Shown in pieces: positions 1 through 63,362 of a DNA stretch of 63,362 bases. Source of the stretch: a virus; the IMG/VR virus record IMGVR_UViG_3300045988_114118. One strand, 5' to 3'. The position numbers and the translations under genes are program-made. Each line of letters opens with the position of its first letter. Positions within the stretch are counted from its first letter, which is position 1. The notes beneath the pieces are model-generated. The model was not told the origin of the DNA and ran no database searches. It was given only the letters and a program-made list of their open reading frames with translations.

Positions 1-50
1 CGCAAGCCTCGACCGTGGCAGAGCCGTAAGCCTTGACCGTGGCAGAGCCG
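1..50. repeat. terminal direct overlap (assembly-type circular closure)
   Basis: nt 1-50 are identical to nt 63313-63362. Confidence 0.95.
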
Positions 51-316
51 CAAGCAAATGATTTAGCATTAGAGGTGTGTTCTTTTCTTGTGTAAATGCC
101 GGCTTCGGCTAGTTCCTCTTCAGAAAAGTTATTTTCTAGGTAATTTGCGTCAATCATCTTGGATGCACTCAAGACCCAATACCAATTATCGGTTATCGCT
201 TTCAGCAAGTCTTGTTTGCTTTTTGCGTTTAACCCCATACTGTATCCATCTTGGCAAGCGTGATGTTTTTTAGCCCGTTCAAGCAGATCTTCTTTTAATT
301 CTTCGAATGTCTTCAT
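1..316 (-). CDS. octapeptide-repeat protein, N-terminal part (continues at 63089-63362 across the circular junction)
   Basis: ATG (rc) at 314-316; frame stays open to position 1; N-term MKTFEELKEDLLERAKKHHACQDGY...; 316+224 unique nt = 540 nt = 180 codons, in frame with the stop at 63089-63091. Confidence 0.7.
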   Translation of the reverse strand, partial: MKTFEELKEDLLERAKKHHACQDGYSMGLNAKSKQDLLKAITDNWYWVLSASKMIDANYLENNFSEEELAEAGIYTRKEHTSNAKSFACGSATVKAYGSATVEAC

Positions 317-477
317 TTTTTATCGTTTATTAGTTTAATGATATCTTTTCTTATCTCTATCAATTCTTCTTTGCTAAGTGTCTTTAATTCGTCTAGGATA
401 TCGTCCTTCTTGGATCGGTTAGGCCTTGAAGGGGCTTGCCCCACGTATAGTACTCTGAAATCATTTTTCTGACTCAT
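313..477 (-). CDS. hypothetical 54-aa protein
   Basis: hand-translated ORF MSQKNDFRVLYVGQAPSRPNRSKKDDILDELKTLSKEELIEIRKDIIKLINDKK; its TGA overlaps the next ATG (ATGA coupling); below the track's size cut-off. Confidence 0.4.
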   Translation of the reverse strand: MSQKNDFRVLYVGQAPSRPNRSKKDDILDELKTLSKEELIEIRKDIIKLINDKK

Positions 478-691
478 AAGTCATTATAACTATTTGGCGT
501 ACCACAATAAAGATTGATATGATCGCTAGGATCAAGAGGTGAATATTGAGAGGTTTTTCGTACCACTCAAATATTGACACTATTGATATCAACCCTAATA
601 TGGTAGCTGCGATCATCCTTAGCGAGAAGATGATAATGCTCTTTATGGCCCGGAATATCTTCCAGAACCATGCTTGGTTTCTCTTTATCAT
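461..691 (-). CDS. small membrane protein (2 predicted TM helices)
   Basis: track ORF of 76 aa with two long hydrophobic stretches; same strand as the surrounding operon. Confidence 0.55.
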   Translation of the reverse strand: MIKRNQAWFWKIFRAIKSIIIFSLRMIAATILGLISIVSIFEWYEKPLNIHLLILAIISIFIVVRQIVIMTYESEK

Positions 692-723
692 ATGTTGTTG
701 ATTTAAATTTCTTGATGTGAAAA

Positions 724-750
724 GGTCTCATATCCTCACGGACGGAGACT
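724..750 (-). repeat. conserved hairpin H1 capped by UCC-GUGA-GGA (GNRA tetraloop on the minus strand)
   Basis: stem gtctc/gagac around catatcctcacggacggag; this 19-mer (729-747) is identical to 60010-60028. Confidence 0.6.
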
Positions 751-810
751 TTCGTTGCAAATTGTGACTGATTTTTTGTTGATTGAATAAGCACCCCTAG
801 GGGTGAAACG

Positions 811-871
811 TGCTCCCTGCCGGGCTTGAACCGGCGACCCTAAAGGCTCTGACCAACTGAACTAAGGGAGC
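811..871 (-). ncRNA. tRNA-like minigene lacking the anticodon arm (61 nt)
   Basis: minus strand reads GCUCCCU-UA-GUUC/AGUUGGUCA/GAGC-CUUUAGGGUC-GCCGG/UUCAAGC/CCGGC-AGGGAGC-A. It has a perfect 7-bp acceptor, a canonical D arm and a canonical T arm, but only 10 nt where 23 nt (anticodon arm plus variable loop) are expected. Confidence 0.55.
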
Positions 872-1206
872 GTTTGCCGGGGAATCCCACCCCGGCACAG
901 TTTAAGTAATAACGAATATTCTTTCCTGCCTCACGGTGGTATTGTAAGGTCTTGGTAGCTTTATTACACATAAACAGCAAATAGTGTGAATTGTGATAGT
1001 GGTAGCCGGGGAACTCGCACCCCTTGTAACCCTAGATAATAATATAACTAGATAACCGGATTTCCACCGGACGTACTCCTTTTTAGTACGATATGAAGAC
1101 GGATTAAAATTGTTTCTGCGGTTCGCTACCTGCCCTAGCCATTTCCTAGGGTGGAATTCTTCTTTCTTTCATGTGATTAACTTGGTTATTAATAGGTCTA
1201 TCGGTT

Positions 1207-1560
1207 TTATTCGTTTTCTTCCTCTATTGTATCATCCAATAACTTGTCGATAGCCATGATAACCTTATCCGGCAACTCCTTGGCGGTATCATTAGACTTG
1301 AGATATTCTATGGTTCCGCCTATTCCGATAATCATCAGCATATCCCTTTTAGAGGGGATGAACACTAGCAAAAAAATAGGGATTGATATATAGGCGGCAC
1401 ATTTGATAGCCATGTCCTTAAGCTTGGAATCGTTTTCAAAGTCATCTTCAATAAACCATCCGAGAATATATATGGAAGTTAATATTCCCAAGATAAATAC
1501 TGCGATTATCGCCAACGTTTGTATGGCATCTAGCCTTGTGATCCAATAAATCTCATTCAT
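1207..1560 (-). CDS. membrane protein (3 predicted TM helices)
   Basis: track ORF of 117 aa, hydrophobic segments, acidic C-terminus. Confidence 0.6.
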   Translation of the reverse strand: MNEIYWITRLDAIQTLAIIAVFILGILTSIYILGWFIEDDFENDSKLKDMAIKCAAYISIPIFLLVFIPSKRDMLMIIGIGGTIEYLKSNDTAKELPDKVIMAIDKLLDDTIEEENE

Positions 1561-1582
1561 GTTGTTATTATTTTAAATGTTC

Positions 1583-1636
1583 GCTCCCCCACAACCTCCA
1601 ACGGTTTCGAACCCGAATCATAGACGGGTAGGGGAG
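1583..1636 (-). ncRNA. tRNA-like two-armed minihelix (54 nt)
   Basis: minus strand reads CUCCCCU-A-CCCG/UCUAUGAUU/CGGG-UUCGA-AACC/GUUGGA/GGUU-GU-GGGGGAG-C. It has a 7-bp acceptor-type helix and contains GGUUCGAAACC; it ends 26 nt before the ATG at 1560. Confidence 0.35.
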
Positions 1637-1902
1637 TGTATCTTATGCGTTAGATAGACAGTTTGACACCGATACGGAAATATCCGTACTTCACTGACAC
1701 GACGTAATATCTAACCTTTGTATATACATTATTAAATATGTAGACTCCAACGTCGGAACCGATTAAACTACATCGGGAGCGGGGATCATCATCCCTTCCG
1801 GTATCTTCGACTATCATAACCTTACCGCCATACCTATATCTCTTACGTATATCCTCTTATGGGGATAAGGATTTTTTCTCAATAAGTCAAAGAACTCTTT
1901 TT

Positions 1903-1989
1903 TGGTCACCGGGGTGGGATTCGAACCCACGGGGTATTTCTACTCCTCTTTAGGAGAGAGGGACGCTTCCAGTTACGTGCTACCCGGCG
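1903..1989 (-). tRNA. tRNA with anticodon CCU (Arg by anticodon), long variable arm, encoded CCA
   Basis: CGCCGGG-UA-GCAC/GUAACUGGAA/GCGU-C-CCUCU/CUCCUAA/AGAGG-AGUAGAAAUACCCC-GUGGG/UUCGAAU/CCCAC-CCCGGUG-A-CCA; 87 nt; one A.C mismatch in the D stem. Confidence 0.7.
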
Positions 1990-1997
1990 TTCTCCAC

Positions 1998-2201
1998 CTA
2001 TTTTAAGGTGGCGTACTTGATGCAATCCCAAGCGTTACAAAACCATTTTCCGTTCTGAGATTTTGTTGGTTTTTCGCATCTGATAAGTCCCTTCCCTACC
2101 AAATCGTAGAGCCTTCCACGTCCTCCTACTATGGAGGCTGCCGTCCTTTGCCCAAAGGTCTTATCGTTAAGGACTATTTTTAATGCTTCCTCGTTTATCA
2201 T
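1998..2201 (-). CDS. small protein, possible HTH DNA-binding (Cro/Xis-like position)
   Basis: track ORF of 67 aa; the segment QRTAASIVGGRGRLYDLVGKGLI looks like a helix-turn-helix; second gene of the operon divergent from the repressor. Confidence 0.5.
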   Translation of the reverse strand: MINEEALKIVLNDKTFGQRTAASIVGGRGRLYDLVGKGLIRCEKPTKSQNGKWFCNAWDCIKYATLK

Positions 2202-2206
2202 ATCGC

Positions 2207-2410
2207 TTATTTTAATCTGGTTACTTCTATACTGTCAATTCTCCCAGCTACTGATGTCTTAAATAAATACCCCTTCTTTTTTAATCTAGATATTGTATAG
2301 ATTATGCTTCGAGGGTTAATATCCTTGTTTAGGAACTCTATCGTTGTTCCTAAAGGAATGGATAACAGCGTGTCTGTTACTGAAATTCTAGTTTTAATTG
2401 TATTATTCAT
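2207..2410 (-). CDS. hypothetical protein, first gene of the early leftward operon
   Basis: track ORF of 67 aa, divergent from the CI-like repressor across the operator region. Confidence 0.5.
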   Translation of the reverse strand: MNNTIKTRISVTDTLLSIPLGTTIEFLNKDINPRSIIYTISRLKKKGYLFKTSVAGRIDSIEVTRLK

Positions 2411-2434
2411 ATTCTTTTACTAAATTTGCTCATT

Positions 2435-2548
2435 GCAACTTTTAAGTTGCGTTTGTTTGCTTGTATTGTTGTTTTACGATGCAAATATAATGCAATTGCA
2501 TTAATGGTAGAAATATTATGTGATAAATATTAATGCTTTTGCATTAAT
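2435..2548. promoter_or_regulatory. divergent promoter/operator region with three inverted repeats
   Basis: gcaactt-tt-aagttgc (2435-2450); perfect 16-bp palindrome taatgcaattgcatta (2488-2503); attaatgc-tttt-gcattaat (2529-2548); shared AATGCA/TGCATT half-sites. Confidence 0.6.
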
Positions 2549-2564
2549 TAACTATGGTCGATAT

Positions 2565-3353
2565 ATGGAGACAATCAATAACAGGATTAAACTAATTGTA
2601 GATGAGTTGTTTGATGGCAATGTTAGTGCATTTTGCCGTAGAGTAGGAGTAAAACAGCCTACTATTAATACAATATTAGGGACTCGTCAAAGTAAGCCTT
2701 CATATGATATTATTAATGCTATTGCATTATCTGGGCTGGGTGTGTCTTTGGCATGGTTAGTTACAGGATCTGGTGAAATGAAGGATGAGGGGAATGTTAA
2801 GGACGAGGTATTAGAAATACCTTTAGACCTTAATAAAGGAGATTTCTTAATTGAGAATAATAATGGCGTTAAATTTTATGACTTAGGAAATGGTCGATAT
2901 CGTATGACTGTCAGCAAGGTGCCGTTTTGCGCTTATGGCAGGTTTGCTAACGAAAGCGATCGTCTTGATCCGGATAAGGAGGATTGGGAGACTGAGTCTT
3001 TCGAATGGGATCGGATTGTCCATGGGAGATATTTAGCTTTTGAGGTTAAAGGGGACAGCATGGACAACGGGACGAGAGAGAGTTTTGAGGAAGGCGATGT
3101 CGTCCTTGTTAGGGAGCTGGATAGATCGCATTGGAGAGATGGGCTGCGATATAAGGATCATCCTTATTGGGTTGTCGTGTTTGGGACATCCGTCCTCATA
3201 AAGCAGATGACAGGCTGCGATATGGACGAGGGTAAGATAACGTTGCACTCACTAAACCCATCTCCAGAGTTTTCCGATTTCTCTTTACCGCTAGATAGCG
3301 TGAGGGCTTTATATTATGTATTACAGAAAAAGCCTAAAGTCGTGAGATTTTAA
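2565..3353 (+). CDS. CI/LexA-like repressor (N-terminal XRE-type HTH plus C-terminal S24 peptidase)
   Basis: NVSAFCRRVGVKQPTINTILG HTH; FEVKGDSMDNG...GDVVLV plus a downstream Lys (LIKQM), typical of S24 autopeptidases. ATG at 2565 is preferred over the GTG at 2520. Confidence 0.85.
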   Translation: METINNRIKLIVDELFDGNVSAFCRRVGVKQPTINTILGTRQSKPSYDIINAIALSGLGVSLAWLVTGSGEMKDEGNVKDEVLEIPLDLNKGDFLIENNNGVKFYDLGNGRYRMTVSKVPFCAYGRFANESDRLDPDKEDWETESFEWDRIVHGRYLAFEVKGDSMDNGTRESFEEGDVVLVRELDRSHWRDGLRYKDHPYWVVVFGTSVLIKQMTGCDMDEGKITLHSLNPSPEFSDFSLPLDSVRALYYVLQKKPKVVRF

Positions 3354-3466
3354 CGAGAAAGCCATACGCAAAAATGATATGATGTTCTTTAGCGTATCCT
3401 TGCCCTGTTAAAACGTGATAATAAATATTTGATGTATAAATCGATACGATACAAAATGGAGAAATA

Positions 3467-3508
3467 CTTCTAAGCTGTGGGTCATGGGTTCGAATCCCAT
3501 CCTGATCA
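3467..3508 (+). other. attP core: copy of the 3' half of a tRNA-Arg(UCU) gene
   Basis: CTTCTAA (anticodon loop, TCT)-GCTGT-GGGTC-ATGGG/TTCGAAT/CCCAT-CCTGATC-A. There is no complementary 5' half upstream; the site lies about 150 nt upstream of the integrase. Confidence 0.7.
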
Positions 3509-3513
3509 CGAAG

Positions 3514-3567
3514 AGCGGAAGTTTATAATTGTTTGATATTTAGCTATTAAACTTCCGCTTTTATTTT
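3514..3567 (+). terminator. hairpin plus T-run directly after the tRNA fragment
   Basis: agcggaagttta ... taaacttccgct (12-bp stem) followed by tttatttt. Confidence 0.6.
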
Positions 3568-3663
3568 AGATCTTTCCCCTTTTGTAGATTAAAAAAAAGG
3601 ATATAAAGTCCACTTTTGGACATAAAAGCTTATCCTTCGCGTATCCTAAAAAATTTAATCTAT

Positions 3664-4911
3664 ATGGCTACTTTAAAATTGACACTTTTCAAGGCCAAGG
3701 CTCTCAAGGATGGGAGGCACAAGGTCAGGGTGGCGGTCTGCCACAAGAGAGAGACTTGTTATATCGTGACGAACGTGATATTAGATAGCGAGTCCCAGTT
3801 TAAGAACGGTCAAGTCGTAAAGAGACCGGACGCTTCTTTTATAAACAAAAGATTGAGGAATATGCTTAATGAGTATCAAGACAAGCTTGACTCGATTAAG
3901 AACCAATCGTTATATACATGCGTGCAGATAAAGGGAATGTTGGTTAATTCAGCAGGGGATAACGATATCTCTACGTTCAAGGATGTAAGCTCATCCTATG
4001 AAAGGGAGTTGATCGATAATGGGAGTATCGGGTACTCAAAGCTGATCGAGCGGAATTGCAGGTATTTTACCGAGTTCGTGAAAGGGGATATATTCCTTTC
4101 CGATATCACTCCAGAACTGATAGAAGGTTATTCTAGGTTCTTGAGGAATAAAAAGGGAATTGGGGAGGCCACGAACTCCATGATGATGAGACATACCAAG
4201 ACTATAATCAATAAGGGTATAAAAAGAAGGCTTGTGAAATATGATGTCCATCCTTTCGTAAACTTCCAGATAGCGACTTCTCCCGTACGTGAGGTTGACA
4301 TATCTTTCGAGTCATTTAATCGTTTGCGAATGGCCGATCCTTCGGAGCGCCGATTAAAGGTGGCGCACGATCTGTTTTGCTTGTCGTTTTATCTTGGAGG
4401 TATCAATCTTATAGATCTACTTGGTATTGATTTCCGTGGAATCAATACGCTGGAATATGTAAGGACTAAATCTAGGAATATGACGAGGGGAGGCAATAAG
4501 ATCGTGTTCTCTATACCAGACCAAGCGAGAGATATTATAGATAGATGGATGGATAAGAGGACTGGCAAGTTGGATTTCGGATATAAGTTTTCCTATCCTA
4601 ATTTCTCTAGGTATCTTTCTCGTTCGCTATCCAAATTGGCGCAGTCGTTAGGGATAACGGAAAAAGTGGTGTATTATTCCGCTCGTAAATCTTTCGCTCA
4701 ATATGCTTCCGAGATAGGAATCCCGGATGGGGTCATAGATTATTGTTTAGGGCATTCAGATAAGTCGAAAGGCGTGATACGTTATTATACTAAGGTAAAA
4801 AAATTTCAAGCGGACATGGCGATATCAAGGGTAATTGATTACGTTAACAATCCGGATCGTTACCGGGATTATGTGGAGATGAGAAGGGATATAATGATGA
4901 TGCGTGGGTAA
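3664..4911 (+). CDS. int: tyrosine recombinase / phage integrase
   Basis: N-term MATLKLTLFKAKALKDGRHKVRVAV (arm-binding type); C-term ARKSF...CLGHS...VIRYY (R..H..Y catalytic pattern); adjacent to the tRNA-derived attP. Confidence 0.9.
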   Translation: MATLKLTLFKAKALKDGRHKVRVAVCHKRETCYIVTNVILDSESQFKNGQVVKRPDASFINKRLRNMLNEYQDKLDSIKNQSLYTCVQIKGMLVNSAGDNDISTFKDVSSSYERELIDNGSIGYSKLIERNCRYFTEFVKGDIFLSDITPELIEGYSRFLRNKKGIGEATNSMMMRHTKTIINKGIKRRLVKYDVHPFVNFQIATSPVREVDISFESFNRLRMADPSERRLKVAHDLFCLSFYLGGINLIDLLGIDFRGINTLEYVRTKSRNMTRGGNKIVFSIPDQARDIIDRWMDKRTGKLDFGYKFSYPNFSRYLSRSLSKLAQSLGITEKVVYYSARKSFAQYASEIGIPDGVIDYCLGHSDKSKGVIRYYTKVKKFQADMAISRVIDYVNNPDRYRDYVEMRRDIMMMRG

Positions 4912-5097
4912 TATGTTTTTTTATCATTAATGCTAAATAATATGTGAATATGATAAACTTTCATAAGCCGACAAAGGTTATAGGAATGGGCATTATAGCA
5001 ACAGTATTACTTATCGTGCGACAAGAGACTATAGCGTTAACCTTGAGTATAAATTGTGCATGTCTTAAAAAATTATCAATAATAAAACGTAAATGTT

Positions 5098-5319
5098 ATG
5101 GAAAAGAGCGATCGTCTTGTAGAATTGCTAGAGATTTTGAAAAGGGCTGAATGTATATTTGTTGAACAATGGAAAATCTTATATAAAGAGGATGAGATTG
5201 ACATGGAAGATATTTTCAGCATATTCTATAAAGGTAGTAATGATTGTGAAATTCAAGTTAAAAAATTGATAATTAAAAATATAGATAGTGTAGTATGTAA
5301 TAGGGTGGAGACTGCATGA
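5098..5319 (+). CDS. hypothetical protein in an AT-rich cargo segment
   Basis: track ORF of 73 aa, followed by a terminator hairpin. Confidence 0.4.
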   Translation: MEKSDRLVELLEILKRAECIFVEQWKILYKEDEIDMEDIFSIFYKGSNDCEIQVKKLIIKNIDSVVCNRVETA

Positions 5320-5356
5320 TAATTCGAGTTATAGAAAAGGAAAAATGGACCAATAA

Positions 5357-5390
5357 ATAACGCCCGTGTCAGAAAAAACACGGGCGTTAT
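5357..5390. terminator. bidirectional terminator hairpin between convergent genes
   Basis: ataacgcccgtgt ... acacgggcgttat (13-bp stem), A/T runs on both sides. Confidence 0.65.
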
Positions 5391-5419
5391 ACTTTTAGTA
5401 TGCGACAAATAGGACAATT

Positions 5420-5638
5420 TTAGAGACTGGTATCATGCCGGACAAAATCAAGCTCATAACCTAGAGCGTCTCCGATCTTTGATAACAGGTCGATGCCCGT
5501 GCTGTATTTCCCGGACTCAATCCGGGCGATATTCCCTTGGCTGATCCCTGTAAGATCAGCCAGCTTGTATTGAGATATACCGGCCTCCATGCGGAGCCGG
5601 GATATCCTTTTGCCGATTCTTTCTCTATCATTTCCCAT
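5420..5638 (-). CDS. XRE-family HTH protein
   Basis: IGKRISRLRMEAGISQYKLADLTGISQGNIARIESGK is a classic Cro/C1-type HTH. Confidence 0.8.
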   Translation of the reverse strand: MGNDRERIGKRISRLRMEAGISQYKLADLTGISQGNIARIESGKYSTGIDLLSKIGDALGYELDFVRHDTSL

Positions 5639-5651
5639 ACTGCGGATTTTT

Positions 5652-5837
5652 TCATTCTATATCTTCTATCGCATAATCTCCAGATGCAGCAGGAGCAAGC
5701 TCATTTACAATACTGTCAATTTTTTCCGCATCTTCATCAGATATTTCGATCTGCATATTTTCATTGCAGATCATTTCTATCCCGTTATTTTCCAGAATCT
5801 CTAATAACTCGCTATTTTTGCAATATAATGTCTTCAT
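5652..5837 (-). CDS. small acidic protein, co-oriented upstream partner of the XRE gene
   Basis: track ORF of 61 aa, 13-nt gap to the XRE gene. Confidence 0.45.
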   Translation of the reverse strand: MKTLYCKNSELLEILENNGIEMICNENMQIEISDEDAEKIDSIVNELAPAASGDYAIEDIE

Positions 5838-5947
5838 TTTTATTACGCCGCTTATCCGTTGCCGCCGGTTCTATTGTTATTTTGATATTGCAAATGTAAT
5901 ATCAAATTTGATATCATGCAAGGCTTTGGTAAATTATTTTATATGTT

Positions 5948-6178
5948 TTATGGCATATTTTCTTTCTCTTTCTCCTCCAGTACCTTTTTAAGCTGATATA
6001 GGCTCAAAATATCATACTCAAATGTCGGATTTTCCCAGTTTCTTCGGACGGAGTTTGTCTGTACAGCAATGAATTTATGGAGGTCAAATATGTATTGACA
6101 CGGGCTTAGTCTGATTTCGTTAAATGTGATCTCGTAGTTATCAAACCACTCTAAAAGTTGTTTAAGCTCTTCGTTCAT
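5948..6178 (-). CDS. hypothetical protein
   Basis: track ORF; internal ATG at 6178 (MNEELKQLLEWF...) preferred. Confidence 0.5.
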   Translation of the reverse strand: MNEELKQLLEWFDNYEITFNEIRLSPCQYIFDLHKFIAVQTNSVRRNWENPTFEYDILSLYQLKKVLEEKEKENMP

Positions 6179-6211
6179 GATATAAATGATTAACACCCGC
6201 AAATATAAACA

Positions 6212-6243
6212 AAGCCGTCCAATCGAAGAAGAAAGGACGGCTT
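6212..6243 (-). terminator. terminator hairpin after the gene at 6264-6560
   Basis: aagccgtcc/ggacggctt stem; T-rich tail on the minus strand. Confidence 0.55.
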
Positions 6244-6263
6244 AAAGTACGGATTAGCATTTA

Positions 6264-6560
6264 TTATTCCGTGTCATCTTCGGATAAGTCTCTTAACTTA
6301 TCTTCCACGGAGTCTCTTTTCTTGTCCACTACAGCGTCTATATCCACGGATTGCAAGGATGGGACGATGTATTTGACTAGCTGGGTGAAAGCCGCTACCT
6401 TATCTTTTGGCTCCAGCTCCTCGAAGGCTTTCTTGATCTCTTCTCTGTTGGATGTCAACAGCTCCGAGATGAAAGTCCTTATCTCTCCCGTCTTCTTGTT
6501 TGGAGTGCCTTTGGCCCTTCCTCCTAGCCTTCCTCTCCCGTCGTTCTTTGGTCGTGCCAT
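6264..6560 (-). CDS. hypothetical protein with a basic N-terminal arm (possible DNA binding)
   Basis: MARPKNDGRGRLGGRAKGTPNKKT... then an acidic helical tail; function not established. Confidence 0.55.
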   Translation of the reverse strand: MARPKNDGRGRLGGRAKGTPNKKTGEIRTFISELLTSNREEIKKAFEELEPKDKVAAFTQLVKYIVPSLQSVDIDAVVDKKRDSVEDKLRDLSEDDTE

Positions 6561-6659
6561 ACTGAACTAGTATTTAATAGTTTATCTGAAAGTCGATTTT
6601 TATTGTTATGGGGCAAAGCTACACGTCTAATTTTGAGGCATAACGATAAAAATCATTTT

Positions 6660-7208
6660 ATGGGAATAATAGGTAGTGTAGTGGGTGGTCTGGCTGGCAT
6701 AGGTGGGGCCATAGGAGCCGGGATAGCCGGACGTAAGGCTTACAAGAAAAATATGGGGATACTGAATGACATGAGGCAGGATTCCCAAAATTGGTATGAC
6801 AGGGAGTATAACTCGGATTTCACCCAAAGGGCGGACGCTCAAGCCGCCCTTAACAACGCACGGCGAATCCTTGACGAGAGATACAGGAGGGCGGAGGGTG
6901 CCGCCGCCGTTGCGGGCGCATCCGATGAGTCCGTGGCCTTGCAGAAACAAGCGGCCAACGAGGTCTTGGGGGACGTGACTAGCGATATCGTAGGCCAAGC
7001 CGAGGCTTATAAGGAGGGTGTGCGTAACAATTATGTAAACCAGCAGACCGCATTCAACCAAGCGGAGATGGATTTAAACTCTAAAAAGGCGGCGAACGTA
7101 GCCACGCAAGCGGTGGGATTGGCTACGGCGGCTGGAGGTCTTGGAGACGCTTTTGGCGATGGCGTTTTAAGGAGCACAAAACTTGGTAAATGGGCGGGAG
7201 TGAAGTGA
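6660..7208 (+). CDS. glycine-zipper membrane protein (putative virion/ejection protein)
   Basis: MGIIGSVVGGLAGIGGAIGAGIAG N-terminus and a Gly/Ala-rich C-terminus; first gene of the operon that ends in the giant ORF. Confidence 0.6.
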   Translation: MGIIGSVVGGLAGIGGAIGAGIAGRKAYKKNMGILNDMRQDSQNWYDREYNSDFTQRADAQAALNNARRILDERYRRAEGAAAVAGASDESVALQKQAANEVLGDVTSDIVGQAEAYKEGVRNNYVNQQTAFNQAEMDLNSKKAANVATQAVGLATAAGGLGDAFGDGVLRSTKLGKWAGVK

Positions 7209-7209
7209 T

Positions 7210-8535
7210 ATGGCTGGAAGAATAGATTTAGTAGAGGAAGAGAGGAGGAGAAACGCACAAGCCGTGGCTCCTCAAGCTACGTCCGGTGCGAGCGTGCCGG
7301 CACAGGTACCTGTATCCCAGCCCGTGGCGCAACCACAGCCTCAAGTACAATCTCCGGCACCTGTTCCCGGTACGGTGGGAACGGCTATACCGGATGTGGG
7401 GACCGCCCCGTTGCAGGCCCCATCTTTAACGCAAGCGCCGGTGAAACCAGAGGCAGCCCCGTTGTCCATGTATGACAAGTTCGCGGATATGACAGCTGAG
7501 CAAGCCATTAACACGGGTGAGATAACCCCGCAAGGATATTGGAACATACAAAGCGAGGCGATCAAGGCGGGTAAGCGTGATCCTTACTCCACGGAGGAGA
7601 TTATCGAGATGATGCGTACGAGCGATCCCGAGTACGAGACGGGCGAGCAAAGGGCGAGACGTGAGAGGAACGACCGGGCGAGCCGTGCCATAACGGGGAT
7701 AAGCGACCTGATAAGCAACATAGCTGGAATGGTGGGGACGGCCAAGGGATCGAGTCCCGTGGTCGTGAACAATCTCGCTCCCCTTGACGCTAGGCAACGT
7801 GAGATAACGGAAAGGAGAAACGCCTTGAAGAGGAAATACGATACGTTGCTCACGAACGCCAAGATGGGTGAGATAGCCTATCAACGTGATCTGGAGTCGG
7901 CTAGGCAAAAGGCGCAGAGGGATTATCGTTTGAAGCTGGCCTTGAAGGATATTGACGCTAGGATAAGGAAGGGCGAGATCGATCAAAAGCAAGCTAACGC
8001 AATGACATTGGAGGCGTACAGGCAAGCGAACAGAATGGCTACGGAGCAATTCAAGGCAGAGAACCGATCCAAGGAAGAGGCGGCGAACCGAGCGAACCAG
8101 ATAAAGGTCGCTAACATAAGATCTGGTGGTTCTGGAGGAGCGAAGGATATTGTACTGTTTGGTCGAGATAATGAAGAGTTTCGTATACCTAGAGATAAGG
8201 TGGACGGATTTGTTACAGCGGCCTATCAAGCCATGAAGGATTTGATTGCTAAAAAAAATAAAGAAATTGAGCAAGACTCTTCCTTGACCAAGGAAGAAAA
8301 AGAGAATCTAAAATTATCAGATATAGATGATATTAAACTTGTGATGGGTGAGGGCGGTGATCAGATAAGCAAAGCGAGAGCGATAGTTGGTAGACGGCTA
8401 GCTGATTTCCCGGAACTGTATCCAATGCTGAAAGGCATGCTTGAGGATCGTTCTGATAGTTATAAGAATATCAATCTGAATGATGATGCAAAAGAAAGTG
8501 TAAACGAAAAATACAAGTGGATTCATGGACTCTAA
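7210..8535 (+). CDS. P/Q-rich, coiled-coil protein (putative virion internal protein)
   Basis: 441 aa; N-terminal PQ-rich low-complexity region, then charged heptad-like sequence; overlaps the next gene by 11 nt. Confidence 0.65.
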   Translation: MAGRIDLVEEERRRNAQAVAPQATSGASVPAQVPVSQPVAQPQPQVQSPAPVPGTVGTAIPDVGTAPLQAPSLTQAPVKPEAAPLSMYDKFADMTAEQAINTGEITPQGYWNIQSEAIKAGKRDPYSTEEIIEMMRTSDPEYETGEQRARRERNDRASRAITGISDLISNIAGMVGTAKGSSPVVVNNLAPLDARQREITERRNALKRKYDTLLTNAKMGEIAYQRDLESARQKAQRDYRLKLALKDIDARIRKGEIDQKQANAMTLEAYRQANRMATEQFKAENRSKEEAANRANQIKVANIRSGGSGGAKDIVLFGRDNEEFRIPRDKVDGFVTAAYQAMKDLIAKKNKEIEQDSSLTKEEKENLKLSDIDDIKLVMGEGGDQISKARAIVGRRLADFPELYPMLKGMLEDRSDSYKNINLNDDAKESVNEKYKWIHGL

Positions 8536-11500
8536 CATAAAACATTTATATGATACGATGATAAGCCGGGGCTATACTGGTCTTGGTGATTTCTCAAACT
8601 TTGAGGGGAAAATGAAAGATTCTGGGAAAAGAAAATTGGTTTATGATCATCTGATGCAGGATGATTATTTCTCTGAGATAGGCGATTTCTCCAAATTTGA
8701 GAGTGCCCTAGGGTATTTGCCCGTTGAAAGGAAAGATTACGTTTCTCAGTCAAGAGCTAATCCTGCTCCTATCGCTTTAAGACAAGAGGCTGACGTGCCT
8801 ATGAAGGATCAATCGGAATACGTTAATCCGTGGACGAACTCACCTGATTATAATTTTGAGTCCTTGCGTAAAAAAGGAAAGATTGAGACTGCGACTCCTC
8901 CACCTCCTACGGAGTATGAGAAGGATTCTTCTTTCATGAATAGTTGGGTTGCGGATTTCATTCAGCGTACCGGAGGCCAAGGATTGAATCTTTTAGGTGG
9001 AGGATTCGGTTTCTTGGATAAGGCGACAAAAGATGTCTCTAATATGGGCCTTGGTACTTATGGAGGAATGTTTGGTGACTCTGCTAAATTGCTTAAGGAG
9101 GCTGGTCAAAAACTCATGGATAAGGGTGATAGGCACAAAGAGAAGAGTTTCACGGATCTATGGAAAGAAGGTGATTACGCCGGATCAATTAGCAACTTGT
9201 TCATGGAAGGAGGTTCTATGATCATTCCACAAATAGCTGCGGCTATGGCTACAGGTGGAACTAGCGCGGCCGGTTTGATGGGAGCCTCCGTATATTCGGA
9301 TAAGCTGGATCAACTCGATGAGTCAAATCCGGATATGCCAGAATTGGCAAAGAGGGTCAATGCCATATCTACATCCGCTTTTGAATTATTATCCGAGAAA
9401 CTTTCATTGGGTCCGGCGGTTAAATGGCTTAAAGGCGTATATAACTCAAAGGGAAAGGATGTCGCTCAAAAAGAACTAGCTGGAGCCATAGAGAATATAC
9501 TTGGCAAGGCTTATAAAGATGCGGGATTATTGTTTGCACCCGTATGGGAAGGTGTCACGGAGGCCGCTTCGCAGATTGCGGAGAATATTACGGACAAGGT
9601 AACTGGGGCTGATCCCGATAAAAATATATCTGATGGCGTATTTGAGGCTTTCGGATATGGAGTTGCTGGTGGCGCTCCAATAGGTTTGATCGGATATGGG
9701 AAGAATAAGTATGATAATTACAAGTATAATAAAATGTCTTCTCCAGAACCTTCTACTAATTCATCTAAAACAGATCAAGGCGTTAATACTACTCCTCAAT
9801 TCACTAAGTCTATAATTGACGATGCCTTTGAGCAAGGACGTAATATGAGTGATAAGGGAGATCTTAGGGATTTATCCTTACAAATGGAAGCTTCGAGGAC
9901 TGCTCTAACAGAAAAAAATCCAAATTTGGCTATAAGAATGGAGCAGTATATAGATAATGGAGCGAGTGAGAACCAAATAAATGAGATGCTTAAAGGTGTA
10001 GATAATGAGACAAGAGAATTAGCTTATGATTTCTATATTAACACCCAGAAAATTAAAGGGGTAGAAGATAAATCGATAGAAAATATTAATAACGAAGTGG
10101 ATTCTTATATGTCTGATAATATTATTCCCTATGTATCGATAAGTCCTAATGGGAGACAAGTCATATCTACCGCTACGTTCAAGGAAGGACTTGAGAACAA
10201 GAAAGTTTATATAAGGAGCATAAATGGGGATAACGTCATTATCTCGGATAACGGAAATAATCGTATGGTTCCTATGAGTAGTTTGAGCGATATAGAGGAA
10301 AATGACGTGGAACAAATAAGGAACTCTTATCGTCAACAATTATTGGTTACTCGCCAGTCCGAACTTGATATGGCCATGAATCATAATCCCAAGACGCAAT
10401 TACCCAAGCCGGGATTGGTCATATGGAACGGGGATAATGCGTTTATCCTTCAAGGACAAGATGAGAACGGTGATTGGATCGCTCAACCTGCGGCTTATGA
10501 TAGAGAAACCGGGCAGGTGACAGCCAAGAATGGCTCTTCCCCCGCAATGCCTATAACAGAGAATGAGATTCTTGATCTTCAAGATGCCATATATGACTCT
10601 CAACAAGTTAATGTGGTGTCGCCAGAGGATGATAATGTAGCAAGTGCTGATGCCGAGATAACCTCTGCACCTCCTGTGGAAGATGCGATCAACCAGCCAA
10701 CGAGTGAGATTGAGACGGAAGGTGCCATTGATCAGATAGCACAACCTAGCAATGTAGAGAATCCCTCCATGGTCATGCGAGAAGATGGTACGCCAGATTT
10801 CGTATCGTCTGGTACGGATATGACCTTGGATTTCCTCCATGATAAATATGGCGATAAGATGCCAAGGAAGATCGAGGTGACGAGAAAGTCTTTCGATGAA
10901 AGCCTTAAAAAAGCGTCCGATGCCTTGGAAAAGGCGCAAGAGGCATACGATGACGCCCCTATCGGAAAAGAGGATAAGGCCGAGGCCGCATTGATAAAAG
11001 CCCGACAAGAATATGAGGCGATCAAGGTCGAGGCTGATTTCTGGGCTAATCTTGATGATGATATCAAGGAGGCCAGCAAGAAGCCGGGTGATGTCATAGC
11101 AAAGGAGATCTCCGTGATGGGTGATCCTATGAGCGGAGAGGAGCTTGCGGCCATGATGCTGGCTAATGGGGCGATCAAATTGACACGTGACAGTTACAAG
11201 AAAGAGACCGGTGCCGGGAATAATGAGACTGCAAGAATGTTCGGATTGTTCGCCTCTCCGGAGAAAGGCGGTGTTAATATAGAGAGGGCAGGTGAGATAT
11301 TGGAGCTTGCCGATAGGGAGAATGGCACTAACTTCTTCGATGAGAACGATACGAACGCCGGAAGGGACGCTATCATAGAGGTCTTGTCTTCCGCTCATAC
11401 ACGTGGAGACTTGATCGATTATGTCAAGAGGAACCGTGAGGCGATCGCTGAGCGTGAGAGACAGGCCGAGTACAACGCTTACGCTGAGTGGTGCGAGGAG

Positions 11501-14500
11501 AATTATCATATGTCCCCGGAAGAATACGAGGCGTATGAGGAAAGCATGGCACGTGATTTCTCGGAGAAACAATTGACTGATGAGGAGCGAGGCGAGCTTA
11601 ATTCGCAAATCATGGATGAAATACAGGCCATAATTGACGAACAAAATGAAATAGACGCTATCTTAGCGCAAAATAAACCGATAGAAAATGAAAACATTGA
11701 AGGAAATGACGAAAGCGGAGGCGATGGCTTACGCGAGGGAGGCGGCGAGGTATTGCCAAGAGAACAACTTGATCAGACCGGGGGAACTGGAGAGGTTGAG
11801 GGAAGAGAATCGGCTGGCCCCGACATTGATCGCACGGATGGAGCTACACAAGAAGGCTCATCAAGGGGACTAGTTTCTTTTGTCGCTCCTTCTCCAAAGG
11901 AGAATGAGACCCCATTGGACTATGCCGAGCGCATAGTTGAGGCTAAGAGATTGCACGAAGAGGAGCTAAAGGTTGATACCAATCCAACAGAGGCGCAGAA
12001 AGAGGCCGGGAATTACAAGAAAGGGCACATAAAGATAAACGGTTTCGATGTTTCCATAGAACAGCCCGTTGGTTCCGTCCGTTCAGGTAAGGACGCTAGC
12101 GGAAAGGAGTGGTCGCAGGTCATGAATAACACTTACGGTTACATTCGAGGCACTGAAAGTGTGGATGGTGATCATATAGACGTATTCCTAGGTCCGGATA
12201 TGAATAGTGACATGGTGTATGTCGTGGATCAGGTGAATACTGATGGCTCATTCGATGAGCATAAGGTTATGATGGGATTCTCTTCCTTGGAAGACGCAAG
12301 GTCCGCTTACTTGTCAAACTATGGGGAAGGTTGGCAAGGGTTAGGCAACATTACCGGGGTAGCGTTGGATGAGTTCAAGAAATGGATTGATTCTTCAATC
12401 CGGAAGACCAAACCGTTCTCTGAATATAAAGGAATTAAACGGGAGGAAGATATTGCCCCCCGAAAAGTAAAGAAATTGTCTTTGGTTGATAAAGACGATT
12501 ATATTACCTCCGCAGAGCGGAAGCATATAAAAGCGTTTCTGGAGAGTGGATTGAAAGAGGCAAGGGTGAACAATTCTATCTACGAGATTTCTAATATTGG
12601 TGATGATGGTGTTTATGAGATCGTAAGGCGGTTTAACTATACCGATCCATTGACCTTGGTGAAAGACGAGAACGGTAAACTAGTTAATAAGCGAGGGGAG
12701 GGTGAACATGTTATAAGGGTAAAGCCCACTTTTGAGGAGACAAGGCCGGATAGTGGTATTCGTTTCAGGGAGACACGTATTATCCCCGAAGAGGAAAATA
12801 TCATAAAGAAAGCGAAATCCGATGGATCTTATATGAAAGCTCCTAATGGCAACCCTACTAATCTTAACGAAAAGCAATGGGTACAAGTTCGTACGAAAGC
12901 GTTTAAGGAATGGTTCGGTGATTGGGAAAATAATCCAGAGGATGCGTCTAAAGTGATCGATGAGAATGGTGAGCCAAGGGTTGTATATCATGGAACATAT
13001 TCCGATTTTAACGCATTTGACGAATCCCATCTGGGAGATGTCACTAATCTTAATGCTACAAACGAGGATTGGGCAAAAACCTCACATATAGGATTCTGGT
13101 TTAATGATAATAAAATAGGTTTCTATACGAAACATAAACCAGTGTTCCTTAACGTTAGGAATCCTTTAGAGTTTGCTTCAATGGAATCGCTCGTTGATGA
13201 AATGAGTTATTATGATTCAGGAGAGGATTTCAAGCGATCAAATTCAGATGGGTATGATTCTGTGATAGTCCTTGAGGACGAAGAAATGGGAGGAAGATCC
13301 TATTCGGTCTTTAATGATAATCAAATAAAGTCTGCTACCGAAAACAATGGGGGCTTTTCTTCTCATAATGATGACATCCGCTTCCGGGAAGTAAAAGATA
13401 AGAATGGCGAAAAGTCCTTGGTTGGGTTACATAATATCAGTGAAGAAAAACTTCGAAAAGCATTGAGACAAGGAGGCTTCGCCAATCCGAGTGCGGCCGT
13501 TATAGACATATCCAGACAATCGCATACTGGCTATGGTTCCATATCGCTTGTACTTCCCTCTTCCATGATAGAGAAACGTACTGGAAAAAATGCTGGTACT
13601 TGGAGTCAAGACGCATGGACACCCATTTATCCAACTATAGAGAGGCAGTTTTCAGGGAAAGGCAGTGACGCATTTTCAAAAGACTTGCAAAAACTTCCAG
13701 AGGAAATGCGGTCGACAACCAAAAGTGGGATGGACAGCTATATGGATGGAAGAGGCGAGGATAGTCTTGCTTATATGTATTTATATGAGCAAGGTAAAGC
13801 TCCGGAATTAGCCCGTACAAAGCCTTCATATCCGGAGAAAACAAGAACCGAAGTTGAAGATGCCACAAATGGATCGTTCTCCATGAGTGGTTTGTCTGAC
13901 AAGCAATTGTCCCGTCTGAAAGATGCCTATATGGAATATAAAGGATTTAGTACGGAAGGTTACAATGAGGCGATAAAACTTCGTAGAGCCAAGCTTGAAG
14001 AAGCTATAGGTAAAATGAATCCAAGATCAATCCTCTACGAGAAACGTAAGACGGATCTTGAACGAATCGATAAGTATGGGTTTGATTACTCTGCGGTAGA
14101 AAGCTTCATGAAATCAGTACGTGATGACATAAGCAATTCTGACAAGGTTGATGCTCACGGAACAATGCGCGATTCATGGAATTTCATAGAAGAAAATGGA
14201 ATGCGAGGCGATTTTAACAAGTGGCTCGATAAATTGAATGAAAGGTACGGGATAAAAGAAATTATTTTTAACGGATTTACTCCTTCCGGTATAAGAAAGT
14301 ACATTCCTAACACCTTGGAGAACGTATCCAAGTTTATGAAGAAGCAAGGAAGAAGCGCATCTGTCGGAATAGGTGCGTCGTTCCAAAATTTCGCTGCGAG
14401 TTTGCTGGATGCTAAAGGCTCACTGAAAGATATACGCAAGGATAAAGGGAAGCTGACTACGGATCATGCTGACGTTGACGCTTTCAGGGATAAATGGTCT

Positions 14501-17500
14501 AAGGTATTTCATGAGTTAGGAGAAAAATTGCAACCGGATGCCAAAGGATATGACGACTACGGTCTATACAGGTTGGCGGAAGCGGCACGAAGCAAAGACC
14601 CTCAAAAATATATAAAGGAAGAATATGGGATAGATTTTTCTGATGAGGATGTGAAGACGCTGAATGAGATGGTGGATGCCATAAGGAATGAATATCCGGC
14701 AATGTACTTCGAGACTAAGTTTGAACGTCCTGTATATTTGGAGGAATTTGCTGCCGCTGTAGTCCCGGATAACGTAGATGGTGACATTCGTAAGGCGATA
14801 TACGATGCGGGTTTGAAAATATTCACTTATAAAGCCGATGATGAAATATCGAGAAATGAGGCAGTTAAGCAAGCCTCAGAAATTGATGGCGTTCGTTTTC
14901 GTTCTATAGGTGATAAAGGCGCTGATAATTTAAATAAGGCTGAAACTATTGAATCCTCAATCAACGATTGGTCTACCAAGCTTAACACCCCTGTCAGGGT
15001 AATCCATGACGTGGACGATATAAACGATACGGATGAGAATATGTTGGCCCGTAAGAGAGATTCCAAAGGCTGGTATGATACTTCTACCGGGGAGATAGTC
15101 ATAGTATCATCTAATTCCACGTCCGTAGGTGACGCTCAAAGGACTTTCCTCCATGAGGTGGTAGGGCATCATGGGTTACGTGAGCTATTCGGGGATGATT
15201 TCGATACTTTCCTTGATAACGTGTATCGGAACGCCAACGAGGATATCCGGAAAAATATCATTGACCGGACTAAAGGCAATCCTCTTAACTTGCGTGAGGC
15301 TACAGAGGAATACCTAGCGGAATTAGCGGAACGTGGTTTCGATAACAAGGTCGATCGTTCGTTATGGGAAAAGATCAAGGACGCTTTTCTTGATATGTTG
15401 AGAAAGGCAGGTATTAGCCTTGATTTCAAGTTATCGGATAATGACCTCCGTTATATTCTCTGGAGAAGCTATAAGAACTTGGAGCAAGGGAACTTGATGG
15501 ATGTGGCCGAGGATACGGTAATGAGGAATGATTTGGGTGTCGGGGATTTTTCTGTTCGGTTTAGGGAAGCGAAAACAGAGGTGGAGAATGAAGAACCTTT
15601 GAATAAGGAAATGGTTGACGCTTGGGATAAAGTGGCATCTTCAGACAGTTTTAAGTTCAAGGAGGCTATGGTTGATTCTTTAACAGCTATAGATGAGTTC
15701 TTGAAATTATTGGCCAAGAAAACCAAATCGAAGATACTGGATTACGAGAACCCATATTACGCTCTTATAGCCTTGTCTTCAAAGAATAAGGCAGATATGG
15801 ATAGTTTCGACTCTAAATTCCTGAATCCTTTGAATGAGGCTATAAGGGCATTGATAGGTGATGTCTCTGAGGTGTCCAAGAAAGGCTTAAGAAGAACTTG
15901 GGATTGGTCTAAAGGGCCATTAAGGGATTTGGTTAAATATGTACAATCTAAACACGGTATCGAGAGAAACCGTGATATGTCCGTAAGGGATGGCATAGAA
16001 ACTCTTAAGGCGTTTGACGTGGACGCTTTGTCTAAAATGGGGGTTATTTCCGAGTCTGATCTTAAAAACGCTAAAAAAACAGCGGAAAAGGTTGCGGAGG
16101 AAAAGGGGAGTGAGGCTTACAAAAAGACGTATGACAAGGTTCTTGGCAAGGAACTAAAGAAAGGTGTTGATAAAGGTAAGGCTGAGCGTTCTGCTGAGAT
16201 AGCCGCCGATTATCGGCAATCATTTGTCAAATCCGAGATCTATAACAAGGAGATGGATAAATATAAAGAAAAGGTGACCGGAACGTTGATTGATAGGTGG
16301 GAAGATTCAAAGAAAGATATCCTTAAGAAGGGTCTAGCGTGGGACGAGGAACAAAAGGAGTTGGATCGAGAGGCATTGTCATTCCAATGGAAGTTAGGCG
16401 ATAATTCTTATGGTGTGATTCTAGGAAAGGACTATAGTGGTTTGTCTTCAGTGTTTAAGCCTTCGGAGGATGGGGCGAATAAAGATAAATGGCTTTCTGA
16501 CGCTTATGATTTCGTGAGAGATTATGAGTCTACCCACAATATGGTTTTGGTCGATAATCTATGGGATAAGGTTCATAACGTGTCAGAGTATACGTTAAGG
16601 AGGCAGTATGAGTCCGGGCTGATAAGCAAGTCCTATATGGATAAGAACCTTTCCCGGTTTAAGTACTTTATCCCGTTGAGAGGTTTCTCCGATAATATTG
16701 CCTCCGATGTTTATGATTACATAGACGCTACGGAGATAAAGATGGGAAACCCAGTGAAGACCGCAAAAGGACGTATCTCTGAGGCTGATAATCCTTTTGC
16801 TGGTTTGATACACGTTGGATACGGATCTATTACCGCTGGAAATAGGAACTTGGCGAAACAACGTTTTCTCAATTTAGCTAGCAATCATGACACTGGCGGT
16901 CTTATTACCATAGATAATATCTGGGTTCGAAATGTCGGTACCGAGGAAAATCCGGAATGGGTGGAGTCCATTCCGCAAATACCGGATAACGCTTCTGGCG
17001 AGGAAGTGGCCAAGGCGGTGAAAGATCATGAGGAAATGATGAGAGAGCTTAGAGAGGAAGGTAAGGCTGAGCTGATTAAAGGAGGTCGATCGGATATACC
17101 ATATAAAACATTGTATGACCAGAGAAGCCAGCATCAGGTACAGGTTTTCGTGGGAGGTAACAGGTATGTCATGACCGTTAATGGCAATCCCCGATTGGCG
17201 CAAGCGGTAAATGGATTGACTAATCCGGATGTGAAGGATGATCTCGCTTACGTCGTAGCTAGGAACTTGAAAACATTTATGGCCGGAGCTTTTACGTCCA
17301 AGAACGTGGCGTTCTCGTTTGCCAACTTGATAAGAGATACGCCTTATGCCAATAACTCCGTGTTTGTGACGGAGAACTTTAGGTATTTCAAGGATTTTTC
17401 AGGGAACCAGAGGCGAGCGTTATTTGGACTTCGGAGTTTAGGTCGTAATCTGTATAAATACAAAAGGGGAGAGATCGATATTTCTGATAAGGAACAGGCA

Positions 17501-19021
17501 ATATTTAAGGAGTTCATGGATAATGGAGGGGCTACTGGATATACGTTCGTGGAGACGCAAAAAGAATACGCCAAGGATTTAGCGAACAAGTTAGAGAAAC
17601 TTTCGGATGGTAATATTGGGAAGTTATCCCCCAAAGAACTAGTCTCTACTGTTTTTGAGTGCTTTGAGTTCATGGGTAACGTAGCGGAACTTGTGAACCG
17701 ATATGCGGCGTATAAGACGAGCCGGGAACATGGAAGATCCATTGACCGGTCAATCAATGATGCCAAGGAGGTATCGGTTAACTTTAACAAGAAAGGTGCC
17801 GGAAAGAAAACGAAGAGCGATAAATGGTATATTAACACAGCGGCGTGGATATCTGAGTATGGAAGAGATTGGGTGTTGTTCTTTAACGCCGCCGTTCAAA
17901 GCATGTATAAGGAATATTCCATGCTGATAAATCATCCAATTAAAGGAATAGGTTCCCGTATTGCCCCACTAATATTCATGGGATCGTCTGTCTCGTTGCT
18001 CAATAATATGTTTATGCCTATGCTCTTCGCTTATTTGGGATGGGATAGCGATGATGATGATAGGGATTATTTTGATTCATTGAGCGATCATGAGAGACAG
18101 AATAATATATGTATTCGTTTGACTCATGGTCGTTGGCTCAAGATTCCGTTATCTCCGGAGCTTGCCAATTATTTCAAGATCGGAGATATAATTGCCGGGC
18201 AATTATCCGGTAAAAGGGAAGTGGAGGCTATGGATGTCGTTAAGACAGGGATTGATATGGTATCCCCGTTAAACATAAACTGGGAGTATGATAGTTGGAA
18301 GTTCGCTCTAAATCTCCTGCCTACGGTGGTTCAGCCTATCGCCCAAAACGCCTCTAACGTGAATTTTATGGGTAATCCTATCTATAAGACCTCGATGAAT
18401 AAGGCTAATGATTATGATCCGGAGTACACCAAGGTCTACAGGAGTACCAGTACCACCATGGTCGAGTTGTCGAGGGCGCTTAACTCGTTGACGGGTGGCG
18501 ACGATGTCAAGAGAGGTCTGAGCTTTAATCCGGCTACTTGGCAGAACATTTTTTCCGGATATACGGGAGGTTTTGGTACCGTAGCCTTGGGTGTGTCTGA
18601 TTTAGTCCTTGATATACTGTCCGGAGAGGATGGAGATATGCCAGTGAGTCGTTATCCACTGTTAAGCCGTTTCTTGACCGGAGGGGATAAGGATTTGAAG
18701 CTGAGCCGGATGAATTCCATATATAACAAGAAGGTCGTAGACTTTGTCTCGGAAATGGATCATGATTACAAAGGGTATCTAGAGAAGTCCATGGACCCAT
18801 CTATCAATATTCTTGACAGGGCCGAATATATCGTAAAACTTGAGAAGTTTATGAAAAGTGATGATTTCAAGAAATCTCAAGAATTATCTCAATACGTGAG
18901 AGCCATATCCGATATGGAAAGGTTCCTTCGTGAGGTAGGTAGCGATAATGATTCTCTGGAGAACCAAGTGTACGAGCTGAAGCTACGAGCGTTGGAGATA
19001 TTTGAGGATTCAGATGAGTGA
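8525..19021 (+). CDS. giant multi-domain 'polyvalent' protein (3,498 aa)
   Basis: uninterrupted 10.5-kb ORF; contains PPase-like, ART-like and HExxH modules and C-terminal hydrophobic helices. Confidence 0.95.
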   Translation: MDSNIKHLYDTMISRGYTGLGDFSNFEGKMKDSGKRKLVYDHLMQDDYFSEIGDFSKFESALGYLPVERKDYVSQSRANPAPIALRQEADVPMKDQSEYVNPWTNSPDYNFESLRKKGKIETATPPPPTEYEKDSSFMNSWVADFIQRTGGQGLNLLGGGFGFLDKATKDVSNMGLGTYGGMFGDSAKLLKEAGQKLMDKGDRHKEKSFTDLWKEGDYAGSISNLFMEGGSMIIPQIAAAMATGGTSAAGLMGASVYSDKLDQLDESNPDMPELAKRVNAISTSAFELLSEKLSLGPAVKWLKGVYNSKGKDVAQKELAGAIENILGKAYKDAGLLFAPVWEGVTEAASQIAENITDKVTGADPDKNISDGVFEAFGYGVAGGAPIGLIGYGKNKYDNYKYNKMSSPEPSTNSSKTDQGVNTTPQFTKSIIDDAFEQGRNMSDKGDLRDLSLQMEASRTALTEKNPNLAIRMEQYIDNGASENQINEMLKGVDNETRELAYDFYINTQKIKGVEDKSIENINNEVDSYMSDNIIPYVSISPNGRQVISTATFKEGLENKKVYIRSINGDNVIISDNGNNRMVPMSSLSDIEENDVEQIRNSYRQQLLVTRQSELDMAMNHNPKTQLPKPGLVIWNGDNAFILQGQDENGDWIAQPAAYDRETGQVTAKNGSSPAMPITENEILDLQDAIYDSQQVNVVSPEDDNVASADAEITSAPPVEDAINQPTSEIETEGAIDQIAQPSNVENPSMVMREDGTPDFVSSGTDMTLDFLHDKYGDKMPRKIEVTRKSFDESLKKASDALEKAQEAYDDAPIGKEDKAEAALIKARQEYEAIKVEADFWANLDDDIKEASKKPGDVIAKEISVMGDPMSGEELAAMMLANGAIKLTRDSYKKETGAGNNETARMFGLFASPEKGGVNIERAGEILELADRENGTNFFDENDTNAGRDAIIEVLSSAHTRGDLIDYVKRNREAIAERERQAEYNAYAEWCEENYHMSPEEYEAYEESMARDFSEKQLTDEERGELNSQIMDEIQAIIDEQNEIDAILAQNKPIENENIEGNDESGGDGLREGGGEVLPREQLDQTGGTGEVEGRESAGPDIDRTDGATQEGSSRGLVSFVAPSPKENETPLDYAERIVEAKRLHEEELKVDTNPTEAQKEAGNYKKGHIKINGFDVSIEQPVGSVRSGKDASGKEWSQVMNNTYGYIRGTESVDGDHIDVFLGPDMNSDMVYVVDQVNTDGSFDEHKVMMGFSSLEDARSAYLSNYGEGWQGLGNITGVALDEFKKWIDSSIRKTKPFSEYKGIKREEDIAPRKVKKLSLVDKDDYITSAERKHIKAFLESGLKEARVNNSIYEISNIGDDGVYEIVRRFNYTDPLTLVKDENGKLVNKRGEGEHVIRVKPTFEETRPDSGIRFRETRIIPEEENIIKKAKSDGSYMKAPNGNPTNLNEKQWVQVRTKAFKEWFGDWENNPEDASKVIDENGEPRVVYHGTYSDFNAFDESHLGDVTNLNATNEDWAKTSHIGFWFNDNKIGFYTKHKPVFLNVRNPLEFASMESLVDEMSYYDSGEDFKRSNSDGYDSVIVLEDEEMGGRSYSVFNDNQIKSATENNGGFSSHNDDIRFREVKDKNGEKSLVGLHNISEEKLRKALRQGGFANPSAAVIDISRQSHTGYGSISLVLPSSMIEKRTGKNAGTWSQDAWTPIYPTIERQFSGKGSDAFSKDLQKLPEEMRSTTKSGMDSYMDGRGEDSLAYMYLYEQGKAPELARTKPSYPEKTRTEVEDATNGSFSMSGLSDKQLSRLKDAYMEYKGFSTEGYNEAIKLRRAKLEEAIGKMNPRSILYEKRKTDLERIDKYGFDYSAVESFMKSVRDDISNSDKVDAHGTMRDSWNFIEENGMRGDFNKWLDKLNERYGIKEIIFNGFTPSGIRKYIPNTLENVSKFMKKQGRSASVGIGASFQNFAASLLDAKGSLKDIRKDKGKLTTDHADVDAFRDKWSKVFHELGEKLQPDAKGYDDYGLYRLAEAARSKDPQKYIKEEYGIDFSDEDVKTLNEMVDAIRNEYPAMYFETKFERPVYLEEFAAAVVPDNVDGDIRKAIYDAGLKIFTYKADDEISRNEAVKQASEIDGVRFRSIGDKGADNLNKAETIESSINDWSTKLNTPVRVIHDVDDINDTDENMLARKRDSKGWYDTSTGEIVIVSSNSTSVGDAQRTFLHEVVGHHGLRELFGDDFDTFLDNVYRNANEDIRKNIIDRTKGNPLNLREATEEYLAELAERGFDNKVDRSLWEKIKDAFLDMLRKAGISLDFKLSDNDLRYILWRSYKNLEQGNLMDVAEDTVMRNDLGVGDFSVRFREAKTEVENEEPLNKEMVDAWDKVASSDSFKFKEAMVDSLTAIDEFLKLLAKKTKSKILDYENPYYALIALSSKNKADMDSFDSKFLNPLNEAIRALIGDVSEVSKKGLRRTWDWSKGPLRDLVKYVQSKHGIERNRDMSVRDGIETLKAFDVDALSKMGVISESDLKNAKKTAEKVAEEKGSEAYKKTYDKVLGKELKKGVDKGKAERSAEIAADYRQSFVKSEIYNKEMDKYKEKVTGTLIDRWEDSKKDILKKGLAWDEEQKELDREALSFQWKLGDNSYGVILGKDYSGLSSVFKPSEDGANKDKWLSDAYDFVRDYESTHNMVLVDNLWDKVHNVSEYTLRRQYESGLISKSYMDKNLSRFKYFIPLRGFSDNIASDVYDYIDATEIKMGNPVKTAKGRISEADNPFAGLIHVGYGSITAGNRNLAKQRFLNLASNHDTGGLITIDNIWVRNVGTEENPEWVESIPQIPDNASGEEVAKAVKDHEEMMRELREEGKAELIKGGRSDIPYKTLYDQRSQHQVQVFVGGNRYVMTVNGNPRLAQAVNGLTNPDVKDDLAYVVARNLKTFMAGAFTSKNVAFSFANLIRDTPYANNSVFVTENFRYFKDFSGNQRRALFGLRSLGRNLYKYKRGEIDISDKEQAIFKEFMDNGGATGYTFVETQKEYAKDLANKLEKLSDGNIGKLSPKELVSTVFECFEFMGNVAELVNRYAAYKTSREHGRSIDRSINDAKEVSVNFNKKGAGKKTKSDKWYINTAAWISEYGRDWVLFFNAAVQSMYKEYSMLINHPIKGIGSRIAPLIFMGSSVSLLNNMFMPMLFAYLGWDSDDDDRDYFDSLSDHERQNNICIRLTHGRWLKIPLSPELANYFKIGDIIAGQLSGKREVEAMDVVKTGIDMVSPLNINWEYDSWKFALNLLPTVVQPIAQNASNVNFMGNPIYKTSMNKANDYDPEYTKVYRSTSTTMVELSRALNSLTGGDDVKRGLSFNPATWQNIFSGYTGGFGTVALGVSDLVLDILSGEDGDMPVSRYPLLSRFLTGGDKDLKLSRMNSIYNKKVVDFVSEMDHDYKGYLEKSMDPSINILDRAEYIVKLEKFMKSDDFKKSQELSQYVRAISDMERFLREVGSDNDSLENQVYELKLRALEIFEDSDE
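12008..12360 (+). other. inorganic-pyrophosphatase-like domain within the giant ORF (aa 1162-1279)
   Basis: NTYGYIRGTESVDGDHIDVFLGP...DEHKVMMGF; DGDHIDV is one residue off the family I PPase DxDPxDV signature. Confidence 0.55.
12971..13390 (+). other. ADP-ribosyltransferase-like module within the giant ORF (aa 1483-1622)
   Basis: RVVYHGT..F..FD...GFWF...FLNVRNP...YSVFNDNQIKSA pattern, recalled from ART-type domains of polyvalent proteins; not verified by search. Confidence 0.4.
14968..15470 (+). other. zincin-type metallopeptidase module within the giant ORF (HEVVGHH at 15152-15172)
   Basis: TFLHEVVGHHGLRELFG carries an HExxH motif, with a helical region downstream. Confidence 0.6.
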
Positions 19022-19072
19022 AAAGATAGCGGGTGGCGTTTGGTGTCACCCGCTATGTATAATTTTTTCATT

Positions 19073-19705
19073 TTATTGAAATATATTACCAAGAAGCCCT
19101 AGCAAAAGAACAATTATTGATATGTAAGCAAATTCCTTTAAGGAGGTTTTTTGTCTAAATATCAACTTGAATAAGACTGCTAATGATGAAATAAAGAATG
19201 CTCCCAGTGTATATCCTAGAGGAGTGGATATTAAAAATATGTAATGACCTATGCTTTGTGGTTTTTCCTTGCTTATATCGTATAGATAAATTATTAAAAA
19301 TAGAATATATAGTATGATCCATTCCTTATTTTTCAAAAATGCCAACTTAGATGGTTTATCTGGTTCTGCTTTCTTTGAATTTACCTCATTTAAAATCGTA
19401 TAATGTTTAACCAGATCGCCTTCTGTATGTTTAAGATGATCTTTTATAAACATATCATTATTTCTATTATTATTTTCGCTTGGTGCCTGATCTGTCTTGT
19501 TCAACGATGCATCGTATTGATTTCTCTTTTCAGTGTCAGATAATGTCTCATACGCCTCTTTAATTATACGGAACATGCTATCGTCACTGATTCCTTTGTT
19601 GAAGTCGGGATGAAACTGGAATGATTTTTCTTTATACGCTTTTTGTATCTCTTCTAATGTAGCGTCTCTCTTAATTGATAGTATATCGTAGTAATTCATA
19701 GTCAT
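19073..19705 (-). CDS. J-domain (DnaJ-like) membrane protein
   Basis: YYDILSIKRDATLEEIQKAYKEKSFQFHPDFNKG carries the HPD motif; the C-terminal half has about 3 TM helices. Confidence 0.85.
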   Translation of the reverse strand: MTMNYYDILSIKRDATLEEIQKAYKEKSFQFHPDFNKGISDDSMFRIIKEAYETLSDTEKRNQYDASLNKTDQAPSENNNRNNDMFIKDHLKHTEGDLVKHYTILNEVNSKKAEPDKPSKLAFLKNKEWIILYILFLIIYLYDISKEKPQSIGHYIFLISTPLGYTLGAFFISSLAVLFKLIFRQKTSLKEFAYISIIVLLLGLLGNIFQ

Positions 19706-19875
19706 TCAAATTTATGAGTGCTTTGATCTAGGATGAGTGCTTTTTGGGATATCTTATCTACTAGAATGTATTCATTGACGCTTGAGTACCTTTGTGTCTG
19801 CACGTAATTCCATGCTATGAAAGCAAATATGAACATCAAAATCACCTTGAATATCCTGTATGTTTCCTCGCTCAT
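19702..19875 (-). CDS. 57-aa membrane protein translationally coupled to the J-domain gene
   Basis: hand-translated MSEETYRIFKVILMFIFAFIAWNYVQ...; ATGA overlap with the J-domain start. Confidence 0.45.
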   Translation of the reverse strand: MSEETYRIFKVILMFIFAFIAWNYVQTQRYSSVNEYILVDKISQKALILDQSTHKFE

Positions 19876-20048
19876 GTTTTATGTATTTAGATTTTTTGCA
19901 AAATTACCTAATCTTCACATCCGTTATCCCGCAGGAGGCATGTTTTACGGCATGTCCGTGAATTTTCCAGTAGTACTTACCCTTCCAACGAAGTATATCT
20001 CCTATGGGATGAAGCTATTGATCGTTTTGAGGCACCTGAAATAAAAAA

Positions 20049-20080
20049 CTCCCCAAATCCTCACGGATAAGGGAGCTTTT
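20049..20080. terminator. hairpin H2 (AUCC-GUGA-GGAU core) with T-runs on both strands
   Basis: ctccc-caa-atcc-tcac-ggat-aa-gggag, then ctttt on plus and tttttt on minus. Confidence 0.6.
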
Positions 20081-20123
20081 ATTATTTAACTATAATCTAT
20101 ATGAATGGTTTTCAGACAACCTT

Positions 20124-20155
20124 AAACGGTCCTATCCTCACGAACGAGAGCGTTT
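20124..20155 (-). repeat. hairpin H3, diverged copy of the GUGA-capped element
   Basis: aaacg...tcc-tcac-gaa...cgttt; the apical stem keeps pairing through a G.U wobble. Confidence 0.45.
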
Positions 20156-20174
20156 GTAATATCTAAATCCATAT

Positions 20175-20432
20175 CTAAACAAAGACATACTTAATCATCA
20201 TTGCCGATCCTCCCGGAATAGCAACGGTGGGTATATCCGTATTAAAATGCTTCCCAATACCACCCAAGGGAAGCTGGAAATATTTATTCAAACTATATTT
20301 TATGCCAATTGGCATAAATATACCTCTGGTTCTCACGAAAGAGCGGTATGACTTTGATAAAGTTATTTTATGAATACAACCTAGTGTAATATCTTTAAGT
20401 AATGACTCCAGTCCATCACGGATGAGAGCCAT
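20175..20432 (-). CDS. hypothetical protein (uncertain)
   Basis: track ORF of 85 aa; followed on the minus strand by hairpins H3 and H2. Confidence 0.3.
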   Translation of the reverse strand: MALIRDGLESLLKDITLGCIHKITLSKSYRSFVRTRGIFMPIGIKYSLNKYFQLPLGGIGKHFNTDIPTVAIPGGSAMMIKYVFV

Positions 20433-20517
20433 AAGGGGTCATAAATATATAACATACCATACTCACGTGAAAAAACGTGTAGCCGTCGCAACTACCAAGA
20501 CCCGGCATCCCAACGCC

Positions 20518-20613
20518 AACATAACAGGTAGTAAGCAACGGCCCACGTCTTATATATAGATTATATATACAAATAACGTGGGCGTATTGTTGCTATCGGC
20601 TCCCTGTTATGTT
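20518..20613. repeat. 96-nt imperfect inverted repeat with an AT-rich palindromic apex
   Basis: outer arms aacataacagg/cctgttatgtt (11 bp), inner gcccacgt/acgtgggc (8 bp), gcaac/gttgc, apex tatatatagattatatata. Confidence 0.7.
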
Positions 20614-20753
20614 TATAAATTTGGGGAATTTAGGTCTTTATAGGAGACGATATCTTTAACGCCACAATGTGTGTCACGTCTTATATTCTATATCGGTGAC
20701 AACGCGAATATACGATTTTTGTTTATTTAAACGAGAGATTGCTTATTTTTTGT

Positions 20754-21086
20754 TTATGTGGCAGATGTATTTTCAAGCGTGGAGACCCTTTCCTCTAAGT
20801 CTTTCAGGGAGATCCCTAGCGATGAGATAGACGATCCCATTTCGACCACGCTTTGGTCTATCCTGTTGATCTCCATAGTGATCCCTTTTTGCCCCATCAC
20901 CAGATCTTCAGATTCCCCCAGCTCTTGGGTTATGGATGTTTTCCTCACGTATTCCGTATCTATCTTTGCCAATAGCTGGTCGAGATTGTTTCCTTCCTTG
21001 TCATATACGGAGGATGAGGTGGTTACGTATGATATCTGGTTGCCCCACCTGTCCAGCGGTTTTCGTATTATGATCTTCTTCGCCAT
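20754..21086 (-). CDS. small protein carrying a tail-fibre-type G-x-S-E-x(3-5)-Q-K motif and a coiled-coil tail
   Basis: ITQELGESEDLVMGQKGIT resembles QEIGDSEDVSISQKTL (35521 gene) and TIGDSEVAVINQKGV (37507 gene). Confidence 0.6.
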   Translation of the reverse strand: MAKKIIIRKPLDRWGNQISYVTTSSSVYDKEGNNLDQLLAKIDTEYVRKTSITQELGESEDLVMGQKGITMEINRIDQSVVEMGSSISSLGISLKDLEERVSTLENTSAT

Positions 21087-21146
21087 GCTCGTTACTTTTC
21101 CGCTAAAGTATGAATTAAAGCGTAAATAACGTGCGGTGTCGTTAAC

Positions 21147-21166
21147 GTCGGGTAAGATTTATCGTT
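21147..21166 (+). promoter_or_regulatory. 20-bp motif copy 1 (gtcgggtaagatttatcgtt)
   Basis: exact repeat of 27668-27687; followed 24 nt later by gATATTTGc. Confidence 0.5.
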
Positions 21167-21249
21167 CCCGGTCGTTCCTGTATCCCGATATTTGCCTTGT
21201 CCGACAGCGACCGGACATAGGATATTGAAGTCAAATGCCCTGCATGGTG

Positions 21250-21280
21250 AGTCGCTGCGCCGTGTGGGGCGACTTTTTTC
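21250..21280 (+). terminator. hairpin plus T6 in the leader upstream of the KilA-N gene
   Basis: agtcgc...gcgact followed by tttttt. Confidence 0.55.
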
Positions 21281-21380
21281 ATGGAGGACGCACGAGGTAA
21301 TCAAAATAACAAAGTCGTTTTGATCTTATGGCTAAAATTGCGGGAGAAAATGATATTAACAATTTAAATATTATAGGATT

Positions 21381-22079
21381 ATGAAGACGAATCAAGAGAT
21401 GATCCGAATAATTGATAGCTTTTCTGTAATACAGAGAACGAGTGATGGATATTTTGACGGCAGTGAATTATTGCGTCAATGGAATAGCGTTTCGAATAAT
21501 CCAAGAAGGCAAATGAGTAAATTCTTGGAAATGGATACGACTAAAGAATTTATATCAGCGTTATCAAAAGATGAAAGCCAAAGAGCAAATATGCTCATTG
21601 CTGAAAACCAGTTGATTATAAGAGTTAAAGGACGAACTACCAAGAATGGTAAAACTCCCGATAAAGTATGGATGAATCCTATTTTGTTCATAAAATTTGC
21701 CATGTGGATCAATCCTACGTTTGAGGTCAAGGTTTTACGTTTTGTCTATGACGAAATGATCCGTTACCGTAATGAGGCTGGCGACGCTTATAAGGATTTG
21801 TATTCTGCTGTCAAGAAAATCGTACCAAAAGACTTCATGCCAAAAGCCATGTCTAAGATAGCCGAGGCACTTAATTGGATCGTATGGAATAATCACGAGA
21901 GGATGCTTCGTAACAAGCACGGTGACGAAAGCAAGCAACGTGAACTGTGGCAACTGGAGAAGAAGATAGCCGATCTGATAAACGAGGGATTCATTACCTC
22001 ATACGATCCGCTTATCAACTATCTACGGAAGCTTTATAATAAAAAGAATAATCCAGCGGTATTTAACCAAGCGGTATAG
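21381..22079 (+). CDS. KilA-N domain protein
   Basis: IQRTSDGYFDGSELLRQWN....TKEFISAL matches the KilA-N pattern recalled from the family. Confidence 0.65.
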   Translation: MKTNQEMIRIIDSFSVIQRTSDGYFDGSELLRQWNSVSNNPRRQMSKFLEMDTTKEFISALSKDESQRANMLIAENQLIIRVKGRTTKNGKTPDKVWMNPILFIKFAMWINPTFEVKVLRFVYDEMIRYRNEAGDAYKDLYSAVKKIVPKDFMPKAMSKIAEALNWIVWNNHERMLRNKHGDESKQRELWQLEKKIADLINEGFITSYDPLINYLRKLYNKKNNPAVFNQAV

Positions 22080-22099
22080 AAGATTTTTAATAGCTAATT

Positions 22100-22450
22100 A
22101 TGATATATAATATATTCAAGCAAATCCGTATATGGTTCGTCCTCTTGAGGGCGGACATCCAACTCCGATACGCCATAAAGGAGGCCAAGGAGAAGTACTC
22201 GAGGCGTAACGTGCGCTATTACGTGATCCCTAATTACGATCATAGGTTGATAACTTGCAACCGATCGGAGGTACGTAAATACAGGACGGACGGTTACTTC
22301 GCCCATTCTGTACGGATCAACGATTTCAACCGGGAATGTTTTTATTATACGCCATACGCCAACGGTAAAAATCCCATATCGGCCAAGGAGAGGGCGTTAA
22401 AGAGGAGGTCATGGTTGAATTACGTGTTACAGGCGAAAGGTCTTATATGA
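22100..22450 (+). CDS. hypothetical protein
   Basis: track ORF of 116 aa. Confidence 0.6.
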   Translation: MIYNIFKQIRIWFVLLRADIQLRYAIKEAKEKYSRRNVRYYVIPNYDHRLITCNRSEVRKYRTDGYFAHSVRINDFNRECFYYTPYANGKNPISAKERALKRRSWLNYVLQAKGLI

Positions 22451-22462
22451 TTAAGTGAAATA

Positions 22463-22496
22463 GAAAGGGGGTGACATTTATTTGCCAACCCCTTTC
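22463..22496. terminator. hairpin between convergent genes
   Basis: gaaagggg...cccctttc, 8-bp stem. Confidence 0.55.
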
Positions 22497-22507
22497 TTGT
22501 ATCAGGC

Positions 22508-22684
22508 TTACTCGGAAGCTATGATACCCGCGGCTCTCAAGGTCGCTAGGATGCTGTTAACCTTGTTTACCACGTCCGTTAAGGCGGCGGAACTTTCCAG
22601 ATTATCGATCTTGGGCTGCATGCCGTTCTTGAATAAATCCTTGAAGATTTCCAGCTCGCTTCTAACCTTGCTTACTTTTGACAT
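22508..22684 (-). CDS. 58-aa protein downstream of the portal gene
   Basis: hand-translated MSKVSKVRSELEIFKDLFKNGMQPKIDNLESSAALTDVVNKVNSILATLRAAGIIASE; aggaggttaaaATG upstream; preferred over the plus-strand ORF 22482-22703. Confidence 0.5.
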   Translation of the reverse strand: MSKVSKVRSELEIFKDLFKNGMQPKIDNLESSAALTDVVNKVNSILATLRAAGIIASE

Positions 22685-22712
22685 TTTAACCTCCTTTTTT
22701 TAATGTTGGTAT

Positions 22713-24647
22713 TTATAATTGTTGATTGATAGCGTCGATGCCTTGGCCGGCTATCATTTGTTGTTGCTGAGCGGCTAATTGTTCCTTCTGCGACTGGATC
22801 AATTGCAATAACTGATCGGCGAACGGGAAATTTCCCACCTCGAGCATTTGCTCGATAGATATCTGCTTGGCGTTCAGCAACTGCAATAGCAACTCGTTGG
22901 ATAACGCCCTGTATACCGGAGTGTCGTAGCTCTCTGATATGGATATGTCGAAATCCACGCCTCCCATGGTCTCCGGGTCCCATTGGACATAGCCGTTCCT
23001 TCCAACGATCCTTATTATTTTTTTATCGTCGTAGAATTGCTGGATGTTCTTGCACTTCTTGTACATGCCCGATATGATGAAGCTGGCGAACGATTCCAGC
23101 AAGTCCACGATGCTGTTGCTGGCGTTGGACGCTTGTTGCTGGTATAAGGCTCCGCTTGTCCCGCTCGTGGGCTGTTTCCCCTGCATGGCCCCTTGTACCC
23201 CGGATACGTCCTCCATCATGGACATCTGTAATTTTATCATGTCTCCCAACCCTGCCGGCACGCTCCGGTTCATCATCTGCTGGGGGACCTGTGCCCCCGA
23301 TTTGAGTTTCAGCTTGATCACGCCGTTGAACTTCGTCCACTCGTCCGCTATATCCTCTATGCTCATGTCATCGGGAACGGAGGCCTCGTCTACCACCAGC
23401 ACTCCCTTGGCGCTCGCTTTCGTCACGAAATCGTTCAGGATGATATAATGGTTGATATACCTTTGCTGGTCGATGATGTCGCTGACGAACGAGTGTATCT
23501 CCCCGTCAACGAAAGGATATGCCTTCATCGTGTAAGGGTGGCTCCCGTGGCTATAAGGGCTTTCTCCCTCGTCAAGTATATCCCCGAACGGTGAAAGATA
23601 ACGGTAGTACCAGTAGCTTTGTATCATGTACTCGTACTCTATGAGCGGGACCTCGCTCTCTGGCATGTATAGCGTGGGTTGTCCCAGCTCGTCCAGCACG
23701 TAATTCCCCAGATCGTCCTTGATCCTGTTATCCTCCAGCCGGCCCTCGTTCTCAGCGTCTATGTTCCCCTTGTTCGAGTAACTGTCCACGTAAGCGTCGC
23801 CCTTCAGCCAGTCGTGGCACCAGAACGCCTTTCTTCTCTCGAGCGTCCATAGTTCTATCACACGGCATAAGCGGGGGTCTTGCGGGGCCATAAACCCGTT
23901 AAGGTCATAGTTGTTGCCCTTGAACGTGTCGTTGAACTTGGCGATATAGTCCTTGTCACGGGCGTTCTTGTATATATCTTGCAGCCTTTCATAACCCCTG
24001 TCATCCTTGGCGAATACGCTGGCGAGTTGCCCGAAGGTCACGTCATGGATCTCTCCGATCATCTCGATGTCGGTATGTCTGGGGTCGTTCATGGGGCCAT
24101 CCACGAAGAACAGGTTCGGGTTGACGTTGTCAGTCCAGCATTCCCTTCGGTTCTCCCTTTGGGCGTAGGTCTCTTTCTGTATGGATAGGCCGCTTATGAG
24201 GAACTCCTCGAACATCCTTGCGTTCAGCTCCTTGATGTCGTTGATCTTGTTGTTGTACTCGAGCATGGTGCTCATGGTCTCTCCCAGCGTTTGCTCGTCA
24301 CGATCCCTCGCCACGCACACGGGTGTCTTATTCTGGTTCCGATAAACGCCGATGACGGTCCTTGCCAACCTTCGGATAAGGTTGTTGGTCATGGGGATAT
24401 TCCCCTGCATCCTTATATATTCCTCCTCCGGGATCATCCGGCCACAATACTCGATCAGGTCCCCCCATTGGTCGCCGTACATATATCTCTTGTTCCTGTC
24501 CCTCTCTTTCCTGAACTTGTCGAGCTTGTCCCATGCCCTAGCGCATTGGTATACCAATGGCATGTTCCGCCCGTCCGTCATGTTTCGTCTCTCGTATTTG
24601 ACGGTATCTATAGGTGATATCCTCGATTTAGGGATCAATCTAGTCAT
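22713..24647 (-). CDS. portal protein (by size and position)
   Basis: 644 aa, immediately downstream of TerL; Q-rich C-terminus. Confidence 0.6.
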   Translation of the reverse strand: MTRLIPKSRISPIDTVKYERRNMTDGRNMPLVYQCARAWDKLDKFRKERDRNKRYMYGDQWGDLIEYCGRMIPEEEYIRMQGNIPMTNNLIRRLARTVIGVYRNQNKTPVCVARDRDEQTLGETMSTMLEYNNKINDIKELNARMFEEFLISGLSIQKETYAQRENRRECWTDNVNPNLFFVDGPMNDPRHTDIEMIGEIHDVTFGQLASVFAKDDRGYERLQDIYKNARDKDYIAKFNDTFKGNNYDLNGFMAPQDPRLCRVIELWTLERRKAFWCHDWLKGDAYVDSYSNKGNIDAENEGRLEDNRIKDDLGNYVLDELGQPTLYMPESEVPLIEYEYMIQSYWYYRYLSPFGDILDEGESPYSHGSHPYTMKAYPFVDGEIHSFVSDIIDQQRYINHYIILNDFVTKASAKGVLVVDEASVPDDMSIEDIADEWTKFNGVIKLKLKSGAQVPQQMMNRSVPAGLGDMIKLQMSMMEDVSGVQGAMQGKQPTSGTSGALYQQQASNASNSIVDLLESFASFIISGMYKKCKNIQQFYDDKKIIRIVGRNGYVQWDPETMGGVDFDISISESYDTPVYRALSNELLLQLLNAKQISIEQMLEVGNFPFADQLLQLIQSQKEQLAAQQQQMIAGQGIDAINQQL

Positions 24648-24712
24648 GGATTCTTTTTTCTGACGAATATGGGGACTTGGCGTTCAATCGTAACGATAAA
24701 ACTTGTCGGTTG

Positions 24713-26788
24713 TCATATGGTAGCCTCGCTGATAGGACCATGGGGCCTTACGCCGGGGGACTTATCCTTGGGGATGGACGGCAGATCCATGTCGCAATAA
24801 CATATATAAAGTCCTATAGCCCTAGTCATGACCTTGTCGTCGTGCTTGCCTTCCACGGCCCCGAACGATCCGTTGGCTTTCTTCTCGTACGTGGACATCT
24901 CATCCAGCGTGTCTATATCCCGCTCGATATATGACTGTTCTCGGAGGCATGCCACGAGATAGGATATGATCATTGGCTTGGTGTTCCGGTTCGTGTGGAA
25001 TCCCCATTCCGTCAGTTTTCCGGCCCGTATCTTGGCCTCGCTCGCCTTACGTGCGTACAGGTTGTCGTAAGCGTCCCCGATCTGGTTGAATATCAACTCG
25101 GACTGGTCTCCGTCCGTATCGTTGTCCTTGGTCTCTATGGTATTGCTCTCTATGACTAACAGGGCGTTCCCGAAAAACTTGGCGATCTGGGCGGATTTCC
25201 ATGCTAACAGGTCATGGTCTATGTGTCCGTGCCATTCGGCCACTACCTCCGGCTTCCCGCCAAACATCATCCAATAGCGGTCTATCACCAATATGTCCGA
25301 GAAATCGGATTTCTTTCCACGGCCCCCTATATCCACGATCACGAGGTAACGATTCTTGACGTTCGCTTGATCGTCTGGCAACGACCATACCTTGAGCGAC
25401 CCGTTATGATCCTCCTTGAATGACAGCTCTGTCAAGGCGCTCTTCCCTTTAACGGACTTGCCCGATATCTCCCCGACATACTTGGGTGGCTTGCATCCAT
25501 CCTTCAGCTTGTCTATATGATATACGCTGAATACCATATTGCCGGAGTTCTTGAACGCCTCCACGTCATCGCTGGGAAACTCCGCCGCCATGTCCGCGTG
25601 CTCCATGAAATCCTTCCGCTTGACTAAATACCAGTTTATAGCCTCGAAGGAAGCCCCCAGCTCCCATAGTCTCCAATAATATTTCCCGGGGTCTAGGCAT
25701 CCATCCGGCGGATTGTCGTTCTCCTTGTTGTCTAGAAGCCATTTGGCGAATATCCTCTTGTCCTTCACGGGTAGCTCGTACCTCTCGATCTTGAACCATG
25801 GGACGAATACGAACCTCCTGTTGCTTTTGCCTTTCTTGGCCGTGACGCATGACCGGTAGAAGAAATTCCCCATACCGTTAGCGGTGGATTCTATGACCTC
25901 TACGGTAAGTGGGGCCAATAGCAAGGATGATGATATGCTCCTTATTATATCCTCAGGGGTTTTCCCGTCCGTGTCATCCCATAATCCCACCTCGGAATAA
26001 TGTACGCAGCTCATGTCACCGCCTCGTCCCGAGTTTGGGCTGTTATAGGTACCTATGGTTATGACCGTGTCCCTCGCCTTCTCCACGTTACTACCTTTCC
26101 CGTACGTTATGATACTGTCCAATTGCGATCCCTCGTAAGGCGTGAATCCCAGCGTGACGTTATCCGGTAGGTCCAACAGCCATGTGGGGTATTTCTCCAG
26201 CATCTTGCTATACATGGCCTTGATCTTCCTTGACGTGGATGCGTCTTGAGCTACGATGGTGGAGTACCACGCCTCTTTATGGCATAGTTGTATCCACGCT
26301 ATATATAGCTGTACCAACGTGGAACCTCCCCATTGCCGGGCCTTTAGCAGGATGATCCTTATGGGTAGTCCCGCCAATCTCATATTCTCCATCACGGATA
26401 GCAGCAGGCGTTGTGGATAGTTGAGCTTGAAATGGATGTTCTTGCCTCCCTCCTTGTTCTTTATCTCGCAGAAAGAGTAAGCCCAGAAAGGGAAGTCATG
26501 CTTGTTCCTTACTTTTATGAACTGTCGTACGACCTTCTCATGAAGTTCCTCGTCATACCTCTTGAAGGTGACCTTGCAAAAGGCCCTTATGGATTTATAC
26601 CTTATTATTCTTTTAACTAGCTTGTTTGATAGCATGCTGACTGGCAGGAGCATCTTGTATGGGTACATGTCGGATATCTCGACCATCTCTCTTGTCCCGG
26701 GCGAGTTCTCTCCCTTGATAGGGTCGAAATGGGCGTGCATCTCGTCGTTCCTCCTGTTATTCTCCTCTACTAACCAATCTATAGTCAT
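24713..26788 (-). CDS. terL: terminase large subunit
   Basis: LLKARQWGGSTL (Walker A-like), CVHYSEVGLW (Walker B-like), ESTANG coupling motif, C-terminal nuclease-like HDDKV. Confidence 0.85.
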   Translation of the reverse strand: MTIDWLVEENNRRNDEMHAHFDPIKGENSPGTREMVEISDMYPYKMLLPVSMLSNKLVKRIIRYKSIRAFCKVTFKRYDEELHEKVVRQFIKVRNKHDFPFWAYSFCEIKNKEGGKNIHFKLNYPQRLLLSVMENMRLAGLPIRIILLKARQWGGSTLVQLYIAWIQLCHKEAWYSTIVAQDASTSRKIKAMYSKMLEKYPTWLLDLPDNVTLGFTPYEGSQLDSIITYGKGSNVEKARDTVITIGTYNSPNSGRGGDMSCVHYSEVGLWDDTDGKTPEDIIRSISSSLLLAPLTVEVIESTANGMGNFFYRSCVTAKKGKSNRRFVFVPWFKIERYELPVKDKRIFAKWLLDNKENDNPPDGCLDPGKYYWRLWELGASFEAINWYLVKRKDFMEHADMAAEFPSDDVEAFKNSGNMVFSVYHIDKLKDGCKPPKYVGEISGKSVKGKSALTELSFKEDHNGSLKVWSLPDDQANVKNRYLVIVDIGGRGKKSDFSDILVIDRYWMMFGGKPEVVAEWHGHIDHDLLAWKSAQIAKFFGNALLVIESNTIETKDNDTDGDQSELIFNQIGDAYDNLYARKASEAKIRAGKLTEWGFHTNRNTKPMIISYLVACLREQSYIERDIDTLDEMSTYEKKANGSFGAVEGKHDDKVMTRAIGLYICYCDMDLPSIPKDKSPGVRPHGPISEATI

Positions 26789-27224
26789 GATATAAATTAT
26801 ATAGCTTTATCCAGCAAAACCCAATCAGCGATGACGCTAGATGTATCTCCCAGCTTATGCCGGGAATGACGTATGATATGACAAGACTGCTCGCCCATAT
26901 CGCCCGGTCTCTCCATTTGGCCGAGGCTAGTCGCTCGCCCCACGTGGCGAATATCATGGCGCTCGCCCCGATGACGGGGGACGTGGAGAAGAACGAGGCG
27001 AGGACGGCCATGATATAGGACCGTGCGATCTCCCTCTTGCCAATTCGCATTACCTTCAGGGCGTATGAGTTCCCGATCAGATGCCATATGTTCACGTGGA
27101 AGAACATGTATGACAGCCTCGTCCAGAAGGGGTATGACGGCCCGGAGGCGAAACCTAGTGGGTCTAGCGGTAACACGTATATCAGAAACAGTGCCGCAAT
27201 CGTCGCATGGTTTGCTCGTAACAT
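26757..27224 (-). CDS. rhomboid-family intramembrane serine protease-like protein
   Basis: FHVNIWHLIGN (H-x4-H-x3-N), GASAMIF (GxSx), EIHLASSLIG (His helix); polytopic hydrophobic, 155 aa. Confidence 0.65.
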   Translation of the reverse strand: MLRANHATIAALFLIYVLPLDPLGFASGPSYPFWTRLSYMFFHVNIWHLIGNSYALKVMRIGKREIARSYIMAVLASFFSTSPVIGASAMIFATWGERLASAKWRDRAIWASSLVISYVIPGISWEIHLASSLIGFCWIKLYNLYHDYRLVSRGE

Positions 27225-27628
27225 TCCTTTCTCATTTTAGATATGATGGCCTTGGCGCTCTCTGGCGTAAGGACGAAACATGGGGCGGGACTCTCTATGA
27301 TGATGGATACGATATGCTTTATGGGCATCTTGGGGTGATCCGATCGGTACGAGACGAATTTCTCGAATAAGGACTTGTAGAACATCTTGGCGTTGTCCTT
27401 CATACCCTTTGGCATGGCTCCCTTGTTCATCTGGTATATGACGGACGAGGCCCTTTCCACGGATACCCAGTATCTGGAGGCTTGTGACGCTACGGTCTCG
27501 GCAAGTAGGTCCATATAGACAAGGTCCTTGTCTGATCTCATGTTCCTGTTCAAGGCTTCCCTGTACGCCCTAAGGAGGTCAAGGTTTCTTTCCCGCATCA
27601 TGGAGAATACGCTTCCGTTCTTCCTCAT
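27182..27628 (-). CDS. hypothetical protein, possible small terminase (position only)
   Basis: 148 aa, first gene of the packaging operon, upstream of the rhomboid-like gene and TerL. Confidence 0.45.
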   Translation of the reverse strand: MRKNGSVFSMMRERNLDLLRAYREALNRNMRSDKDLVYMDLLAETVASQASRYWVSVERASSVIYQMNKGAMPKGMKDNAKMFYKSLFEKFVSYRSDHPKMPIKHIVSIIIESPAPCFVLTPESAKAIISKMRKECYEQTMRRLRHCF

Positions 27629-27667
27629 ATCATACCTGTTTTTACCAAAGTTACGAATTTCGGCTTT

Positions 27668-27687
27668 GTCGGGTAAGATTTATCGTT
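27668..27687 (+). promoter_or_regulatory. 20-bp motif copy 2 (gtcgggtaagatttatcgtt)
   Basis: exact repeat of 21147-21166; followed 20 nt later by cATATTTGc; sits between the divergent packaging and head operons. Confidence 0.5.
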
Positions 27688-27744
27688 ATGGAGGCTTGTA
27701 TCGTTATCATATTTGCGTATAGAATAATTTTTAAAAAGCAACGT

Positions 27745-28539
27745 ATGCCAGAGAATGATATTGACAATAAGCCCGTTACGTCTAAAAGAGATATATTTTT
27801 GGAGAGTATTAGGGGACGTTATCCAGATTTGGACGTGGAGAACGAGGATGAGTTTTATGGAAGATTGAACGACGAATTTGATAGGTTTGATAGAGGTGAT
27901 AAAGCGCAGAGGGAACTAGGGGACTTGTTGGCCTCTGACCCTAGGAGCGCCGGCTTCTTGATGGTGATGCGCAAGGGCGGTAATCCCGTGGAATATCTTA
28001 TCGAGAATTACGGGGATGATTTTAAGGCCGCCTTGGAAAGCGAGGAGGGAAAGAACAAATTCTCAGAGGCTTTTTCCAAGTATATGGAGAGGCAGACGAG
28101 AGACAAGGAACTGCAAAAGCAGGCGGAGGATAACCTGAGATTGATGATCCAAGGTCTGGAGGAAGCCCAGTCGGAAGGTAAATTCAGTGACGAGGACGCT
28201 AGGGCGGCTTATGAGTTCCTTTACGCCGATGGAGGATTGTTGGATCGGATCGTGGTGAACGGTGTCACCAAGGATGATTGGATGATGCTGATGAAAGCGG
28301 CAAACTATGACAAGTCCATGATGGATGCGGCCAAACGTGAGGAGGAGGCCCGTAATGAGGGGGAGATAGCCGGACGTAACGCCAATATAGACATAAACAA
28401 GAGAAAGAGTACCAAGGTGGATCGGTTGCCGCCCGATCTGGGTTCCAGCGGGGGGATGACATCTCCCACGAAAAAGGAGAGAAACCCGACGATTGACAGA
28501 CTAGACAAGATCACGGGACGTAAGAGTGTTTGGCAATAA
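27745..28539 (+). CDS. scaffolding protein (putative)
   Basis: acidic, helical, directly precedes the capsid gene; ATG at 27745 preferred. Confidence 0.5.
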   Translation: MPENDIDNKPVTSKRDIFLESIRGRYPDLDVENEDEFYGRLNDEFDRFDRGDKAQRELGDLLASDPRSAGFLMVMRKGGNPVEYLIENYGDDFKAALESEEGKNKFSEAFSKYMERQTRDKELQKQAEDNLRLMIQGLEEAQSEGKFSDEDARAAYEFLYADGGLLDRIVVNGVTKDDWMMLMKAANYDKSMMDAAKREEEARNEGEIAGRNANIDINKRKSTKVDRLPPDLGSSGGMTSPTKKERNPTIDRLDKITGRKSVWQ

Positions 28540-28570
28540 TCATAATTAATAACCATAAACAATTAGTAAA

Positions 28571-30007
28571 ATGAGATCAAAGAGTTTTTTTAATTATTTG
28601 GGCGGCTTGGTATTGACCGTTTTGGCCGTGATGCTAGGAGCCACTACCGGATGCGGGATGTGTATGGCCGTACCGACAACCACGGATGGAGGGGGAGAGG
28701 TGACTGATGTTAACCCGGGGATTGCGGTTACGGATGCCAATGGCGGGGCGACTGCTACGGATGGCATTCAAATCTCGAAAGAAACGGATAATCTAGAGTA
28801 TTATGCGAAGGCTATAGACAAGCGTATCACGAAAATGAGACCGATGCGTACTCCTATAGACCAGATCACGAGGAGCGCAGAGAGTATTAGCAGGGTCAAC
28901 AGCATGGTCGTGAAATATTACAGTGTATCGACAAGACCCATCAAGGATTCCGTCAAGACCAATACGACCGAGATGGCATCAGGATCATCTTATGTAACCT
29001 TGCCTGTGAATGATGCTTCTCTCTTTAGCGTGACTGATACGATCCGGGTATCTGGGATCAAGGGCTATAAAGAGGATGGATCGACTCAGGATACGGTAAA
29101 GGACTTGATGCTTTATGTCGTGGGCAAGAGCGAGAACGAGGGATATCCGCAAGTGATTGCCGTGAACGGCAAACGAAATACGACAGGAGAGAATTCTATC
29201 GTTCCAGCCCTTGAAAAGAATGACGTGCTTATTCGTATGGGCCGTGCCGCAGGGGAATTGGACGTGGAGACCGGGCAGTTCTATTCATTGCCTACGCCAC
29301 AAGAACAATTTTGCCAGAGATTCATGATGCAGGTAGAGGAGTCCACGTATAATAAGATGTGGAGTAAGGAGGTTGACTGGAACTTTGACGATATGGAGGA
29401 GGACGCTATCTATGATATGCGTTTGGGTATGGAGAACTCATTCCTGTTCGGTATCAAGGGAAAGAGTAAGGATCCCAAGAAAACGGGAATGGATGTTTAT
29501 TTCACCGGTGGTATTTGGTGGATGGCAGGTCAGGACAAGTCTTTGGGAACCGTTGATGACTCGACCAATGAGATTGTGATCAAGGACGATGAGATGGTTG
29601 ATTTCTTGAAGGAGATCTTCACGGGTAATGATGCGGGGAACAAGACGAAGATCGCTTTCTGCGGATCTGATTTCTTGGCAGCCTTGGCCAAGATGAAGAG
29701 TGAGCGTTTCAAGGTCGTTAAGGAGTTCGAGAAGTGGGGGCTTAAATTTACCTCTTTCGATAGCAATTTCGGTAAGTTGCTGGCTATGCACCATGAGTTG
29801 CTTGATATGAACATGAAATCAGACGAGGCCTTTGTTATGGACCCCGAATACCTCCGTAAAAGGACTTTCGAGATGTTTAGCAGAAAGACTTATGACATGG
29901 AGAAATTAGCGAAACGTAAGACTAGTGCCGTGGTCTTGAATGAGGCCAGTTGCTGTTATCTGGTATATCCGAACGCCCACATCCGTGTTAAGTTAGGTTC
30001 TTTATAA
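28571..30007 (+). CDS. major capsid protein (putative)
   Basis: 478 aa after the scaffold gene and followed by a hairpin; the N-terminal 30 aa are unusually hydrophobic. Confidence 0.6.
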   Translation: MRSKSFFNYLGGLVLTVLAVMLGATTGCGMCMAVPTTTDGGGEVTDVNPGIAVTDANGGATATDGIQISKETDNLEYYAKAIDKRITKMRPMRTPIDQITRSAESISRVNSMVVKYYSVSTRPIKDSVKTNTTEMASGSSYVTLPVNDASLFSVTDTIRVSGIKGYKEDGSTQDTVKDLMLYVVGKSENEGYPQVIAVNGKRNTTGENSIVPALEKNDVLIRMGRAAGELDVETGQFYSLPTPQEQFCQRFMMQVEESTYNKMWSKEVDWNFDDMEEDAIYDMRLGMENSFLFGIKGKSKDPKKTGMDVYFTGGIWWMAGQDKSLGTVDDSTNEIVIKDDEMVDFLKEIFTGNDAGNKTKIAFCGSDFLAALAKMKSERFKVVKEFEKWGLKFTSFDSNFGKLLAMHHELLDMNMKSDEAFVMDPEYLRKRTFEMFSRKTYDMEKLAKRKTSAVVLNEASCCYLVYPNAHIRVKLGSL

Positions 30008-30011
30008 AATA

Positions 30012-30040
30012 GGGGGGGGATTCGCCTCCCCGCTTTAAAT
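30012..30040 (+). terminator. G/C hairpin after the capsid gene
   Basis: gggga-ttcgcc-tcccc followed by tttaaat. Confidence 0.45.
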
Positions 30041-30049
30041 CGTTGTGTC

Positions 30050-30415
30050 ATGAAATATTTCTCAGATAGTGTTTTGTCATTTAATCTTAAGGTGCGTGAT
30101 AGATATCGAAGGATTCGTTTTATCCCTATGACAAGGAACGGGAGTTATTATATCCCTAGGGATAAGGATGAGGCCAAGGCGTTGGAGTCAATGGATTGTT
30201 ATGGGAGTCGTTTTATAAAGATAGAATCCGATCCCGCTCCAGATAAAAAGTCTAGGACAAAGGATTTGACCCCGGTCGAGGAGATAAGGTCCTTTCAAGA
30301 GGCTATTGATTATTTAGAGAAAACTTTCGGTTCGGATATAAGCGGGCTTATATCCCCGGAAAGCATTCAGGGGGAAGCCCGGAAAAACGGGGTGGTATTT
30401 CCTAATATGGGATGA
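30050..30415 (+). CDS. hypothetical head/neck protein
   Basis: track ORF of 121 aa in the structural operon. Confidence 0.6.
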   Translation: MKYFSDSVLSFNLKVRDRYRRIRFIPMTRNGSYYIPRDKDEAKALESMDCYGSRFIKIESDPAPDKKSRTKDLTPVEEIRSFQEAIDYLEKTFGSDISGLISPESIQGEARKNGVVFPNMG

Positions 30416-30416
30416 T

Positions 30417-31085
30417 ATGAGGTATAATGTCGAGGATTTGGTGACATCCGTGCGGATAACCTTGGATGAGAACAGGATTGAGCAAGAGTATATAGTCTCG
30501 GAGGATAACAATATGGAGCTTAATGAGATTATAAGGGAGAAGCTGCTTGACGCTGTACGATCAGTGGAGAGGATAGCTCCGGTACAGATGTTAGATAGCG
30601 TTCCGTTGGTAATCCCTGAGGCGGCCCAATATTGCGATACCGATGGTTCCGGATACGTGGTGCTTCCACCAGATTTCCTTAGACTGACCTTGTTTAAGAT
30701 GCGATCATGGCGTAATCCGGTATTTGACGCTATAGGGGATGATACGGAGGAGGCTAGGATGCAATATAACGTATATACCCGTGGCACGCCGATTCGTCCT
30801 GTTTGCGTGCTCTCAAGGGATTTGTCCGGTAGTAAGATCCTTCGGTATTATACCGTGGGGTTTGAGAATGACGGGAAATATAACCGTAGGGATCACCGGA
30901 TAGATAGGGCGCTTTATCTTCCCGTTCCTTCATATACGGGGGATAACAACGAAGAGCTAGAGTTCAATTCCCTCCTTCGGGAGGCCATTATAAATTATAC
31001 GGCCGGATTGGTTATGGTTTCCAGAAGGGAACCCCAAATGGCCGAGACTTTTTTTAATATTGGAAAATCATTCGTGGAGTCATGA
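30417..31085 (+). CDS. hypothetical head/neck protein
   Basis: track ORF of 222 aa, tightly packed with its neighbours. Confidence 0.6.
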   Translation: MRYNVEDLVTSVRITLDENRIEQEYIVSEDNNMELNEIIREKLLDAVRSVERIAPVQMLDSVPLVIPEAAQYCDTDGSGYVVLPPDFLRLTLFKMRSWRNPVFDAIGDDTEEARMQYNVYTRGTPIRPVCVLSRDLSGSKILRYYTVGFENDGKYNRRDHRIDRALYLPVPSYTGDNNEELEFNSLLREAIINYTAGLVMVSRREPQMAETFFNIGKSFVES

Positions 31086-34000
31086 GCGAGAAAGATAACA
31101 ACGTGATGCCTTTGGCTACAGATCCTCATAATCTGGGCGAGTTCGATAACGTGTATGACGCTATGCGTAGGTATCCTAACGGAGGCGTGGACGGGGATTA
31201 TATTTATATCTTGGGTGTCCAGCATTTTTGGAACGTGAATCGTCAAAGCTGGGGGATACTAAAGGATAAGGAGGATAATTTAGTCCAGATGGTAGAGGAT
31301 TTTATCGGCCTTTTCGAGAGAAGGGGGTATGTCTTCGCTGGTTATGCGTTACCAGACACCACTCCTGTTTCTGGGCTTGACAATATCTTTTATATTGCGG
31401 CCAAGAATGGGGTTTATACTCATTTTGGAAGCGATCTGAAATTATTGAATGAGGTTGCTATCTTACGTAAACCCAGAAGATCATCTATATGGATTAAGGA
31501 CTCAATGGATATCCCGAACTCGGAGAGGATAGACGCTATAGATGATGCCATATCACGTATAAATGTCGATATAAAGACAATAAAATCAGCGATTATCGGC
31601 ATGGAGAATGATCTTGATGGGGTACATGATTCTATCGATGATATAAATAAGGATATAGATGCTTTCAAGAAGGAGACCTCCGAAAATTTCGAGGAGGTAA
31701 ATTCTGATTTAGATAAGGTGGAGAAGCGTCTTGATTACATACCTAAGGAGTCGTTTTTATCAGCCCATCCCGCCGGTTTCAAGCCGGACATCGACCTTAC
31801 CCCGGAGATCACGGTAGACCGTGCTTGGAGAGACCATGAGGGTAACGTTATCCGTGATACGTATATCACCCGGAGGGGATTGAGGAACGAGATAATCGAC
31901 ATCACCAACCAACAGGTAACGGACTTGAAGCCCGGTTCCGTCGATCCGGACGATCTTTCCGAGGCTACGAAGCAATTGATAGGTAACAAGAGCATTACCA
32001 ACCTTCCGGACGAGGAGGATATAACCGTTACGGATAACCTGACATTGAAATTGAAAGACAAGGAATACGCCCCGAAGGATTACTCCGGCATGGGACGTGT
32101 GTACCTTCGGAAGCATTACGTGAACGGCGTGAACACGCTCACGCAGCACATGATGAGAAAGCCGAACACCATCTATATCATCCAATATGACTACTGTTTA
32201 GCCGGGCAGACTATAGTTATTCCTGAAAATTGCGTGCTGGATTTCCAAGGGGGGAGTTTGAGGAATGGCATTATAAACTGCCATAATACTATTATAAGGA
32301 ATCAATTTAAAGGTTCGACTACATTAATCGGTAGTTATATTTTAGAGGATGCCTTGCCTGATGAAGAAGATATAACAATTGAAGATCATTCATTAAAATT
32401 CAAGGATAGACAATACAACACGAATAACTATATAGGTAAAGGTTATAAGATATTGAGAAAGAATATTGTAAATGGAAAAAATGTTCTTACTCAAGAAATG
32501 GTTAATGAGGAAAATACGATTTATGATATCAGGTATGATTTTGATTTGGATTTTGATTGGGATAATTATGAGTCCGCTCATAATTATGCGGTGAAAATAC
32601 CAAAAGGATGTATATTAAGATATTCCGGGGGATCGATATTTAACGGTCTGTTAAACTTTGCTGATGATACCTATATAGAAGGGCCTGAACGTGGGGATTG
32701 TATGAAATACGGTTCATATGGATATGTGGATAAGCCTAGGTATAGTGTTCAAAATGACCCTTCTGTAATAAATAGGTTATCTGAGATATTTATATCTTAT
32801 TACAAACAAAATGAGAATTTTCATTATGGGCATGAGAATACTTTATTGAGACCTGACTTTAAAATAGATGAGCCTTGGTATATGAATTGTTCCAGTTTTT
32901 CTACTGCGATGATCCTTGGTATACCTTTTGAGAATTCTAAATATAACGGAAAAGACAATATACAAAATGGATTTGGATGGTATGACAAAGATTTTATCCA
33001 ATGGGTTTCGGGAAGTGATAATATTCATTTTTATAAGTATTCTCATAATTTGGCTAGATATTTAAATGATAGAGGATACACATTGCCAGAAAGCCAAAAC
33101 AATATTGAAAATTTACAACCGGGTGATGTTTTGTTTTATAATTTAGAAAATAAAGATCCATTTAACAATCCTTTCTATTATAAAGGAATAGACCATTCCG
33201 CAACTTTCGCATTCAGGGTAAATGATAACAGATTCGCCGTATGGGAAGTATGGGGAGAATCACAGGTATTTGGACTTGGATATTATGATAATAGTTATTT
33301 TGATGAACATATAAAATTGGTGGCGAGATTGCCTAAAGCATATAGTGATAATAAACAACAGGCTAACTTGGCTGAAAACCCTTATAATGGTATAACTAAA
33401 ATTATAGAAGCAAATTCATCTTATCCGAACACCTTGATAAAAAACGTTACTCTTTCAAAACCCATTCAAGCGTATAAGTATTATACGGTAATAGCTAAAC
33501 TAAGGTTTTTAACAGACAGAAAGAATGCGTTTCCATATGTAAGATATTCAAAACGGGGGAATTTTTCGTATTATGGTATGATAGAAACCCCGAAAGACGA
33601 CATGTACTATATACCTTTTTGTTTTACTAATGAGGAAATACAAATTAGCAATCCTCCAAGTCCTATAGAGCAAATACTAGAAATAAGTAGTGTTAATCTT
33701 GAAATCTATTGGAAAGGTTCTCCTACAGAGGTAAAAGTGGAATTAGATGAATGCTTTTTAGTAGAGGGGATAGTTTCTATGTATAATTCAGATTTTAAAC
33801 GACCTTCAATTTATCCTACGGGATTACTTAGTGAAGAATGGAATGAGATATTTAAAAATATAGGTAGTGAATGGACAAAGGTTCCGGAAGGTTGGTTGAT
33901 TTGTGGAAGATTTGAGTTAAAAGATGAAAATGATATAATTGAAGATTTTATTACAATGAATACACTCAAACCTTTAAATGATTTAAAGTTTAATAATATT

Positions 34001-34165
34001 GTATTTGGAAATACGATGAATTCAGAAGGTGGAGTAGGGACTATATTTCTGGATTTTAGAACTACACCTTCGTCCCCTACTCTAAAAATAAGAAATAAAA
34101 ATGGGGGGGTGTTACATTATTTTAGTATTATAGTACCTACTAATGTTATTAAAGAATATAGTTAG
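31082..34165 (+). CDS. tail fibre/tailspike with an internal module duplication and a Cys-His peptidase-like region
   Basis: 1,027 aa; LPDEEDIT... module occurs twice (from 32003 and from 32354); NCSSFS...GDVLFY...DHSATF. Confidence 0.6.
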   Translation: MSEKDNNVMPLATDPHNLGEFDNVYDAMRRYPNGGVDGDYIYILGVQHFWNVNRQSWGILKDKEDNLVQMVEDFIGLFERRGYVFAGYALPDTTPVSGLDNIFYIAAKNGVYTHFGSDLKLLNEVAILRKPRRSSIWIKDSMDIPNSERIDAIDDAISRINVDIKTIKSAIIGMENDLDGVHDSIDDINKDIDAFKKETSENFEEVNSDLDKVEKRLDYIPKESFLSAHPAGFKPDIDLTPEITVDRAWRDHEGNVIRDTYITRRGLRNEIIDITNQQVTDLKPGSVDPDDLSEATKQLIGNKSITNLPDEEDITVTDNLTLKLKDKEYAPKDYSGMGRVYLRKHYVNGVNTLTQHMMRKPNTIYIIQYDYCLAGQTIVIPENCVLDFQGGSLRNGIINCHNTIIRNQFKGSTTLIGSYILEDALPDEEDITIEDHSLKFKDRQYNTNNYIGKGYKILRKNIVNGKNVLTQEMVNEENTIYDIRYDFDLDFDWDNYESAHNYAVKIPKGCILRYSGGSIFNGLLNFADDTYIEGPERGDCMKYGSYGYVDKPRYSVQNDPSVINRLSEIFISYYKQNENFHYGHENTLLRPDFKIDEPWYMNCSSFSTAMILGIPFENSKYNGKDNIQNGFGWYDKDFIQWVSGSDNIHFYKYSHNLARYLNDRGYTLPESQNNIENLQPGDVLFYNLENKDPFNNPFYYKGIDHSATFAFRVNDNRFAVWEVWGESQVFGLGYYDNSYFDEHIKLVARLPKAYSDNKQQANLAENPYNGITKIIEANSSYPNTLIKNVTLSKPIQAYKYYTVIAKLRFLTDRKNAFPYVRYSKRGNFSYYGMIETPKDDMYYIPFCFTNEEIQISNPPSPIEQILEISSVNLEIYWKGSPTEVKVELDECFLVEGIVSMYNSDFKRPSIYPTGLLSEEWNEIFKNIGSEWTKVPEGWLICGRFELKDENDIIEDFITMNTLKPLNDLKFNNIVFGNTMNSEGGVGTIFLDFRTTPSSPTLKIRNKNGGVLHYFSIIVPTNVIKEYS

Positions 34166-34218
34166 TATAAAATTCATTATAATTCGCTTTAATATTATAA
34201 TAATCAACGGAAATAAAC

Positions 34219-34524
34219 ATGAGACAATTCATATACACGATCATCAGAAAGATATTCAAGCTTGTATTCTCTGTTTACAAGACTAAGGTAAGGACTTTGT
34301 ACAAAGGCCGTAAGAACATTGATCTTACGGAGAACGGCGATCAGCGCATAAGGGTAGGTAAGCCTTTCTATCTGGCCGGGAACATCTACAAATTAGATCA
34401 GTTGGATAATACGAGCGTATTCAAGCTGGCCCTTTACAAGAAGGAAGGCGAGGATTGGGTAAAGGCTAACGACCTTGATTTGATCTTGAGACTTAACGCC
34501 GGCTACAACATATTTTACGTATAA
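34219..34524 (+). CDS. hypothetical protein
   Basis: track ORF of 101 aa. Confidence 0.5.
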   Translation: MRQFIYTIIRKIFKLVFSVYKTKVRTLYKGRKNIDLTENGDQRIRVGKPFYLAGNIYKLDQLDNTSVFKLALYKKEGEDWVKANDLDLILRLNAGYNIFYV

Positions 34525-34545
34525 CGAACTAAAGCACGATACATC

Positions 34546-35502
34546 ATGGAAGAGCGAAAAGATATTTGCGAGGGTTACGAGAGGGATAGCGTACAGCAGC
34601 TAGACAAGCTGGCCAAGGATAAGAACGAGCGTTTTCCGATCTATCCGTTGACATACATTCAAGCCGTATATGACGCTAGGACGAAAGAGAGGCTTGATTC
34701 CATATTGTGGAAATGCAACAACGTGTATTTGCCTTGGATGGGATCGGCGGGGGATACTCGCGTACAGTTACCTTTCTGGATGAGAAGGAAGGGTATCATA
34801 ATCACTTACAAGAACCTTGACGAGGAGACGATAACCGAGAAGCTCACCTATGATCTTTGTATCGCCGATGATTTCTTCCGTCTTGACTCCTCTTGGACTA
34901 GGATAACGGACGCCCTCCCGGTCGGGGGTAACATAACCATAGGCTCTAACGGCAATTGGTTTCAAGATGGAGTTGATACCGGCTTCAAGGCACAGGGACC
35001 TAAAGGGGACAACGGACAAGTTCCACACCTTCGCTTGGCTGGGGGATACGTAAAATATAGCTACGATGAAGAGGTATGGTATGATCTTTTCCCGCTCATT
35101 GACATAACGCCAAGCGTAAAGGTGGGGGAGGTAAAGACGTTACCCGCAGGTAGCAAGGCTTCGGTAACGAACGTTAGCGGGGATAAGGACGCTATTTTCG
35201 ACTTTGGAATCCCTATGGGAAATACTGGGGCCAAGGGAGAGAAGGGGGATGGGTATGATTTGTTGGGATTCAGGGATACGGCGGATACTTTGCCTTCCAC
35301 CGCTAATATCGGTGACGCTTACGCTGTAGGAACTTCCTCCCCATATCATCTTTACGTATGGAAGGACAATGTTAGTAAGTTCGTTGATATAGGCTCACTT
35401 AACGAGATAAAGGCCTCTATCTTTGACGGGGGTAGGGCTGATAGTAATTATGGTGGGACAAGAACCATCGATTGCGGTGGGGCTGACGCTTATTTGGTGT
35501 AA
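34546..35502 (+). CDS. tail fibre protein with short collagen-like G-X-Y runs
   Basis: GPKGDNGQ and GAKGEKGDG tracts; in the tail-fibre cluster. Confidence 0.55.
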   Translation: MEERKDICEGYERDSVQQLDKLAKDKNERFPIYPLTYIQAVYDARTKERLDSILWKCNNVYLPWMGSAGDTRVQLPFWMRRKGIIITYKNLDEETITEKLTYDLCIADDFFRLDSSWTRITDALPVGGNITIGSNGNWFQDGVDTGFKAQGPKGDNGQVPHLRLAGGYVKYSYDEEVWYDLFPLIDITPSVKVGEVKTLPAGSKASVTNVSGDKDAIFDFGIPMGNTGAKGEKGDGYDLLGFRDTADTLPSTANIGDAYAVGTSSPYHLYVWKDNVSKFVDIGSLNEIKASIFDGGRADSNYGGTRTIDCGGADAYLV

Positions 35503-35520
35503 CTCATAAATTATTTACCT

Positions 35521-37497
35521 ATGGAAAGAATTCAGTTAAGAAGAGATACGTCGACAAGATGGAGAGAGGTGAACCCTATTCTCATGGAAGGTGAGGTCGG
35601 ATTTGAGACGGATACCAGATTGAGAAAGATCGGTGATGGCGTGAACCGTTGGAATGACCTTGAGTATTTGAAGGCAGAAGGTATCGTACAAGAAATTGGG
35701 GATAGCGAGGATGTATCCATTAGCCAGAAAACGCTTTCTAATGAAACATTTTTGAATCGTGTGAACTTAAAAAGCTCAAATGATTTAGACTTGTGTACTC
35801 AAATTGGAATTTATACATGGGCAAATGATGAGGTTCCTCTAAATTCCCCGGTACAAAGCTTAGGTTTAATGAGCGTATTTCCCTATCTCCTAGATAAAGA
35901 TGTCTTAAAACAACGAATTGTCCAGCAAGTCTTCGATTACTATGGGAGAATGTATGTCAGGTATAAAGGTAGTGGAGAATGGGGTGATTGGAACAGTCCT
36001 GCTGAAAAATCCATGTTGGATAACACCGTAGACAATACTTTCACTTACAGAAGAATTTTAAATTCGGATAACAATTTAGATGAGATCTCTCATATCGGGA
36101 TATACTCGTGGATATCGAGCTCGGTTCCTCAAAACGCACCAGCTAGTTACGGAGGCCTACTTCTATTATTCCCTTATTTCCGGACGGAGTATACCGAGTT
36201 AAGCCGTACCGTGCAAATAGTCATAGCCTCAAGCGGGAAGATGTTCTCCCGATATCGTACCACATCGGGTTGGGGTTCTTGGGTCTCTGGAGGATCGGGA
36301 GGATCTGGAGAGACTTATGAGGATCGATTGATGAGGGCGTTTTTAGATAAAACTTTCACGACGTGGCAACCCGAAGGTAATATACCTCGTAATTCACAAG
36401 ATTTGTCATATTACAGTGGGGCTATAAGTGGCCTTCCTTATAGCTCCGTGTTTAATTTTGGTAACGACATTTACTATAACCGTGGTCTCTCCTCCTTTTT
36501 TTCGGCGGTAAAGAATAAGGGAAGTGTTTTATATAGTAAAGGTTACGGACAGGACACTAGAAGAGGCTCTTATTATGGTACCGTTTGCTCTACTTTTGGA
36601 TCTTATATATCTGGTCAAAAGATATATTATACCACGACGGAGATTCCGGAGGTTGCCGAGGAGATCACCTATGTTGATATTGAGCAAATAAACATAGGTG
36701 ATATTTTGTGGACTTCCGGGCATTGTAAGGTTGTTTCCTCTGTCAATGTGGATGAGGATGGCATCTATAATATCGTCGTTACGGAGCAAGGAGGATATAA
36801 TATGATGGAAACGGTTTACGATAAAGATGGGTTTGAGAAAATCCTTAAAGGGATAGATCCTCATGATAAGAGGGTCTTTAAATTATATCGCTTCCAAAAT
36901 CAAAGGATACCGGTTTTGCCTAAAATAGAATATAGCGAGAATGTCATTTCTGAATATGGGGATAGGACCTATTTTGAGCAAGGGCAAGATGTCTTTATAG
37001 CGGTCAAAGACGGGGATCATATTAATATTTCTGATGGAAGCAATACGAATAGATACCTTTTATCGGGAATGTCCTCTAAAATCGTGAACGGGATCGAGCT
37101 ATATAATGTGCGACCATATCTATCAGGGACGGCAGAGTATGATTTGTATACCGATAATGATGATCTTCACGCTAAACTATCTGTGATAGACATGGGTGAT
37201 GTTATCTTGGATGATATTACCGTGAGGTTGACAGGATACAGCGACAATGTAAAACCTAGCTGGTATAACGTAATATACCTAATAGAAGCGGAGGAAGGAG
37301 AGTATCCGTATTTTCCGGCCCCAGAAGGATACATGGGGCATAATGCCGTGATGTGCAAGGATTTCATAAAAGACAATACTTTTAACGTAATCATGAGGGA
37401 TGTGAAGGATTATGCCTCTGGATATTACGTCAGATGTTATTATGAAACAAGATTTGGATTAGCTTATAAGGATAGTAATATCATTATGATAAAATAA
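35521..37497 (+). CDS. tail fibre protein with an NlpC/P60-like Cys-His domain
   Basis: N-term QLRRDT..W...NPIL.EGE.G.ETDT...KIGDG..RWNDLEY; YGTVCSTFGSY ... IGDILWTSGHCKVV. Confidence 0.6.
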   Translation: MERIQLRRDTSTRWREVNPILMEGEVGFETDTRLRKIGDGVNRWNDLEYLKAEGIVQEIGDSEDVSISQKTLSNETFLNRVNLKSSNDLDLCTQIGIYTWANDEVPLNSPVQSLGLMSVFPYLLDKDVLKQRIVQQVFDYYGRMYVRYKGSGEWGDWNSPAEKSMLDNTVDNTFTYRRILNSDNNLDEISHIGIYSWISSSVPQNAPASYGGLLLLFPYFRTEYTELSRTVQIVIASSGKMFSRYRTTSGWGSWVSGGSGGSGETYEDRLMRAFLDKTFTTWQPEGNIPRNSQDLSYYSGAISGLPYSSVFNFGNDIYYNRGLSSFFSAVKNKGSVLYSKGYGQDTRRGSYYGTVCSTFGSYISGQKIYYTTTEIPEVAEEITYVDIEQINIGDILWTSGHCKVVSSVNVDEDGIYNIVVTEQGGYNMMETVYDKDGFEKILKGIDPHDKRVFKLYRFQNQRIPVLPKIEYSENVISEYGDRTYFEQGQDVFIAVKDGDHINISDGSNTNRYLLSGMSSKIVNGIELYNVRPYLSGTAEYDLYTDNDDLHAKLSVIDMGDVILDDITVRLTGYSDNVKPSWYNVIYLIEAEEGEYPYFPAPEGYMGHNAVMCKDFIKDNTFNVIMRDVKDYASGYYVRCYYETRFGLAYKDSNIIMIK

Positions 37498-37506
37498 TTT
37501 ATAGAT

Positions 37507-38079
37507 ATGGACAGAGTATTACAAAGAAGAGATACGGCATCGAACTGGGCTAAGTTTAACCCTGTTCTTTCGGAAGGGGAGATAGGAATCGTCATCGACG
37601 AAGGTAAAGGCTATAAGATAGGTGACGGTGTCACACATTGGAACGATCTGGAATACCCCTCTAATCCAACCAGTGTTGTGGGCACGATCGGAGATAGCGA
37701 GGTTGCCGTGATTAACCAGAAAGGCGTATCCTCTTTGGTCGGCCTAGACACATACCCTGTCTTCTCCGATACCAAGCCCTACGTAAAAGGCGAGATCGTT
37801 AATTACGGAGGTCTCTTGTACGAGTTCACGGCTGATCATGAGGCGGGAGAATGGAATGAAGACGATAATGAGTCTATTTCTTTTAAAGAAATAATTAATG
37901 AGTCAATTAACATTATATTAAATCAAATCAACTTAATTAAAGGTAAAGGAACCTCATTAGAAAGACCTATTCTATCGGAACTAGATGATGGAGGTTTGTT
38001 TTACGATACCTCCGTGAAAAAGTATATCTGTTGGGATGGGACTAAATGGGTAAATATGGATGGATCAGAATTAAATTAA
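37507..38079 (+). CDS. tail fibre protein (shares its N-terminal domain with the 35521 gene)
   Basis: MDRVLQRRDTASNWAKFNPVLSEGEIGIVID..YKIGDGVTHWNDLEY. Confidence 0.6.
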   Translation: MDRVLQRRDTASNWAKFNPVLSEGEIGIVIDEGKGYKIGDGVTHWNDLEYPSNPTSVVGTIGDSEVAVINQKGVSSLVGLDTYPVFSDTKPYVKGEIVNYGGLLYEFTADHEAGEWNEDDNESISFKEIINESINIILNQINLIKGKGTSLERPILSELDDGGLFYDTSVKKYICWDGTKWVNMDGSELN

Positions 38080-38084
38080 AATAT

Positions 38085-38576
38085 ATGTACCGCTACCTCT
38101 CCTACATATCCGACCTAGCAAATTGGGCCAAGTCCATCGCCATAGCCGCCGTTGTCACGGCGATGGACTTCGTGTCACCGATAGAGAACTTCTTGGTGGT
38201 GATCCTGTCGCTGGCCTTCATCGATACGTTCTGGGGGCTGGCCGCGGATCACGGGGATTTTAGGAAAAGCAAGTTCATCCGTAGCTGGGTTTATATGCTT
38301 GTTTATTTCCTGATTATAATAATCTCGTTCTGGATAGGCGTGATGATGGATATATCGGAGGATAACGCCAAGGCTTTCGTGTCTTGGATCACGTGGGCGA
38401 TGATATGGTTTTACGGAACCAATGTCTTGAAGAATATGGGTAAGGTATTCCCGGATAACAAGGTGATAGCCTTCTTGTATTGGGTTGCCGCCGTAAAATT
38501 CATTAGTAAGGTCAACTTCTTGGATGAGTTCAATAAGACTAAGGATAAAAAAGGCTCCCCAGATCCAAAAGGATAG
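38085..38576 (+). CDS. holin-like membrane protein
   Basis: 3-4 TM helices, immediately upstream of the amidase; ATG at 38085 preferred. Confidence 0.5.
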   Translation: MYRYLSYISDLANWAKSIAIAAVVTAMDFVSPIENFLVVILSLAFIDTFWGLAADHGDFRKSKFIRSWVYMLVYFLIIIISFWIGVMMDISEDNAKAFVSWITWAMIWFYGTNVLKNMGKVFPDNKVIAFLYWVAAVKFISKVNFLDEFNKTKDKKGSPDPKG

Positions 38577-38674
38577 GGGAGCTGGATGTAAAAAACGCCT
38601 CTATCACGCCTGTCACAGGTTATGATAGAGGAACAAAGTTAACAAAGCGCATAAAAGTATAAAAAATAATTGAT

Positions 38675-39136
38675 ATGAGAACGATTAACAGGAAAATCAA
38701 CTTGATCGTGATCCATTGTTCGGCCACTAGGGTAGATAAGGATTATACCCCTGAGCAATTAGAGAGAGACCACAAGGCGAGAGGATTCAACTCCGCAGGT
38801 TATAACTATTATATCCGGAAGAGCGGGGAGATAGTATCTATGCGTCCATTGGAATTGATTCCGGCTCATGTGACCGGATATAACAAGAATAGTATAGGAA
38901 TATGCTATGAGGGTGGTCTTGATCCGGACGGGAATCCGGATGATACACGTACGGAGGCACAGAGACAGTCGATTATAAGGCTGTTGTTGGATTTGGTCGT
39001 ACAGTTCCCGGATAGTAGGATCTGCGGTCATCGTGACCTATCCCCGGATCTTAACGGTAACGGTAAGATTGAACCGGACGAGTGGATGAAGATGTGTCCG
39101 TGTTTTAATGCCGAGGAGGAGTATCGCAATATATGA
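38675..39136 (+). CDS. N-acetylmuramoyl-L-alanine amidase (endolysin)
   Basis: LIVIHCSAT...AGYNYYI...AHVTGYN..SIGICYEGG...CGHRDL is an Amidase_2/PGRP-type pattern. Confidence 0.9.
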   Translation: MRTINRKINLIVIHCSATRVDKDYTPEQLERDHKARGFNSAGYNYYIRKSGEIVSMRPLELIPAHVTGYNKNSIGICYEGGLDPDGNPDDTRTEAQRQSIIRLLLDLVVQFPDSRICGHRDLSPDLNGNGKIEPDEWMKMCPCFNAEEEYRNI

Positions 39137-39600
39137 AACCTTGGCAAGTAATATTAATACTAGTGTGCTTGGTAGCCAGTTTCACGGCTGGCTACCATAT
39201 CCGGGGGGATGTGACTGATAAAGTCGTGTCTAAATCCGATACCGTATTAATAACCGACACGATCCATGACAGTATCCCGTATCCTGTTTATGAGACACTG
39301 GTACAAACAATACCTGAGCCGTTCCCTGTTTATATCACGTTGGACGGTGACACGGTAAAGGAACCTGTATATGTTCCGGTACCCATAACCAGCAAGGAGT
39401 ACAAGACGGATGATTACCGGCTTTCAATTTCGGGTTACAAGCCTAATCTTGATTACATCGAGGTTTATAGAAGGACTGAGTATATAACCAAGACGATCAC
39501 CCCCCGTAGATGGGGAATAGGTGTTATTGCCGGTTATGGGATCGGGAAACATGGACTATCACCTTACGTTGGATTGGGTGGATTCTGCAGGATTTGGTGA
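39133..39600 (+). CDS. N-terminally anchored protein, possible spanin/lysis accessory
   Basis: MKPWQVILILVCLVASFTAG TM anchor; 4-nt overlap with the amidase. Confidence 0.4.
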   Translation: MKPWQVILILVCLVASFTAGYHIRGDVTDKVVSKSDTVLITDTIHDSIPYPVYETLVQTIPEPFPVYITLDGDTVKEPVYVPVPITSKEYKTDDYRLSISGYKPNLDYIEVYRRTEYITKTITPRRWGIGVIAGYGIGKHGLSPYVGLGGFCRIW

Positions 39601-39809
39601 GGCCTCCATGACTCACGTCCGGGAAGCCCCTATTAACTAGTAATAATAATTCGTCATATGAATAACAAGGGTTGACGTTTTTTTGTTCATGGTTAATTTA
39701 ATATTAGTTTGATGGTGACTTCGTGAGAACGAACCGGAAAGGGAAGATGAAGAAAAAAGAATCTTCCCTAAATAATCGGATCGGAAGTTTGATTATTTTT
39801 TCATGCCAC

Positions 39810-39857
39810 GCACGACGGGAAGATTCTTATAAGTCTTTCTGCCGTGCATTTTTTTTT
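39810..39857 (+). terminator. rho-independent terminator ending the late operon
   Basis: long imperfect stem gcacgacgggaaga/tctttctgccgtgc followed by T9. Confidence 0.7.
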
Positions 39858-39898
39858 GCCCGGCTTGATAGTAAAACAAACCACGAAATAAAAAGTTT

Positions 39899-40195
39899 AT
39901 GAATAAGGTGGAAATTTTTTACAAAAAAGTGATAGAGGCAGTCTGCAAGGAGTGCGGGACCGATCCGGTAATGATGTTTAGCAACAACAAGGAGAGGAAC
40001 GTTGACGCTAGGGGAGTGGCTATAACCATACTGGCCGATCGCAAGTTGAGCGACAATATCATATCCGATCTGACTGGAATGACGAGGCAAGCCGTGAACC
40101 GGATGCGTAACTTGTACCCGGACAGGATAAGGAGGAGTTACTACCTGAGGAGGACGGTGGAGAGCGTCAAAGAGGAGCTATCCGGTACGGTCTGA
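39899..40195 (+). CDS. small HTH protein (DnaA C-terminal-like)
   Basis: ERNVDARGVAITILADRKLSDNIISDLTGMTRQAVNRM resembles the DnaA domain IV HTH. Confidence 0.45.
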   Translation: MNKVEIFYKKVIEAVCKECGTDPVMMFSNNKERNVDARGVAITILADRKLSDNIISDLTGMTRQAVNRMRNLYPDRIRRSYYLRRTVESVKEELSGTV

Positions 40196-40348
40196 GGGTG
40201 CGTTATGTTGTAAGGCATGTGATTTGTCTATGAAAAAATTTTCATATAACAAAATTTTGTGCGACCTTTGCGGCGTAAAAGGTGATTTTGTAGCCTCGTC
40301 AAGTAACCAGCCTTGGCAGAGGCTTTGTTGTATACGAAAAGTTTCATT

Positions 40349-41248
40349 ATGGAAATATATATGCCACATGCGGTAAATGATATTAGGATAGGAGAAGCCT
40401 TCAATCATCTATTCAGGATAATCCTGAAAATGGAGAATTCCGATGATGATGATTTCATATGGAACTTCCAATATACGGCATTTGTGACTCCATTTTTCTT
40501 ATTGCCTCTTATGCTTTATAGAGATAAGTGCGGTAAGAATGTGGTTTGCAAGAATATATCGGACAGTGTTAAAAGCTATCTGGACTCTATTCATTTTGAA
40601 GGAGGTGTAGTAGCTGACAGTGTTAGTGATTTTCATAATTATATGGAATATTTTTCTATGAAAAAATATATTCCTATAATAAAGTTCCCGGGATGTAAAA
40701 GCAAGGATAGCATAAAAAACGATATACTGTCTGTAGCAGAGAATATAATGATAAGGCAATTAAATATTGAAGGAGAGTTGAGAAAGGCTTTATCTTATAT
40801 GCTGACTGAGACGATTGACAATATATCTGAACATTCAGAGAGTGAATTTGGTTATATATTTGCTCAGTATTATCCGTCAAAGAGTTATATAGACATTTGC
40901 ATAGCGGATAATGGTATAAGTATACTGGGTAGTTATGTTAAGTCTGGCAAGGGAGGTATAACTAACGATGTGGAGGCTTTAAAAAGCGCTGGAAAGGGTA
41001 TATCGACTAAAAATTTACCAGATACCGAGAATCGTGGTTATGGTATAAGTACTTGCAAGAGAATGTTGTCTAAGGGACTTGGAGGAACATATTTTTTGCT
41101 GTCAGGGCAAGCATTTCATCTTATGTCAGAGGAAGAGACATCATATATAGGACTTCCTGATTATATAAAATGGGATGGAACTATAGTGGCATTAAGGATA
41201 CCATATAAAGAGGAAAGGATGTTTAATTTTTATGAATATTTAGAATGA
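40349..41248 (+). CDS. GHKL/histidine-kinase-like ATPase protein
   Basis: ETIDNISEH (N box), IADNGISI (G1-like), ENRGYGIS and GLGGTY (G2-like); AT-rich. Confidence 0.6.
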   Translation: MEIYMPHAVNDIRIGEAFNHLFRIILKMENSDDDDFIWNFQYTAFVTPFFLLPLMLYRDKCGKNVVCKNISDSVKSYLDSIHFEGGVVADSVSDFHNYMEYFSMKKYIPIIKFPGCKSKDSIKNDILSVAENIMIRQLNIEGELRKALSYMLTETIDNISEHSESEFGYIFAQYYPSKSYIDICIADNGISILGSYVKSGKGGITNDVEALKSAGKGISTKNLPDTENRGYGISTCKRMLSKGLGGTYFLLSGQAFHLMSEEETSYIGLPDYIKWDGTIVALRIPYKEERMFNFYEYLE

Positions 41249-41604
41249 AGATCATGGAAAAGACAATTGTGATATCAGAATTGATAAGGGGAGAGCTTCG
41301 TTCTAGGACAGAAGCTAAAAAAATCTATATGAGGGCTAAGGATTTGAATAGCCCATGTGTACGTATAGATTTTAAGGATGTATACTTTATGTCTCGATCA
41401 TTTGCGGATGAGTTATGCAATACAATAGAGGCTTTGGCCTTGGATAAAGTGAGGGTCTCTATGGAGAATGAGAACGACTCTATAGATCTGATGATGAAAA
41501 TAGTAAAAGGTAATAGAAATAAACCGAGGAATATGCATGAGGACAGTGAGGTTAAAGAATTTTCGGACATGGATTCATTGTCAGAGTTCCTGTCTACCAT
41601 ATAA
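41245..41604 (+). CDS. STAS-like (DUF4325-type) protein
   Basis: SRTEAKKIY....VRIDFKDVYFMSRSFADELCN pattern recalled from DUF4325; 4-nt overlap with the ATPase gene. Confidence 0.5.
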   Translation: MKIMEKTIVISELIRGELRSRTEAKKIYMRAKDLNSPCVRIDFKDVYFMSRSFADELCNTIEALALDKVRVSMENENDSIDLMMKIVKGNRNKPRNMHEDSEVKEFSDMDSLSEFLSTI

Positions 41605-41635
41605 AATTATTTCATGCTATATAAAAGAGAATGAT

Positions 41636-41797
41636 ATGAAAAATCCAAAAATAGCTAAGGAGTATAATGAATTCCTAGAAAGGAATAGTTTTGATAAATA
41701 CTCAGATAGAAAAAAATATATATCTAGTCCAACCACGCTACAATGCATGTATTGGAAACAGGTGGAACCGGTAGAAATAAAAAGTAACCAACCATAA
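41636..41797 (+). CDS. 53-aa hypothetical protein, third gene of the cassette
   Basis: internal ATG of track ORF 41537-41797 (MKNPKIAKEYNEF...). Confidence 0.35.
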   Translation: MKNPKIAKEYNEFLERNSFDKYSDRKKYISSPTTLQCMYWKQVEPVEIKSNQP

Positions 41798-41848
41798 AAA
41801 TTAAGCGTTGTATATGCCTTTGGTTTGAAAGGTTTAAACAACAACAAT

Positions 41849-41884
41849 AAGCGTCGTCAACACAAATTGGCGGCGCTTTTTTTG
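41849..41884 (+). terminator. rho-independent terminator after the cassette
   Basis: aagcgtcgtc/ggcggcgctt, 10-bp stem (two G.U), followed by a T-run. Confidence 0.7.
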
Positions 41885-41906
41885 TCTTATCCCCTTCCGC
41901 AAAGAA

Positions 41907-41956
41907 CTAGCAACAACCTCGCAACAAGCTAGCAAGGAGATATTTATTTAGCAAGG
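41907..41956 (+). promoter_or_regulatory. array of four GCAA-core repeats upstream of the 42019 operon
   Basis: ctaGCAAcaa, ctcGCAAcaa, ctaGCAAgga, ttaGCAAggc; core spacing 11, 11 and 19 bp. Confidence 0.45.
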
Positions 41957-42018
41957 CACTTCTCTGGATTTTTGTGGTGTCCGGGATAACCCGGATATGA
42001 CCATAAAAAACTTCACAT

Positions 42019-42780
42019 ATGGAAGCAGAGAAAATCATTAAAGAGAAAGAGATCGTCCATGAGGATGAGCACAGGGATTACGCGAGCAAGGGCGTGGGTA
42101 ACGCCGGCTTGACATTGGGTATCATTGGTACGGCTCTTGGAGCTTGGGCGGTGTCACGTAACCGTGGCGGCTTGTTCGGCGGTGGCTGGGGAGCCGGTAT
42201 GCCCGAGAACGTTAACATCAACACGACCACAGGAGGCGGTGGCGGTTCTGGTGTAGGCGCTCCGACAGCGTTCATGGCATGGGAGAAAGGTTGTGAGGAG
42301 GCTATTTCCTTGACTAACTCATTGTGGGGACTTCACGTGTCCAGCATGCAGGCCGATTACGACCATCGTAATACGGATGTAGCCGAGAAATTCCAGCTTT
42401 ACCAATCACAGGTAAACGGCGATTTCGGGAACTACAAGGCTATCCGTGATCTTAACGACTATCAAACCGACAAGCTTAACAATGCGGCGTTTGGCCTTTA
42501 CAAGAGCCAACGTGATGGTTTTGACGTATTGGCTAATCGAATCAGCCATCTAGAAAAAGAGGTAGCCGTAGGTGCCGCTATCCGTCCTTACCAAGATCGT
42601 CTGATCCAGTGCGAGATTGACAAGGCGTTCACGGCTTCTGTCAACTACACGAGACAGCTTGATTGTCGTAACATCAAGGGCGAGTTGGTATTGCCTAACA
42701 CCCCTGTCGTTACCGGTTATGGGAGTTACCGTAGCTGCTGTGGGTTTCCCCAGACAAGCGCCCCCGCTGAGACAGCTTGA
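42019..42780 (+). CDS. glycine-rich membrane-associated protein (putative virion protein)
   Basis: GNAGLTLGIIGTALGAWAV TM segment, GGGGGSG tract. Confidence 0.6.
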   Translation: MEAEKIIKEKEIVHEDEHRDYASKGVGNAGLTLGIIGTALGAWAVSRNRGGLFGGGWGAGMPENVNINTTTGGGGGSGVGAPTAFMAWEKGCEEAISLTNSLWGLHVSSMQADYDHRNTDVAEKFQLYQSQVNGDFGNYKAIRDLNDYQTDKLNNAAFGLYKSQRDGFDVLANRISHLEKEVAVGAAIRPYQDRLIQCEIDKAFTASVNYTRQLDCRNIKGELVLPNTPVVTGYGSYRSCCGFPQTSAPAETA

Positions 42781-42837
42781 TAATCCGAAGCCCAAACCCA
42801 AGGCGAAGGCTAAGGTTAGCAAGAGAAAGAAAAGTTA

Positions 42838-42862
42838 GTGGTAGCCCCTCGGGGCTTACCAC
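42838..42862 (+). terminator. strong hairpin between the 42019 gene and the next gene
   Basis: gtggtagccc/gggcttaccac, about 10-bp stem, followed by tttcc. Confidence 0.5.
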
Positions 42863-42894
42863 TTTCCTATTACCAACCACTAACAAAAGATATT

Positions 42895-43401
42895 ATGGCA
42901 TTAAATAACGTATACATAGGAGGTGACCCGTTATTGGGGTCTAACGGTAACATGAGCAATGAGATGGAGGCTTATGAGCGTCAGTTGCAAGAGACCCTCA
43001 ATCAGATACAAGTTCATAAACAGAGGGTGTTAAACCCTCAGAACCCCAAAAGAAGCCAATCTCCATTATGGGATGAGATGGACAAGGTCGTTAACGACAT
43101 GACGGACATGGAGATCGAGGCGTTAAACAACGACCCGGAATACCAGAAGGCGCAAAACGCGCTGATGGGAATCCTTAACCGGGAATACATGCGTATCATG
43201 CGCCCGATCGTGGAAGAATCCAAGGACGGAAAGGAGATACTGGACAGCCTTATGGCAATCACAAAAAGAGTCAAGAAATCGGCCTCGGAGGAAGCGAACA
43301 AGAATATAGCGCTCTTTAATGAGTATACGTCTAAATACGCCGATATGCCCTACGCTGAGTTCCTGAAGCTGAAGAACAGTGGCAAGAAACAACCTAATTA
43401 A
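42895..43401 (+). CDS. hypothetical protein
   Basis: track ORF; ATG at 42895 preferred because the upstream part is the hairpin. Confidence 0.55.
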   Translation: MALNNVYIGGDPLLGSNGNMSNEMEAYERQLQETLNQIQVHKQRVLNPQNPKRSQSPLWDEMDKVVNDMTDMEIEALNNDPEYQKAQNALMGILNREYMRIMRPIVEESKDGKEILDSLMAITKRVKKSASEEANKNIALFNEYTSKYADMPYAEFLKLKNSGKKQPN

Positions 43402-43409
43402 TCGGGATC

Positions 43410-43853
43410 ATGGAACTGAAACAGCAAGCGTTGGAATTGAAGAGCCGGTTGGTGAACTCGGTGGAGATATGGGCGGAGGAAAGGGTTGACTCTTTCGTCT
43501 CTGGGAACACGGCATTCAAGCCCCTCGGCAAGTATCTTAAAAGAGGTGTCCACAACATCCTCGTGCAAAAGGACAAGGAGATCACTGATAAGGTGGAGGG
43601 TTTCATGATGTTCGTCGCTGACGAGAACGGCAATTACGATAAGGAAGAGCTATTCGATGACGCTATGAACGTATTCAAGAGCATGAAGCCGTATAAGTTC
43701 GAGCAAGGATTTATCAAGGGTACGATCGGGGAAGGCTCCATCTTGATAGAGCTTCCTGATAACGGCCTCATGAATTTTATCCTTGGTGACACTAACGCTA
43801 TCCGTATAACGGAAGCGGATTTTTTGGAGTTGAAATCAATATTTACCGAATAA
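43410..43853 (+). CDS. hypothetical protein
   Basis: track ORF of 147 aa. Confidence 0.6.
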   Translation: MELKQQALELKSRLVNSVEIWAEERVDSFVSGNTAFKPLGKYLKRGVHNILVQKDKEITDKVEGFMMFVADENGNYDKEELFDDAMNVFKSMKPYKFEQGFIKGTIGEGSILIELPDNGLMNFILGDTNAIRITEADFLELKSIFTE

Positions 43854-43864
43854 TAATATGAGAT

Positions 43865-44356
43865 ATGAGATACAAGGAATTGATGAAGGACTATCATTCG
43901 AAAGGAATGGTATCCGAAAAAAAGATGTGGGAGGCCATAGGAGAACTGGACGAGGCGATGGAGTGTCTAAAGGAAAAAGATCCCGAGAAGTATGACGAGG
44001 CCATACGTGATATACATGAGGTTTTTTGCGGTCCTCATTATAATGAGCATTTCGCTAAGATGGACGTGGCGGCAATGCACCATAAAGGCAAGTCGGGGGA
44101 GGATAAGGGTGAGCACTGGAACATCCAGCAAGTAACCGCCGTAGCTAAAGGCATGAGCATACCGGGAAATACCAACATATGGGATGTGTACGTCGCTCTT
44201 AACGCGAACTGGCACGACAAGGAGGTGAAGTTCTCGGAATGGTTCGGTCCGGACGCCGAGAAAAAGATCATCGAGGATGCTATTAATTTCTACTTCATGG
44301 ACGATGACGCTCCTGAAGGCAAGGTCTGGATTTACATGTGCGCTATGGATGATTAG
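43865..44356 (+). CDS. hypothetical protein
   Basis: track ORF of 163 aa. Confidence 0.6.
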   Translation: MRYKELMKDYHSKGMVSEKKMWEAIGELDEAMECLKEKDPEKYDEAIRDIHEVFCGPHYNEHFAKMDVAAMHHKGKSGEDKGEHWNIQQVTAVAKGMSIPGNTNIWDVYVALNANWHDKEVKFSEWFGPDAEKKIIEDAINFYFMDDDAPEGKVWIYMCAMDD

Positions 44357-44516
44357 GACACGATCACATAACAAGAAAAGAAACGATTCTGTAAGACGGG
44401 AGATAGACCGCCTTATAGAATCGTTGTCGTTCGAGCCTATAAACTTTCATGAGGTTATGGCCCGGATTAGGCACTTGATGTGCCATGAATATTCTATGAA
44501 TAAGAAATATCGTTAG
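44349..44516 (+). CDS. 55-aa basic hypothetical protein (uncertain)
   Basis: internal ATG of track ORF 44277-44516; fills an otherwise empty gap. Confidence 0.3.
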   Translation: MIRTRSHNKKRNDSVRREIDRLIESLSFEPINFHEVMARIRHLMCHEYSMNKKYR

Positions 44517-44553
44517 TATATTCTGGATTTCACTTCCTTTGAGAAAAAAAATA

Positions 44554-45096
44554 ATGGACATAGCTATTCGAAAAGCAGATATTTATAAGGAAGTGGAGAA
44601 GATTACCTCTATAACTGGTTCCTCTATAAACATGGAAGACGGATCGACCTTGTATGATAAGGTGTGGGCCAATGAATACGATCAAGGTACTTTAGATACA
44701 TTCTGGAGGAATGCTGTAAACACAGTCATATCTCTGTTCATTCGTTATCTGGACAAGGATACGGTAAAACATAATATTATTGAGACTGACAGAGGAGAGA
44801 TATTTTCCTTGAAAGTAAAGATGCCTGAGCGTTTTGACCGAAGGCTTGAGGGAGGAGTTTGCGACTTGGTTTCGGATTTATTGGCTACAATTGTCTTGTC
44901 TGGATGGTTTGAGCTAAAATTACCGGAAAAAGTCAAGACCTATAATGATAAGGCGATAGCGTTATCGTCAGAAATAAGAGGAGAGCTATTATATCGTGTC
45001 TCCCCGGTGCGAGAGAATAGAAAAGACTATGGATTAGATAATTTTATATTCGATCAAGTTTATGGCAAATGTACGGATTGTCCTTCACAAGGATGA
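44554..45096 (+). CDS. hypothetical protein
   Basis: track ORF, ATG at 44554. Confidence 0.6.
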   Translation: MDIAIRKADIYKEVEKITSITGSSINMEDGSTLYDKVWANEYDQGTLDTFWRNAVNTVISLFIRYLDKDTVKHNIIETDRGEIFSLKVKMPERFDRRLEGGVCDLVSDLLATIVLSGWFELKLPEKVKTYNDKAIALSSEIRGELLYRVSPVRENRKDYGLDNFIFDQVYGKCTDCPSQG

Positions 45097-45100
45097 GATA

Positions 45101-45559
45101 ATGGCAGATATAAAGGCTATAGCCCATGTTACAGGAAGAAGGTTATTGACCCCGGATAATATGGATAAAGCCTCGGATATACAAACACCGGAGGAAGGCC
45201 CGGACCTAGATATTGTTGCCCGGGCATTATCTTCCGCCTTTGATAACATAAAGCACGTATGTTCAAGATACCTCAATGTAGGTAGGCTGGAGGATTTTAA
45301 CAGCCTAGAGGATATATCAGGAGACTATGTGATAAATCTCAATATGCCTTTACGTTGGAACTATTCCGCGACATCCCGCATTAAGAGCTTAATGCACGAG
45401 CATATTGTTTGCTACGGATTGTACTCTATCTTTGAGAAGACCAATCCTGAGGACGCTACTATTTACTTGGAAAAAGCCAGCGGGCAACTGTCTTTGATAA
45501 AACCGGCCCTAGAATTGAGGACCGGTCCGATAAGGAGGAGGATTGATCCGTTTATCTAG
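45101..45559 (+). CDS. hypothetical protein
   Basis: track ORF, ATG at 45101 just after the preceding stop. Confidence 0.6.
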   Translation: MADIKAIAHVTGRRLLTPDNMDKASDIQTPEEGPDLDIVARALSSAFDNIKHVCSRYLNVGRLEDFNSLEDISGDYVINLNMPLRWNYSATSRIKSLMHEHIVCYGLYSIFEKTNPEDATIYLEKASGQLSLIKPALELRTGPIRRRIDPFI

Positions 45560-48251
45560 GCTTGTTTCTCCATTTTGGAGTATAATATACGGATATGACG
45601 GATATCGACTTTTGCCTTGTCAGATTAGCGGTGACCAGAATCCTGAAATATTTGAATGGTGTTCCGCATATTCTAGAAAGATACGGGCCAATAACGCTTC
45701 CGACGGGAAAATAAAAGATCCCGTCGGTACTAGCGTACAAGACAAATGATATATCGGTCTTGTTGAAAACTCCCCTACAAACAATATTATTGACAGTCTT
45801 CAGCATGTCATCCCCCAATTTAATCGGCCTTGTAAGGATAATTCCCTTTTTATTGTCGTTGCTGTCGTTATCTACTTTTGAGGATAGATCTATTATTTTG
45901 CTATTGGTTGATTGTAAAAAGGTCGATGGATAATCTGGAACAGCGTATTTATACGCCGATGATATCGTGCCCCATGTCCCTTGGTTAATGGAATAGACAT
46001 ATGCGTATACCTTATCAGGATTTATTACCATTATTCTCCCATTCGGATAATCATAGGCCATAAATGCGTCCTTTATGTAATCTTTAAAAGGTGTCATCTG
46101 ATTTATCTCTCCTGCTAGAAGCTCTTTTGTAGCTATCTCCGACAGTGATTTGATAGAAGCGATATCTAGGCTTGGGCCATCGAGGATCGAGGATATAAGC
46201 GTGGTATCTCCTCCTGATACTATCATAATGCCTTTCTCGGACGTGAAAGCGACCGCCCCGTCAAGCTGTGTGATAGATCTGGGGTTTGAGCATACGTCCC
46301 TGCTCATAGGCTGTTTGGTTGAGTATGTACCATCGGAGGATACTTCCATGGCCCAAATACCATCGGTAGAGAATACCAGTAACGGGAATTGTCCGAATTG
46401 TCCGGTGGATATAGGTCTTGTCGTGGAAGTTATCCCAAGGATTTTACCCACCCCAACGGTATTTATCCCTTTCAATGGAAAATAAAAGGGATTATTGACC
46501 TCGGAGGTATATAGTTTGTTGGGCTGGATGATTGACTTGTCCTCGGTCTCTATTGAATTATTATAAAATCCAAAAGAAAGGTCGTTAAACGGCCTTGCGT
46601 AATATGCGCCATTGAGCAAGGAATGCGGAGATAAGAAAACCTCCTCGGTATCGATTGCGCTACCTCTTTCAATAACCATACGATATGCGTCAGTATCGGG
46701 ATAATATAGGTAATATATATGCCCATCTAATGGTATATTGGTCTGCGATTTTACGACTATTTCTTTCCCCTCTTTCTTGATATGCGTATATACGGAGAAA
46801 GAATTGGCCGCCGTGTTGGAATAGCATACCATACTGTCTAGAGGATATCCGTCAAATAGTGTCGCTTTTACTCCGGCTATATTGAGCCTTGAATTGTACG
46901 GGTAGATAAAAGATGGCAATAAGGAATGGTTGCCGATATAAGTGTCATCCAGTCTTTCTCTTGTCTCTAGATTCTCCCAATTCCCTACAATGATAGCCTC
47001 TCTCTCCCCATAGGTTATATTGTCTATATTTATTGAATCTATTTTATAGAAAAGAGATATAGAGGAAATATCGTCTATTGCGTTATCCTTGCGTGGCAGT
47101 TCCAATATAAGATCATTCTCAAATATATCCGGTGTGTCTGAATATGCGTTTTGATACGCTTCCTTGAAATTAAGTTTCCCGTATTTATTGTCTGTAGGTC
47201 TTTTTACTATACCCCAAAAAGAATAAGGAAGCTGTGTGTTATTTAATGATTTTATGTTGTCGATACTACCAGATTGGTCGAATGTGTATATCGGCGCAGA
47301 TATAAATATATCAATAGACTTGATGATATCGTTCCATGACGCTAGACTAGAGGATGGTTCGGATATAAATCTGTCTAATCCTCCGGTAATCGACAATACA
47401 CGTCCTTTAATAGTGTGTATCGCTAACGTCTCCATCTCCTCTTCTCTATCAGTCCCGGGATGTACGATGACGGTGTCTGTTGATGCTTCGTATGTAATGG
47501 CGGCCATTGGAGCCATGTCCGATGACGGTATCATTAAAATAGGAGCTGAATGCATGGTATAATTCCCATCATACAACCTATATGCGTATCGTACAAAGAA
47601 GGGGAATATAAACGAGCTATTGCTCCTTGATTTGTTGTTGATAAATTCTATGGCTCTAGCCATTACCGTATCCGTTATAGCTCTTTTATTGTTATCGGTT
47701 AAATTGTTTAAGACATCGATGACAGCTATTTTATCCGGTAACTCAATAGAGAATAAATCAGATCTAGCGACATTCCCTCTTAGTCCAAATGATATGGACA
47801 GGAAGGGAGGCTTCTCGCCAAGGTAGTGATATCCATCGTCTTTTAACAAGATATATGACATTCTCTTGTCCGTAAGGATGATCAATGTGTTCCCTATGCT
47901 GGTGATCTTGTCCCATCTTTCTCCACTTTGAAGCGTGTAATCAATGGGGACATCTTCCCTTTCTGAGGTGCCGGACAGCTCAAACCCTATCAGATGATCG
48001 CTTTTTGAGCAGATAAATATTTTTCTGGAAGACGTATTATGGACAAATAGCAAGTTCTCATCTGTATTTAGAGTAAGGAACGGTTCTGGGAATGTCACCG
48101 CTCTCATGCTTCCGTTCTCGGATATCAAGTTTAAGGATATATCCAAGTCTCCATCGTTACAATCAAGGTTAGATGTATTGGCGGATAAGCCTGTTAATCT
48201 GATATTGCTCTCTTCCATGTTTTTTGAGGTAAAATTATCGCTGGATATCAT
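45552..48251 (-). CDS. large hypothetical protein (899 aa)
   Basis: long ORF; last gene of the minus-strand early/middle operon; no motif recognised. Confidence 0.8.
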   Translation of the reverse strand: MISSDNFTSKNMEESNIRLTGLSANTSNLDCNDGDLDISLNLISENGSMRAVTFPEPFLTLNTDENLLFVHNTSSRKIFICSKSDHLIGFELSGTSEREDVPIDYTLQSGERWDKITSIGNTLIILTDKRMSYILLKDDGYHYLGEKPPFLSISFGLRGNVARSDLFSIELPDKIAVIDVLNNLTDNNKRAITDTVMARAIEFINNKSRSNSSFIFPFFVRYAYRLYDGNYTMHSAPILMIPSSDMAPMAAITYEASTDTVIVHPGTDREEEMETLAIHTIKGRVLSITGGLDRFISEPSSSLASWNDIIKSIDIFISAPIYTFDQSGSIDNIKSLNNTQLPYSFWGIVKRPTDNKYGKLNFKEAYQNAYSDTPDIFENDLILELPRKDNAIDDISSISLFYKIDSINIDNITYGEREAIIVGNWENLETRERLDDTYIGNHSLLPSFIYPYNSRLNIAGVKATLFDGYPLDSMVCYSNTAANSFSVYTHIKKEGKEIVVKSQTNIPLDGHIYYLYYPDTDAYRMVIERGSAIDTEEVFLSPHSLLNGAYYARPFNDLSFGFYNNSIETEDKSIIQPNKLYTSEVNNPFYFPLKGINTVGVGKILGITSTTRPISTGQFGQFPLLVFSTDGIWAMEVSSDGTYSTKQPMSRDVCSNPRSITQLDGAVAFTSEKGIMIVSGGDTTLISSILDGPSLDIASIKSLSEIATKELLAGEINQMTPFKDYIKDAFMAYDYPNGRIMVINPDKVYAYVYSINQGTWGTISSAYKYAVPDYPSTFLQSTNSKIIDLSSKVDNDSNDNKKGIILTRPIKLGDDMLKTVNNIVCRGVFNKTDISFVLYASTDGIFYFPVGSVIGPYLSRICGTPFKYFRILVTANLTRQKSISVISVYYTPKWRNKPR

Positions 48252-48284
48252 AAATCCAGCGATAAAACTTGTTTGATAACAAGG

Positions 48285-48641
48285 TTATTGATCTGGCCCG
48301 ATGATCCGTCTTGTTATAATTGGAGTCCTCTCATTCTCCGTTGCTCCAAGCCTGAAAGACAAAGAAGGCTTGAACAAGTCTTTCCCTTTTATATCGGGAA
48401 GCCTATAGACATTATTGGTCACGTTTGAGCAATGGAAACGATAGTGGTTCCCTTTGACAGAGAATGGACGTATACCATCAGGATCTTTTTGGATATAAAG
48501 GTTCCCGTTATCATCTATGACGAATGATATGGAATCGTAGTTGCACAAACCTATTATTTTTGCGGCTGGGCTTAATATCTCAATTAGCCCGCTCTTATGA
48601 AACCTTATGTGAGGCTTTACCAATCTTGTTATTATTCGCAT
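48285..48641 (-). CDS. hypothetical protein
   Basis: track ORF of 118 aa. Confidence 0.6.
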   Translation of the reverse strand: MRIITRLVKPHIRFHKSGLIEILSPAAKIIGLCNYDSISFVIDDNGNLYIQKDPDGIRPFSVKGNHYRFHCSNVTNNVYRLPDIKGKDLFKPSLSFRLGATENERTPIITRRIIGPDQ

Positions 48642-48979
48642 ATCTCGAAATATTTAATTCCATTTGTTTCTTTCTCTCTTACTTTTAATATCCTAGAACC
48701 ATGAATATTTATACCGGTAATAGCGATGAAGTACTCAAGTGAAGGAATCGTGAAAAAAAATTTTCCGGGGGTGTCTCTTTCCCCTGTGCGTTCGACCATG
48801 TTACATTGTGTCTTGAATGTCTCAGATGAGGTCCTTTTTATTATGGCGAACTTGTCGCTTCCCTTTAGCTTAACAATTTGGATAAAAGCGGGATGCCCCT
48901 TCTTGAAATTCATCTTTTTGAATAATTTTCTGCCTATTTTGGCGAACTGATTCTTTTTATTGTAAATCTCGATATACAT
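48632..48979 (-). CDS. hypothetical protein
   Basis: track ORF of 115 aa. Confidence 0.6.
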   Translation of the reverse strand: MYIEIYNKKNQFAKIGRKLFKKMNFKKGHPAFIQIVKLKGSDKFAIIKRTSSETFKTQCNMVERTGERDTPGKFFFTIPSLEYFIAITGINIHGSRILKVREKETNGIKYFEICE

Positions 48980-49033
48980 GGTTTTATATTTAATCGTTTA
49001 ACATTTATACTTGCTTGGCATTTGATGTGCCTG

Positions 49034-49858
49034 TTATGATGACATGTATTTTTTTACGACATCCATATTACTAAAGGACATGGATAGAAACCGCACTGAG
49101 TCATTCCTTACGCTAGTCAATGCCTCCACGTTGTCTTCAAATGGATTTAACGATTTTATGGCGGAGACAAGATCATGCATACAATAGCATGCCAACAATA
49201 CATACGATCCCATGACCTCTGAATTGTTTTGTTCAGCGGCTTTATGCAATACTTTGTCTGCGAATCCCATCTTAACCATATTGCCATTGTCATCTTTTTG
49301 ATACATAGGTATATCAACTCCCATTTTGTCCTTGAAAAAATCCGCTATGGATAAATTAGCCTCTGCTTGTAGGCATCCGTATAGCCTCTCCAAATCTTTC
49401 GGGATGGTCTCTTGAACTATATCTGTCCAATCATCACAGACCAACTCCCTTATGACTGAGTAAGGCTCAAGCCTGTCATTGGGAATATCCATGACTTTCA
49501 CGCTTCCATCCTCGTTATAGTCATCGTCATCGCCGCCATATTCATTAACGCTCTCGACACGTTTCGATGAAGCGTAATATTTCCAGCTCCCACCAAACTC
49601 TGTCAGGTATTCATCCAGTGTTTTTATCCATCCATTCAGCTTGTATATGAATTGATGAAGATACATTTCCCACAAGCATGTATCATAAAAAAGATCAATG
49701 CAATATCGGCTATTTTCATCATCTTTATGACGAAAAGTACGGGGTGCGGATATGATTCTCGCCATATCCAAATTCCCTAACACCTTATTGAAAAAGTTGG
49801 CCAATAAACTGTCTTCATCTATGCGTGATAACAGCTCATAAAAAGGTTTATCTCTCAT
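49034..49858 (-). CDS. hypothetical protein
   Basis: track ORF of 274 aa. Confidence 0.65.
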   Translation of the reverse strand: MRDKPFYELLSRIDEDSLLANFFNKVLGNLDMARIISAPRTFRHKDDENSRYCIDLFYDTCLWEMYLHQFIYKLNGWIKTLDEYLTEFGGSWKYYASSKRVESVNEYGGDDDDYNEDGSVKVMDIPNDRLEPYSVIRELVCDDWTDIVQETIPKDLERLYGCLQAEANLSIADFFKDKMGVDIPMYQKDDNGNMVKMGFADKVLHKAAEQNNSEVMGSYVLLACYCMHDLVSAIKSLNPFEDNVEALTSVRNDSVRFLSMSFSNMDVVKKYMSS

Positions 49859-50655
49859 TAGGCTGAAATTTTAAGGTTATACAAATCAAGGATGAACTTC
49901 TTCCCGGCCTCCGTCCAATACATATGCTGGCGTGTCTTTATCTCGCCGTTGCTATCCGTATATGGATGTGGCTTGTGAAAGGTAAACCCCTTGTCCCTGT
50001 ATTTAGAGTAAAGAAAGTATGTGCCGCTTTCCTTGTATTGCACGCCCCACTCGCAAAGCAGCTTGTTCAATTTGATATCGGAGATACCGAGGCATGAAGC
50101 TATCATGTTAACCGTTAGATAACCCTTGGATGAAAGAACCTTATCGCAATATTCCGCTTTTGGGGCGGATATCCTTAATTCTTGCGCTTGCAGCTCTATC
50201 GTGGCTTGTTTATGTTCATTCTCGATCTCAAGCGTTTTTAGCCGTTCCTCTTTCCTTAATAGAGTGGCTTGCGCTATGGTCAATGCTCGTGCCATGATCT
50301 CCTCCGGGGTATCCTCCGGTTTGGCGACCATGTAACCTCCGGTCTTGCGGATTGAGGGGAGAACCTCGTGTGTTATCCAACGAGAGAAAGGTCTAGCTTT
50401 TGGACTATCGCTTTTTAATACCGCATCATACATCCCGGCTTCTGATACAAATACCGCTTGTTGGGTTCTACCTAAATTGTCTATGATGTCCACCAGATGG
50501 ACGTCATCTTCATCTAACCTGTTCTTCACGTTTCTGCTATTCGCTATATCGACCGCCTTGCATATATCTACCAAGCAGAATAAAGGGTTCTCATTAGTCC
50601 CGGCTACTCTCACTTCACCGAAAAGATCGTTCTTGAATATTTCGATTCCTTTCAT
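49858..50655 (-). CDS. antirepressor (Bro-N plus KilAC-type C-terminus)
   Basis: FGEVRVAGTNENPLFCLVDICKAVDI...VSEAGMYDAVLKSDSPKARPFSRWITHEVLPSIRKTGGY. Confidence 0.8.
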   Translation of the reverse strand: MKGIEIFKNDLFGEVRVAGTNENPLFCLVDICKAVDIANSRNVKNRLDEDDVHLVDIIDNLGRTQQAVFVSEAGMYDAVLKSDSPKARPFSRWITHEVLPSIRKTGGYMVAKPEDTPEEIMARALTIAQATLLRKEERLKTLEIENEHKQATIELQAQELRISAPKAEYCDKVLSSKGYLTVNMIASCLGISDIKLNKLLCEWGVQYKESGTYFLYSKYRDKGFTFHKPHPYTDSNGEIKTRQHMYWTEAGKKFILDLYNLKISA

Positions 50656-50753
50656 AATACGTAAGTCTTTAAAATTTCTGACAAAATAATTTTCAATGTT
50701 GATTTACAGTGGGGCCAAAACAGTAACCCCCTTTTTACAATGTGATTAATGAT

Positions 50754-50963
50754 TTAACTGATTGATCTTAATTTTCTTAACTCGCTATAAAGTAGATATA
50801 TTGTCCCGACATCATCCTTGAAAGTCTCGGAACGCTCCTCATTCACGGTCATGGAGTAATTAAACAGAAGGTCTATTAAAGCCTCGCATAACTCCTCCGG
50901 GGTAATGACCTTGGAAAAGAAATCATCGAGACCGGACAGATCAAAATGAATCTTGTCGGTCAT
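50754..50963 (-). CDS. hypothetical protein
   Basis: track ORF of 69 aa, 4-nt overlap with the upstream gene. Confidence 0.5.
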   Translation of the reverse strand: MTDKIHFDLSGLDDFFSKVITPEELCEALIDLLFNYSMTVNEERSETFKDDVGTIYLLYSELRKLRSIS

Positions 50964-51178
50964 GGCATACCTCCTTTCTCCATCCCTGCTAAAATGAATG
51001 CGGATATCAGTAAGATCAACGCCTTGACATAGCCTTTGGCATCGTCAACGCTTTCACACTCGCATATACCGAACGGTAATACGTTAAACACTCTGGCGAC
51101 ATTTCGCCACGAAAAGAACTTTCCGGCTCTTACGGACACGGGTACGGGCGTACCGGTGGCTTGAATCGTTTGCTTCAT
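50960..51178 (-). CDS. small C-terminally membrane-anchored protein, paralog of the 58152-58382 gene
   Basis: F.SWR..A....FG..EC....GYVKALILLISAFILAGMEKGG is shared with the 58152 gene. Confidence 0.55.
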   Translation of the reverse strand: MKQTIQATGTPVPVSVRAGKFFSWRNVARVFNVLPFGICECESVDDAKGYVKALILLISAFILAGMEKGGMP

Positions 51179-51180
51179 CT

Positions 51181-51241
51181 GGTCTTCGCATTAGATGAAT
51201 AAAAAAAGAGCAACCCCTCATAATCCTAGTTTGCGAAGACC
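51181..51241 (-). promoter_or_regulatory. leader hairpin abutting the start codon of the 50960-51178 gene
   Basis: perfect 10-bp stem ggtcttcgca/tgcgaagacc with a 41-nt loop; on the mRNA the 3' arm ends 2 nt before the AUG. Confidence 0.5.
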
Positions 51242-51289
51242 ACACATGTTGTTTTATTTTATATTTTGTTGCCATGATTTATTTATTTG

Positions 51290-51502
51290 TTACCATTCTA
51301 TTATTAATCCATAATCCCCTCGGTGCCATTCTCCTTGATAGAGATTGAATCCTTGTCTCATGAGTTCAAGTTTGCACTCATCGGAGAAGTATACCCAATG
51401 CGGGAAAAATATTTTATACTCGTTTCGTTTATTCGCTTCTTTTATAGCATTATATATCAGATCTAACGATGGTGAGTTTTTTTCTAATTCTCTAGCTTTC
51501 AT
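51290..51502 (-). CDS. hypothetical protein
   Basis: track ORF of 70 aa. Confidence 0.5.
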   Translation of the reverse strand: MKARELEKNSPSLDLIYNAIKEANKRNEYKIFFPHWVYFSDECKLELMRQGFNLYQGEWHRGDYGLIIEW

Positions 51503-51524
51503 ATATTTTTTTAATTATGAGCCT

Positions 51525-51869
51525 TCATGGGAAGGCTCGGTTAATACTATTCCTCAGATCGAGTATAGGCATCCAATGGGTAACACAAATTTTATCACCA
51601 TTAATATCATACCATTCATTACATTCTCTGCAATACCAACCCTGTTGTAAGTATTTAAAATAATCAGTACACCAGCAGCCAGTTATTACCAGATCTTCAT
51701 CATCAGGAAACTTATCTTTTGTGCTTATCCACGGGAATTGCTTTGCCTGCCATTCGGCACCTGCTATAAATCCCTGATAATACGCCGGGAATGCACTACC
51801 GCTACTCCTGCTTTCAGCGAATAAATGAGCCGCTTCTTCTACTGTCTGTCTCATATCAATCTTGCTCAT
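51525..51869 (-). CDS. hypothetical protein (DUF551-like C-terminus)
   Basis: WISTKDKFPDDEDLVITGCW resembles the DUF551 pattern; weak. Confidence 0.5.
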   Translation of the reverse strand: MSKIDMRQTVEEAAHLFAESRSSGSAFPAYYQGFIAGAEWQAKQFPWISTKDKFPDDEDLVITGCWCTDYFKYLQQGWYCRECNEWYDINGDKICVTHWMPILDLRNSINRAFP

Positions 51870-51871
51870 AT

Positions 51872-52288
51872 TTATTTATCTGTTAGGAATTTCTTATTCA
51901 AGTGCCCTTCTCTGATAAGCCATTCTATAGCGTCAACCACATTGTCCATCAGATTCTCTTTGTCGAAGGATTTTGCGCAATTGTAAGTATTGTCACCTTC
52001 CCCGTCCTTGATCCAGTCCGATGCGTACATTAACTCAACGAAATTTCCGGATAGGTAATAAACCATCCCGTCAATATCATCTTGGTATGATTTAGGCATC
52101 ATGTCTATCAGCTTGGATAGAGACCAAGCCGGGAATGCCATATCTTGATCCACGTGCCCTTCAATCCTTCTATATTCAAATGCGACCGGACATTCGAACT
52201 CGTCAAGATACATGTCTGCCGTCTCCGGTCTCACCCCGGCCTCTAATAGCCGTTGTGATTGTTCTTTATTCGTGCAAATTTGATTCAT
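51872..52288 (-). CDS. hypothetical protein
   Basis: track ORF of 138 aa. Confidence 0.6.
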   Translation of the reverse strand: MNQICTNKEQSQRLLEAGVRPETADMYLDEFECPVAFEYRRIEGHVDQDMAFPAWSLSKLIDMMPKSYQDDIDGMVYYLSGNFVELMYASDWIKDGEGDNTYNCAKSFDKENLMDNVVDAIEWLIREGHLNKKFLTDK

Positions 52289-52959
52289 GATTGTTTATTA
52301 ATTAATTCAAACTCGTAAACTATAACATATGGATTCGATTCCCACGCTCCCTTACCGCTTATCTTGTCTATCAAAGTCCCGTAAGCCTCACGTGGTGATT
52401 CTCCCAACTCGTAATACTCAATTCCGTAATATCTTTTGATAACTTTTATCCTTTCTCCATAATAACCATCTTGCAGTACCGTATGCGCCTCGAACTCTCC
52501 GGATACTTCGGTTATGCCTTCTTTCAAACAGTCCTCGCCTGATATATCCTGTAATCTCTCAACTTTGATATTAGTAATACGGATATGGTGTTTGCAAGCT
52601 TCCGCACGGACAAACATCTTATTGTTCCATCCTTTAGATTCCCCCAAGGTACCCCTAACCACTCTCCAATCTTTAGGGCTTCTGTCAAGAGCGTCAGCGT
52701 CATATCCGAGTTCTTTATAGCTTTGCGCTATGGCAACCTCTTCTCCGATTTTATACCGAGTATTTTTAGAGTCAAGCAGATAGTCGCTACCGGAATAAAT
52801 ACAAATTCTATTATCCTCGATTTTCGGATATGATTTCTCATCGCTTTCCAGATAAAATATCATCCTGAAATCAAGCTCAAGCCTTCTCGTCTGTGTCTTT
52901 CTACCTCCAAGAACTAACTTGGTTAGGTCAAATCGATCATTGAACATTATTTTATTCAT
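52285..52959 (-). CDS. hypothetical protein, possibly ASCH-like
   Basis: MFNDRFDLTKLVLGGRKTQTRR resembles an ASCH N-terminal strand pattern; weak. Confidence 0.55.
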   Translation of the reverse strand: MNKIMFNDRFDLTKLVLGGRKTQTRRLELDFRMIFYLESDEKSYPKIEDNRICIYSGSDYLLDSKNTRYKIGEEVAIAQSYKELGYDADALDRSPKDWRVVRGTLGESKGWNNKMFVRAEACKHHIRITNIKVERLQDISGEDCLKEGITEVSGEFEAHTVLQDGYYGERIKVIKRYYGIEYYELGESPREAYGTLIDKISGKGAWESNPYVIVYEFELINKQS

Positions 52960-53117
52960 GCTTTATCCTCCTTCACCTCTAAAATATTATATCTTGATTG
53001 TTTTCTCTTTGGGTTACATTTATCCAAATCCCATAAATATCCATTGATACAACGTGCGTCTGGATAAGATGCACCGAAAAAGGGAAACTCGGGACATTGT
53101 TTTATTTTCTCTTCCAT
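52956..53117 (-). CDS. 53-aa hypothetical protein
   Basis: hand-translated MEEKIKQCPEFPFFGASYPDARCINGYLWDLDKCNPKRKQ...; ATGA coupling to the next gene. Confidence 0.4.
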   Translation of the reverse strand: MEEKIKQCPEFPFFGASYPDARCINGYLWDLDKCNPKRKQSRYNILEVKEDKA

Positions 53118-53119
53118 AT

Positions 53120-53266
53120 TTATCCCTCCTGTATTATGACATCCCCATCCTTATCCGTGAACACGTCCACTAAATCGTAGTAATATTGATCGTCGGACGT
53201 GCGGATCATTACCTCCGCTTCCGGGTCTTGCTCTTGAAGCAATGTTATAAGATCTTTATTTCTCAT
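53120..53266 (-). CDS. 48-aa hypothetical acidic protein
   Basis: hand-translated MRNKDLITLLQEQDPEAEVMIRTSDDQYYYDLVDVFTDKDGDVIIQEG; ATGA coupling to the upstream gene. Confidence 0.4.
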   Translation of the reverse strand: MRNKDLITLLQEQDPEAEVMIRTSDDQYYYDLVDVFTDKDGDVIIQEG

Positions 53267-53637
53267 GATTCACCTCCTTCCTTTAATTTATTTATAAGTA
53301 GGTCCGCTAGCTCGACAGACCATCCCACTACTTTAGAATAAAGTATACCGCATTCAGTACGGCCTTGATAATGTTGCAATTTCACAAACTCGATAGAATA
53401 GCGCTTTGCCAAATCATATCTGCGTTGTTCCCAATCAACGGCTTTATCCTCCGTCTTATCTATAACCTCTAGATCCTCTAGAGCGTTGAGTTCCTGTATG
53501 AGATCAAGCCCCTCGGAATCCACATAGCGCACCCAATCCTTTTCAGGACAGGCTTCGGAAGATTTGAAGGCGATAACATCAACGATCTCCCCAGTCTTTC
53601 TTATTTTCGCTTTCATATCAAAACAATGTTTTCTCAA
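53263..53637 (-). CDS. hypothetical protein
   Basis: track ORF of 124 aa. Confidence 0.6.
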   Translation of the reverse strand: MRKHCFDMKAKIRKTGEIVDVIAFKSSEACPEKDWVRYVDSEGLDLIQELNALEDLEVIDKTEDKAVDWEQRRYDLAKRYSIEFVKLQHYQGRTECGILYSKVVGWSVELADLLINKLKEGGES

Positions 53638-54427
53638 TCTCGTAATTGTAAACCAAAACCTCCGTACTCTCCCTTATCCGAGAGTGAACGGCCGTATGAG
53701 TGGTGACTTTTACTTCCTTATGGTTCCATTTGTTTTCATTGACAAAGGAGCGTAAGGTGTCAGTCCAGTAATTGCTGAGAATGAATTTACCATTGATCCG
53801 AGACAAAAGATCTAGCAGATCCGCAAGGTCATTCTCCCCATAACCATAATAATGACCTTGAACCGCCCCGGGATAAGGAGGATCAAGGTAAAATAACGTA
53901 TCAACGCTATCCCTGTTCTTGATAACTTTCAACGCGTCCCTACAGGAAATCTGCACCTCTGATAGGCGATCGTACAATTTCTCGTTGAACTCCTCACGCT
54001 TATTCCTGAAAACCTTCCCGAAGTGTGTCCCGGCGGTACCGTTACAGAATTTCCATCCTCCATACAAGCTACCAGAATGGCACTCATTTGCCATGATCCA
54101 TACGGCCCAAGCCTTGTCTACATCCGAGACCTCAGATCGTCCTCGATAAATGTTCCTAGCCCTAATGTAGTCAGACTCGGAGTGTAGCGATAACCGGATT
54201 CTCTCACGTAACTCCTTAAATTTGGATGCGGACTGGCAGACCTTGAAAAAGTTTATCAACAAGTCGTTCTTGTCATTGATCACTTCTATGCCTGCTTTAG
54301 GCTTCGCAAAAAATACCGCTCCTCCTCCAAAGAATGGCTCGCAATATATCTTATGCCTAGGCATCATTGATACAATGCGTTCGGACAAGTTTTGCTTGCC
54401 TCCATAATATGTGATTGGTGTTCTCAT
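53618..54427 (-). CDS. dam: DNA N6-adenine methyltransferase (Dam/D12 class)
   Basis: YYGGKQNL...EPFFGGGAVFF (AdoMet binding) and FYLDPPYPG (DPPY catalytic motif). Confidence 0.85.
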   Translation of the reverse strand: MRTPITYYGGKQNLSERIVSMMPRHKIYCEPFFGGGAVFFAKPKAGIEVINDKNDLLINFFKVCQSASKFKELRERIRLSLHSESDYIRARNIYRGRSEVSDVDKAWAVWIMANECHSGSLYGGWKFCNGTAGTHFGKVFRNKREEFNEKLYDRLSEVQISCRDALKVIKNRDSVDTLFYLDPPYPGAVQGHYYGYGENDLADLLDLLSRINGKFILSNYWTDTLRSFVNENKWNHKEVKVTTHTAVHSRIRESTEVLVYNYEIEKTLF

Positions 54428-54491
54428 GTAATTTTATATTCTTTCTTTGCTCTCATCATAGATGAATGCAGTTTTCAACTATGATGAATGA

Positions 54492-54728
54492 TTAAACCTT
54501 ATTTGTTTTAGCGAACACCACCGACTCGTGATCCGGCCTCAGATGGGCCATGCAAGCCTTGCTGTACTCGCAAAATCTCGCTCCATCGTCCCGGAAGACG
54601 CATCCCCTGCACGGGATCTTGTTCTGCCCGTTGTAATACGGGCTGTACTTTTCCACGATAATTTTCATGTCTCCTACCAACACGATCAAACCGGTAGGGG
54701 TGTTCTTCAGTCTGTTGATTATTTCCAT
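54492..54728 (-). CDS. hypothetical Cys-rich protein
   Basis: track ORF of 78 aa. Confidence 0.5.
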   Translation of the reverse strand: MEIINRLKNTPTGLIVLVGDMKIIVEKYSPYYNGQNKIPCRGCVFRDDGARFCEYSKACMAHLRPDHESVVFAKTNKV

Positions 54729-54738
54729 GATTTGTTTT

Positions 54739-56094
54739 TTAAAATGGTTCTTCTTGTGATACTTCTTGGCTTATAGTGAACCCGCTATCATCATATTCCA
54801 TAAAGTGAGTGGTCTTTGCTTCAAATTTCACGATAAACTTGGCTAATCCGATATTTCTTCCTTTCGCTATATCTATCATGGCTGTTCCTCCCACGGGATA
54901 ATTCTGGAAAGGCTCAGGATAATATTTTCCATAAAGCTCAGGCCTATAGATCAGCATGACAACATCGGCGGCCTCCGCTATTTGTCCGCTGGCTCTTAAT
55001 CTTGCCAATGAGGGGGCCGGATTCATTTGGTCCCTGTTTAGCTGGGACAAGGCGATGATCCATATGTCTAGTTCCTTGGCCAGATTCTTCAACCTACGAG
55101 CGGCCTCACCCATTTGTTGCTCGGTATTGCTACCTCTCATATTCACGGACAATATTTGCAGGTAATCCACTACCGCCCCAGATATGCCGTATTTGAGTTT
55201 CATCGTACGGATGGATGAAAGTATCGTGTCTATGTTAGAAGTGCTCCTGTCGTCAAAATAAACAGGCTTATCGTAGATCTTTCCTATTCCCATGTCGATA
55301 CGGTTGAATTGCTCGGGCAAGAGTCTTGAATACATGATCTCGTTGGCGGGTATCCCAGACTCCATGGATATCATCCTAGCCGCTATCTGCTCTTTTTTCA
55401 TTTCCATAGAGTAGAACGCTATCCCATCACCATTCTTGGCGGCGGATAACGATAAGGCTACCGCTAGGGATGTTTTTCCAGAAGACGTATCTGCCGCTAT
55501 GATTATGAGATCTGATCTCTGTAATCCCCCGCTACGCTTGTCTATTTCATGGAATCCGGTAGGCGTTCCTGTTAGCTGTTTGTCATCGGATGCGTTAAGC
55601 GCCATTTGCCTTGATACCTCCTTGATCGCTTCCCTAAGGGTAAATACGCTGTCTTTCGATGTCTGGAAAAGCCCCTTGAGCTTGTCCTCTGTATCCGATA
55701 ACGTGTCAACGATATCGTCCGACTCGGAGTAAGCCCTTGATATCAACTCCTCTCCGATATCAATAAATCTCCTTCTCTTCTCCTTGTCATGCAGTAGGGC
55801 GGCATGCTGGTAGATGTCGAATGTCATGCATGTGGATACTTGGCTTAACCTTAGCATGTCCGTGGAAGGGTCTATTTTCATCATCTCGTTGGCTACGGCT
55901 ATCATGTCCGGTCTATCTCCTCTGCCGTCTATGTTGGATATAGCCTCGAACATGGCCCTATGGAAAGGATCATAGAAACAAGAAGGGGATAATATATCCC
56001 TTACCTCATTCAATGCGTTTCTTTCCGTCATTATCGTCCCCAGCACGACTTTCTCGGCCTCCGTATCGTGGGGGACTACCCTGTTAATTTCCAT
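54739..56094 (-). CDS. dnaB: replicative DNA helicase DnaB
   Basis: N-term VPHDTEAEKVVLGTIM; Walker A AADTSSGKTSLA; VVDYLQIL. Confidence 0.9.
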   Translation of the reverse strand: MEINRVVPHDTEAEKVVLGTIMTERNALNEVRDILSPSCFYDPFHRAMFEAISNIDGRGDRPDMIAVANEMMKIDPSTDMLRLSQVSTCMTFDIYQHAALLHDKEKRRRFIDIGEELISRAYSESDDIVDTLSDTEDKLKGLFQTSKDSVFTLREAIKEVSRQMALNASDDKQLTGTPTGFHEIDKRSGGLQRSDLIIIAADTSSGKTSLAVALSLSAAKNGDGIAFYSMEMKKEQIAARMISMESGIPANEIMYSRLLPEQFNRIDMGIGKIYDKPVYFDDRSTSNIDTILSSIRTMKLKYGISGAVVDYLQILSVNMRGSNTEQQMGEAARRLKNLAKELDIWIIALSQLNRDQMNPAPSLARLRASGQIAEAADVVMLIYRPELYGKYYPEPFQNYPVGGTAMIDIAKGRNIGLAKFIVKFEAKTTHFMEYDDSGFTISQEVSQEEPF

Positions 56095-57130
56095 AATCTT
56101 TTTTCTTTACCTCCATTATCGTCTCAAAAATGCTATTCTTGAACTTTATGAGGCGATCGTCGTTGTTAATTTTCTTGACTATTTCCGTTAATTGCTTTCT
56201 GTTCATACGGTTTAGGATCTCTATCTCCTCGTCTGAAGGGAATATGGGCATCTCTAGTATCAGAGGAGCCTCCTTTTCCAGATATGAGTATAGATTAGTT
56301 TGCTTTATTGATGTTAGGGATTTGAGATCCACTTTACCTCTAGCTTTTTTTACTTGGTTAGAAGGAAGATCCAAGGCGTTTATGAACGTCCTTTTCCAGT
56401 CTATATTAGAGCTTTTCGAGCTTTTTTTCTTCTTCCATCCTAATTCGGTGCTCCAGTAGTCTAAATACGCTTTCTTTAGCGACAATCGGATGTCTATGCC
56501 CGGATGCAGACTTTGGCGTTGAGCTATGAACTCGTCATCGTTAGATAAGGATTCATAGGCTTCTCTCAACCGATCGCAGTACACATCGAAGCTTTCTCTC
56601 CAATTATCCGTATTTTCATCTTCCTCTTCCTCTTCTCCTTCTTTTTCCCCCATACCCCCTATATTATCCTTAACTCTATTACTATCTATATTACCTATAC
56701 CTATACCATAGGGGCTATCAAGCCCCTTTGAAGGGGCTACTAAGGGGCTACCAAGGGGCTTTTTAAAGAAATCTTCAATTGATTGGAAACCAAACAATTG
56801 CTTCATTTCCTCTAATCTTCTTATTATACCTCTATGCGCAGCGTTCTTAGAATTCAAGGGAAGGTTCTTTTGGTGCTTGATGAAATTACGTATATAAATA
56901 TACTTACCGTCCACCGAATAAAGTAATCGTCCTTCAAGCTCCCTTAGGCCTCTTTCAACTTCTTGCTTACCTAGTACTAGATCAAAGCTGATCTTCTTCT
57001 CGTTTATTTCCATGAAGCCAGCTAGGTCGCAAAGGTCGCACAAGTACAAGAACAGAAGCTTGCTAGTCGCTTTCAGGTCGCAGAACCAGTTATCTGTCCA
57101 TTTGTTCGTATCTGTATATCTATATGCCAT
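56084..57130 (-). CDS. putative replication initiation/helicase-loading protein
   Basis: 348 aa directly upstream of, and overlapping, dnaB; acidic linker; function assigned from position only. Confidence 0.5.
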   Translation of the reverse strand: MAYRYTDTNKWTDNWFCDLKATSKLLFLYLCDLCDLAGFMEINEKKISFDLVLGKQEVERGLRELEGRLLYSVDGKYIYIRNFIKHQKNLPLNSKNAAHRGIIRRLEEMKQLFGFQSIEDFFKKPLGSPLVAPSKGLDSPYGIGIGNIDSNRVKDNIGGMGEKEGEEEEEDENTDNWRESFDVYCDRLREAYESLSNDDEFIAQRQSLHPGIDIRLSLKKAYLDYWSTELGWKKKKSSKSSNIDWKRTFINALDLPSNQVKKARGKVDLKSLTSIKQTNLYSYLEKEAPLILEMPIFPSDEEIEILNRMNRKQLTEIVKKINNDDRLIKFKNSIFETIMEVKKKDYGN

Positions 57131-57144
57131 GTTCTAGTGTTTTA

Positions 57145-57639
57145 TTAAAAAGGAATATCTTTGTTCTTTTCTCTAAAGTCTTTTCGTTTTCTTTCGTTTT
57201 CTTTATATAGTTTTTCTTTAGCTTTAATCCTTCTTTGGGTTAAGGCTAATATTTCGTTTTCTCTATGGAAATAGCTTCCGTCATTGCCCGTCACTTTTAA
57301 TATTGCATCATCGTGCTCAAGATATATCGATATATTTATATCCCATAGTAAAGAGGATATTTCAAATAAGGTTATTCCCATCTTCTGTAAGGATCTTATT
57401 GTTTCAAGTATATCGTTAAGCGCATTCTTATGTTCATCTTCATGACATTTTTCGCAAAGTGAAATCAATTGCCAGTCATCGTATTCCCATATTTTTTTAT
57501 TTTGTTCGTATGCTAGATGATGTACATGAAGCGTATTATCTGTATCTCCGCATATTTGGCAAGCGAAATTATCTCTGCTCAATATTTCTAACCTTCTTCT
57601 TTGCCATCTAGGGTCTTTTATTTGTTCCTTATAATCCAT
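57145..57639 (-). CDS. HNH endonuclease
   Basis: CQICGD...LHVHHL...CEKCHEDEH. Confidence 0.7.
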   Translation of the reverse strand: MDYKEQIKDPRWQRRRLEILSRDNFACQICGDTDNTLHVHHLAYEQNKKIWEYDDWQLISLCEKCHEDEHKNALNDILETIRSLQKMGITLFEISSLLWDINISIYLEHDDAILKVTGNDGSYFHRENEILALTQRRIKAKEKLYKENERKRKDFREKNKDIPF

Positions 57640-57650
57640 CGTGCCTTCCT

Positions 57651-57815
57651 TTAATATATTATCCCCCTGTTATACAACTCCTGCCTATATTGCTCCAACG
57701 CCTGAAGGCATCGTTCCTTGTCCATGTATCCCATTGGCATTATCCCGGCCAACCTTGCGTTGCATCGGTCTATGCCATATTTGAGATCCCTGTTTGACAT
57801 TTTCTTTATATCCAT
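57651..57815 (-). CDS. 54-aa hypothetical protein
   Basis: hand-translated MDIKKMSNRDLKYGIDRCNARLAGIMPMGYMDKERCLQALEQYRQELYNRGIIY. Confidence 0.4.
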   Translation of the reverse strand: MDIKKMSNRDLKYGIDRCNARLAGIMPMGYMDKERCLQALEQYRQELYNRGIIY

Positions 57816-57897
57816 GATTACTTAAATTTAAAGTGTACGATATACTCCCCGGTCGAAACCGGGGCTTTTAAAATCTTAATACGTGAGTAGGGTAGGG

Positions 57898-58155
57898 CTA
57901 TTTTATAGTCCTCTTGATCTCGTCCATCAACCTCTCTGTTATCCTCTTGTCGTGCCACTCGTGCCATTCGGTGAATAGCCCCTTGGCGGCAATGAAGAAG
58001 AAGCATGAGTTCTTTAGCTCCGTCTCTTGCGAAGACGTGATGCGTGCCCATTTTAGCTGGTTCTTCACGTGCTCCAGTTCCTTGGAAAGCATGTCGTTCT
58101 CCTTGGATAGGCGGTTGATGCGGATAGTTTGTTGACGTGCTGTTGGAGTACTCAT
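57898..58155 (-). CDS. hypothetical coiled-coil protein
   Basis: track ORF of 85 aa, 4-nt overlap with the upstream gene. Confidence 0.5.
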   Translation of the reverse strand: MSTPTARQQTIRINRLSKENDMLSKELEHVKNQLKWARITSSQETELKNSCFFFIAAKGLFTEWHEWHDKRITERLMDEIKRTIK

Positions 58156-58382
58156 AGCGCACCTCCTTCCAGCCCGGCTAAAATGAATGCGGACATCAAT
58201 AAGATTAGTACCTTGACATAGCCGATAACGTCGTTCTTGTTATCGCATTCGAGCAAGCCGAATGACATGAAGGTTAATAGCTTGGCGATGGATCGCCATG
58301 ATAGGAAGCTCGTTTCGTGAGCGGACGTGGTTGTGCAATTACTGTTGTTCGTTACACTCGCAATTTCATGTTCCTTGGTCAT
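58152..58382 (-). CDS. small C-terminally membrane-anchored protein, paralog of the 50960-51178 gene
   Basis: FLSWRSIAKLL..FGLLECDNKNDVIGYVKVLILLMSAFILAGLEGG; ATG at 58382 preferred. Confidence 0.55.
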   Translation of the reverse strand: MTKEHEIASVTNNSNCTTTSAHETSFLSWRSIAKLLTFMSFGLLECDNKNDVIGYVKVLILLMSAFILAGLEGGAL

Positions 58383-58622
58383 TTTGATGAAATTTGAGTT
58401 ATATAAAGAAAGCCGCTGGCTCCCAACTCCGACCAAGGAACACTACATTAGATAAACTGATGCAGCCAACAGGGAAACCAACGGCTTATATCTTTGCAGG
58501 TATAGCTGTAGTAACGACATAAAAAATGCCGCATACAAGTTTACTATGTAGTGATTCCTTGGTCTTGAATCACTGCAAAGATACAACTCAAATTCAAAAT
58601 GCCAAACATATTGAAGTTTTTT
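58383..58622 (-). promoter_or_regulatory. 240-nt structured leader with mutually exclusive pairings
   Basis: ttccttggtc at 58371-80 and 58555-64; complement gaccaaggaa at 58431-40; 11-bp pair 58489-99/58573-83; local hairpin 58551-57/58567-73. Confidence 0.5.
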
Positions 58623-58811
58623 TTAGAACCACGGGATATATCCCGGTGGCGTGTTGTCCTTGTCCTTGAATCTTTTTAGATGCTCTTCCACGTTCAATCC
58701 CTCCCTTACGAGGATGATCGTGTTCTTGTCAACCCTTACGGGTATCCTCTTGAATTTAGGCTCCGGGAGTATATCCCCGTTTGCCTTCGTGTTCGCTTTG
58801 ATCGTTCTCAT
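58623..58811 (-). CDS. hypothetical protein
   Basis: track ORF of 62 aa. Confidence 0.5.
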   Translation of the reverse strand: MRTIKANTKANGDILPEPKFKRIPVRVDKNTIILVREGLNVEEHLKRFKDKDNTPPGYIPWF

Positions 58812-58816
58812 ATAAG

Positions 58817-58969
58817 TTATCGTTTATAGTTGTCACAATACCGGAGGGAGTTCGCTACCCTTCCGGTGTTCAGTATCTCGCACCATACGGCCAGACCCTT
58901 GTGAGGCTTGCCGTGCACGCAATCGGCGCATCTGATACGCTCGGGTTGCTTGGTAGGTTTCTTAGCCAT
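58817..58969 (-). CDS. 50-aa Cys-rich (zinc-ribbon-like) protein
   Basis: hand-translated MAKKPTKQPERIRCADCVHGKPHKGLAVWCEILNTGRVANSLRYCDNYKR. Confidence 0.4.
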   Translation of the reverse strand: MAKKPTKQPERIRCADCVHGKPHKGLAVWCEILNTGRVANSLRYCDNYKR

Positions 58970-59312
58970 TCAAGTAGTCTTTTATAAGCACGATGAAATC
59001 GTCCAGCGATCGGCATATCTCATATCTGTACCCTTGAGCCTCTACCGCCTTCTGGAATGCCTTCTGGCTGTCCTGTTGCCGGCCTTTTCTTGTCTTCATC
59101 TCGACGTACAGGCCATGATGGACGTTATTCGGGACTGACAGGAACAGGTCTGCGACCCCGGCCAATGCCCCTTCCGCTTTCAGTATAGCCCCGGTTACCG
59201 TGTCCCTCCGTCCTCCGTTCGGGACGCTAAAGAAGCATCCTGCGTATCTCGGGTATTGGAGACGGAAGTATCTGACGCAAGCTTGCTGGGTCTGTGATTC
59301 GATATTCCTCAT
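58962..59312 (-). CDS. VRR-NUC domain nuclease
   Basis: QQACVRYFRLQYP...GVADLFL...LYVEMKTRKG (D...E.K PD-(D/E)xK core). Confidence 0.7.
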   Translation of the reverse strand: MRNIESQTQQACVRYFRLQYPRYAGCFFSVPNGGRRDTVTGAILKAEGALAGVADLFLSVPNNVHHGLYVEMKTRKGRQQDSQKAFQKAVEAQGYRYEICRSLDDFIVLIKDYLNG

Positions 59313-59422
59313 TTGTACTTGTCGTCTATCAAGATTAATACAATAAAAATTATCGCTAGGATAGCGAATATGAACGTTATCACCCCGAAGGATAATAACA
59401 GGCTTTGAAAAATGTCACTCAT
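59309..59422 (-). CDS. 37-aa single-TM peptide
   Basis: hand-translated MSDIFQSLLLSFGVITFIFAILAIIFIVLILIDDKYK; ATGA coupling to VRR-NUC. Confidence 0.35.
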   Translation of the reverse strand: MSDIFQSLLLSFGVITFIFAILAIIFIVLILIDDKYK

Positions 59423-59514
59423 AATCGTAATTGTCAAAATCGTCCGGATCGTAATCCGGAATGTCGTTACCGAAATCCATGATTGTTATTTGTTGTTGGT
59501 GGTGGCAGCGGGAA

Positions 59515-59886
59515 TTATAACATTTTCCAAGTTCTTCCTTCCCATATATCAGAAATACAACTCCTGCTTACGTTAAATTTTTCTGCAAGGCGATAACATG
59601 AAATTTTACCTTTTGATTTCTTTATTTCTTTTGCTTCTTCTAATGTTATCTTCCTTAGTTTTGCAAGCGATTCTTCTTTTATGTGTGTACCAATCATGTG
59701 ATTCCTTGAATGTTGACTTCTGCTTTGAACTTCTAAGTTCTCTATTCTATTATCATATTTATCTCCGTTTATATGGTGTACAACTTCATTTCTTGACAAT
59801 TTACAACCAAGATGCTGTTCCATTAAATACCTATGTAAATCATGCTTTTTGCCATTCACCTTTATAGCTTTGTATTTATAACTCAT
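59515..59886 (-). CDS. HNH endonuclease
   Basis: HRYLMEQHLG...VVHHINGDKYDNRIENLEV..RSQHSRNH. Confidence 0.7.
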   Translation of the reverse strand: MSYKYKAIKVNGKKHDLHRYLMEQHLGCKLSRNEVVHHINGDKYDNRIENLEVQSRSQHSRNHMIGTHIKEESLAKLRKITLEEAKEIKKSKGKISCYRLAEKFNVSRSCISDIWEGRTWKML

Positions 59887-59915
59887 AATAAGAATATATT
59901 AAAAAGTTGAATTAG

Positions 59916-59998
59916 AGGCGATAATCGGACTCGAACCGACATCAAGGGAAACCAATGAAGGGTGTGACAGCCGTTCTCGCATTATACCACTTACCGCC
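59916..59998 (-). ncRNA. tRNA-like gene with canonical acceptor and T arms but a non-canonical interior
   Basis: GGCGGUA...GUCGG/UUCGAGU/CCGAU-UAUCGCC-U. Best anticodon-arm candidate is ACACC/CUUCAUU/GGUUU (UCA) with one mismatch. The D region is 7 nt too long. Confidence 0.45.
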
Positions 59999-60002
59999 CG
60001 AA

Positions 60003-60033
60003 ATCCCCGCATATCCTCACGGACGGAGGGGAT
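60003..60033 (-). repeat. conserved hairpin H4 (GUGA-capped)
   Basis: atcccc/ggggat stem around gcatatcctcacggacgga; lies between the DUF4494-like CDS stop and the tRNA-like 5' end. Confidence 0.6.
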
Positions 60034-60072
60034 AAAAACTAAATCTAATACCATGAAAAACACACTCTAATA

Positions 60073-60531
60073 TTAATTATCTGTTTTGCCCTTTGGTACG
60101 CTATCAGCGTCAAACGGGAAGATGTCCATAATAAGGGTCTCGCTTACCATTGCCAAGGTATAATCCACCAAGGTCCCTTTCATATTCTCCTCGAAGCATG
60201 AGATCGCTTCCTTTAGGCCGCTCGCCTGTACTATGAATCTGGCCGCTGTTTTCTTCTCTATGCTGCTCTTCTCATCAAGCGTGATAAAATAGATCTTAAT
60301 CTCATAAAATCTATCACCGTTATCGTTAAAGAATAGTTCCGCTATCTTTTTACGTGTTATGTCGGCGATAGTGAACTCTCCGGTAATGTACGGCCTTAAT
60401 TCCTCTATCGTGCGTGCTTCAGCCTCCGTATAGGAGAGGGCATCCACTAAATAGGGTTCGACCACTCGTTTTTGCATGCCGTTCTCCAGCATCTTCTCAT
60501 ATGCGACCTTGCTAATAAACCAGTTTCTCAT
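60073..60531 (-). CDS. DUF4494-like protein
   Basis: MRNWFISKVAYEKMLENGMQKRVVEPYLVDALSYTEAEARTIEEL, pattern recalled from Bacteroidota DUF4494 proteins; ATG at 60531 preferred. Confidence 0.6.
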   Translation of the reverse strand: MRNWFISKVAYEKMLENGMQKRVVEPYLVDALSYTEAEARTIEELRPYITGEFTIADITRKKIAELFFNDNGDRFYEIKIYFITLDEKSSIEKKTAARFIVQASGLKEAISCFEENMKGTLVDYTLAMVSETLIMDIFPFDADSVPKGKTDN

Positions 60532-60538
60532 ATATACT

Positions 60539-60739
60539 TTAATAATTAATGTTATACTTCTTTCTTTCGTATTGTGGGATATACCCTTTGCAAGGGGTGT
60601 TCCCATTAAATAAGACCGATTCCGGCCTTACAGTTTCCCCATCTTTTTTAGACGGGTCTTTCCAATGTTTTTGCCGTTGATGGCAGAGGCAATGTCTTTT
60701 AGAGCATGCCTCATTGAGGCAGTATTTAAGATCTCTCAT
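60539..60739 (-). CDS. 66-aa Cys/His-rich hypothetical protein (uncertain)
   Basis: internal ATG of track ORF 60539-60814. Confidence 0.3.
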   Translation of the reverse strand: MRDLKYCLNEACSKRHCLCHQRQKHWKDPSKKDGETVRPESVLFNGNTPCKGYIPQYERKKYNINY

Positions 60740-60893
60740 TTTTCTTATAGGTTTCCAGCTTCTTGACTTCCTTTTTAAGGAGTCTGGCAGCATCCATGTA
60801 TTTGACGCTGCCATAAGGAGCGGTAATAATAATGTTGGTATGCCTCACGATCTTATCTATAAGATAATTTGGAGGCCTGTCACTTTTTCTCAT
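60726..60893 (-). CDS. 55-aa hypothetical protein
   Basis: hand-translated MRKSDRPPNYLIDKIVRHTNIIITAPYGSVKYMDAARLLKKEVKKLETYKKNERS; starts 3 nt after the upstream stop. Confidence 0.4.
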   Translation of the reverse strand: MRKSDRPPNYLIDKIVRHTNIIITAPYGSVKYMDAARLLKKEVKKLETYKKNERS

Positions 60894-60895
60894 GA

Positions 60896-61330
60896 CTAAA
60901 AATTCGAAAGGTTTCTCATGAAATCGTATTCGGATATATCACGAAGGAATACCGAGAAAAGCACGTCCTTCACACGCTCGTAGAGATCCATGAACTCGGC
61001 CTCGTCCATCTTGTCGAAGGCTATCGACTTCGGGACCTCTATCCATTCCTTACGTGATATGCTATAGGCCGTATCGCAATGCCCGGCGGCGATCTCGACG
61101 GTCTTCCGGAAACACTCCACGCTCTCCTTGAAATGCGCCGTGGTCTTCTCGTTCTGGTAAGACCATGCGCAATTTATCAAGGCGAAATACTTCCTATGGA
61201 AATCAATGTTCCGTGCCAGTGTTATCTTGGCCTTGTATATCTTGCCTAGCTTGAGCTTTTTCTTCTCGTCATAGTCGGAATCATAGCATGGCCTCAATCC
61301 GCCGGCTGTGTTGAGCAAGTATAGTTCCAT
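60896..61330 (-). CDS. hypothetical protein (possibly DUF1367-like)
   Basis: track ORF of 144 aa; the family guess comes from the ARNIDFHRKYFALINCAW segment only. Confidence 0.55.
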   Translation of the reverse strand: MELYLLNTAGGLRPCYDSDYDEKKKLKLGKIYKAKITLARNIDFHRKYFALINCAWSYQNEKTTAHFKESVECFRKTVEIAAGHCDTAYSISRKEWIEVPKSIAFDKMDEAEFMDLYERVKDVLFSVFLRDISEYDFMRNLSNF

Positions 61331-61332
61331 GG

Positions 61333-61641
61333 TCAGAACGGCAATCCATCGTCTTCTCCAACCGATGGGGCGTTGTTGATATCCTCCGGTGAGGGGATAT
61401 TGCTCTTGAACGTGGATTCCATCAAGTCACCTATGCCATAATAAACGCCTTCCTTTCGCTCCTCTTTCCTTGGGGCGCAAGACACATAATGCGTATAGGT
61501 GCGGTTGTCGAACGTGACAGGCTCTTTTTTCTCCCCGATCGAGATATTGAGGAAGATCTTCTCTCCCTTGGCCGTCATTACTTTTTTCATCAACTCCTTC
61601 GGTATGTCGCTCAAGCATATTGAGCCGTATAAATTTGCCAT
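61333..61641 (-). CDS. putative ssDNA-binding protein with an SSB-type acidic C-terminal tip
   Basis: ends ...GEDDGLPF, like the bacterial SSB tip DDDIPF; located next to ERF. Confidence 0.5.
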   Translation of the reverse strand: MANLYGSICLSDIPKELMKKVMTAKGEKIFLNISIGEKKEPVTFDNRTYTHYVSCAPRKEERKEGVYYGIGDLMESTFKSNIPSPEDINNAPSVGEDDGLPF

Positions 61642-61643
61642 AT

Positions 61644-62123
61644 TTATTGTTTATTAAAAGTTATAGAGTAACTGGTTTTTGCCATCCGTATCGCCGGATG
61701 GATCGTGTATATCTCTCCGGTCTCGTCATCAATGACCGTGGTATTATCCGGCACCGTCTTCAGGAACGCCTCCCGTTCTTTTATCTTGGCATCGAGAAGC
61801 AGCCTTTCCTCGATCAGCCTAGCGTAGACCGGATCATTGCAATTGGAGTGGTCGTAGGATACGCCTGTCTCCTTTATCTTGACCGTGGCCCCGTTCCAAG
61901 AGCGCTCCTTCCCGTATTTCTCGATCTCGGAAAGGACAGCGTCCTTCATCCGGTCATCGTCCAGCGTCCTCTTGATGGTCTCTTGCATCGCCTTTAACTT
62001 GACGACGTGTGATACGGGATCTACCTCACCTTCCAGTACCGGGTTCAAAAGGTCTATGGATAAAGCCTCGATATCGCTTTTCGTTAGCGGGGTCTTGCCG
62101 CTTAGCTCTAGTTCTTTGCTCAT
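61644..62123 (-). CDS. hypothetical protein
   Basis: track ORF of 159 aa. Confidence 0.6.
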   Translation of the reverse strand: MSKELELSGKTPLTKSDIEALSIDLLNPVLEGEVDPVSHVVKLKAMQETIKRTLDDDRMKDAVLSEIEKYGKERSWNGATVKIKETGVSYDHSNCNDPVYARLIEERLLLDAKIKEREAFLKTVPDNTTVIDDETGEIYTIHPAIRMAKTSYSITFNKQ

Positions 62124-62758
62124 GACAGGTTATTGTTTATTTTATAGTTGTTGTATATCTCGATAATGGATTCCATTTCCACCTTTCCGACGATGTAGGA
62201 CTTGTTTATAAGGCTCTCCACGGAGAAAGACTGGTTGGATTCCTTGGCCTTCTTCTCGTTCTTGTATATCCACTTAGATATGGATTCCATGGCACTCTCA
62301 TTGTTTATGTGATCTCTCGTAAGCTCTTTCTTCTCGTTGGAGTTAGCCTTTTTAGGCTGCTCCTTTTGGGCGGTATTACCGCTCGCTATGTTTGCGTCAT
62401 CGTCATCGTCAATATTCAAGCATAGTATTGCGCCTATGGCATATCTTCGTTGGTAGGTAATACAAGATCCTACACCTTGAGGATCGTTCTTAGAAGGCCT
62501 CATTGAGTATGTTGAGCTAATATACTCTCCGGAAATATGCATCAATATCGTCTCAAGCTCGTTCTCACCTGTTGGCATCTGTGTTATCGATAACCCGCAC
62601 TCAGATAACGGAGATTGGATCACGTCCAATATGTTTGCCAACGATGCGTACTTGCTTTTGAAAAAAGGATTATTGCTATCCTTTTTTATTTTGCCTACCT
62701 TTTTTTGAAACTCGCAAAGGGCGTTGGCTATTTCCTTTATAGAATCAGATCTTTCCAT
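62120..62758 (-). CDS. erf: ERF-family single-strand annealing protein
   Basis: IKEIANALCEFQKKVGKIKKDSNNPFFKSKYASLANILDVIQSPLSECGLSITQ; ATG at 62758 preferred over the 62989 extension. Confidence 0.7.
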   Translation of the reverse strand: MERSDSIKEIANALCEFQKKVGKIKKDSNNPFFKSKYASLANILDVIQSPLSECGLSITQMPTGENELETILMHISGEYISSTYSMRPSKNDPQGVGSCITYQRRYAIGAILCLNIDDDDDANIASGNTAQKEQPKKANSNEKKELTRDHINNESAMESISKWIYKNEKKAKESNQSFSVESLINKSYIVGKVEMESIIEIYNNYKINNNLS

Positions 62759-62776
62759 ATTATTTATTTTTGTTTC

Positions 62777-62936
62777 GTCAGCCTCCGGGAGTCGAACCCG
62801 GACTAAGACCATCGGCCGCCCTTCCCTCACTACCGTGTCCCTTTCCACCGGGCCAATGATATCGTCATGGCCTACCACTTGTCTAGGATATCGGTTGCCG
62901 GTCTGGGTCGGGGTTGCACCTCGTAAGGGCGGGATG
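62777..62936 (-). ncRNA. GC-rich structured RNA-like element ending in a tRNA-type T arm
   Basis: T arm CCGGG/UUCGACU/CCCGG (62785-62801); 8-bp long-range pair 62816-23/62925-32; hairpin 62851-72; no matching 5' acceptor strand. Confidence 0.35.
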
Positions 62937-63068
62937 TTACCAATTATATGAATCACATAGGAACCTAAGCTCCTCCATGCTCTCCTCATATTCCTCGTTG
63001 TCTTCCTCCCCGTCGTACTCCGGTTCGCCGTCGGGGTCTTTGATGTAGATGTCTCTCATGCTCTCCAT
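62937..63068 (-). CDS. 43-aa acidic hypothetical protein
   Basis: hand-translated MESMRDIYIKDPDGEPEYDGEEDNEEYEESMEELRFLCDSYNW. Confidence 0.4.
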   Translation of the reverse strand: MESMRDIYIKDPDGEPEYDGEEDNEEYEESMEELRFLCDSYNW

Positions 63069-63088
63069 CGATAAGCAAGGAATTGAAT

Positions 63089-63362
63089 TTATTCGATCTC
63101 GATAATCTCGAATTTTCCTTTCTTTATATATATCTTATGATTGTAGTAATCTTTGACTATTCCATGATCGGAAACTGCATTTATGTTCCCAGTGCAATCC
63201 TCAACATATGAGTTATCGTAAGCCTTGACCGTGGCATAGCCGTAAGCCTCGACCGTGGCAGAGCCGTAAGCCTCGACCGTGGCAGAGTCGCAAGCCTCGA
63301 CCGTGGCAGAGTCGCAAGCCTCGACCGTGGCAGAGCCGTAAGCCTTGACCGTGGCAGAGCCG
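63089..63362 (-). CDS. octapeptide-repeat protein, C-terminal part (continues from 1-316)
   Basis: repeats ...SATVEAYG/SATVEACD... then YDNSYVEDCTGNINAVSDHGIVKDYYNHKIYIKKGKFEIIEIE, stop at 63089-63091. Confidence 0.7.
   Translation of the reverse strand, partial: GSATVKAYGSATVEACDSATVEACDSATVEAYGSATVEAYGYATVKAYDNSYVEDCTGNINAVSDHGIVKDYYNHKIYIKKGKFEIIEIE
63218..63362. repeat. 24-bp tandem repeat array (6 full units plus a partial unit past the junction)
   Basis: units gtaagcctcgaccgtggcagagcc with a few substitutions; coding (8-aa period). Confidence 0.95.

Follow-up and report, generated by a model that had tools for sequence, protein, structure and literature searches.

The window analysed here, the whole stretch of 63,362 nt from a temperate Bacteroides phage (IMG/VR record IMGVR_UViG_3300045988_114118), carries on its minus strand, at positions 811-871, a tRNA-like gene of 61 nt with acceptor, D and T arms but without an anticodon arm; it was recognised from its sequence, the Rfam tRNA model and R1, a covariance model of armless elements. 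Comparison with homologous loci indicates that the element is the remnant of a phage tRNA(CAT) gene from which only the anticodon arm was lost. Judged from its pattern of variation, it is not a decaying pseudogene and appears to have stayed under strong structural constraint after the loss of the arm. We see about an even chance that it is a tRNA that lost decoding and was kept as a processing signal for RNase P and RNase Z inside the early operon.

Anatomy and surroundings of the element

Read from 871 to 811, the element opens with GCUCCCU (865-871), which forms seven Watson-Crick pairs with AGGGAGC (812-818) as the acceptor stem and leaves A811 unpaired as the discriminator. U8 and A9 (863-864) are followed by a D stem, GUUC/GAGC (859-862 with 846-849), which contains one U11.G24 wobble and encloses the D loop AGUUGGUCA (850-858) with G18 and G19 inside. 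The T stem of 5 bp, GCCGG/CCGGC (831-835 with 819-823), carries the 7-nt loop UUCAAGC (824-830), which agrees with UUCRANY. Between the D and T arms lies a bridge of 10 nt (836-845), composed of C26 (845), UUUA (841-844) and a variable-loop-like GGGUC (836-840). The core positions U8, A14 and C48 are present. Thus, the element has the 7-bp acceptor stem with unpaired discriminator and the T arm of a canonical tRNA and passes the Rfam gathering threshold, but the 5-bp stem and 7-nt loop of the anticodon arm are absent and, therefore, it cannot decode.

Indeed, the Rfam tRNA model (RF00005) gave the element 41.0 bits, the gathering score being 29 (E = 1.4e-6, 3 kb searched), in an alignment that passes over 17 anticodon-arm positions of the model. 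Sequence and score together bear out the preliminary description, which had proposed a tRNA-like minigene without an anticodon arm and had suggested scans with Infernal (Rfam) and with ARAGORN; the latter, run on the window, made no call for 811-871. Rfam scans of the whole window also miss the element, owing to their speed filters. R1 gave it 68.8 bits (E = 1.6e-18), and with filters off it was the sole full R1 match in the 63-kb window. Thermodynamic folding returned the acceptor stem, the T arm and a hairpin on either side. The D arm with G18-G19, U8, A14 and C48 fits by sequence, whereas the minimum-free-energy fold favours a small alternative hairpin, GA.CC-UUUA-GG.UC, over the D stem. 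This alternative is not supported by covariation and is not kept in the homologue of Vibrio phage K476.

The upstream hairpin, U-GCCGGGG-UGGGAUU-CCCCGGC-A followed by AAC (875-897, minus strand), stops 3 to 4 nt before the 5' end of the element. It had been described as a 7-bp hairpin at 876-896, which is present as given and is extended by an additional U-A pair. Without a U tract, it does not qualify as a canonical intrinsic terminator. The hairpin is kept in relatives with its loop in either orientation, and in some of them a different hairpin, ggcggcccggaaagacgggc, is substituted at equal distance upstream. The loop had been called T-loop-like, but mimicry of a T loop was discarded, since relatives carry the loop as its reverse complement, AAUCCCA. 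The downstream hairpin, CACCC-CUAG-GGGUG (792-805, minus strand), lies 6 nt past the discriminator; this is the 14-bp palindrome cacccctaggggtg of the preliminary description, which exists but lies one base away from the 793-806 assigned to it. It is kept in relatives, where it takes the form CAUCC-CUAGC-GGAUG, with a compensatory change from C-G to U-A, or CACCC-CUAAC-GGGUG.

The element is located between the minus-strand ORFs 1207-1560 and 461-691, on the same strand as both. The early operon with small membrane-protein genes in which it had been placed is plausible, the ORFs themselves carrying no assigned function. About 1 kb upstream in the same leftward operon lies a tRNA-Arg(CCT) gene (1903-1989, minus strand; ARAGORN, Rfam 40 bits), the sole canonical tRNA in the window, and tRNA processing of that transcript is thus expected anyway. 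A motif scan found a candidate operon promoter, the Bacteroides-type -7 motif TAnnTTTG, at 2482-2489 (minus strand), in the divergent region facing a CI-type repressor gene; it is the sole minus-strand copy upstream of the element within 250-2600, with the count of the motif over the whole window at chance level. A scan for sigma-70-type promoters is uninformative for Bacteroides. No minus-strand terminator-like site was found between 2482-2489 and the element, nor was a promoter motif or terminator of the element's own. Finally, positions 3463-3513 contain a tRNA-Arg(TCT)-like 3' fragment, running from the anticodon loop to the 3' end, which has the integrase gene about 100 nt downstream of it and fits a candidate attP of the typical kind.

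Origin from a tRNA(CAT) gene and constraint on the armless allele

Bacteroides phage BF1-TP2 shares locus and architecture with the element, as do 39 viral contigs. Among the related viral contigs, 15 have a full-length 74-nt tRNA(CAT) in this place and 40 the armless allele. The two differ as GAGC-G-[CAACA CTCATAA TGTTA]-GGGTC and GAGC-C-[TTTA]-GGGTC, which confirms the earlier claim that UUUA stands in place of the 17-nt arm, whereas acceptor stem, variable loop, T arm and flanks are identical. The acceptor stem, D arm, variable loop and T arm of the intact parent match the element save for a few free loop positions. Since a normal tRNA(CAT) occupies homologous loci, the element is a deletion derivative of a tRNA gene, its parent probably being of the tRNA-Ile2/Met type. 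Canonical phage tRNA(CAU) genes are of this type, an example being ileZ-argN-argO of lambdoid Stx phages, and a tRNA-Arg (AGG) partner is common to the locus of the element and many phage tRNA(CAU) genes. In contrast to these tRNAs, which have an anticodon arm, the element offers neither decoding nor anticodon recognition by MetRS, IleRS or TilS.

The preliminary description had reasoned that a normal tRNA in relatives would mark the element as a recent deletion pseudogene with no conservation. The normal tRNA is there, but the lack of conservation does not hold: within the armless family, nucleotide diversity was 0.007 in stems and 0.077 in loops compared to 0.23 and 0.14 in the flanks, that is, 20 to 30 times lower in stems than in flanks with loops intermediate. 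Segregating sites numbered 2 of 32 in stems versus 169 of 288 in flanks (p = 4e-9). Variation was found at positions 16, 20, 20a, 26, 57 and 60 and in the bridge; it affected 7 of 18 sites that are free in real tRNAs as well, versus 3 of 43 constrained sites (Fisher p = 0.005), and two of the three changes at constrained sites are wobble compatible. The D-arm and core positions are invariant across the family except for C48A in contig L196, which also has A70G, while adjacent loop positions vary. A second, unrelated family just upstream of terS behaved likewise, with a diversity of 0.073 versus 0.47 (p = 1e-5); its stems comprise 203 Watson-Crick, 6 G.U and 7 mismatched cells, and its bridge changes in length.

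Both alleles are found on the same flanking haplotypes, which are mosaic, and this shows frequent recombination around the site. Because the alleles sit on such mosaic flanks, low diversity could partly be a product of recombination or gene conversion at conserved sequence.

Armless tRNA-like genes in other phages

One restrictive sequence pattern, run over viral contigs, returned 86 distinct armless tRNA-like genes. The class, which is our own grouping and not a curated family and may combine several independent origins, has acceptor, D and T arms of tRNA type with maintained stems and elbow nucleotides, and a bridge of 6 to 14 nt where a tRNA has about 23 nt; the 811-871 element fits it by the R1 score given above. 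All 86 D loops contain G18-G19, which the pattern had not asked for. Among the non-Watson-Crick pairs of the class stems, G.U outnumbers A.C by 50 to 5 (p = 2e-10), an asymmetry that argues for constraint on the sense-strand RNA. Covariation across the class was downgraded as proof of selection, since the set had been filtered for pairing beforehand and pairing may be inherited from various parents; therefore, diversity within families was used instead. The same pattern, applied to a genome collection, mostly hit ordinary tRNA-His and tRNA-Pro genes with GGTTCAA in the anticodon stem, and only 18 of 119 matches were armless. Truly armless genes made up 79% of the matches in viral contigs versus 15% in cellular genomes.

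A strong hairpin ending 0 to 8 nt upstream is a property of the whole class (mean of -10.4 versus -6.3 kcal/mol, p = 6e-11), whereas no enrichment of downstream structure was found across it. Nor was a conserved neighbour protein found across the class, the only adjacency being to terS/terL and specific to a lineage. In that lineage, the armless gene lies between a terminator-like hairpin and the ribosome-binding site of terS, and Dorea phage DO134P1, a cultured relative, has a full-length tRNA-Met(cat) in that position. The homologue of Vibrio phage K476 is part of a pure tRNA array (Met-CAT, armless, Arg-CCT) and has an encoded CCA. The GCUCCCU acceptor and D arm that it has in common with the element belong to a scaffold widespread among phage tRNAs, where it is combined with CAT, TCT, CCT, TAT, CTT and GTT anticodons; the idea of a special acceptor identity common to both was therefore abandoned. 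A search of full-text literature returned no phage tRNA lacking the anticodon arm, only organelle analogues and tRNA-cleaving defences (P2-OLD, PARIS). Armless phage tRNA-like genes form a wider class, apparently undescribed so far; they are common in other phages and are probably not dead genes but RNA-processing signals or tRNA mimics.

Processing signal, tRNA mimic or relic

Among the proposed roles, punctuation by RNase P and RNase Z fits the sequence and its setting best, because the element sits on the strand of the leftward operon that contains it, lies between conserved hairpins and shows no promoter motif of its own. The decoy and enzyme-substrate roles raised in the preliminary description find neither support nor contradiction in the data. 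It would be transcribed as part of the leftward early operon that diverges from the CI-type repressor gene. RNase P would cut at the 5' end, between C872 and G871, and RNase Z or an equivalent enzyme after A811, which would free an armless RNA of about 61 nt. The upstream RNA would then end in the hairpin 875-897, giving it a protected 3' end, and the downstream RNA would begin with the hairpin 792-805 as a 5'-terminal structure; conserved hairpins adjoin both predicted cleavage sites. What is kept is all that tRNA end-processing enzymes recognise: the 7-bp acceptor and its discriminator A, the T arm, a D arm containing G18-G19, and U8, A14 and C48; with this D arm retained, the elbow can form. 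Bacterial RNase P, according to PMC5499578, needs just the acceptor/T-arm region and also uses the 3' CCA.

The closest known parallels are the t-elements of plant mitochondria, one of them without an anticodon arm, which PMC5499578, citing Forner 2007, presents as RNase P/Z signals for mRNA ends. Like the t-elements (A. thaliana nad6; Hanic-Joyce 1990 and Forner 2007, as relayed by PMC5499578), the phage element keeps an acceptor/T-arm mimic, lacks the anticodon arm as does nad6, and by its position would lie beside or between mRNAs of the same strand. In contrast, t-elements are demonstrably cut, serving RNase P and/or RNase Z in cis, whereas cleavage of the element is predicted; t-elements are organellar and served by a protein-only RNase P, and their D arm is usually more degenerate, whereas the phage element retains a complete D arm along with the elbow and core nucleotides. 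The mascRNA and menRNA of MALAT1 and MEN-beta (PMC11693755) are also tRNA-like RNAs of about 60 nt within a longer transcript, and in mascRNA the 5' cut by RNase P makes a structure-protected 3' end of the upstream RNA and frees the small RNA, which receives CCA. These belong to eukaryotic nuclear lncRNAs without sequence relationship to the element; mascRNA keeps a reduced anticodon-like arm where the element has none, and its upstream protection is a triple helix and not a simple hairpin.

Pure processing does not obviously explain the conserved D arm, G18-G19 and core nucleotides, because RNase P cuts acceptor/T-arm minihelices. Two further observations count against punctuation: there is no mRNA to punctuate in the tRNA array of K476, and downstream hairpins are not general in the class. 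The excess of encoded CCA after the discriminator (9 of 86 versus about 1.3 expected) counts against pure punctuation, as it also fits a mature tRNA-like RNA that acts in trans.

Such a stable trans-acting mimic, processed, CCA-added and acting via its acceptor end and elbow, is possible, if rather unlikely. It may be a decoy or competitor for proteins that bind this half of a tRNA, among them host toxins or defence enzymes that modify or cut the 3' acceptor end, enzymes of tRNA processing or modification and, should the RNA be charged, EF-Tu; it would go unnoticed by the decoding centre and by anticodon nucleases. Besides the CCA excess, the idea draws on the conservation of the entire tRNA core and elbow, beyond the minimum for RNase P, on the CCA-bearing homologue within the K476 array, on the many stand-alone members (63 of 83 class loci without a canonical tRNA in the retrieved sequence) and on the strong enrichment in viruses. 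Selected non-decoding tRNA-like genes also have a precedent in organelles: tRNA-X1/X2/X3 of Vischeria mitochondria (bioRxiv 2026, PMC13060386) derive from trnK, were selected across the genus and are inferred to be non-decoding, with an anticodon arm that is highly variable, truncated or absent and with the T arm and the rest conserved; like the element, some are missed by standard tRNA finders. They differ in residing in a mitochondrial genome, in their independent origin and in that no flanking-hairpin architecture was reported for them. Against a mimic stand the lack of a conserved protein partner adjoining the elements, a literature search in which no such decoy was found, and the wide spread of the GCUCCCU scaffold that links the element to K476. 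Moreover, the 86 sequences have 68 different acceptor 5' strands and mixed discriminators, which is not expected if the RNAs bound a single specific partner or had one aminoacylation identity. The broader proposition that phages of many phyla encode stable armless tRNAs, repeatedly derived and selected for mimicry in trans of the acceptor/elbow half, we hold to be unlikely.

A functionless pseudogene is improbable. The arm would simply have been deleted, and the remnant would be young, would hitch-hike, or would persist as homology at which mosaic phages recombine. The intact tRNA(CAT) at the same locus in relatives and the recombination evident from shared flanking haplotypes agree with this, as would stem pairing and a G.U bias inherited from many parent tRNAs; in addition, the acceptor stem of L022 seems to have been exchanged as a module and not to have changed by gradual covariation, and the two changes in L196 are possibly early decay. 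However, the armless allele is both more frequent in contigs and more diverse than the intact one (12 versus 4 alleles), and its bridge cannot be derived from an extant intact allele through one deletion. The low diversity of the stems relative to the flanks, with loops in between, and the sparing of stems and tertiary-contact positions argue in the same direction, and the second family keeps its stems despite near-saturated flanks, with no intact relative found.

A tRNA that is charged by a synthetase ignoring the anticodon, and that donates its amino acid outside decoding or titrates the synthetase, is very unlikely. Recognition of tRNA(CAU) by MetRS and IleRS is mainly via the anticodon, and the element lacks this part of its parent's identity. 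A donor would resemble the cell-wall or lipid aminoacyl donors or the tRNA-like domain of tmRNA, which shows that such a domain without an anticodon can be charged and used (PMC3985003). That domain is bacterial, consists of acceptor stem and T arm, and is part of an RNA processed by RNase P, but tmRNA has G3:U70, is charged with alanine, lacks a D stem and has an mRNA-like domain and SmpB, none of which applies to the element. G3:U70 is present in 5 of 86 class members, a few of which, such as L032 and L131, have the alanine set of G3:U70, A73 and encoded CCA; the element itself has U3-A70 in place of G3:U70 with A73, no mRNA-like domain or SmpB-type partner is found nearby, and acceptor identities are heterogeneous across the class.

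Temperate phages do carry tRNA gene fragments at attP, and an integrase gene lies within 3 kb of the element, but a DNA-level attachment, recombination or integration-target site that merely resembles a tRNA gene is the least probable reading and was rejected: attP fragments are 3' parts alone and adjoin the integrase, as 3463-3513 does, whereas the element comprises both halves, is separated from the integrase gene by about 2.7 kb and in dozens of contigs occupies an internal position between intact flanks, and the G.U bias makes sense just for a sense-strand RNA.

These genes are a hidden class, skipped by tRNA finders such as ARAGORN and liable to be lost under the default filters of Rfam. 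Since one restrictive pattern already returned 86 distinct sequences, phage genomes contain a sizeable class of unannotated tRNA-derived RNAs. The data within families show that strong structural constraint on a tRNA gene can persist after its decoding arm has been lost. Bacteroides phage BF1-TP2, which is cultured and infects B. fragilis, has the armless allele, and full-length alleles occur naturally in related phages. If action in trans were true, the RNA would be a new means of counter-measure or host manipulation for phages, and as a mimic it would be immune to anticodon nucleases and incapable of mistranslation. The parallel to the t-elements of organelles suggests that phage tRNA genes have a second job as RNA-processing modules inside operons, which bears on the long-standing question of why phages carry tRNAs.

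The armless element and its locus

The minus strand at 871..811 reads GCUCCCU UA GUUC AGUUGGUCA GAGC C UUUA GGGUC GCCGG UUCAAGC CCGGC AGGGAGC A, and all pairings listed in the preliminary description were found there, with one U.G wobble in the D stem. In the Rfam scan proposed as a check, the tRNA model matched the 61-nt element end to end with 41.0 bits (E=1.4e-6 in a 3-kb search; gathering score, 29), skipping 17 anticodon-arm positions. A covariance model built from armless elements gave 68.8 bits (E=1.6e-18) and, with filters off, detected no second copy in the window. The minimum-free-energy fold recovered the acceptor stem and T arm and favoured a small alternative hairpin over the D stem; this is a caveat on the fold, and such misfolding of the D stem is common in true tRNAs. 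Since the anticodon arm, a defining feature, is absent, the element is not classed as a tRNA.

In the window, ARAGORN called a single tRNA, tRNA-Arg(CCT) at 1903-1989, and did not call the element, which was also dropped by the speed filters in default and whole-window Rfam scans. In gathering mode, even the bona fide tRNA-Arg (40 bits with the Rfam tRNA model) was dropped, and yet both exceeded the gathering threshold in the 3-kb search. Therefore, armless elements would be missed by routine annotation.

The window is ~90% identical to the B. fragilis phage BF1-TP2. The element lies in a leftward operon, divergent from the side carrying a CI-type S24 repressor (2520-3353, plus strand) and a tyrosine integrase (3616-4911, plus strand). 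Two 67-aa ORFs, tRNA-Arg(CCT) and a 117-aa membrane-like ORF precede it, and small ORFs at 461-691 and 313-477, both on the minus strand, follow. The only Bacteroides-type -7 motif on the minus strand upstream of the element (2482-2489) is weak evidence for an operon promoter; no terminator-like site was found on the minus strand between this motif and the element. The tRNA-Arg(CCT), on the minus strand and the only canonical tRNA of the window, is unusual in its 87 nt, its variable region of 12 nt and the two additional bases past position 9. A T-arm-like hairpin, GGGG-UGCGAGUU-CCCC (1008-1023, minus strand), lies ~140 nt upstream of the element and is kept in BF1-TP2 with one more G-C pair; it may be what is left of a further tRNA, or an RNA structure of its own. 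Between repressor and integrase, ~100 nt upstream of the latter, a tRNA-Arg(TCT)-like gene is represented by its 3' two-thirds (3463-3513, plus strand). The anticodon loop is CTTCTAA; a variable loop follows, then the T arm ATGGG-TTCGAAT-CCCAT, and the acceptor 3' strand CCTGATC is followed by A as discriminator. Integration into a host tRNA gene likely uses this fragment as the attP core, and therefore the element was rejected as the att site.

Origin from tRNA(CAT) and constraint after arm loss

A scan of viral contigs with only the element's 5' half retrieved full-length 74-nt tRNA(CAT) genes that agree with the element in acceptor stem, D arm, variable loop, T arm and 3' trailer. Anchoring on conserved flanks placed both forms at one locus, the intact form in 15 contigs (4 alleles, 12 copies identical) and the armless form in 40 (12 alleles), and the flanking haplotypes form one mosaic, shared by both. 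The intact genes have C4-G69 and C5-G68, which, with a T arm resembling that of E. coli tRNA-Ile2, we take to suggest a lysidine-type AUA reader. One deletion in an extant intact sequence cannot yield the armless bridge C-UUUA.

The preliminary description had linked a normal tRNA in relatives to a recent deletion pseudogene with no conservation. The normal tRNA is indeed there; the lack of conservation is not. Among 34 distinct haplotypes, nucleotide diversity was 0.007 in stems (2/32 sites segregating), 0.077 in loops (8/29), and 0.23 and 0.14 in the 150-nt upstream and downstream flanks (169/288 sites in both together; stems versus flanks, p=4e-9). Armless alleles differ from one another at tRNA positions 16, 20, 20a, 26, 57 and 60, all of them free to vary in real tRNAs, and at the fourth base of the bridge. 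In all, 7 of 18 free but 3 of 43 constrained positions were variable (Fisher p=0.005), and two of the three constrained-site changes, C11U and A70G, are wobble compatible. We have little doubt that the element derives from a tRNA(CAT) gene and remains under constraint.

Armless tRNA-like genes in other phages

Vibrio phage K476 carries a 60-nt homologue within a tRNA array, annotated just as "tRNA", with an unchanged acceptor stem and UUUA bridge, compensatory substitutions in the T stem and an encoded CCA. At ~2700-2780 of K476, between tRNA-Arg(CCT) and tRNA-Gly(TCC), lies an odd tRNA-like sequence, GATGATG...CATCATC A, not called by ARAGORN. We then searched viral contigs with a pattern fixing only a common D arm and the T-loop start and allowing bridges of 6-17 nt. 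Of the 148 matches listed, 117 had at least 6/7 acceptor pairs and at least 4/5 T-stem pairs (~1% expected by chance); they comprise at least 86 distinct sequences with at least 68 different acceptor 5' strands and, among the matches listed, bridges of 6-14 nt and no ARAGORN call. Among the 86 sequences listed, features not forced by the pattern recurred: GG in every D loop, a bridge ending mostly in GGUC or UGUC (C48), A as the commonest discriminator, and CCA next in 9 (~1.3 expected). The filter counted Watson-Crick pairs alone; at the remaining stem positions of the matches listed, G.U outnumbered A.C by 50 to 5 (p=2e-10), which fits a sense-strand RNA rather than DNA. Pair counting gave massive two-sided change among the matches listed; this only describes the set, as pairing was a criterion of its selection and may have come down from different parent tRNAs.

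When applied to cellular genomes, the pattern retrieved mostly ordinary tRNA-His and tRNA-Pro genes; 18 of 119 matches were armless, from unrelated taxa. The class is enriched in viruses. A recurrent chromosomal arrangement, TAGCTCAG..AGAGC-AACAGACAAnnn-T arm, combining a short bridge with acceptor pairing that varies, was seen in Bacteroidota genome contigs (L240, L247, L271, L272, L278, L283, L316, L325, L351, L354 and L355) and may be another short-bridge tRNA-like lineage, of Chitinophagaceae and Flavobacteriales.

A sub-lineage with acceptor AUCCCCU is an independent replicate of the stem constraint. Its 25 contigs have one fixed layout, with a terminator-like hairpin and U tract abutting the 5' end and the terS ribosome-binding site ~25 nt past the 3' end; the bridge is polymorphic in length (6, 9, 13 or 14 nt), and the search for an intact relative sharing its 5' half found none. 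Diversity at stem positions outside the fixed part of the search pattern was 0.073, below the 0.47 of the upstream and the 0.30 of the downstream flank (p=1e-5), and stem cells comprised 203 Watson-Crick, 6 G.U and 7 mismatched pairs, six of the mismatches at pair 1-72. tRNA or tRNA-like elements recur directly upstream of terminase genes in Lachnospiraceae phages: the cultured relative Dorea phage DO134P1 (L361 3400-3610) has a full-length tRNA-Met(cat) at the equivalent position, 34 nt before terS, and Roseburia phage Jekyll (L360 3861-3929) a more degenerate element, with acceptor and T arm, 62 nt before terL. Both have the CGCCUUGAUAGAGGAG motif, then a T-arm-like hairpin.

Flanking hairpins and possible roles

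Both hairpins previously placed beside the element do fold as hairpins, the upstream one at 876-896 as described and the downstream palindrome at 792-805, one base from the position first given. Both are kept among contigs sharing the locus, the downstream one with a compensatory change from C-G to U-A. Among relatives (viral contigs L001, L007, L011 and L036), the loop of the upstream hairpin reads UGGGAUU or AAUCCCA, as if the palindromic stem had mediated inversion, and a third haplotype has an unrelated hairpin, ggcggcccggaaagacgggc, in its place at unchanged distance. Among the matches listed, the 40 nt upstream of class members fold with a mean of -10.4 kcal/mol, versus -6.3 for random 40-mers of the same contigs (p=6e-11; p=1e-7 without the window's family), and the downstream flank showed no structure bias in the same comparison. 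Between these upstream hairpins and the 5' end lie 0-8 nt, and U tracts accompany some of the hairpins but not all. In three contigs, the 50 nt upstream of the armless element hold a 14- to 15-bp GC-rich hairpin, then ACCA, directly before the element, which itself ends in ACCA (L144, L142) or ACCC (L048), resembling two consecutive RNase-P-substrate-like modules.

The element is derived from tRNA(CAT), armless, under strong structural constraint, co-directional within its operon and abutted by conserved hairpins. We give about even odds to its serving as an RNase P/Z punctuation signal. The 5' cut would be made by RNase P and the 3' cut by RNase Z or an enzyme equivalent to it, which would separate the flanking RNAs, each hairpin capped, and release the armless RNA. 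Once decoding was dispensable, removing the whole arm would plausibly be a safe way to retire the tRNA, because point-mutated anticodons would mistranslate, whereas deletion keeps the processing signal. Precedents are organellar: plant-mitochondrial t-elements, at which RNase P and RNase Z cuts separate flanking RNAs and one of which lacks the anticodon arm (PMC5499578), and Vischeria tRNA-X (PMC13060386). The MALAT1/mascRNA module works similarly to t-elements (PMC11693755). The element has the structural and positional features of such a signal, and cleavage at it is predicted.

A purely cis role misfits the conservation of the whole core and elbow, beyond the RNase P minimum, the enrichment of encoded CCA and the K476 copy within a pure tRNA array; therefore, a trans-acting tRNA mimic, which may coexist with cis processing, is a serious rival, if a rather unlikely one. 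That the element is a neutral pseudogene is more doubtful still, and the rise in diversity from stems to loops to flanks would not be expected of a recent one.

The full-text literature searched, outside which most subscription-journal papers fall, describes no armless tRNA-like gene encoded by a phage or a bacterium. What was found at this locus is a tRNA gene allele; more broadly, phages carry a widespread, constrained and unannotated class of armless genes.

Follow-up and report, generated by a model that had tools for sequence, protein, structure and literature searches.

The 3,498-amino acid protein encoded in the 63,362-nucleotide stretch of DNA analyzed here (the window) most probably serves as the large ejection protein inside the virion of a temperate Bacteroides phage whose tail is probably short. 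Its architecture is that of a phage-type "polyvalent" protein, and we put the probability of the ejection reading at roughly 0.7. Swappable enzyme modules (InPase, ART-PolyVal and PBECR5) sit between two conserved scaffold regions, through which a few copies would be packaged in the capsid. At infection the protein would exit through the portal and tail, at least partly unfolded, with the two smaller products of its operon. The enzyme modules would then act early in the cytoplasm, candidate activities being removal of pyrophosphate or nucleotide signals, ADP-ribosylation of host targets and RNA cleavage, and their turnover may reflect an arms race with host defenses.

The giant gene is a single open reading frame with no internal stop codons. 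It occupies 10,497 of the 63,362 nt (16.6%), in agreement with the one sixth of the genome given in a preliminary description made from the sequence alone. That description also placed it last in a three-gene operon, which the layout bears out: genes 1 and 2 are separated by 1 nt, gene 2 overlaps the giant ORF by 11 nt, and a hairpin follows the stop codon.

6660..7208, + strand: first operon gene, 182 aa from ATG, with an N-terminal glycine-zipper-like segment
7210..8535, + strand: second operon gene, 441 aa, P/Q/A-rich at the N-terminus and then charged and probably helical
8525..19021, + strand: giant polyvalent protein gene, 3,498 aa, ATG start, one ORF
19026-19056, no strand assigned: terminator-like hairpin with a 14-bp stem, just 3' of the giant-gene stop and before a convergent DnaJ-domain gene

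The mechanical ORF of the first gene begins at TTG 6603. The operon is placed between lysogeny genes (2520..4911) and an anti-repressor/Rha region, away from the capsid genes; the portal and terminase genes are at 22713..26788. In some metagenome contigs the giant ORF is split. Programmed frameshifting was rejected as the cause because the split positions differ between contigs; in L003 and L008 the splits are 10-N scaffold gaps, and in L009 the difference is a single C within a C6 tract (12456-12461 in the window). Bacteroides phage BF1-TP2 is 98.5% identical to the window and carries a near-identical giant gene labeled "hypothetical" in GenBank. An integrase and a repressor lie nearby, and the phage is a temperate one of Bacteroides.

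By its domain content, the giant protein is a phage-type polyvalent protein, a known kind, because four unrelated domains (InPase, ART-PolyVal, PBECR5 and LPD38) all score above Pfam cut-offs in one polypeptide. Each of the four was defined on the basis of polyvalent proteins, and InPase and LPD38 are stated to be confined to those of phage type (Iyer 2017, PMC5512222).

aa 1156-1288, nt 11990..12388, + strand: InPase domain, polyvalent-type family I pyrophosphatase-like (PF18823, E 1.1e-57), with NTYGYIRGT at aa 1202, DGDHIDVFLGP at aa 1214 and DEHKVMMGF at aa 1244
aa 1479-1611, nt 12959..13357, + strand: ART-PolyVal domain (PF18760, E 8.5e-16), with VVYHGT at aa 1486, GFWF at aa 1523 and SVFNDNQIKSA at aa 1594
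aa 1618-2104, nt 13376..14836, + strand: PBECR5 module (PF18814 match at aa 1620-1736, E 9e-22)
aa 3182-3378, nt 18068-18658, + strand: LPD38 (PF18857, E 1.3e-28)

The pyrophosphatase-like and ART-like modules had been recognized by eye in the preliminary description, and the Pfam matches confirm both; the sequence strings it cited are all present in the translation. PBECR5 and LPD38 are two Pfam domains that it had missed. The first opens one (aa 1620-2120) and the second lies inside the other (aa 2350-3498) of two regions it had called unassigned, a label that now holds only in part.

The InPase match (194 bits, gathering threshold 26.8) covers profile positions 1-134 of 135; its YGYI...DGDHIDV motif is intact, and the domain is kept in divergent relatives. 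We take this motif to align with residues 54-74 of E. coli PPase, so that D1214-G-D1216-H-I-D1219 presumably corresponds to D65-G-D67-P-V-D70 of that enzyme, and D1240, D1244 and K1247 were placed by eye as candidate PPase-equivalent residues. A phmmer search of the PDB with the domain reached no PPase; the sole sequence relative was found in the Pa193 portal gp19 (E 3e-34), in a C-terminal domain that is unresolved in the structure. There the InPase domain is joined to the portal at the C-terminus that faces the capsid interior. The ART-PolyVal match is full-length (59.4 bits, gathering threshold 31.2). H1489 is present, and alignment with divergent copies places the conserved Asp in LEDEE. 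At the aromatic position of strand 2, W1525 takes the place of the catalytic Tyr of the family, a departure from the catalytic H-Y-D configuration given for ART-PolyVal in Iyer 2017; ART activity is therefore uncertain. Some relatives have Tyr at this position (GFYF). The PBECR5 match (78.5 bits, threshold 25) is confined to the N-terminal half of the model (profile positions 4-119 of 239), and the remaining ~370 aa of the module have no Pfam model. The whole travels as one 487-aa unit, which is intact in many other giant proteins. LPD38 (100.8 bits, gathering threshold 27) covers profile positions 3-187 of 189.

The regions on either side of the enzyme modules are the candidate scaffolds:

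aa 1-1112, nt 8525..11860, + strand: N-terminal scaffold, with sub-modules at ~aa 125-420, 430-700 and 700-1110
aa 225-257: Gly/Ala-rich stretch
aa 2345-3498, nt 15557..19018, + strand: conserved C-terminal module, mostly long helices, containing LPD38
aa 3146-3173 and aa 3349-3365: segments beginning IAPLIFMG and GFGTVALG, cited as hydrophobic in the preliminary description

No Pfam domain was found in the N-terminal scaffold in overlapping windows at E<=10. Its first sub-module (~aa 125-420) is Gly-rich and moderately hydrophobic. The gene family is common, since the N-terminal part matches 381 representative homologues (50% identity clusters), nearly all in proteins of 3,000-5,500 aa; identity over the scaffold is 96-98% for the best-matching metagenome variants and 74-84% for others. 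A match to phrog_10089 spans only aa 340-1427, that is, scaffold plus InPase. The most conserved, family-defining part, as judged from sequence comparison, is the ~1,150-aa C-terminal module. It matches phrog_14770 (E 9e-175) and, by tblastn, 316 phage records that include Stx podophages, Ralstonia GP4-like, Burkholderia Bcep22-like and Vibrio phages and two other Bacteroides phages; alignment A2 has 46 invariant positions. The module has no solved structural relative, ejection proteins included: Foldseek against the PDB with the AF2 model (pLDDT 78.4, pTM 0.74) gave a best E of 0.46 at TM 0.06, and a sequence profile search of the PDB gave only coiled-coil or low-complexity noise. The membrane-active C-terminus proposed earlier is not supported. 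The two segments cited as hydrophobic reach 1.38 and 1.37 on a 19-residue Kyte-Doolittle window and no window exceeds 1.4, so by hydropathy there are no transmembrane helices in the giant protein, and both segments sit on modeled helices, in a fold predicted to be soluble and helical.

Whole modules distinguish relatives that are otherwise near-identical, with sharp cassette junctions between flanks that are 95-99% identical. The particular domain combination is thus not a fixed feature, as phages with such flanks carry other module sets. ART is present or absent as a cassette of aa 1419-1617, missing in 19 database proteins (90% clusters) with sharp junctions between pv1418 and pv1618, and the PBECR5 module is missing as a unit in variants P0012, P0018, P0042 and P0074. 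BF1-TP2 carries a 136-aa insert, and LPD13 or LPD3 are alternative inserts in relatives. A short peptide motif recurs at the joints:

aa 1412-1416, nt 12758..12772, + strand: joint motif 1, G-IRFRE, with a variant junction at pv1415/1418
aa 1618-1622, nt 13376..13390, + strand: joint motif 2, D-IRFRE
aa 2123-2127, nt 14891..14905, + strand: joint motif 3, G-VRFRS, which begins the conserved C-terminal half
aa 2344-2348, nt 15554..15568, + strand: joint motif 4, S-VRFRE, where some variants have a ~130-aa insert

The joints raise the leading alternative, an unlikely one in our estimate: that the giant is a polyprotein in which the HExxxH domain acting in cis, or another protease, cuts at ΦRFR joints after packaging or injection and thereby frees InPase, ART, the PBECR5 module and pieces of the scaffold. 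Such processing would refine the ejection reading rather than exclude it. The motif [IV]RFR[ES] occurs four times against 0.006 expected, exactly at module boundaries, which favors cleavage sites, although the pattern was defined post hoc. Likewise, no tripeptide is more enriched than RFR across 105 giant relatives (178 occurrences where 42 are expected), but inside this one protein tripeptide enrichment is not significant after multiple testing, as 81 of 500 shuffles equal it. Since the RFR codons differ among the four joints, it is the peptide that is conserved and not the DNA; for the same reason, and because there are no long direct repeats, DNA repeats were rejected as the cause of the cassette junctions. 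Two further properties fit a polyprotein. Of 15 divergent giants, 10 have RF[RS] shortly before the PBECR5 module and 11 have it shortly after, and motifs 3 and 4, the two covered by models, are in low-pLDDT termini of confidently folded domains.

The putative protease would be the following domain:

aa ~2128-2340, nt 14906..15544, + strand: conserved HExxxH domain, a candidate metallopeptidase with no Pfam model
aa 2210: HEVVGHH

This domain is always present, and H2210, E2211, H2215, E2262 and E2269 are invariant in alignment A1, an HExxxH...E...E arrangement that again speaks for processing; E2262 and E2269 are candidates for the downstream Glu that would serve as a third ligand. The family consensus at the motif is HEaVAH[YH] (78 homologues), and the giant protein has H2210-E-V-V-G-H2215. 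The AF2 model is confident (pLDDT 87.6, pTM 0.82), and the domain aligns to aa 1537-1665 of phi24B gp47, which has HEIIHH. Of the zincin proposed at aa 2210, the HEVVGHH string stands, but the motif is HExxxH rather than HExxH, and the domain has no significant match to a zincin profile or a solved zincin fold. No Pfam peptidase was found in 10 overlapping windows at E<=10, and the best Foldseek match in the PDB had an E of 1.3; those to Collagenase T and anthrax lethal factor (E 2.9 and 4.3, respectively) were at the level of noise. Other polyvalent proteins were all that BFVD yielded, along with SprT, IrrE and crAss zincin matches at E 0.3-0.9. This absence of a significant fold match to solved peptidases weighs against a polyprotein. 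Two other identities for the domain were rejected. MuF_C matches in P0030, P0123 and phi24B gp47 fall elsewhere. The M49 dipeptidyl-peptidase III family has HExxGH and EExxAE signatures; HEVVGH and EEYLAE are peculiar to this sequence, the family consensus being HEAVAH and EEYLAxLAE, and the M49 fold was not matched.

An RFR motif flanks only about a quarter of HExxxH domains, and it could have another role, as a structural joint or docking strand. Iyer 2017 (PMC5512222) contains points on both sides, as zincin-mediated processing of polyvalent proteins is proposed there, whereas the N4 vRNAP, the best-studied giant of the kind, is packaged unprocessed. In its most specific form, the ΦRFR(E) joints would be standardized and the HExxxH domain would represent a new metallopeptidase family that cuts them after injection or in the capsid to free the effectors, with the joints allowing phages to swap cassettes while leaving the scaffold intact. 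We regard this proposal as rather improbable.

It is also doubtful that the giant is essentially structural, an ejection-conduit or internal-core protein whose enzyme-like modules are decayed, inactive passengers. The Trp in place of the catalytic Tyr of ART and the match of PBECR5 to half of its model would suit such a protein and count against the effector part of the ejection reading. The conserved parts are indeed the N- and C-terminal scaffolds, and the same backbone also occurs in variants that lack ART, PBECR5 or both, which makes these modules dispensable. However, InPase scores 194 bits, keeps its DGDxxDV motif and is retained in divergent relatives; the ART His and Asp positions are kept and the module is conserved across distant giants. 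The turnover of cassettes with intact frames is the pattern of selected effectors, not of decay.

Packaging is argued from homologues and from the operon. Virion proteomics of phi24B gp47 and JC1 gp69, which share part or all of the C-terminal module, found these proteins in virions and, by analogy, backs the "packaged, ejected" role proposed in the preliminary description; the family of the first operon gene matches T7_gp14. This gene probably encodes an internal virion (ejection) protein of the T7 gp14 family, as indicated by profile matches of its relatives. Its product is 46% identical (E 2e-34) to a 184-aa protein of L008 that matches PF24072 T7_gp14 at E 7e-6 (26.5 bits, cutoff 27), and 16 of 23 family members match the profile at E<=0.01, the best of them (9.8e-6) falling slightly short of the cut-off. 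The 182-aa protein of the window itself has no T7_gp14 match at E<=0.01, hhalign of the family profile with T7 gp14 itself was negative, and a PDB search with this profile was empty. The 441-aa protein has no Pfam or PHROG match. Its gene corresponds, by size and position only, to the ~420-510-aa gene before the giant in phi24B, JC1 and GP4, annotated "virion structural protein" in GP4; comparisons of the 441-aa protein with GP4 gp69 and with the 421-aa protein of phi24B by BLASTP and hhalign were negative. One homologue of the 441-aa protein is on 251 contigs, some up to 327 kb, with NCBI genome assemblies among the sources, a spread that suggests integrated prophages.

The integrase/repressor neighborhood would be explained if the giant were not packaged and instead worked in the cytoplasm as a multi-enzyme protein, expressed by the prophage or at an early stage of infection, perhaps to exclude superinfecting phages or to manipulate the host. 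The position of the operon, flanked by lysogeny genes and the anti-repressor/Rha region and away from the capsid genes, is in line with this. A literature search returned virion data neither for this phage nor for BF1-TP2, and nothing on BF1-TP2 or on polyvalent proteins in Bacteroides phages. We nevertheless consider an unpackaged protein very improbable. The giant genes of phi24B and GP4 are also at the integrase end, and phi24B gp47 is a virion protein; InPase and LPD38 are confined to phage-type, virion-linked polyvalent proteins; and the family of a partner gene matches an internal virion protein profile. Counted against the ejection reading are the location next to the lysogeny module and outside the head/tail cluster, the lack of homology of the medium protein to its GP4 and phi24B positional counterparts, the absence of a T7_gp14 match for the small protein itself and a C-terminal module that resembles nothing in the PDB.

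The phage is probably short-tailed, podovirus morphology being suggested by its SU10-type capsid protein, by the P22_portal match of close relatives' portal and by the Podoviridae label of the closest BFVD entry. A tape-measure or tail protein of a long-tailed phage, which the great length, richness in helices and Gly-rich hydrophobic stretches might bring to mind, is most improbable on these grounds together with the absence of annotated tape measure, tail tube or sheath genes in the near-identical BF1-TP2 record and the podovirus morphology of phi24B, JC1 and GP4, which are among the homologues of known morphology (Vibrio matches excluded).

Bacteroides are dominant gut bacteria, and the proteins injected by their temperate phages are almost unstudied. 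If the ejection reading is correct, nature provides in these variants a set of near-isogenic phages distinguished solely by the effector modules they inject, a ready-made system for asking which host factor each module counters. The HExxxH domain, the RFR joints and the 1,150-aa C-terminal module offer handles on the packing, ejection and perhaps processing of very large proteins. The new details are the whole-module differences between near-identical relatives, the recurrent [IV]RFR at the joints and the C-terminal module without a solved relative.

Like the polyvalent proteins of Iyer 2017, the giant is one phage-encoded polypeptide that unites unrelated domains (InPase, ART-PolyVal, an RNase-like PBECR and an LPD), and its delivery with the DNA is predicted. 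It differs from them in having no Pfam MPTase-PolyVal, its HExxxH domain being without a Pfam model. That paper had remarked on mosaic shuffling of domains in H. pylori jhp1044, and in the portion of its text that was searched neither the RFR joint motif nor the layout of N-scaffold, variable middle and C-scaffold was found (Iyer 2017, PMC5512222).

The operon resembles T7 gp14/gp15/gp16, three consecutive genes of rising size that encode internal virion proteins. We take P22 gp7/gp20/gp16 to be a further such set, presumably also of rising size. Compared with T7, the giant is ~2.7 times longer than gp16 and carries cytoplasmic-type effectors rather than a transglycosylase; no homology to gp15, gp16, gp20 or P22 gp16 was found by Pfam, PDB sequence profile or Foldseek. 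N4 vRNAP gp50 (3,500 aa), which is packaged and injected, is similar in size, and Iyer 2017 describes a zincin-like motif about two thirds along it and a C-terminal region needed for encapsidation. In contrast to N4 gp50, whose motif is a canonical HExxH, the giant has no RNA polymerase module, and no N4-like phage names occur in the tallies or among the matches listed (316 tblastn records).

Bcep22 gp75, JC1 gp69 and Ralstonia GP4 gp68, giants called "DarB-like antirestriction" for their similarity to P1 DarB, share part of the C-terminal module. P1 DarB-type methyltransferase/helicase domains had no Pfam match in the whole protein or in 10 overlapping windows, and the DarB label therefore does not transfer to the giant described here. 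In JC1 and GP4 the gene immediately before the giant encodes ~510 aa and is virion-associated or labeled "virion structural", and in JC1 there is a small one (196 aa) as well. Mass spectrometry placed all three JC1 products, gp67 (196 aa), gp68 (510 aa) and gp69 (4,515 aa), in virions. Giants of this sort are listed by the Casjens laboratory among the putative ejection proteins of phages with short tails (PMC8402733).

In phi24B, a ~420-aa gene likewise lies directly upstream of the giant, and the second halves of the two giants are collinear through the HE domain, the helical module and LPD38. The collinear region is aa 2183-3383 of our protein, in its C-terminal ~1,300 aa, at ~22% identity. 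The N-terminal half of gp47 differs, with LPD5, LPD1 and MuF_C and no InPase, ART or PBECR5, and its HEIIHH can be read as a canonical HExxH whereas our motif is HExxxH. The length of gp47 is given as 2,811 aa in the preprint (bioRxiv 10.64898/2026.04.10.717836) and as 2,807 aa in GenBank. According to the same preprint, mass spectrometry shows gp47 to be abundant in virions although cryo-EM does not reveal it, and it is proposed as an ejection protein; the packing and ejection of so large a protein is raised there explicitly.

The giant gene belongs to a Bacteroides phage, and a near-identical copy is already known from GenBank: Bacteroides phage BF1-TP2 (PQ571263.1), whose host is B. fragilis, carries it as gp68, annotated 'hypothetical protein', and the two match over the full length at 98.5% DNA identity. 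BF1-TP2 gp68 has 3,633 aa, its extra 136 aa forming a single insertion at about aa 1302. In the window, the giant gene and its neighbors are laid out as follows.

6660..7208, first operon gene, 182 aa counted from ATG, upstream of the giant gene
7210..8535, second operon gene, 441 aa, upstream of the giant gene
8525..19021, + strand, giant ORF, 3,498 codons, ATG start, uninterrupted
19026-19056, terminator-like hairpin with a 14-bp stem, directly past the giant stop codon and ahead of the convergent gene
19073-19705, - strand, DnaJ (J)-domain protein, 210 aa, N-terminal J domain (E 1e-20), convergent, directly after the giant gene

The giant ORF takes up 16.6% of the 63,362-nt window, and a string check of its translation located every peptide quoted in the preliminary description at or within the positions given for it. 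The first two genes are separated by 1 nt, there is an 11-nt overlap between the second and the giant ORF, and a terminator-like hairpin ends the series; the sequence thus fits the three-gene operon proposed earlier. BF1-TP2 has the DnaJ-domain neighbor too, as do four related contigs from metagenomes (L003, L004, L008, L009). As a phage J-protein beside a giant of ~390 kDa that has to fold, be packaged and probably be unfolded again, it might recruit host DnaK.

The phage is temperate: genes for a tyrosine recombinase and a repressor-like protein (2520-4911) lie a short way before the operon. Just past the DnaJ gene, the BF1-TP2 record carries genes for an anti-repressor (Ant) and a Rha-like regulator, and the place of window 21381-22450 is taken in related contigs by KilA-N or Bro-N/pRha genes; in L009 the ORFs past the DnaJ gene encode 232 and 116 aa, the sizes of the window's two ORFs there. 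The putative ejection-protein operon thus lies outside the head/tail cluster, probably between regulatory modules. We infer a short-tailed morphology from the SU10-type capsid protein, the P22_portal match of the portal of close relatives, the annotated BF1-TP2 record, which lists no tape measure, tube or sheath, and the label Podoviridae on the closest BFVD entry (95% identity). The BF1-TP2 record (L002) is ~5 kb longer than the window and has a transposase annotated between large virion or tail genes (32870-34009). A homologue of the 441-aa protein (81% identical; P0286 and related clusters) occurs on 251 contigs of up to 327 kb, some of them from NCBI genome assemblies, which suggests that phages of this lineage are widespread as prophages.

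Four Pfam families matched the giant protein, each above its curated cut-off.

aa 1156-1288, InPase (PF18823), E 1.1e-57
aa 1479-1611, ART-PolyVal (PF18760), E 8.5e-16
aa 1620-1736, PBECR5 (PF18814), E 9e-22, only profile positions 4-119 of 239
aa 3182-3378, LPD38 (PF18857), E 1.3e-28

Searching ten overlapping windows of ~400 aa against Pfam at E<=10 added nothing credible and no peptidase family. The InPase motif YGYI...DGDHIDV is intact and aligns with the D65-G-D67-P-V-D70 segment of E. coli pyrophosphatase. Among PDB sequences the only relative of this module is found at the C-terminus of the Pa193 portal (E 3e-34), in a domain that lies inside the capsid and is without density in the map. 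The ART module keeps His1489 and the conserved Asp; its activity is uncertain because Trp1525 replaces the Tyr of some relatives. Iyer et al. (2017, PMC5512222) established all four families on the 'polyvalent proteins' found in phages and conjugative elements, and state that InPase and LPD38 are restricted to the phage type. The pyrophosphatase-like and ART-like modules of the preliminary description are thus borne out by the InPase and ART-PolyVal matches; PBECR5 and LPD38 had been overlooked.

The 'zincin' call fared less well. Its HEVVGHH string reads H-E-x-x-x-H, not HExxH, with no Pfam peptidase and no significant PDB fold match. The motif sits in a discrete domain of ~210 aa (aa ~2128-2340) heading the conserved C-terminal half, in which H2210, E2211, H2215, E2262 and E2269 do not vary across 23 aligned sequences (26-48% identity). 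The consensus of 78 homologues is T.LHEaVAHyGLR.LFG..FD.FLD.V...ATEEYLA.LAE...DNeLRYiLWRSY.NL. AlphaFold2, given the 23-sequence alignment, predicted a three-stranded sheet, a long motif-bearing helix and a helical bundle (pLDDT 87.6, pTM 0.82). Foldseek comparison of this model with the PDB gave nothing significant (best E 1.3; two zincins at E 2.9 and 4.3), and comparison with BFVD retrieved other phage polyvalent proteins, including a Stx-phage fragment (E 1e-4). The domain is not MuF_C, which is located elsewhere in homologues having it, and the M49-signature resemblance seen in HEVVGH and EEYLAE is not conserved across the family. Several giant relatives (P0086, P0258, P0210, P0224, P0113) carry two copies in one polypeptide, so the domain behaves as a discrete, duplicable module. 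The invariant residues make a metal-dependent hydrolase plausible; the comparisons above do not place the domain among the zincins.

No part of the family is better conserved than the remainder of the C-terminal half (aa 2345-3498), where 38 sequences of 24-54% identity share 46 invariant positions. Its AlphaFold2 model (pLDDT 78.4, pTM 0.74) is a largely helical fold of 1,154 residues with helices of up to ~50 residues, for which neither sequence profile nor fold searches (best fold match E 0.46, TM 0.06) found a relative among solved structures, the T7-type ejection proteins of the PDB included. No 19-residue Kyte-Doolittle window averaged above 1.4, the segments quoted for a 'membrane-active C-terminus' reaching 1.38 and 1.37; no result here favors membrane insertion after ejection.

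Relatives of this half are found in virions. phrog_14770 matches aa 2169-3491 (E 9e-175), and tblastn with the C-terminal part retrieved 316 phage records: Stx-converting podophages including phi24B, Ralstonia GP4-like phages, Burkholderia Bcep22-like phages, about 100 Vibrio phages and two other Bacteroides phages (34% identity). The half is homologous to phi24B gp47, whose residues 1537-1665, 1909-1994 and 2032-2698 align collinearly with aa 2183-2311, 2377-2482 and 2680-3383, and part of it is common to virion-associated giants of the JC1 gp69 type. phi24B gp47 is reported to be abundant in purified virions by mass spectrometry, is not in the cryo-EM map and was proposed to be an ejection protein (bioRxiv 10.64898/2026.04.10.717836); the Casjens laboratory counts giants of this kind among the putative ejection proteins that short-tailed phages encode (PMC8402733).

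Searches with the C-terminal half retrieved metagenome proteins, which we then aligned to the window protein by BLASTP. Many are 95-99% identical over common parts, mainly the C-terminal half, and differ by whole blocks with sharp junctions.

near aa 1112, LPD13- or LPD3-bearing inserts of about 180 aa
aa 1313-1402, absent in four
aa 1416-2122, absent in five
aa 1419-1617, ART module, absent in 19 database proteins (90% clusters)
aa 1618-2104, PBECR5 module, absent in four
after aa 2344, insert of about 130 aa in several relatives

The order of N-scaffold, InPase, variable region, HExxxH domain and C-terminal module is the same in full-length relatives at greater distance, and 381 representative homologues match the N-terminal 1,112 aa, nearly all of them 3,000-5,500 aa long. 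Splits of the giant ORF in metagenome contigs were rejected as artefacts: two are runs of N and one is a C7 versus C6 tract. Runs of 10 N interrupt the gene in ENA scaffolds of related phages (L003, about 2490-2500; L008, about 9940-9950), so gene callers report two overlapping ORFs and database entries of the family are fragments (lengths up to near 2,450 aa). The C6 tract (12456-12461) encodes I-A-P-R just after InPase, and the BF1-TP2 insertion lies ~30 nt upstream of it; in Logan contig L009 the tract is C7 and divides the ORF into two parts, perhaps through misassembly or through slipped-strand changes in its length.

Four copies of [IV]RFR[ES] (aa 1412-1416, 1618-1622, 2123-2127 and 2344-2348) coincide exactly with module boundaries and variant junctions. 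Composition predicts 0.006 copies of this pattern, which was defined after being seen, and 0.33 of RFR; in the window protein alone such tripeptide enrichment was equalled in 81 of 500 shuffles, all tripeptides considered. Four further observations bear the motif out independently. No tripeptide is more enriched than RFR in a set of 105 giant relatives clustered at 50% identity (178 observed, 42 expected), where its context is [DG][IVT]RFR[E]. In divergent giants (26-63% identity) the 487-aa PBECR5 module has RF[RS] directly before it in 10 of 15 and directly after it in 11 of 15, and ART modules end '...G.F(S/D)..N.DIR[FYH][RS]'. The Arg and Phe codons differ among the window's four copies, so the peptide and not the DNA is conserved; no long DNA repeats flanking the cassettes were found. 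Motifs 3 and 4, the two within our structural models, lie at low-confidence termini of well-folded domains. The joint is possibly a protease site, zincin-mediated processing of polyvalent proteins having been proposed (Iyer et al., 2017, PMC5512222), or possibly a structural docking element; processing at the joints by the HExxxH domain is speculative.

A related contig encodes a 184-aa protein with 46% identity (E 2e-34) to the 182-aa protein, and this 184-aa relative matches PF24072 ('T7 internal virion protein gp14 family') along almost its entire length (E 7e-6; 26.5 bits, cut-off 27). T7_gp14 is matched at E<=0.01 by 16 of 23 diverse family members, with no competing family; the window's own protein does not reach it at that threshold, and the family profile gave no alignment with T7 gp14 itself. 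This family-level signal is suggestive of a gp14-like product. The 441-aa protein has no Pfam or PHROG match, and no homology to its positional counterparts in GP4 and phi24B was detected. A Gly-rich, moderately hydrophobic sub-module of the giant (window 8897-9784, aa 125-420), containing GGQGLNLLGGGFGF, GGSMIIPQIAAAMATGGTSAAGLMG and FGYGVAGGAPIGLIGYG, resembles the glycine-zipper start of the 182-aa protein and recurs at the N-termini of many giant relatives and as stand-alone proteins of 190-430 aa.

Overall, the preliminary description is supported in part: its polyvalent, operon-borne protein stands, and its zincin and membrane-active C-terminus find no support here. Our analysis adds the scaffold/variable-cargo architecture, the joint motif, an invariant HExxxH domain without an existing model and a large conserved module without a structural relative. 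The giant would be packaged and then ejected with the DNA, probably partly unfolded, its conserved N- and C-terminal parts supplying encapsidation and ejection functions and its middle modules serving as early effectors. It is a phage-type polyvalent protein of a giant-ejection-protein lineage common to 933W/phi24B-like, Bcep22-like and GP4-like podophages. The Bcep22-like podovirus JC1 has three consecutive genes for gp67 (196 aa), gp68 (510 aa) and gp69, a giant of 4,515 aa, and mass spectrometry showed all three products to be virion-associated. The gene directly before the giant encodes ~510 aa in GP4 and ~421 aa in phi24B, compared with 441 aa here, and in both phages the giant gene lies near the integrase, as in the window. 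The likeness to T7 gp14/15/16 and P22 gp7/20/16 is one of small/medium/giant order and size, plus the gp14-like signal.

Follow-up and report, generated by a model that had tools for sequence, protein, structure and literature searches.

We report that a 155-aa ORF in the phage DNA analysed here (the window, a stretch of 63,362 nucleotides) encodes, as judged from sequence comparison and structure modelling, a genuine rhomboid-fold protein with a full catalytic set. The protein falls in a phage-specific clade of mini-rhomboids of about 140-175 aa, newly recognised here, and the conservation of its locus indicates that the gene is a fixed core gene, not cargo, in an extensive lineage of temperate phages of Bacteroidales. 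By sequence, every SU10-type capsid protein examined in this lineage has a leader followed by an acidic linker, a feature also newly noted here. The rhomboid identity of the 155-aa protein is not itself new. Bacteroides phage BF1-TP2 shares 98.9% identity with the window, and the rhomboid is already annotated in GenBank (BF1-TP2 gp59, rhomboid protease; BS-TP4 gp8), while the same protein is named GlpG-like in UniProt (A0A8S5TE03). A literature search found no paper on the BF1-TP2 gp59 rhomboid. Bacterial rhomboids are widespread and, to our knowledge, very few of their natural substrates have been established.

The mini-rhomboid and its active site

The gene and its catalytic motifs are placed as follows.

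26757..27224, minus strand: mini-rhomboid gene, an ORF of 155 aa with six predicted transmembrane helices
27069..27098, minus strand: H-x4-H-x3-N motif of TM2, H43 to N52, equivalent to GlpG H145, H150 and N154
26961..26969, minus strand: GxS motif G86-A87-S88 at the start of TM4, with the catalytic serine, equivalent to GlpG G199 and S201
26841..26843, minus strand: H128, catalytic histidine of TM6, equivalent to GlpG H254

An earlier note on this DNA had read the rhomboid hallmarks FHVNIWHLIGN, GASAMIF and EIHLASSLIG, in that order, in the ORF. All three were confirmed, at residues 42-52 (H43, H48, N52), 86-92 and 126-135 (H128) respectively. A direct check of the codons gave AGC, Ser, for S88 (26961-26963, gct on the plus strand) and CAT, His, for H128 (26841-26843, atg on the plus strand). 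The protein matched the Pfam family PF01694 (Rhomboid) with 25.0 bits (E=2.5e-5), above the gathering threshold of 22.6, and a relative at about 30% identity scored 35 bits. When the single sequence was searched against the PDB with phmmer, only a spurious saporin match was returned, and profiles were needed: a 61-member family profile matched 17 GlpG sequences (best E=3.2e-9), the phage GxS and His falling on GlpG S201 and H254 and G86-A-S88-A aligning to the GlpG GLSG motif. S131 and G135 occupy the positions of GlpG G257 and G261. No PHROGs family matched the protein.

The AlphaFold model of the 155-aa protein (pLDDT 88.4, pTM 0.83) contains helices at residues 2-17, 46-59, 63-77, 88-101, 104-119 and 125-152, plus short L1 helices. 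In a Foldseek search of the PDB, ranks 1-35 were all rhomboid-family entries, each with a probability of 1.00; they comprised 34 GlpG entries (TM 0.58-0.72) and one iRhom1 complex (rank 32). The comparison with GlpG, which the note had proposed as a check, therefore bears out its assignment. Two basic loops (57-69 and 97-107) and a basic tail, read from the sequence by the positive-inside rule, predict that both termini lie in the cytoplasm.

GlpG of E. coli and H. influenzae (MEROPS S54, PF01694) shares with the mini-rhomboid the six-helix core, the H-x4-H-x3-N motif on TM2, the GxS that opens a short TM4, a TM6 His followed by a small-residue packing motif and, as predicted for the phage protein, the N-in, C-in topology. 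At about 155 aa, the phage protein is near the minimum size for the rhomboid fold: it is some 25 residues shorter than the GlpG core and has no cytoplasmic domain. Its identity to GlpG is 13-18%, and it is phage-encoded and syntenic with morphogenesis genes. Its L1 loop, shortened to about 18 residues, has W-T-R in place of the GlpG WR motif; W34 aligns with GlpG W136 and is followed by Thr, the Arg being shifted by one. Trp was found at this position in 36% of 148 cluster representatives, and among 91 distinct phage sequences 23 had Trp and 20 had Tyr. The WR motif is common in rhomboids and not universal, so its absence was read as a subfamily difference.

An exhaustive homologue search yielded 356 clusters at 50% identity, mostly of 140-175 aa, and residue conservation was scored on the 148 representatives (at most 50% mutual identity) and on the 91 distinct phage sequences. 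Among the representatives, H48, N52, G86 and S88 were conserved in 100%, H43 and H128 in 99%, and G135 in 85%. Among the phage sequences, H43, H48 and N52 were present in 91/91, G86/S88 in all 89 that aligned there and H128 in all 84, and the catalytic set was held down to 18% identity. The loss of catalytic Ser or His that marks iRhoms and Derlins was not seen, both residues being present and invariant. By sequence the protein is therefore not a pseudoprotease, and it is apparently catalytically competent.

Gene neighbourhood and distribution

The rhomboid gene stands among the following packaging-side features.

27646..27653, minus strand: candidate -7 promoter motif of Bacteroides type (TAnnTTTG), 18-25 nt ahead of the ATG of the 148-aa gene
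27182..27628, minus strand: 148-aa soluble, basic, all-helical protein (phrog_27246), the constant partner upstream of the rhomboid
24713..26788, minus strand: large terminase TerL, 691 aa, with PHROG terminase matches
22713..24647, minus strand: portal protein of P22 type (Pfam P22_portal, E=1.3e-40; phrog_156)

The rhomboid gene lies inside the packaging operon and overlaps both of its neighbours, as the note had observed: the overlap is 43 nt with the upstream 148-aa ORF and 32 nt with TerL, given a TerL start at 26788. That start is supported by the N-terminus MTI[ED].LV.EN.RR, which is kept in relatives; the GenBank start of BF1-TP2 TerL lies 16 codons later, and GenBank records mislabel TerL as 'tail spike protein'. 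TerL is 26-27% identical to the annotated TerL of Stx, Vibrio and Salmonella phages, and its GC content is 0.502 against 0.515 for the rhomboid gene. The overlaps, the one basis for this reading, suggest that the rhomboid may be co-translated with the packaging genes. In a pattern search TAnnTTTG occurred once in 27600-27760, its background density being 0.79 per kb with both strands counted, a weak hint that it may act as a promoter. The motif sits in the intergenic stretch from which the scaffold and capsid operon also departs, in the opposite direction.

The 148-aa protein belongs to phrog_27246, a family of unknown function (E=3e-27), and has the conserved motifs SRYWVS.ERA and PAPCF. It had no Pfam, NCBIfam or PDB match and no detectable similarity to TerS; its family profile gave only noise against the PDB, and its single-sequence AlphaFold model (pLDDT 48.6) was too low to use. 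The label 'TerS-like' given to it in the note came from position alone. TerL directly follows the rhomboid in 127 of 151 loci; in the other 24 the 148-aa gene and the rhomboid stay together and TerL lies 2.5-5 kb off, often on the other strand, so that the constant place immediately upstream of TerL expected of a small terminase was not found for the 148-aa gene. In the sublineage with a detached TerL, a different 131-aa ORF precedes TerL; it overlaps the TerL start in loci L156 and L106 and has a weak match in the window at 6264..6560.

The same gene arrangement was found in all seven homologues whose context was looked up (25-55% identity) and in the cultured phages BS-TP4 and BKO1-TP3. A mini-rhomboid match was present in 178/179 loci analysed, including 120 IMG/VR loci retrieved by a degenerate DNA motif for F.HAN.FHL..N, and the 148-aa gene and TerL were also present wherever the flank of a locus in this set sufficed. 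The 148-aa gene was on the strand of the rhomboid in 168 loci, with a median overlap of the open frames of about 52 nt. In cellular genomes, the same DNA motif retrieved ordinary rhomboids of 200-590 aa (20-60 bits) with no phage neighbours, together with 12 mini-rhomboids (62-163 bits) that had phage neighbours, 10 of them in Bacteroidales assemblies. The hosts range from Bacteroides to Alistipes, Segatella and Parabacteroides. The phages of this lineage also have capsids of SU10 type, portals of P22 type and giant polyvalent proteins.

The leader of the major capsid protein

On the other side of the intergenic region lie the scaffold and capsid genes.

27745..28539, plus strand: scaffold-like protein, 264 aa from Met20 of a 283-aa ORF (phrog_22323)
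28571..30007, plus strand: major capsid protein of SU10 type (DUF5309), 478 aa (SU10_MCP; phrog_26635)
28571..28669, plus strand: capsid leader, residues 1-33, MRSKSFFNYLGGLVLTVLAVMLGATTGCGMCMA, a candidate rhomboid substrate
28670..28798, plus strand: acidic Gly/Thr/Asp-rich linker, residues 34-76, between the leader and the HK97-fold body

In this window the scaffold/capsid operon and the rhomboid operon diverge from one intergenic region of 60-115 nt. Relatives of the scaffold begin at the equivalent of Met20 and do not have the hydrophobic first 19 residues. The capsid protein matched Pfam SU10_MCP (E=1.9e-33), from residue 80 onwards, and phrog_26635 (E=3e-142). Its leader has a basic start, a hydrophobic core and a small-residue end, often G-G-x-x-M-A. 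This architecture was found in 49/49 distinct capsid N-termini from rhomboid-bearing loci, in 118/120 database homologues and in 78/78 loci of a second scan. Across the lineage, the 40 residues past the leader carry a median net charge of -6, and 62-85% of them are small or acidic. The Met before Ala at the leader end is conserved in 42 of the 49 leaders, and clade L176 has no Met there.

We considered whether this Met-Ala could be the true start, the leader being untranslated. We rejected this as the main reading because the upstream frame is open, charge and hydrophobicity are kept, substitutions in the leader region are of coding type, with a third-position bias (260/158/397 by codon position), and the sequence ahead of the leader ATG is AT-rich (AT content 0.79, against 0.38 upstream of the internal Met), as expected before starts in Bacteroidales. 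These sequence features indicate that the leader exists and is translated; a minor internal start could be used at the conserved Met before Ala, a reading that counts against a cleavage site there. The apparently leaderless capsid cluster P0310 reflects the start chosen by the gene caller, a leader being in frame upstream. A lipoprotein signal was discarded as a general reading, the Cys not being conserved (L023, for example, has TGVSMS).

Leader and rhomboid occur together. Among 78 contigs found via a divergent capsid clade, 68 were shown to carry the rhomboid and 0 were shown to be without it, and tblastn with the capsid protein found just three Bacteroides phages, all rhomboid-bearing. Phage SU10 has neither leader nor rhomboid; it is the sole negative control for the pairing, and a distant relative. 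MW202692, the nearest TerL relative outside the lineage, has no rhomboid, and its capsid is too distant to inform; no out-of-lineage capsid relatives were among the matches listed in the last protein search. As the two are found together throughout a single lineage, common descent accounts equally well for the correlation. A functional link is also opposed by the position of the rhomboid outside the head module in 24/151 loci and in a large clade where it lies about 10.6 kb from the capsid gene. Moreover, capsid proteins of Porphyromonas phages that have prohead proteases carry predicted signal peptides, left unexplained by the authors (PMC10367356), which implies that such leaders need no rhomboid.

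Candidate substrates and roles

The presence of the leader in every capsid of the lineage examined and the fact that no other protease was found among the morphogenesis genes suggest that the mini-rhomboid may be the processing protease of the major capsid protein and remove its leader, a reading we hold to be a real possibility and somewhat short of probable. Of the roles suggested in the note, virion maturation at the membrane gains indirect support from the signal-peptide-like leader seen on the capsid protein of each relative examined. The enzyme would be a minimal six-helix rhomboid serine protease whose S88/H128 active site faces the periplasm from the inner membrane; its gene would be expressed late, sharing an operon with that of the 148-aa protein (phrog_27246) and, in the majority of the lineage, with TerL. 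The capsid precursor would start with the signal-peptide-like leader, its Gly-rich, small-residue end being usually x-M-A, and continue with a flexible acidic linker of 40-100 aa. The leader would bring the precursor to the inner membrane; the long linker would allow the small-residue site to loop up to the outer leaflet, the folded capsid domain remaining cytoplasmic; the rhomboid would then cleave at the looped site, and the released capsid protein would assemble with scaffold and portal. Membrane insertion of the leader, its cleavage by the rhomboid and the looped topology are the conjectural steps.

Topology is a real problem for this model. The positive-inside rule predicts that the leader is inserted as a Sec signal peptide is, its N-terminus in the cytoplasm, so that either the capsid protein would be exported or a looped intermediate would be required. 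TatA and other known substrates of bacterial rhomboids are oriented the other way, with the N-terminus outside. AarA of Providencia stuartii, a rhomboid of seven helices, trims the N-terminus of TatA, its one dedicated substrate, by 8 residues, cutting after a small residue (…IATA|A…). This site resembles the …AMA| end of the capsid leader, but cleavage of the leader, whose N-terminus is predicted inside, would remove about 33 residues including the whole hydrophobic helix.

Rhombosortase, which Haft and Varghese reportedly described in 2011 with its GlyGly-CTERM signal (TIGR03902), may serve by analogy as a precedent: it is a small rhomboid dedicated to partners that bear a sorting signal. 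That signal combines Gly-Gly, a hydrophobic helix and a cluster of basic residues. Many capsid leaders likewise have G-G just before the small-residue site; however, the capsid signal is N-terminal and in reverse order (basic, hydrophobic, GG), and the partner is a cytoplasmic capsid protein rather than a secreted enzyme. TIGR03902 (model length 154) was the sole NCBIfam model touched by the phage mini-rhomboids, at 17.6 bits for this protein and 15.5-27.1 for three relatives. These scores are far under the cut-off of 84, and the mini-rhomboid is therefore not a rhombosortase.

Tailed-phage prohead proteases are of the HK97 gp4 (S78/U35), ClpP/S49 and T4 gp21 types. The note had recognised no standard one, and indeed none of the S78/U35, S49/ClpP or T4 gp21 families matched by Pfam in the rhomboid or in the structural-region ORFs scanned; the sole other peptidase domain found was S24, in a CI-like repressor. 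This absence is not odd in itself: P22-type heads mature without a prohead protease, and the annotation of phage SU10, namesake of the capsid family, lists a scaffold, a head protein and no protease. Under the proposed model the mini-rhomboid would do the same job as these enzymes, a protease from the head/packaging module removing an N-terminal segment of the capsid protein. It has no sequence or fold relationship to them, and whereas they are soluble, are packaged in the prohead and cleave once the shell has assembled, a membrane protease would need to act earlier or while assembly is in progress.

An alternative that we think unlikely is that the rhomboid targets envelope proteins of the host, for late inner-membrane remodelling, a block to superinfection or tuning of a host pathway. 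Cellular rhomboids typically cleave host membrane proteins, as when AarA activates TatA in Providencia, and other phages have rhomboids among membrane-modifying accessory genes. One such is gp93 of Stenotrophomonas phages DLP3 and DLP5, a 175-aa rhomboid-superfamily protein of unknown function whose gene lies among non-structural genes near predicted polysaccharide-modification genes (PMC7326821). Like the mini-rhomboid it is small and phage-encoded, but it is not in a packaging operon, and it was not recovered by tblastn of phage genomes with the 155-aa protein. Accessory genes are normally patchy and at variable sites, whereas the mini-rhomboid is fixed, overlaps its neighbours and is retained to about 20% identity from Bacteroides to Alistipes, Segatella and Parabacteroides; a host target would have to be conserved across all these genera.

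An active rhomboid could instead cleave another membrane protein of the phage, which we consider quite unlikely. A hydropathy scan gave these candidates in the window.

6660..7208: N-terminal glycine-zipper protein, ahead of the giant polyvalent protein
38046..38576: two-helix holin-like protein
39133..39600: N-terminally anchored DUF6808 protein
19073..19705: membrane-anchored DnaJ protein
50960..51178 and 58152..58382: two small tail-anchored paralogues

The glycine-zipper protein has basic residues directly past its hydrophobic segment, which predict an outside N-terminus and an inside C-terminus, as in TatA; the segment is Gly-rich, Gly destabilising helices, and the protein is conserved in BKO1-TP3. 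However, the segment is marginally hydrophobic (Kyte-Doolittle 1.67) and is shorter and Lys-interrupted in BKO1-TP3, which makes the protein a weak candidate. None of the candidate genes is linked to the rhomboid gene, and for a role in lysis one would expect to find the rhomboid in the lysis cassette rather than the terminase operon. The two tail-anchored paralogues end in a hydrophobic helix followed by GG, without a basic tail.

It is improbable, in our estimate, that the signal peptidase of the host cuts the leader and that the rhomboid, like a signal-peptide peptidase, clears leftover leader peptides or precursors stalled in the translocon. Many leaders do end in A-x-A-like motifs (AMA, CMA, ATA) suited to signal peptidase I, which in many clades fits the small-residue motif about as well as the rhomboid does, and with hundreds of capsid copies per particle leader peptides would accumulate. 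Several clades, however, have Met, Phe, Leu or Ile at position -3 (GVMMA, GVFMA, AIMA), which breaks the -3/-1 rule of signal peptidase I; hosts already have enzymes that degrade signal peptides, and the export paradox remains if signal peptidase is the enzyme.

A non-proteolytic role of pseudoprotease type, as a membrane anchor or organiser for the 148-aa partner, terminase or portal, appears very improbable. The rhomboid is invariably coupled to the 148-aa soluble protein, rhomboid-like pseudoproteases such as iRhoms and Derlins are known to act as scaffolds (one iRhom1 complex being among the Foldseek matches), and gp40 has such an organising role at the membrane in T4 head initiation. But pseudoproteases lose their catalytic residues, and here the Ser, the His and the TM2 residues H43, H48 and N52 show essentially no variation, which argues for selection on catalysis. 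Lastly, the reading that the 155-aa ORF is not a real gene and shows the motifs by chance, to which a 96-aa ORF in another frame within it (26797..27087) and a database entry that is a frameshifted hybrid of the two frames (P0005) lend colour, is refuted by homologues at 86%, 55% and 25-35% identity that keep length, motifs and synteny, and by the Pfam, PDB and fold matches, so that its probability is negligible.

In its fullest form, which we put forward tentatively and regard as rather doubtful as a whole, the proposal makes the mini-rhomboid the capsid-maturation protease of the lineage, acting on a membrane-targeted precursor that is freed by intramembrane cleavage of the leader, with the 148-aa protein as a possible cytoplasmic adaptor. 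If true, it would be the first demonstrated case of an intramembrane protease at work in the morphogenesis of tailed phages, and the rhomboid and an N-terminal sorting signal would form a one-to-one pair of a new kind. With a single candidate substrate to which the rhomboid is locked, the system would offer a tractable enzyme-substrate pair, and the phages can be cultured: BF1-TP2 on Bacteroides fragilis, BS-TP4 on B. salyersiae and BKO1-TP3 on B. koreensis. The finding raises the question of why the capsid proteins of an abundant lineage of gut phages have signal-peptide-like leaders, and whether head assembly may begin at the membrane. Even if the link to the capsid is wrong, no better-conserved phage rhomboid is known to us, and its target would still merit interest.

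The mini-rhomboid and its overlapping neighbours

The three rhomboid motifs quoted in the earlier note were found in the claimed order in the translated ORF 26757..27224 (H43-x4-H48-x3-N52, G86-A-S88-A, and H128 followed by S131 and G135), and the codons of S88 and H128 were confirmed on the raw sequence. The ORF, which we call the mini-rhomboid, overlaps both neighbouring genes, as had also been noted:

24713..26788, minus strand: TerL, 32-nt overlap with the mini-rhomboid ORF
26757..27224, minus strand: mini-rhomboid, 155 residues
27182..27628, minus strand: upstream 148-aa ORF (phrog_27246), 43-nt overlap with the mini-rhomboid ORF

Relatives keep the N-terminus MTI[ED].LV.EN.RR, which places the TerL start at 26788. 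A P22-type portal gene comes next after TerL, and a scaffold-like gene and an SU10-type major capsid gene lie divergently on the plus strand. The GC content of the mini-rhomboid gene (0.515) is close to that of TerL (0.502), against a window mean of 0.428. A second-frame ORF of 96 aa is nested in the gene (window 26797-27087, minus strand). The metagenomic database protein P0005 is a frameshifted hybrid of these two frames and another, P0003, has an internal deletion; both are probably assembly errors or defective copies.

The Pfam Rhomboid model matched the mini-rhomboid at 25.0 bits, above its gathering score of 22.6. A search of the PDB with the single sequence gave no match; a profile of 61 family members retrieved 17 GlpG sequences (best E=3.2e-9), with the GxS motif and the His of the family aligned with the GlpG catalytic residues. 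The structural comparison with GlpG proposed in the earlier note came out in favour of a rhomboid fold. The AlphaFold model, built from a 34-sequence alignment, was confident (pLDDT 88.4, pTM 0.83) and contained six long helices; S88 opens the one spanning 88-101, and H128 lies close to the beginning of the one spanning 125-152. The best 35 Foldseek matches in the PDB were all of the rhomboid family (34 GlpG entries and one iRhom1 complex). The protein is a member of the rhomboid superfamily: the defining features tested were all present except the WR motif of L1, which we count as a subfamily trait. Basic stretches occur in loops 57-69 and 97-107 and in the tail, and the N-terminus is basic in relatives; the positive-inside rule predicts from these a canonical topology, with both termini cytoplasmic and the active site facing the periplasm. 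H43, H48, N52, G86, S88 and H128 are conserved at 99-100% among 148 cluster representatives (≤50% identity), and equally in 91 distinct phage sequences with identity as low as 18%. This pattern argues against a pseudoprotease. The mini-rhomboid is very probably an active rhomboid.

A core gene with an invariant partner

In an exhaustive HMMER search, 356 clusters passed E≤1e-3, almost all of them 140-175 aa long. The seven homologues examined for gene context (25-55% identity) all have the order 148-aa gene, rhomboid, TerL, with scaffold and SU10-type capsid genes divergent wherever the contig reaches that far and, on the longer contigs, giant polyvalent-protein genes close by. The cultured phages BS-TP4 (B. 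salyersiae) and BKO1-TP3 (B. koreensis) have the same arrangement as the window. Scanning IMG/VR with a DNA motif gave 120 loci; among the 179 loci analysed in total, 178 contained a mini-rhomboid match, together with the 148-aa gene and TerL where the flank suffices. In cellular genomes the motif mostly detected ordinary rhomboids (200-590 aa, 20-60 bits) without phage neighbours. It also detected 12 mini-rhomboids (62-163 bits), every one with phage neighbours. Ten of these were in Bacteroidales assemblies (Parabacteroides, Proteiniphilum, Butyricimonas, Bacteroidaceae, Alistipes, two in Cryptobacteroides, Segatella, Paludibacter and an unclassified Bacteroidales MAG); the remaining two are labelled Saccharibacteria and Kiritimatiellia, which may be binning errors. 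The mini-rhomboid is almost certainly a core phage gene. At 2520-4911 (plus strand) the window encodes a CI-like repressor with Peptidase_S24 and a tyrosine integrase whose DNA-binding domain is of the Arm type. The element is temperate (a phage or prophage), in keeping with the mini-rhomboid loci seen inside Bacteroidales genome assemblies.

The earlier placement of the rhomboid in the packaging/head module holds in the window but not throughout the lineage, since TerL lies apart in 24 of 151 loci, 2.5-5 kb off and often on the opposite strand. In these 24 loci the 148-aa gene and the rhomboid remain together and overlapping, so it is the phrog_27246 protein, and not TerL, that invariably accompanies the rhomboid. 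Nothing in Pfam, NCBIfam, PHROG function or the PDB supported this protein as a small terminase, and its former description as TerS-like found no backing there; its structure model (pLDDT 48.6) was unusable. In the sublineage with separated TerL, the rhomboid is about 10.6 kb from the capsid gene and another ORF, acidic, helical and of 131 aa, overlaps the TerL start:

Locus L156, 10487-10882, minus strand: 131-aa ORF
Locus L106, 4501-4896, plus strand: 131-aa ORF

This ORF could be the real small terminase. It weakly matches (phmmer E=3e-4) the 98-aa window ORF 6264..6560 (minus strand), whose counterpart in the B. fragilis phage BF1-TP2 is labelled DUF5681 in GenBank; searches with these ORFs yielded no functional assignment.

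Over 9 kb the window shares 98.9% identity with BF1-TP2, a phage from sewage in China with B. fragilis BL19 as host (PQ571263). That the packaging module contains a rhomboid can already be read from public annotation: BF1-TP2 gp59 is a 'rhomboid family intramembrane serine protease', BS-TP4 gp8 a 'rhomboid domain-containing protein', and a 99%-identical UniProt entry in BFVD a 'Protein glpG-like protein [Podoviridae sp. ctzXp5]'. Our literature search returned no paper on these phages and none that gives a phage rhomboid a part in morphogenesis; in the papers covered, phage rhomboids came up only as the 175-aa gp93 proteins encoded among accessory genes of Stenotrophomonas phages DLP3 and DLP5 (PMC7326821). 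Some GenBank labels are misleading. TerL is called 'tail spike protein' in BF1-TP2 (gp60, with a start 16 codons too late), BS-TP4 (gp7) and BKO1-TP3 (gp51), and the BKO1-TP3 rhomboid (gp50) 'glycoside hydrolase'.

Other genes of the window

6660-7208, plus strand: 182-aa protein, N-terminal glycine-zipper segment (MGIIGSVVGGLAGIGGAIGAGIAG) then basic residues
7210-8535, plus strand: 441-aa protein, between the glycine-zipper gene and the giant gene
8525-19021, plus strand: giant polyvalent protein, 3498 aa, with InPase, ART-PolyVal, PBECR5 nuclease and LPD38 domains
19073-19705, minus strand: J-domain (DnaJ) protein, three predicted C-terminal membrane helices
19702-19875, minus strand: 57-aa single-helix membrane protein, ahead of the DnaJ gene
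35521-38079, plus strand: two adjacent tail-fibre-like proteins, both beginning with an Mtd_N domain
38046-39600, plus strand: lysis cassette of holin-like (176 aa, two helices), endolysin and DUF6808 genes
38675..39136, plus strand: Amidase_2 endolysin
39133..39600, plus strand: DUF6808 protein, N-terminal membrane anchor
50960-51178 and 58152-58382, minus strand: two paralogous small tail-anchored proteins, 72 and 76 aa

The giant protein is probably a packaged, injected anti-defence protein; its relatives (3300-5200 aa) have DarB-like helicase and MuF_C domains. As its gene lies ahead of the 441-aa and giant genes, the glycine-zipper protein may be an ejection or membrane-insertion protein; it is kept in BKO1-TP3 (gp57), and the BS-TP4 copy is split by the genome ends. 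The membrane DnaJ protein is a second hint of membrane-organised late functions. The DUF6808 protein is possibly a spanin. In the major tropism determinant of the Bordetella phage, Mtd_N is the N-terminal domain; one of the two fibre-like proteins also has a CBM_5_12 carbohydrate-binding module. The C-terminal hydrophobic helix of the small paralogues (…GYVK.LILL.SAFILAG…) ends in GG.

The capsid leader and its possible processing

28571-28798, plus strand: capsid leader (basic, hydrophobic, G-G-x-x-M-A) and acidic flexible linker
27688-27744, plus strand: first 19 codons of the 283-aa form of the scaffold-like ORF (MEACIVIIFAYRIIFKKQR), absent from relatives

The major capsid protein begins with MRSKSFFNYLGGLVLTVLAVMLGATTGCGMCMA, followed by about 43 Gly/Thr/Asp-rich residues before the conserved body, in which the Pfam match starts at residue 80. 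The design of this leader (residues 1-33) recurs, despite wide sequence divergence, in each of the 49 distinct capsid N-termini taken from loci with a rhomboid: a start of net charge +1 to +5, a hydrophobic core, and a Gly-containing end of small residues, most often x-M-A (AMA, CMA, MMA, IMA). The 40 residues that follow carry a net charge of -6 (median). This architecture was also found in 118 of 120 database homologues and in 78 of 78 loci from another scan that started from the most divergent capsid clade. On these 78 contigs the rhomboid was within 10 kb for 23 and elsewhere on the contig for 45; none was shown to be without it, the other 10 being short contigs or beyond the matches listed. 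In phage SU10 the capsid protein (352 aa) begins without a leader, and the structural region encodes no rhomboid. An apparently leaderless capsid cluster proved to be a gene-caller artefact. Because the first 19 scaffold codons are absent from relatives, the real start of that gene is probably Met20 at 27745; the long form is annotated for BF1-TP2 in GenBank.

In Bacteroidales, start sites have no Shine-Dalgarno sequence and are rich in AT. Over the 25 nt before the leader ATG the AT content is 79%, against 38% before the internal Met; together with a frame that stays open and leader substitutions distributed 260/158/397 by codon position, this indicates that the leader is translated.

A signal-peptide-like leader on a cytoplasmic capsid protein is a puzzle in itself. 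Being membrane-seeking, it has to come off a protein that builds a closed shell, and the rhomboid is the only protease that we found in the morphogenesis region; the earlier note had likewise recognised no canonical prohead protease between the portal and capsid genes. The best explanation is therefore that the rhomboid removes the leader. We give the capsid protein rather less than an even chance of being the rhomboid substrate. The mini-rhomboid has no relationship to prohead proteases; the resemblance would be one of function only. Among named subfamilies rhombosortase, a small rhomboid dedicated to proteins with a Gly-Gly, hydrophobic, basic sorting signal, comes closest, and it also offers the closest functional analogy; however, the mini-rhomboid and three relatives score 15-27 bits against its cut-off of 84, so that the protein is not a rhombosortase, and the phage signal would be N-terminal and reversed in order.

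Topology is a difficulty for capsid processing by the rhomboid, as the leader, resembling a Sec signal peptide, is predicted to keep its N-terminus inside, and the rhomboid active site to be periplasmic. Signal peptides insert as a loop when translocation begins. The leader and long acidic linker may likewise insert into the membrane as a loop, so that the small-residue site would reach the outer leaflet with the folded capsid domain remaining cytoplasmic, and the linker would slide back once the rhomboid has cut.

Co-occurrence of leader and rhomboid may also reflect shared ancestry, as it is lineage-wide and hence confounded. We count as a further weakness that Porphyromonas phages are reported to combine capsid proteins with predicted signal peptides and ordinary prohead proteases (PMC10367356). 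The conserved Met of the leader could also serve as a minor internal start. Many of the leader sites could be cut by host signal peptidase I, but position -3 is Met, Phe or Ile in several clades.

The observation in the earlier note is confirmed, and its interpretation is partly supported. Three features of this lineage were described nowhere that we found: a phage-specific, minimal and strictly conserved mini-rhomboid clade, its fixed pairing with phrog_27246, and a leader on every capsid protein examined. Looped insertion, if true, would give the acidic linker a purpose, and removal of the capsid leader by the rhomboid is directly testable in the cultured phage-host pairs.
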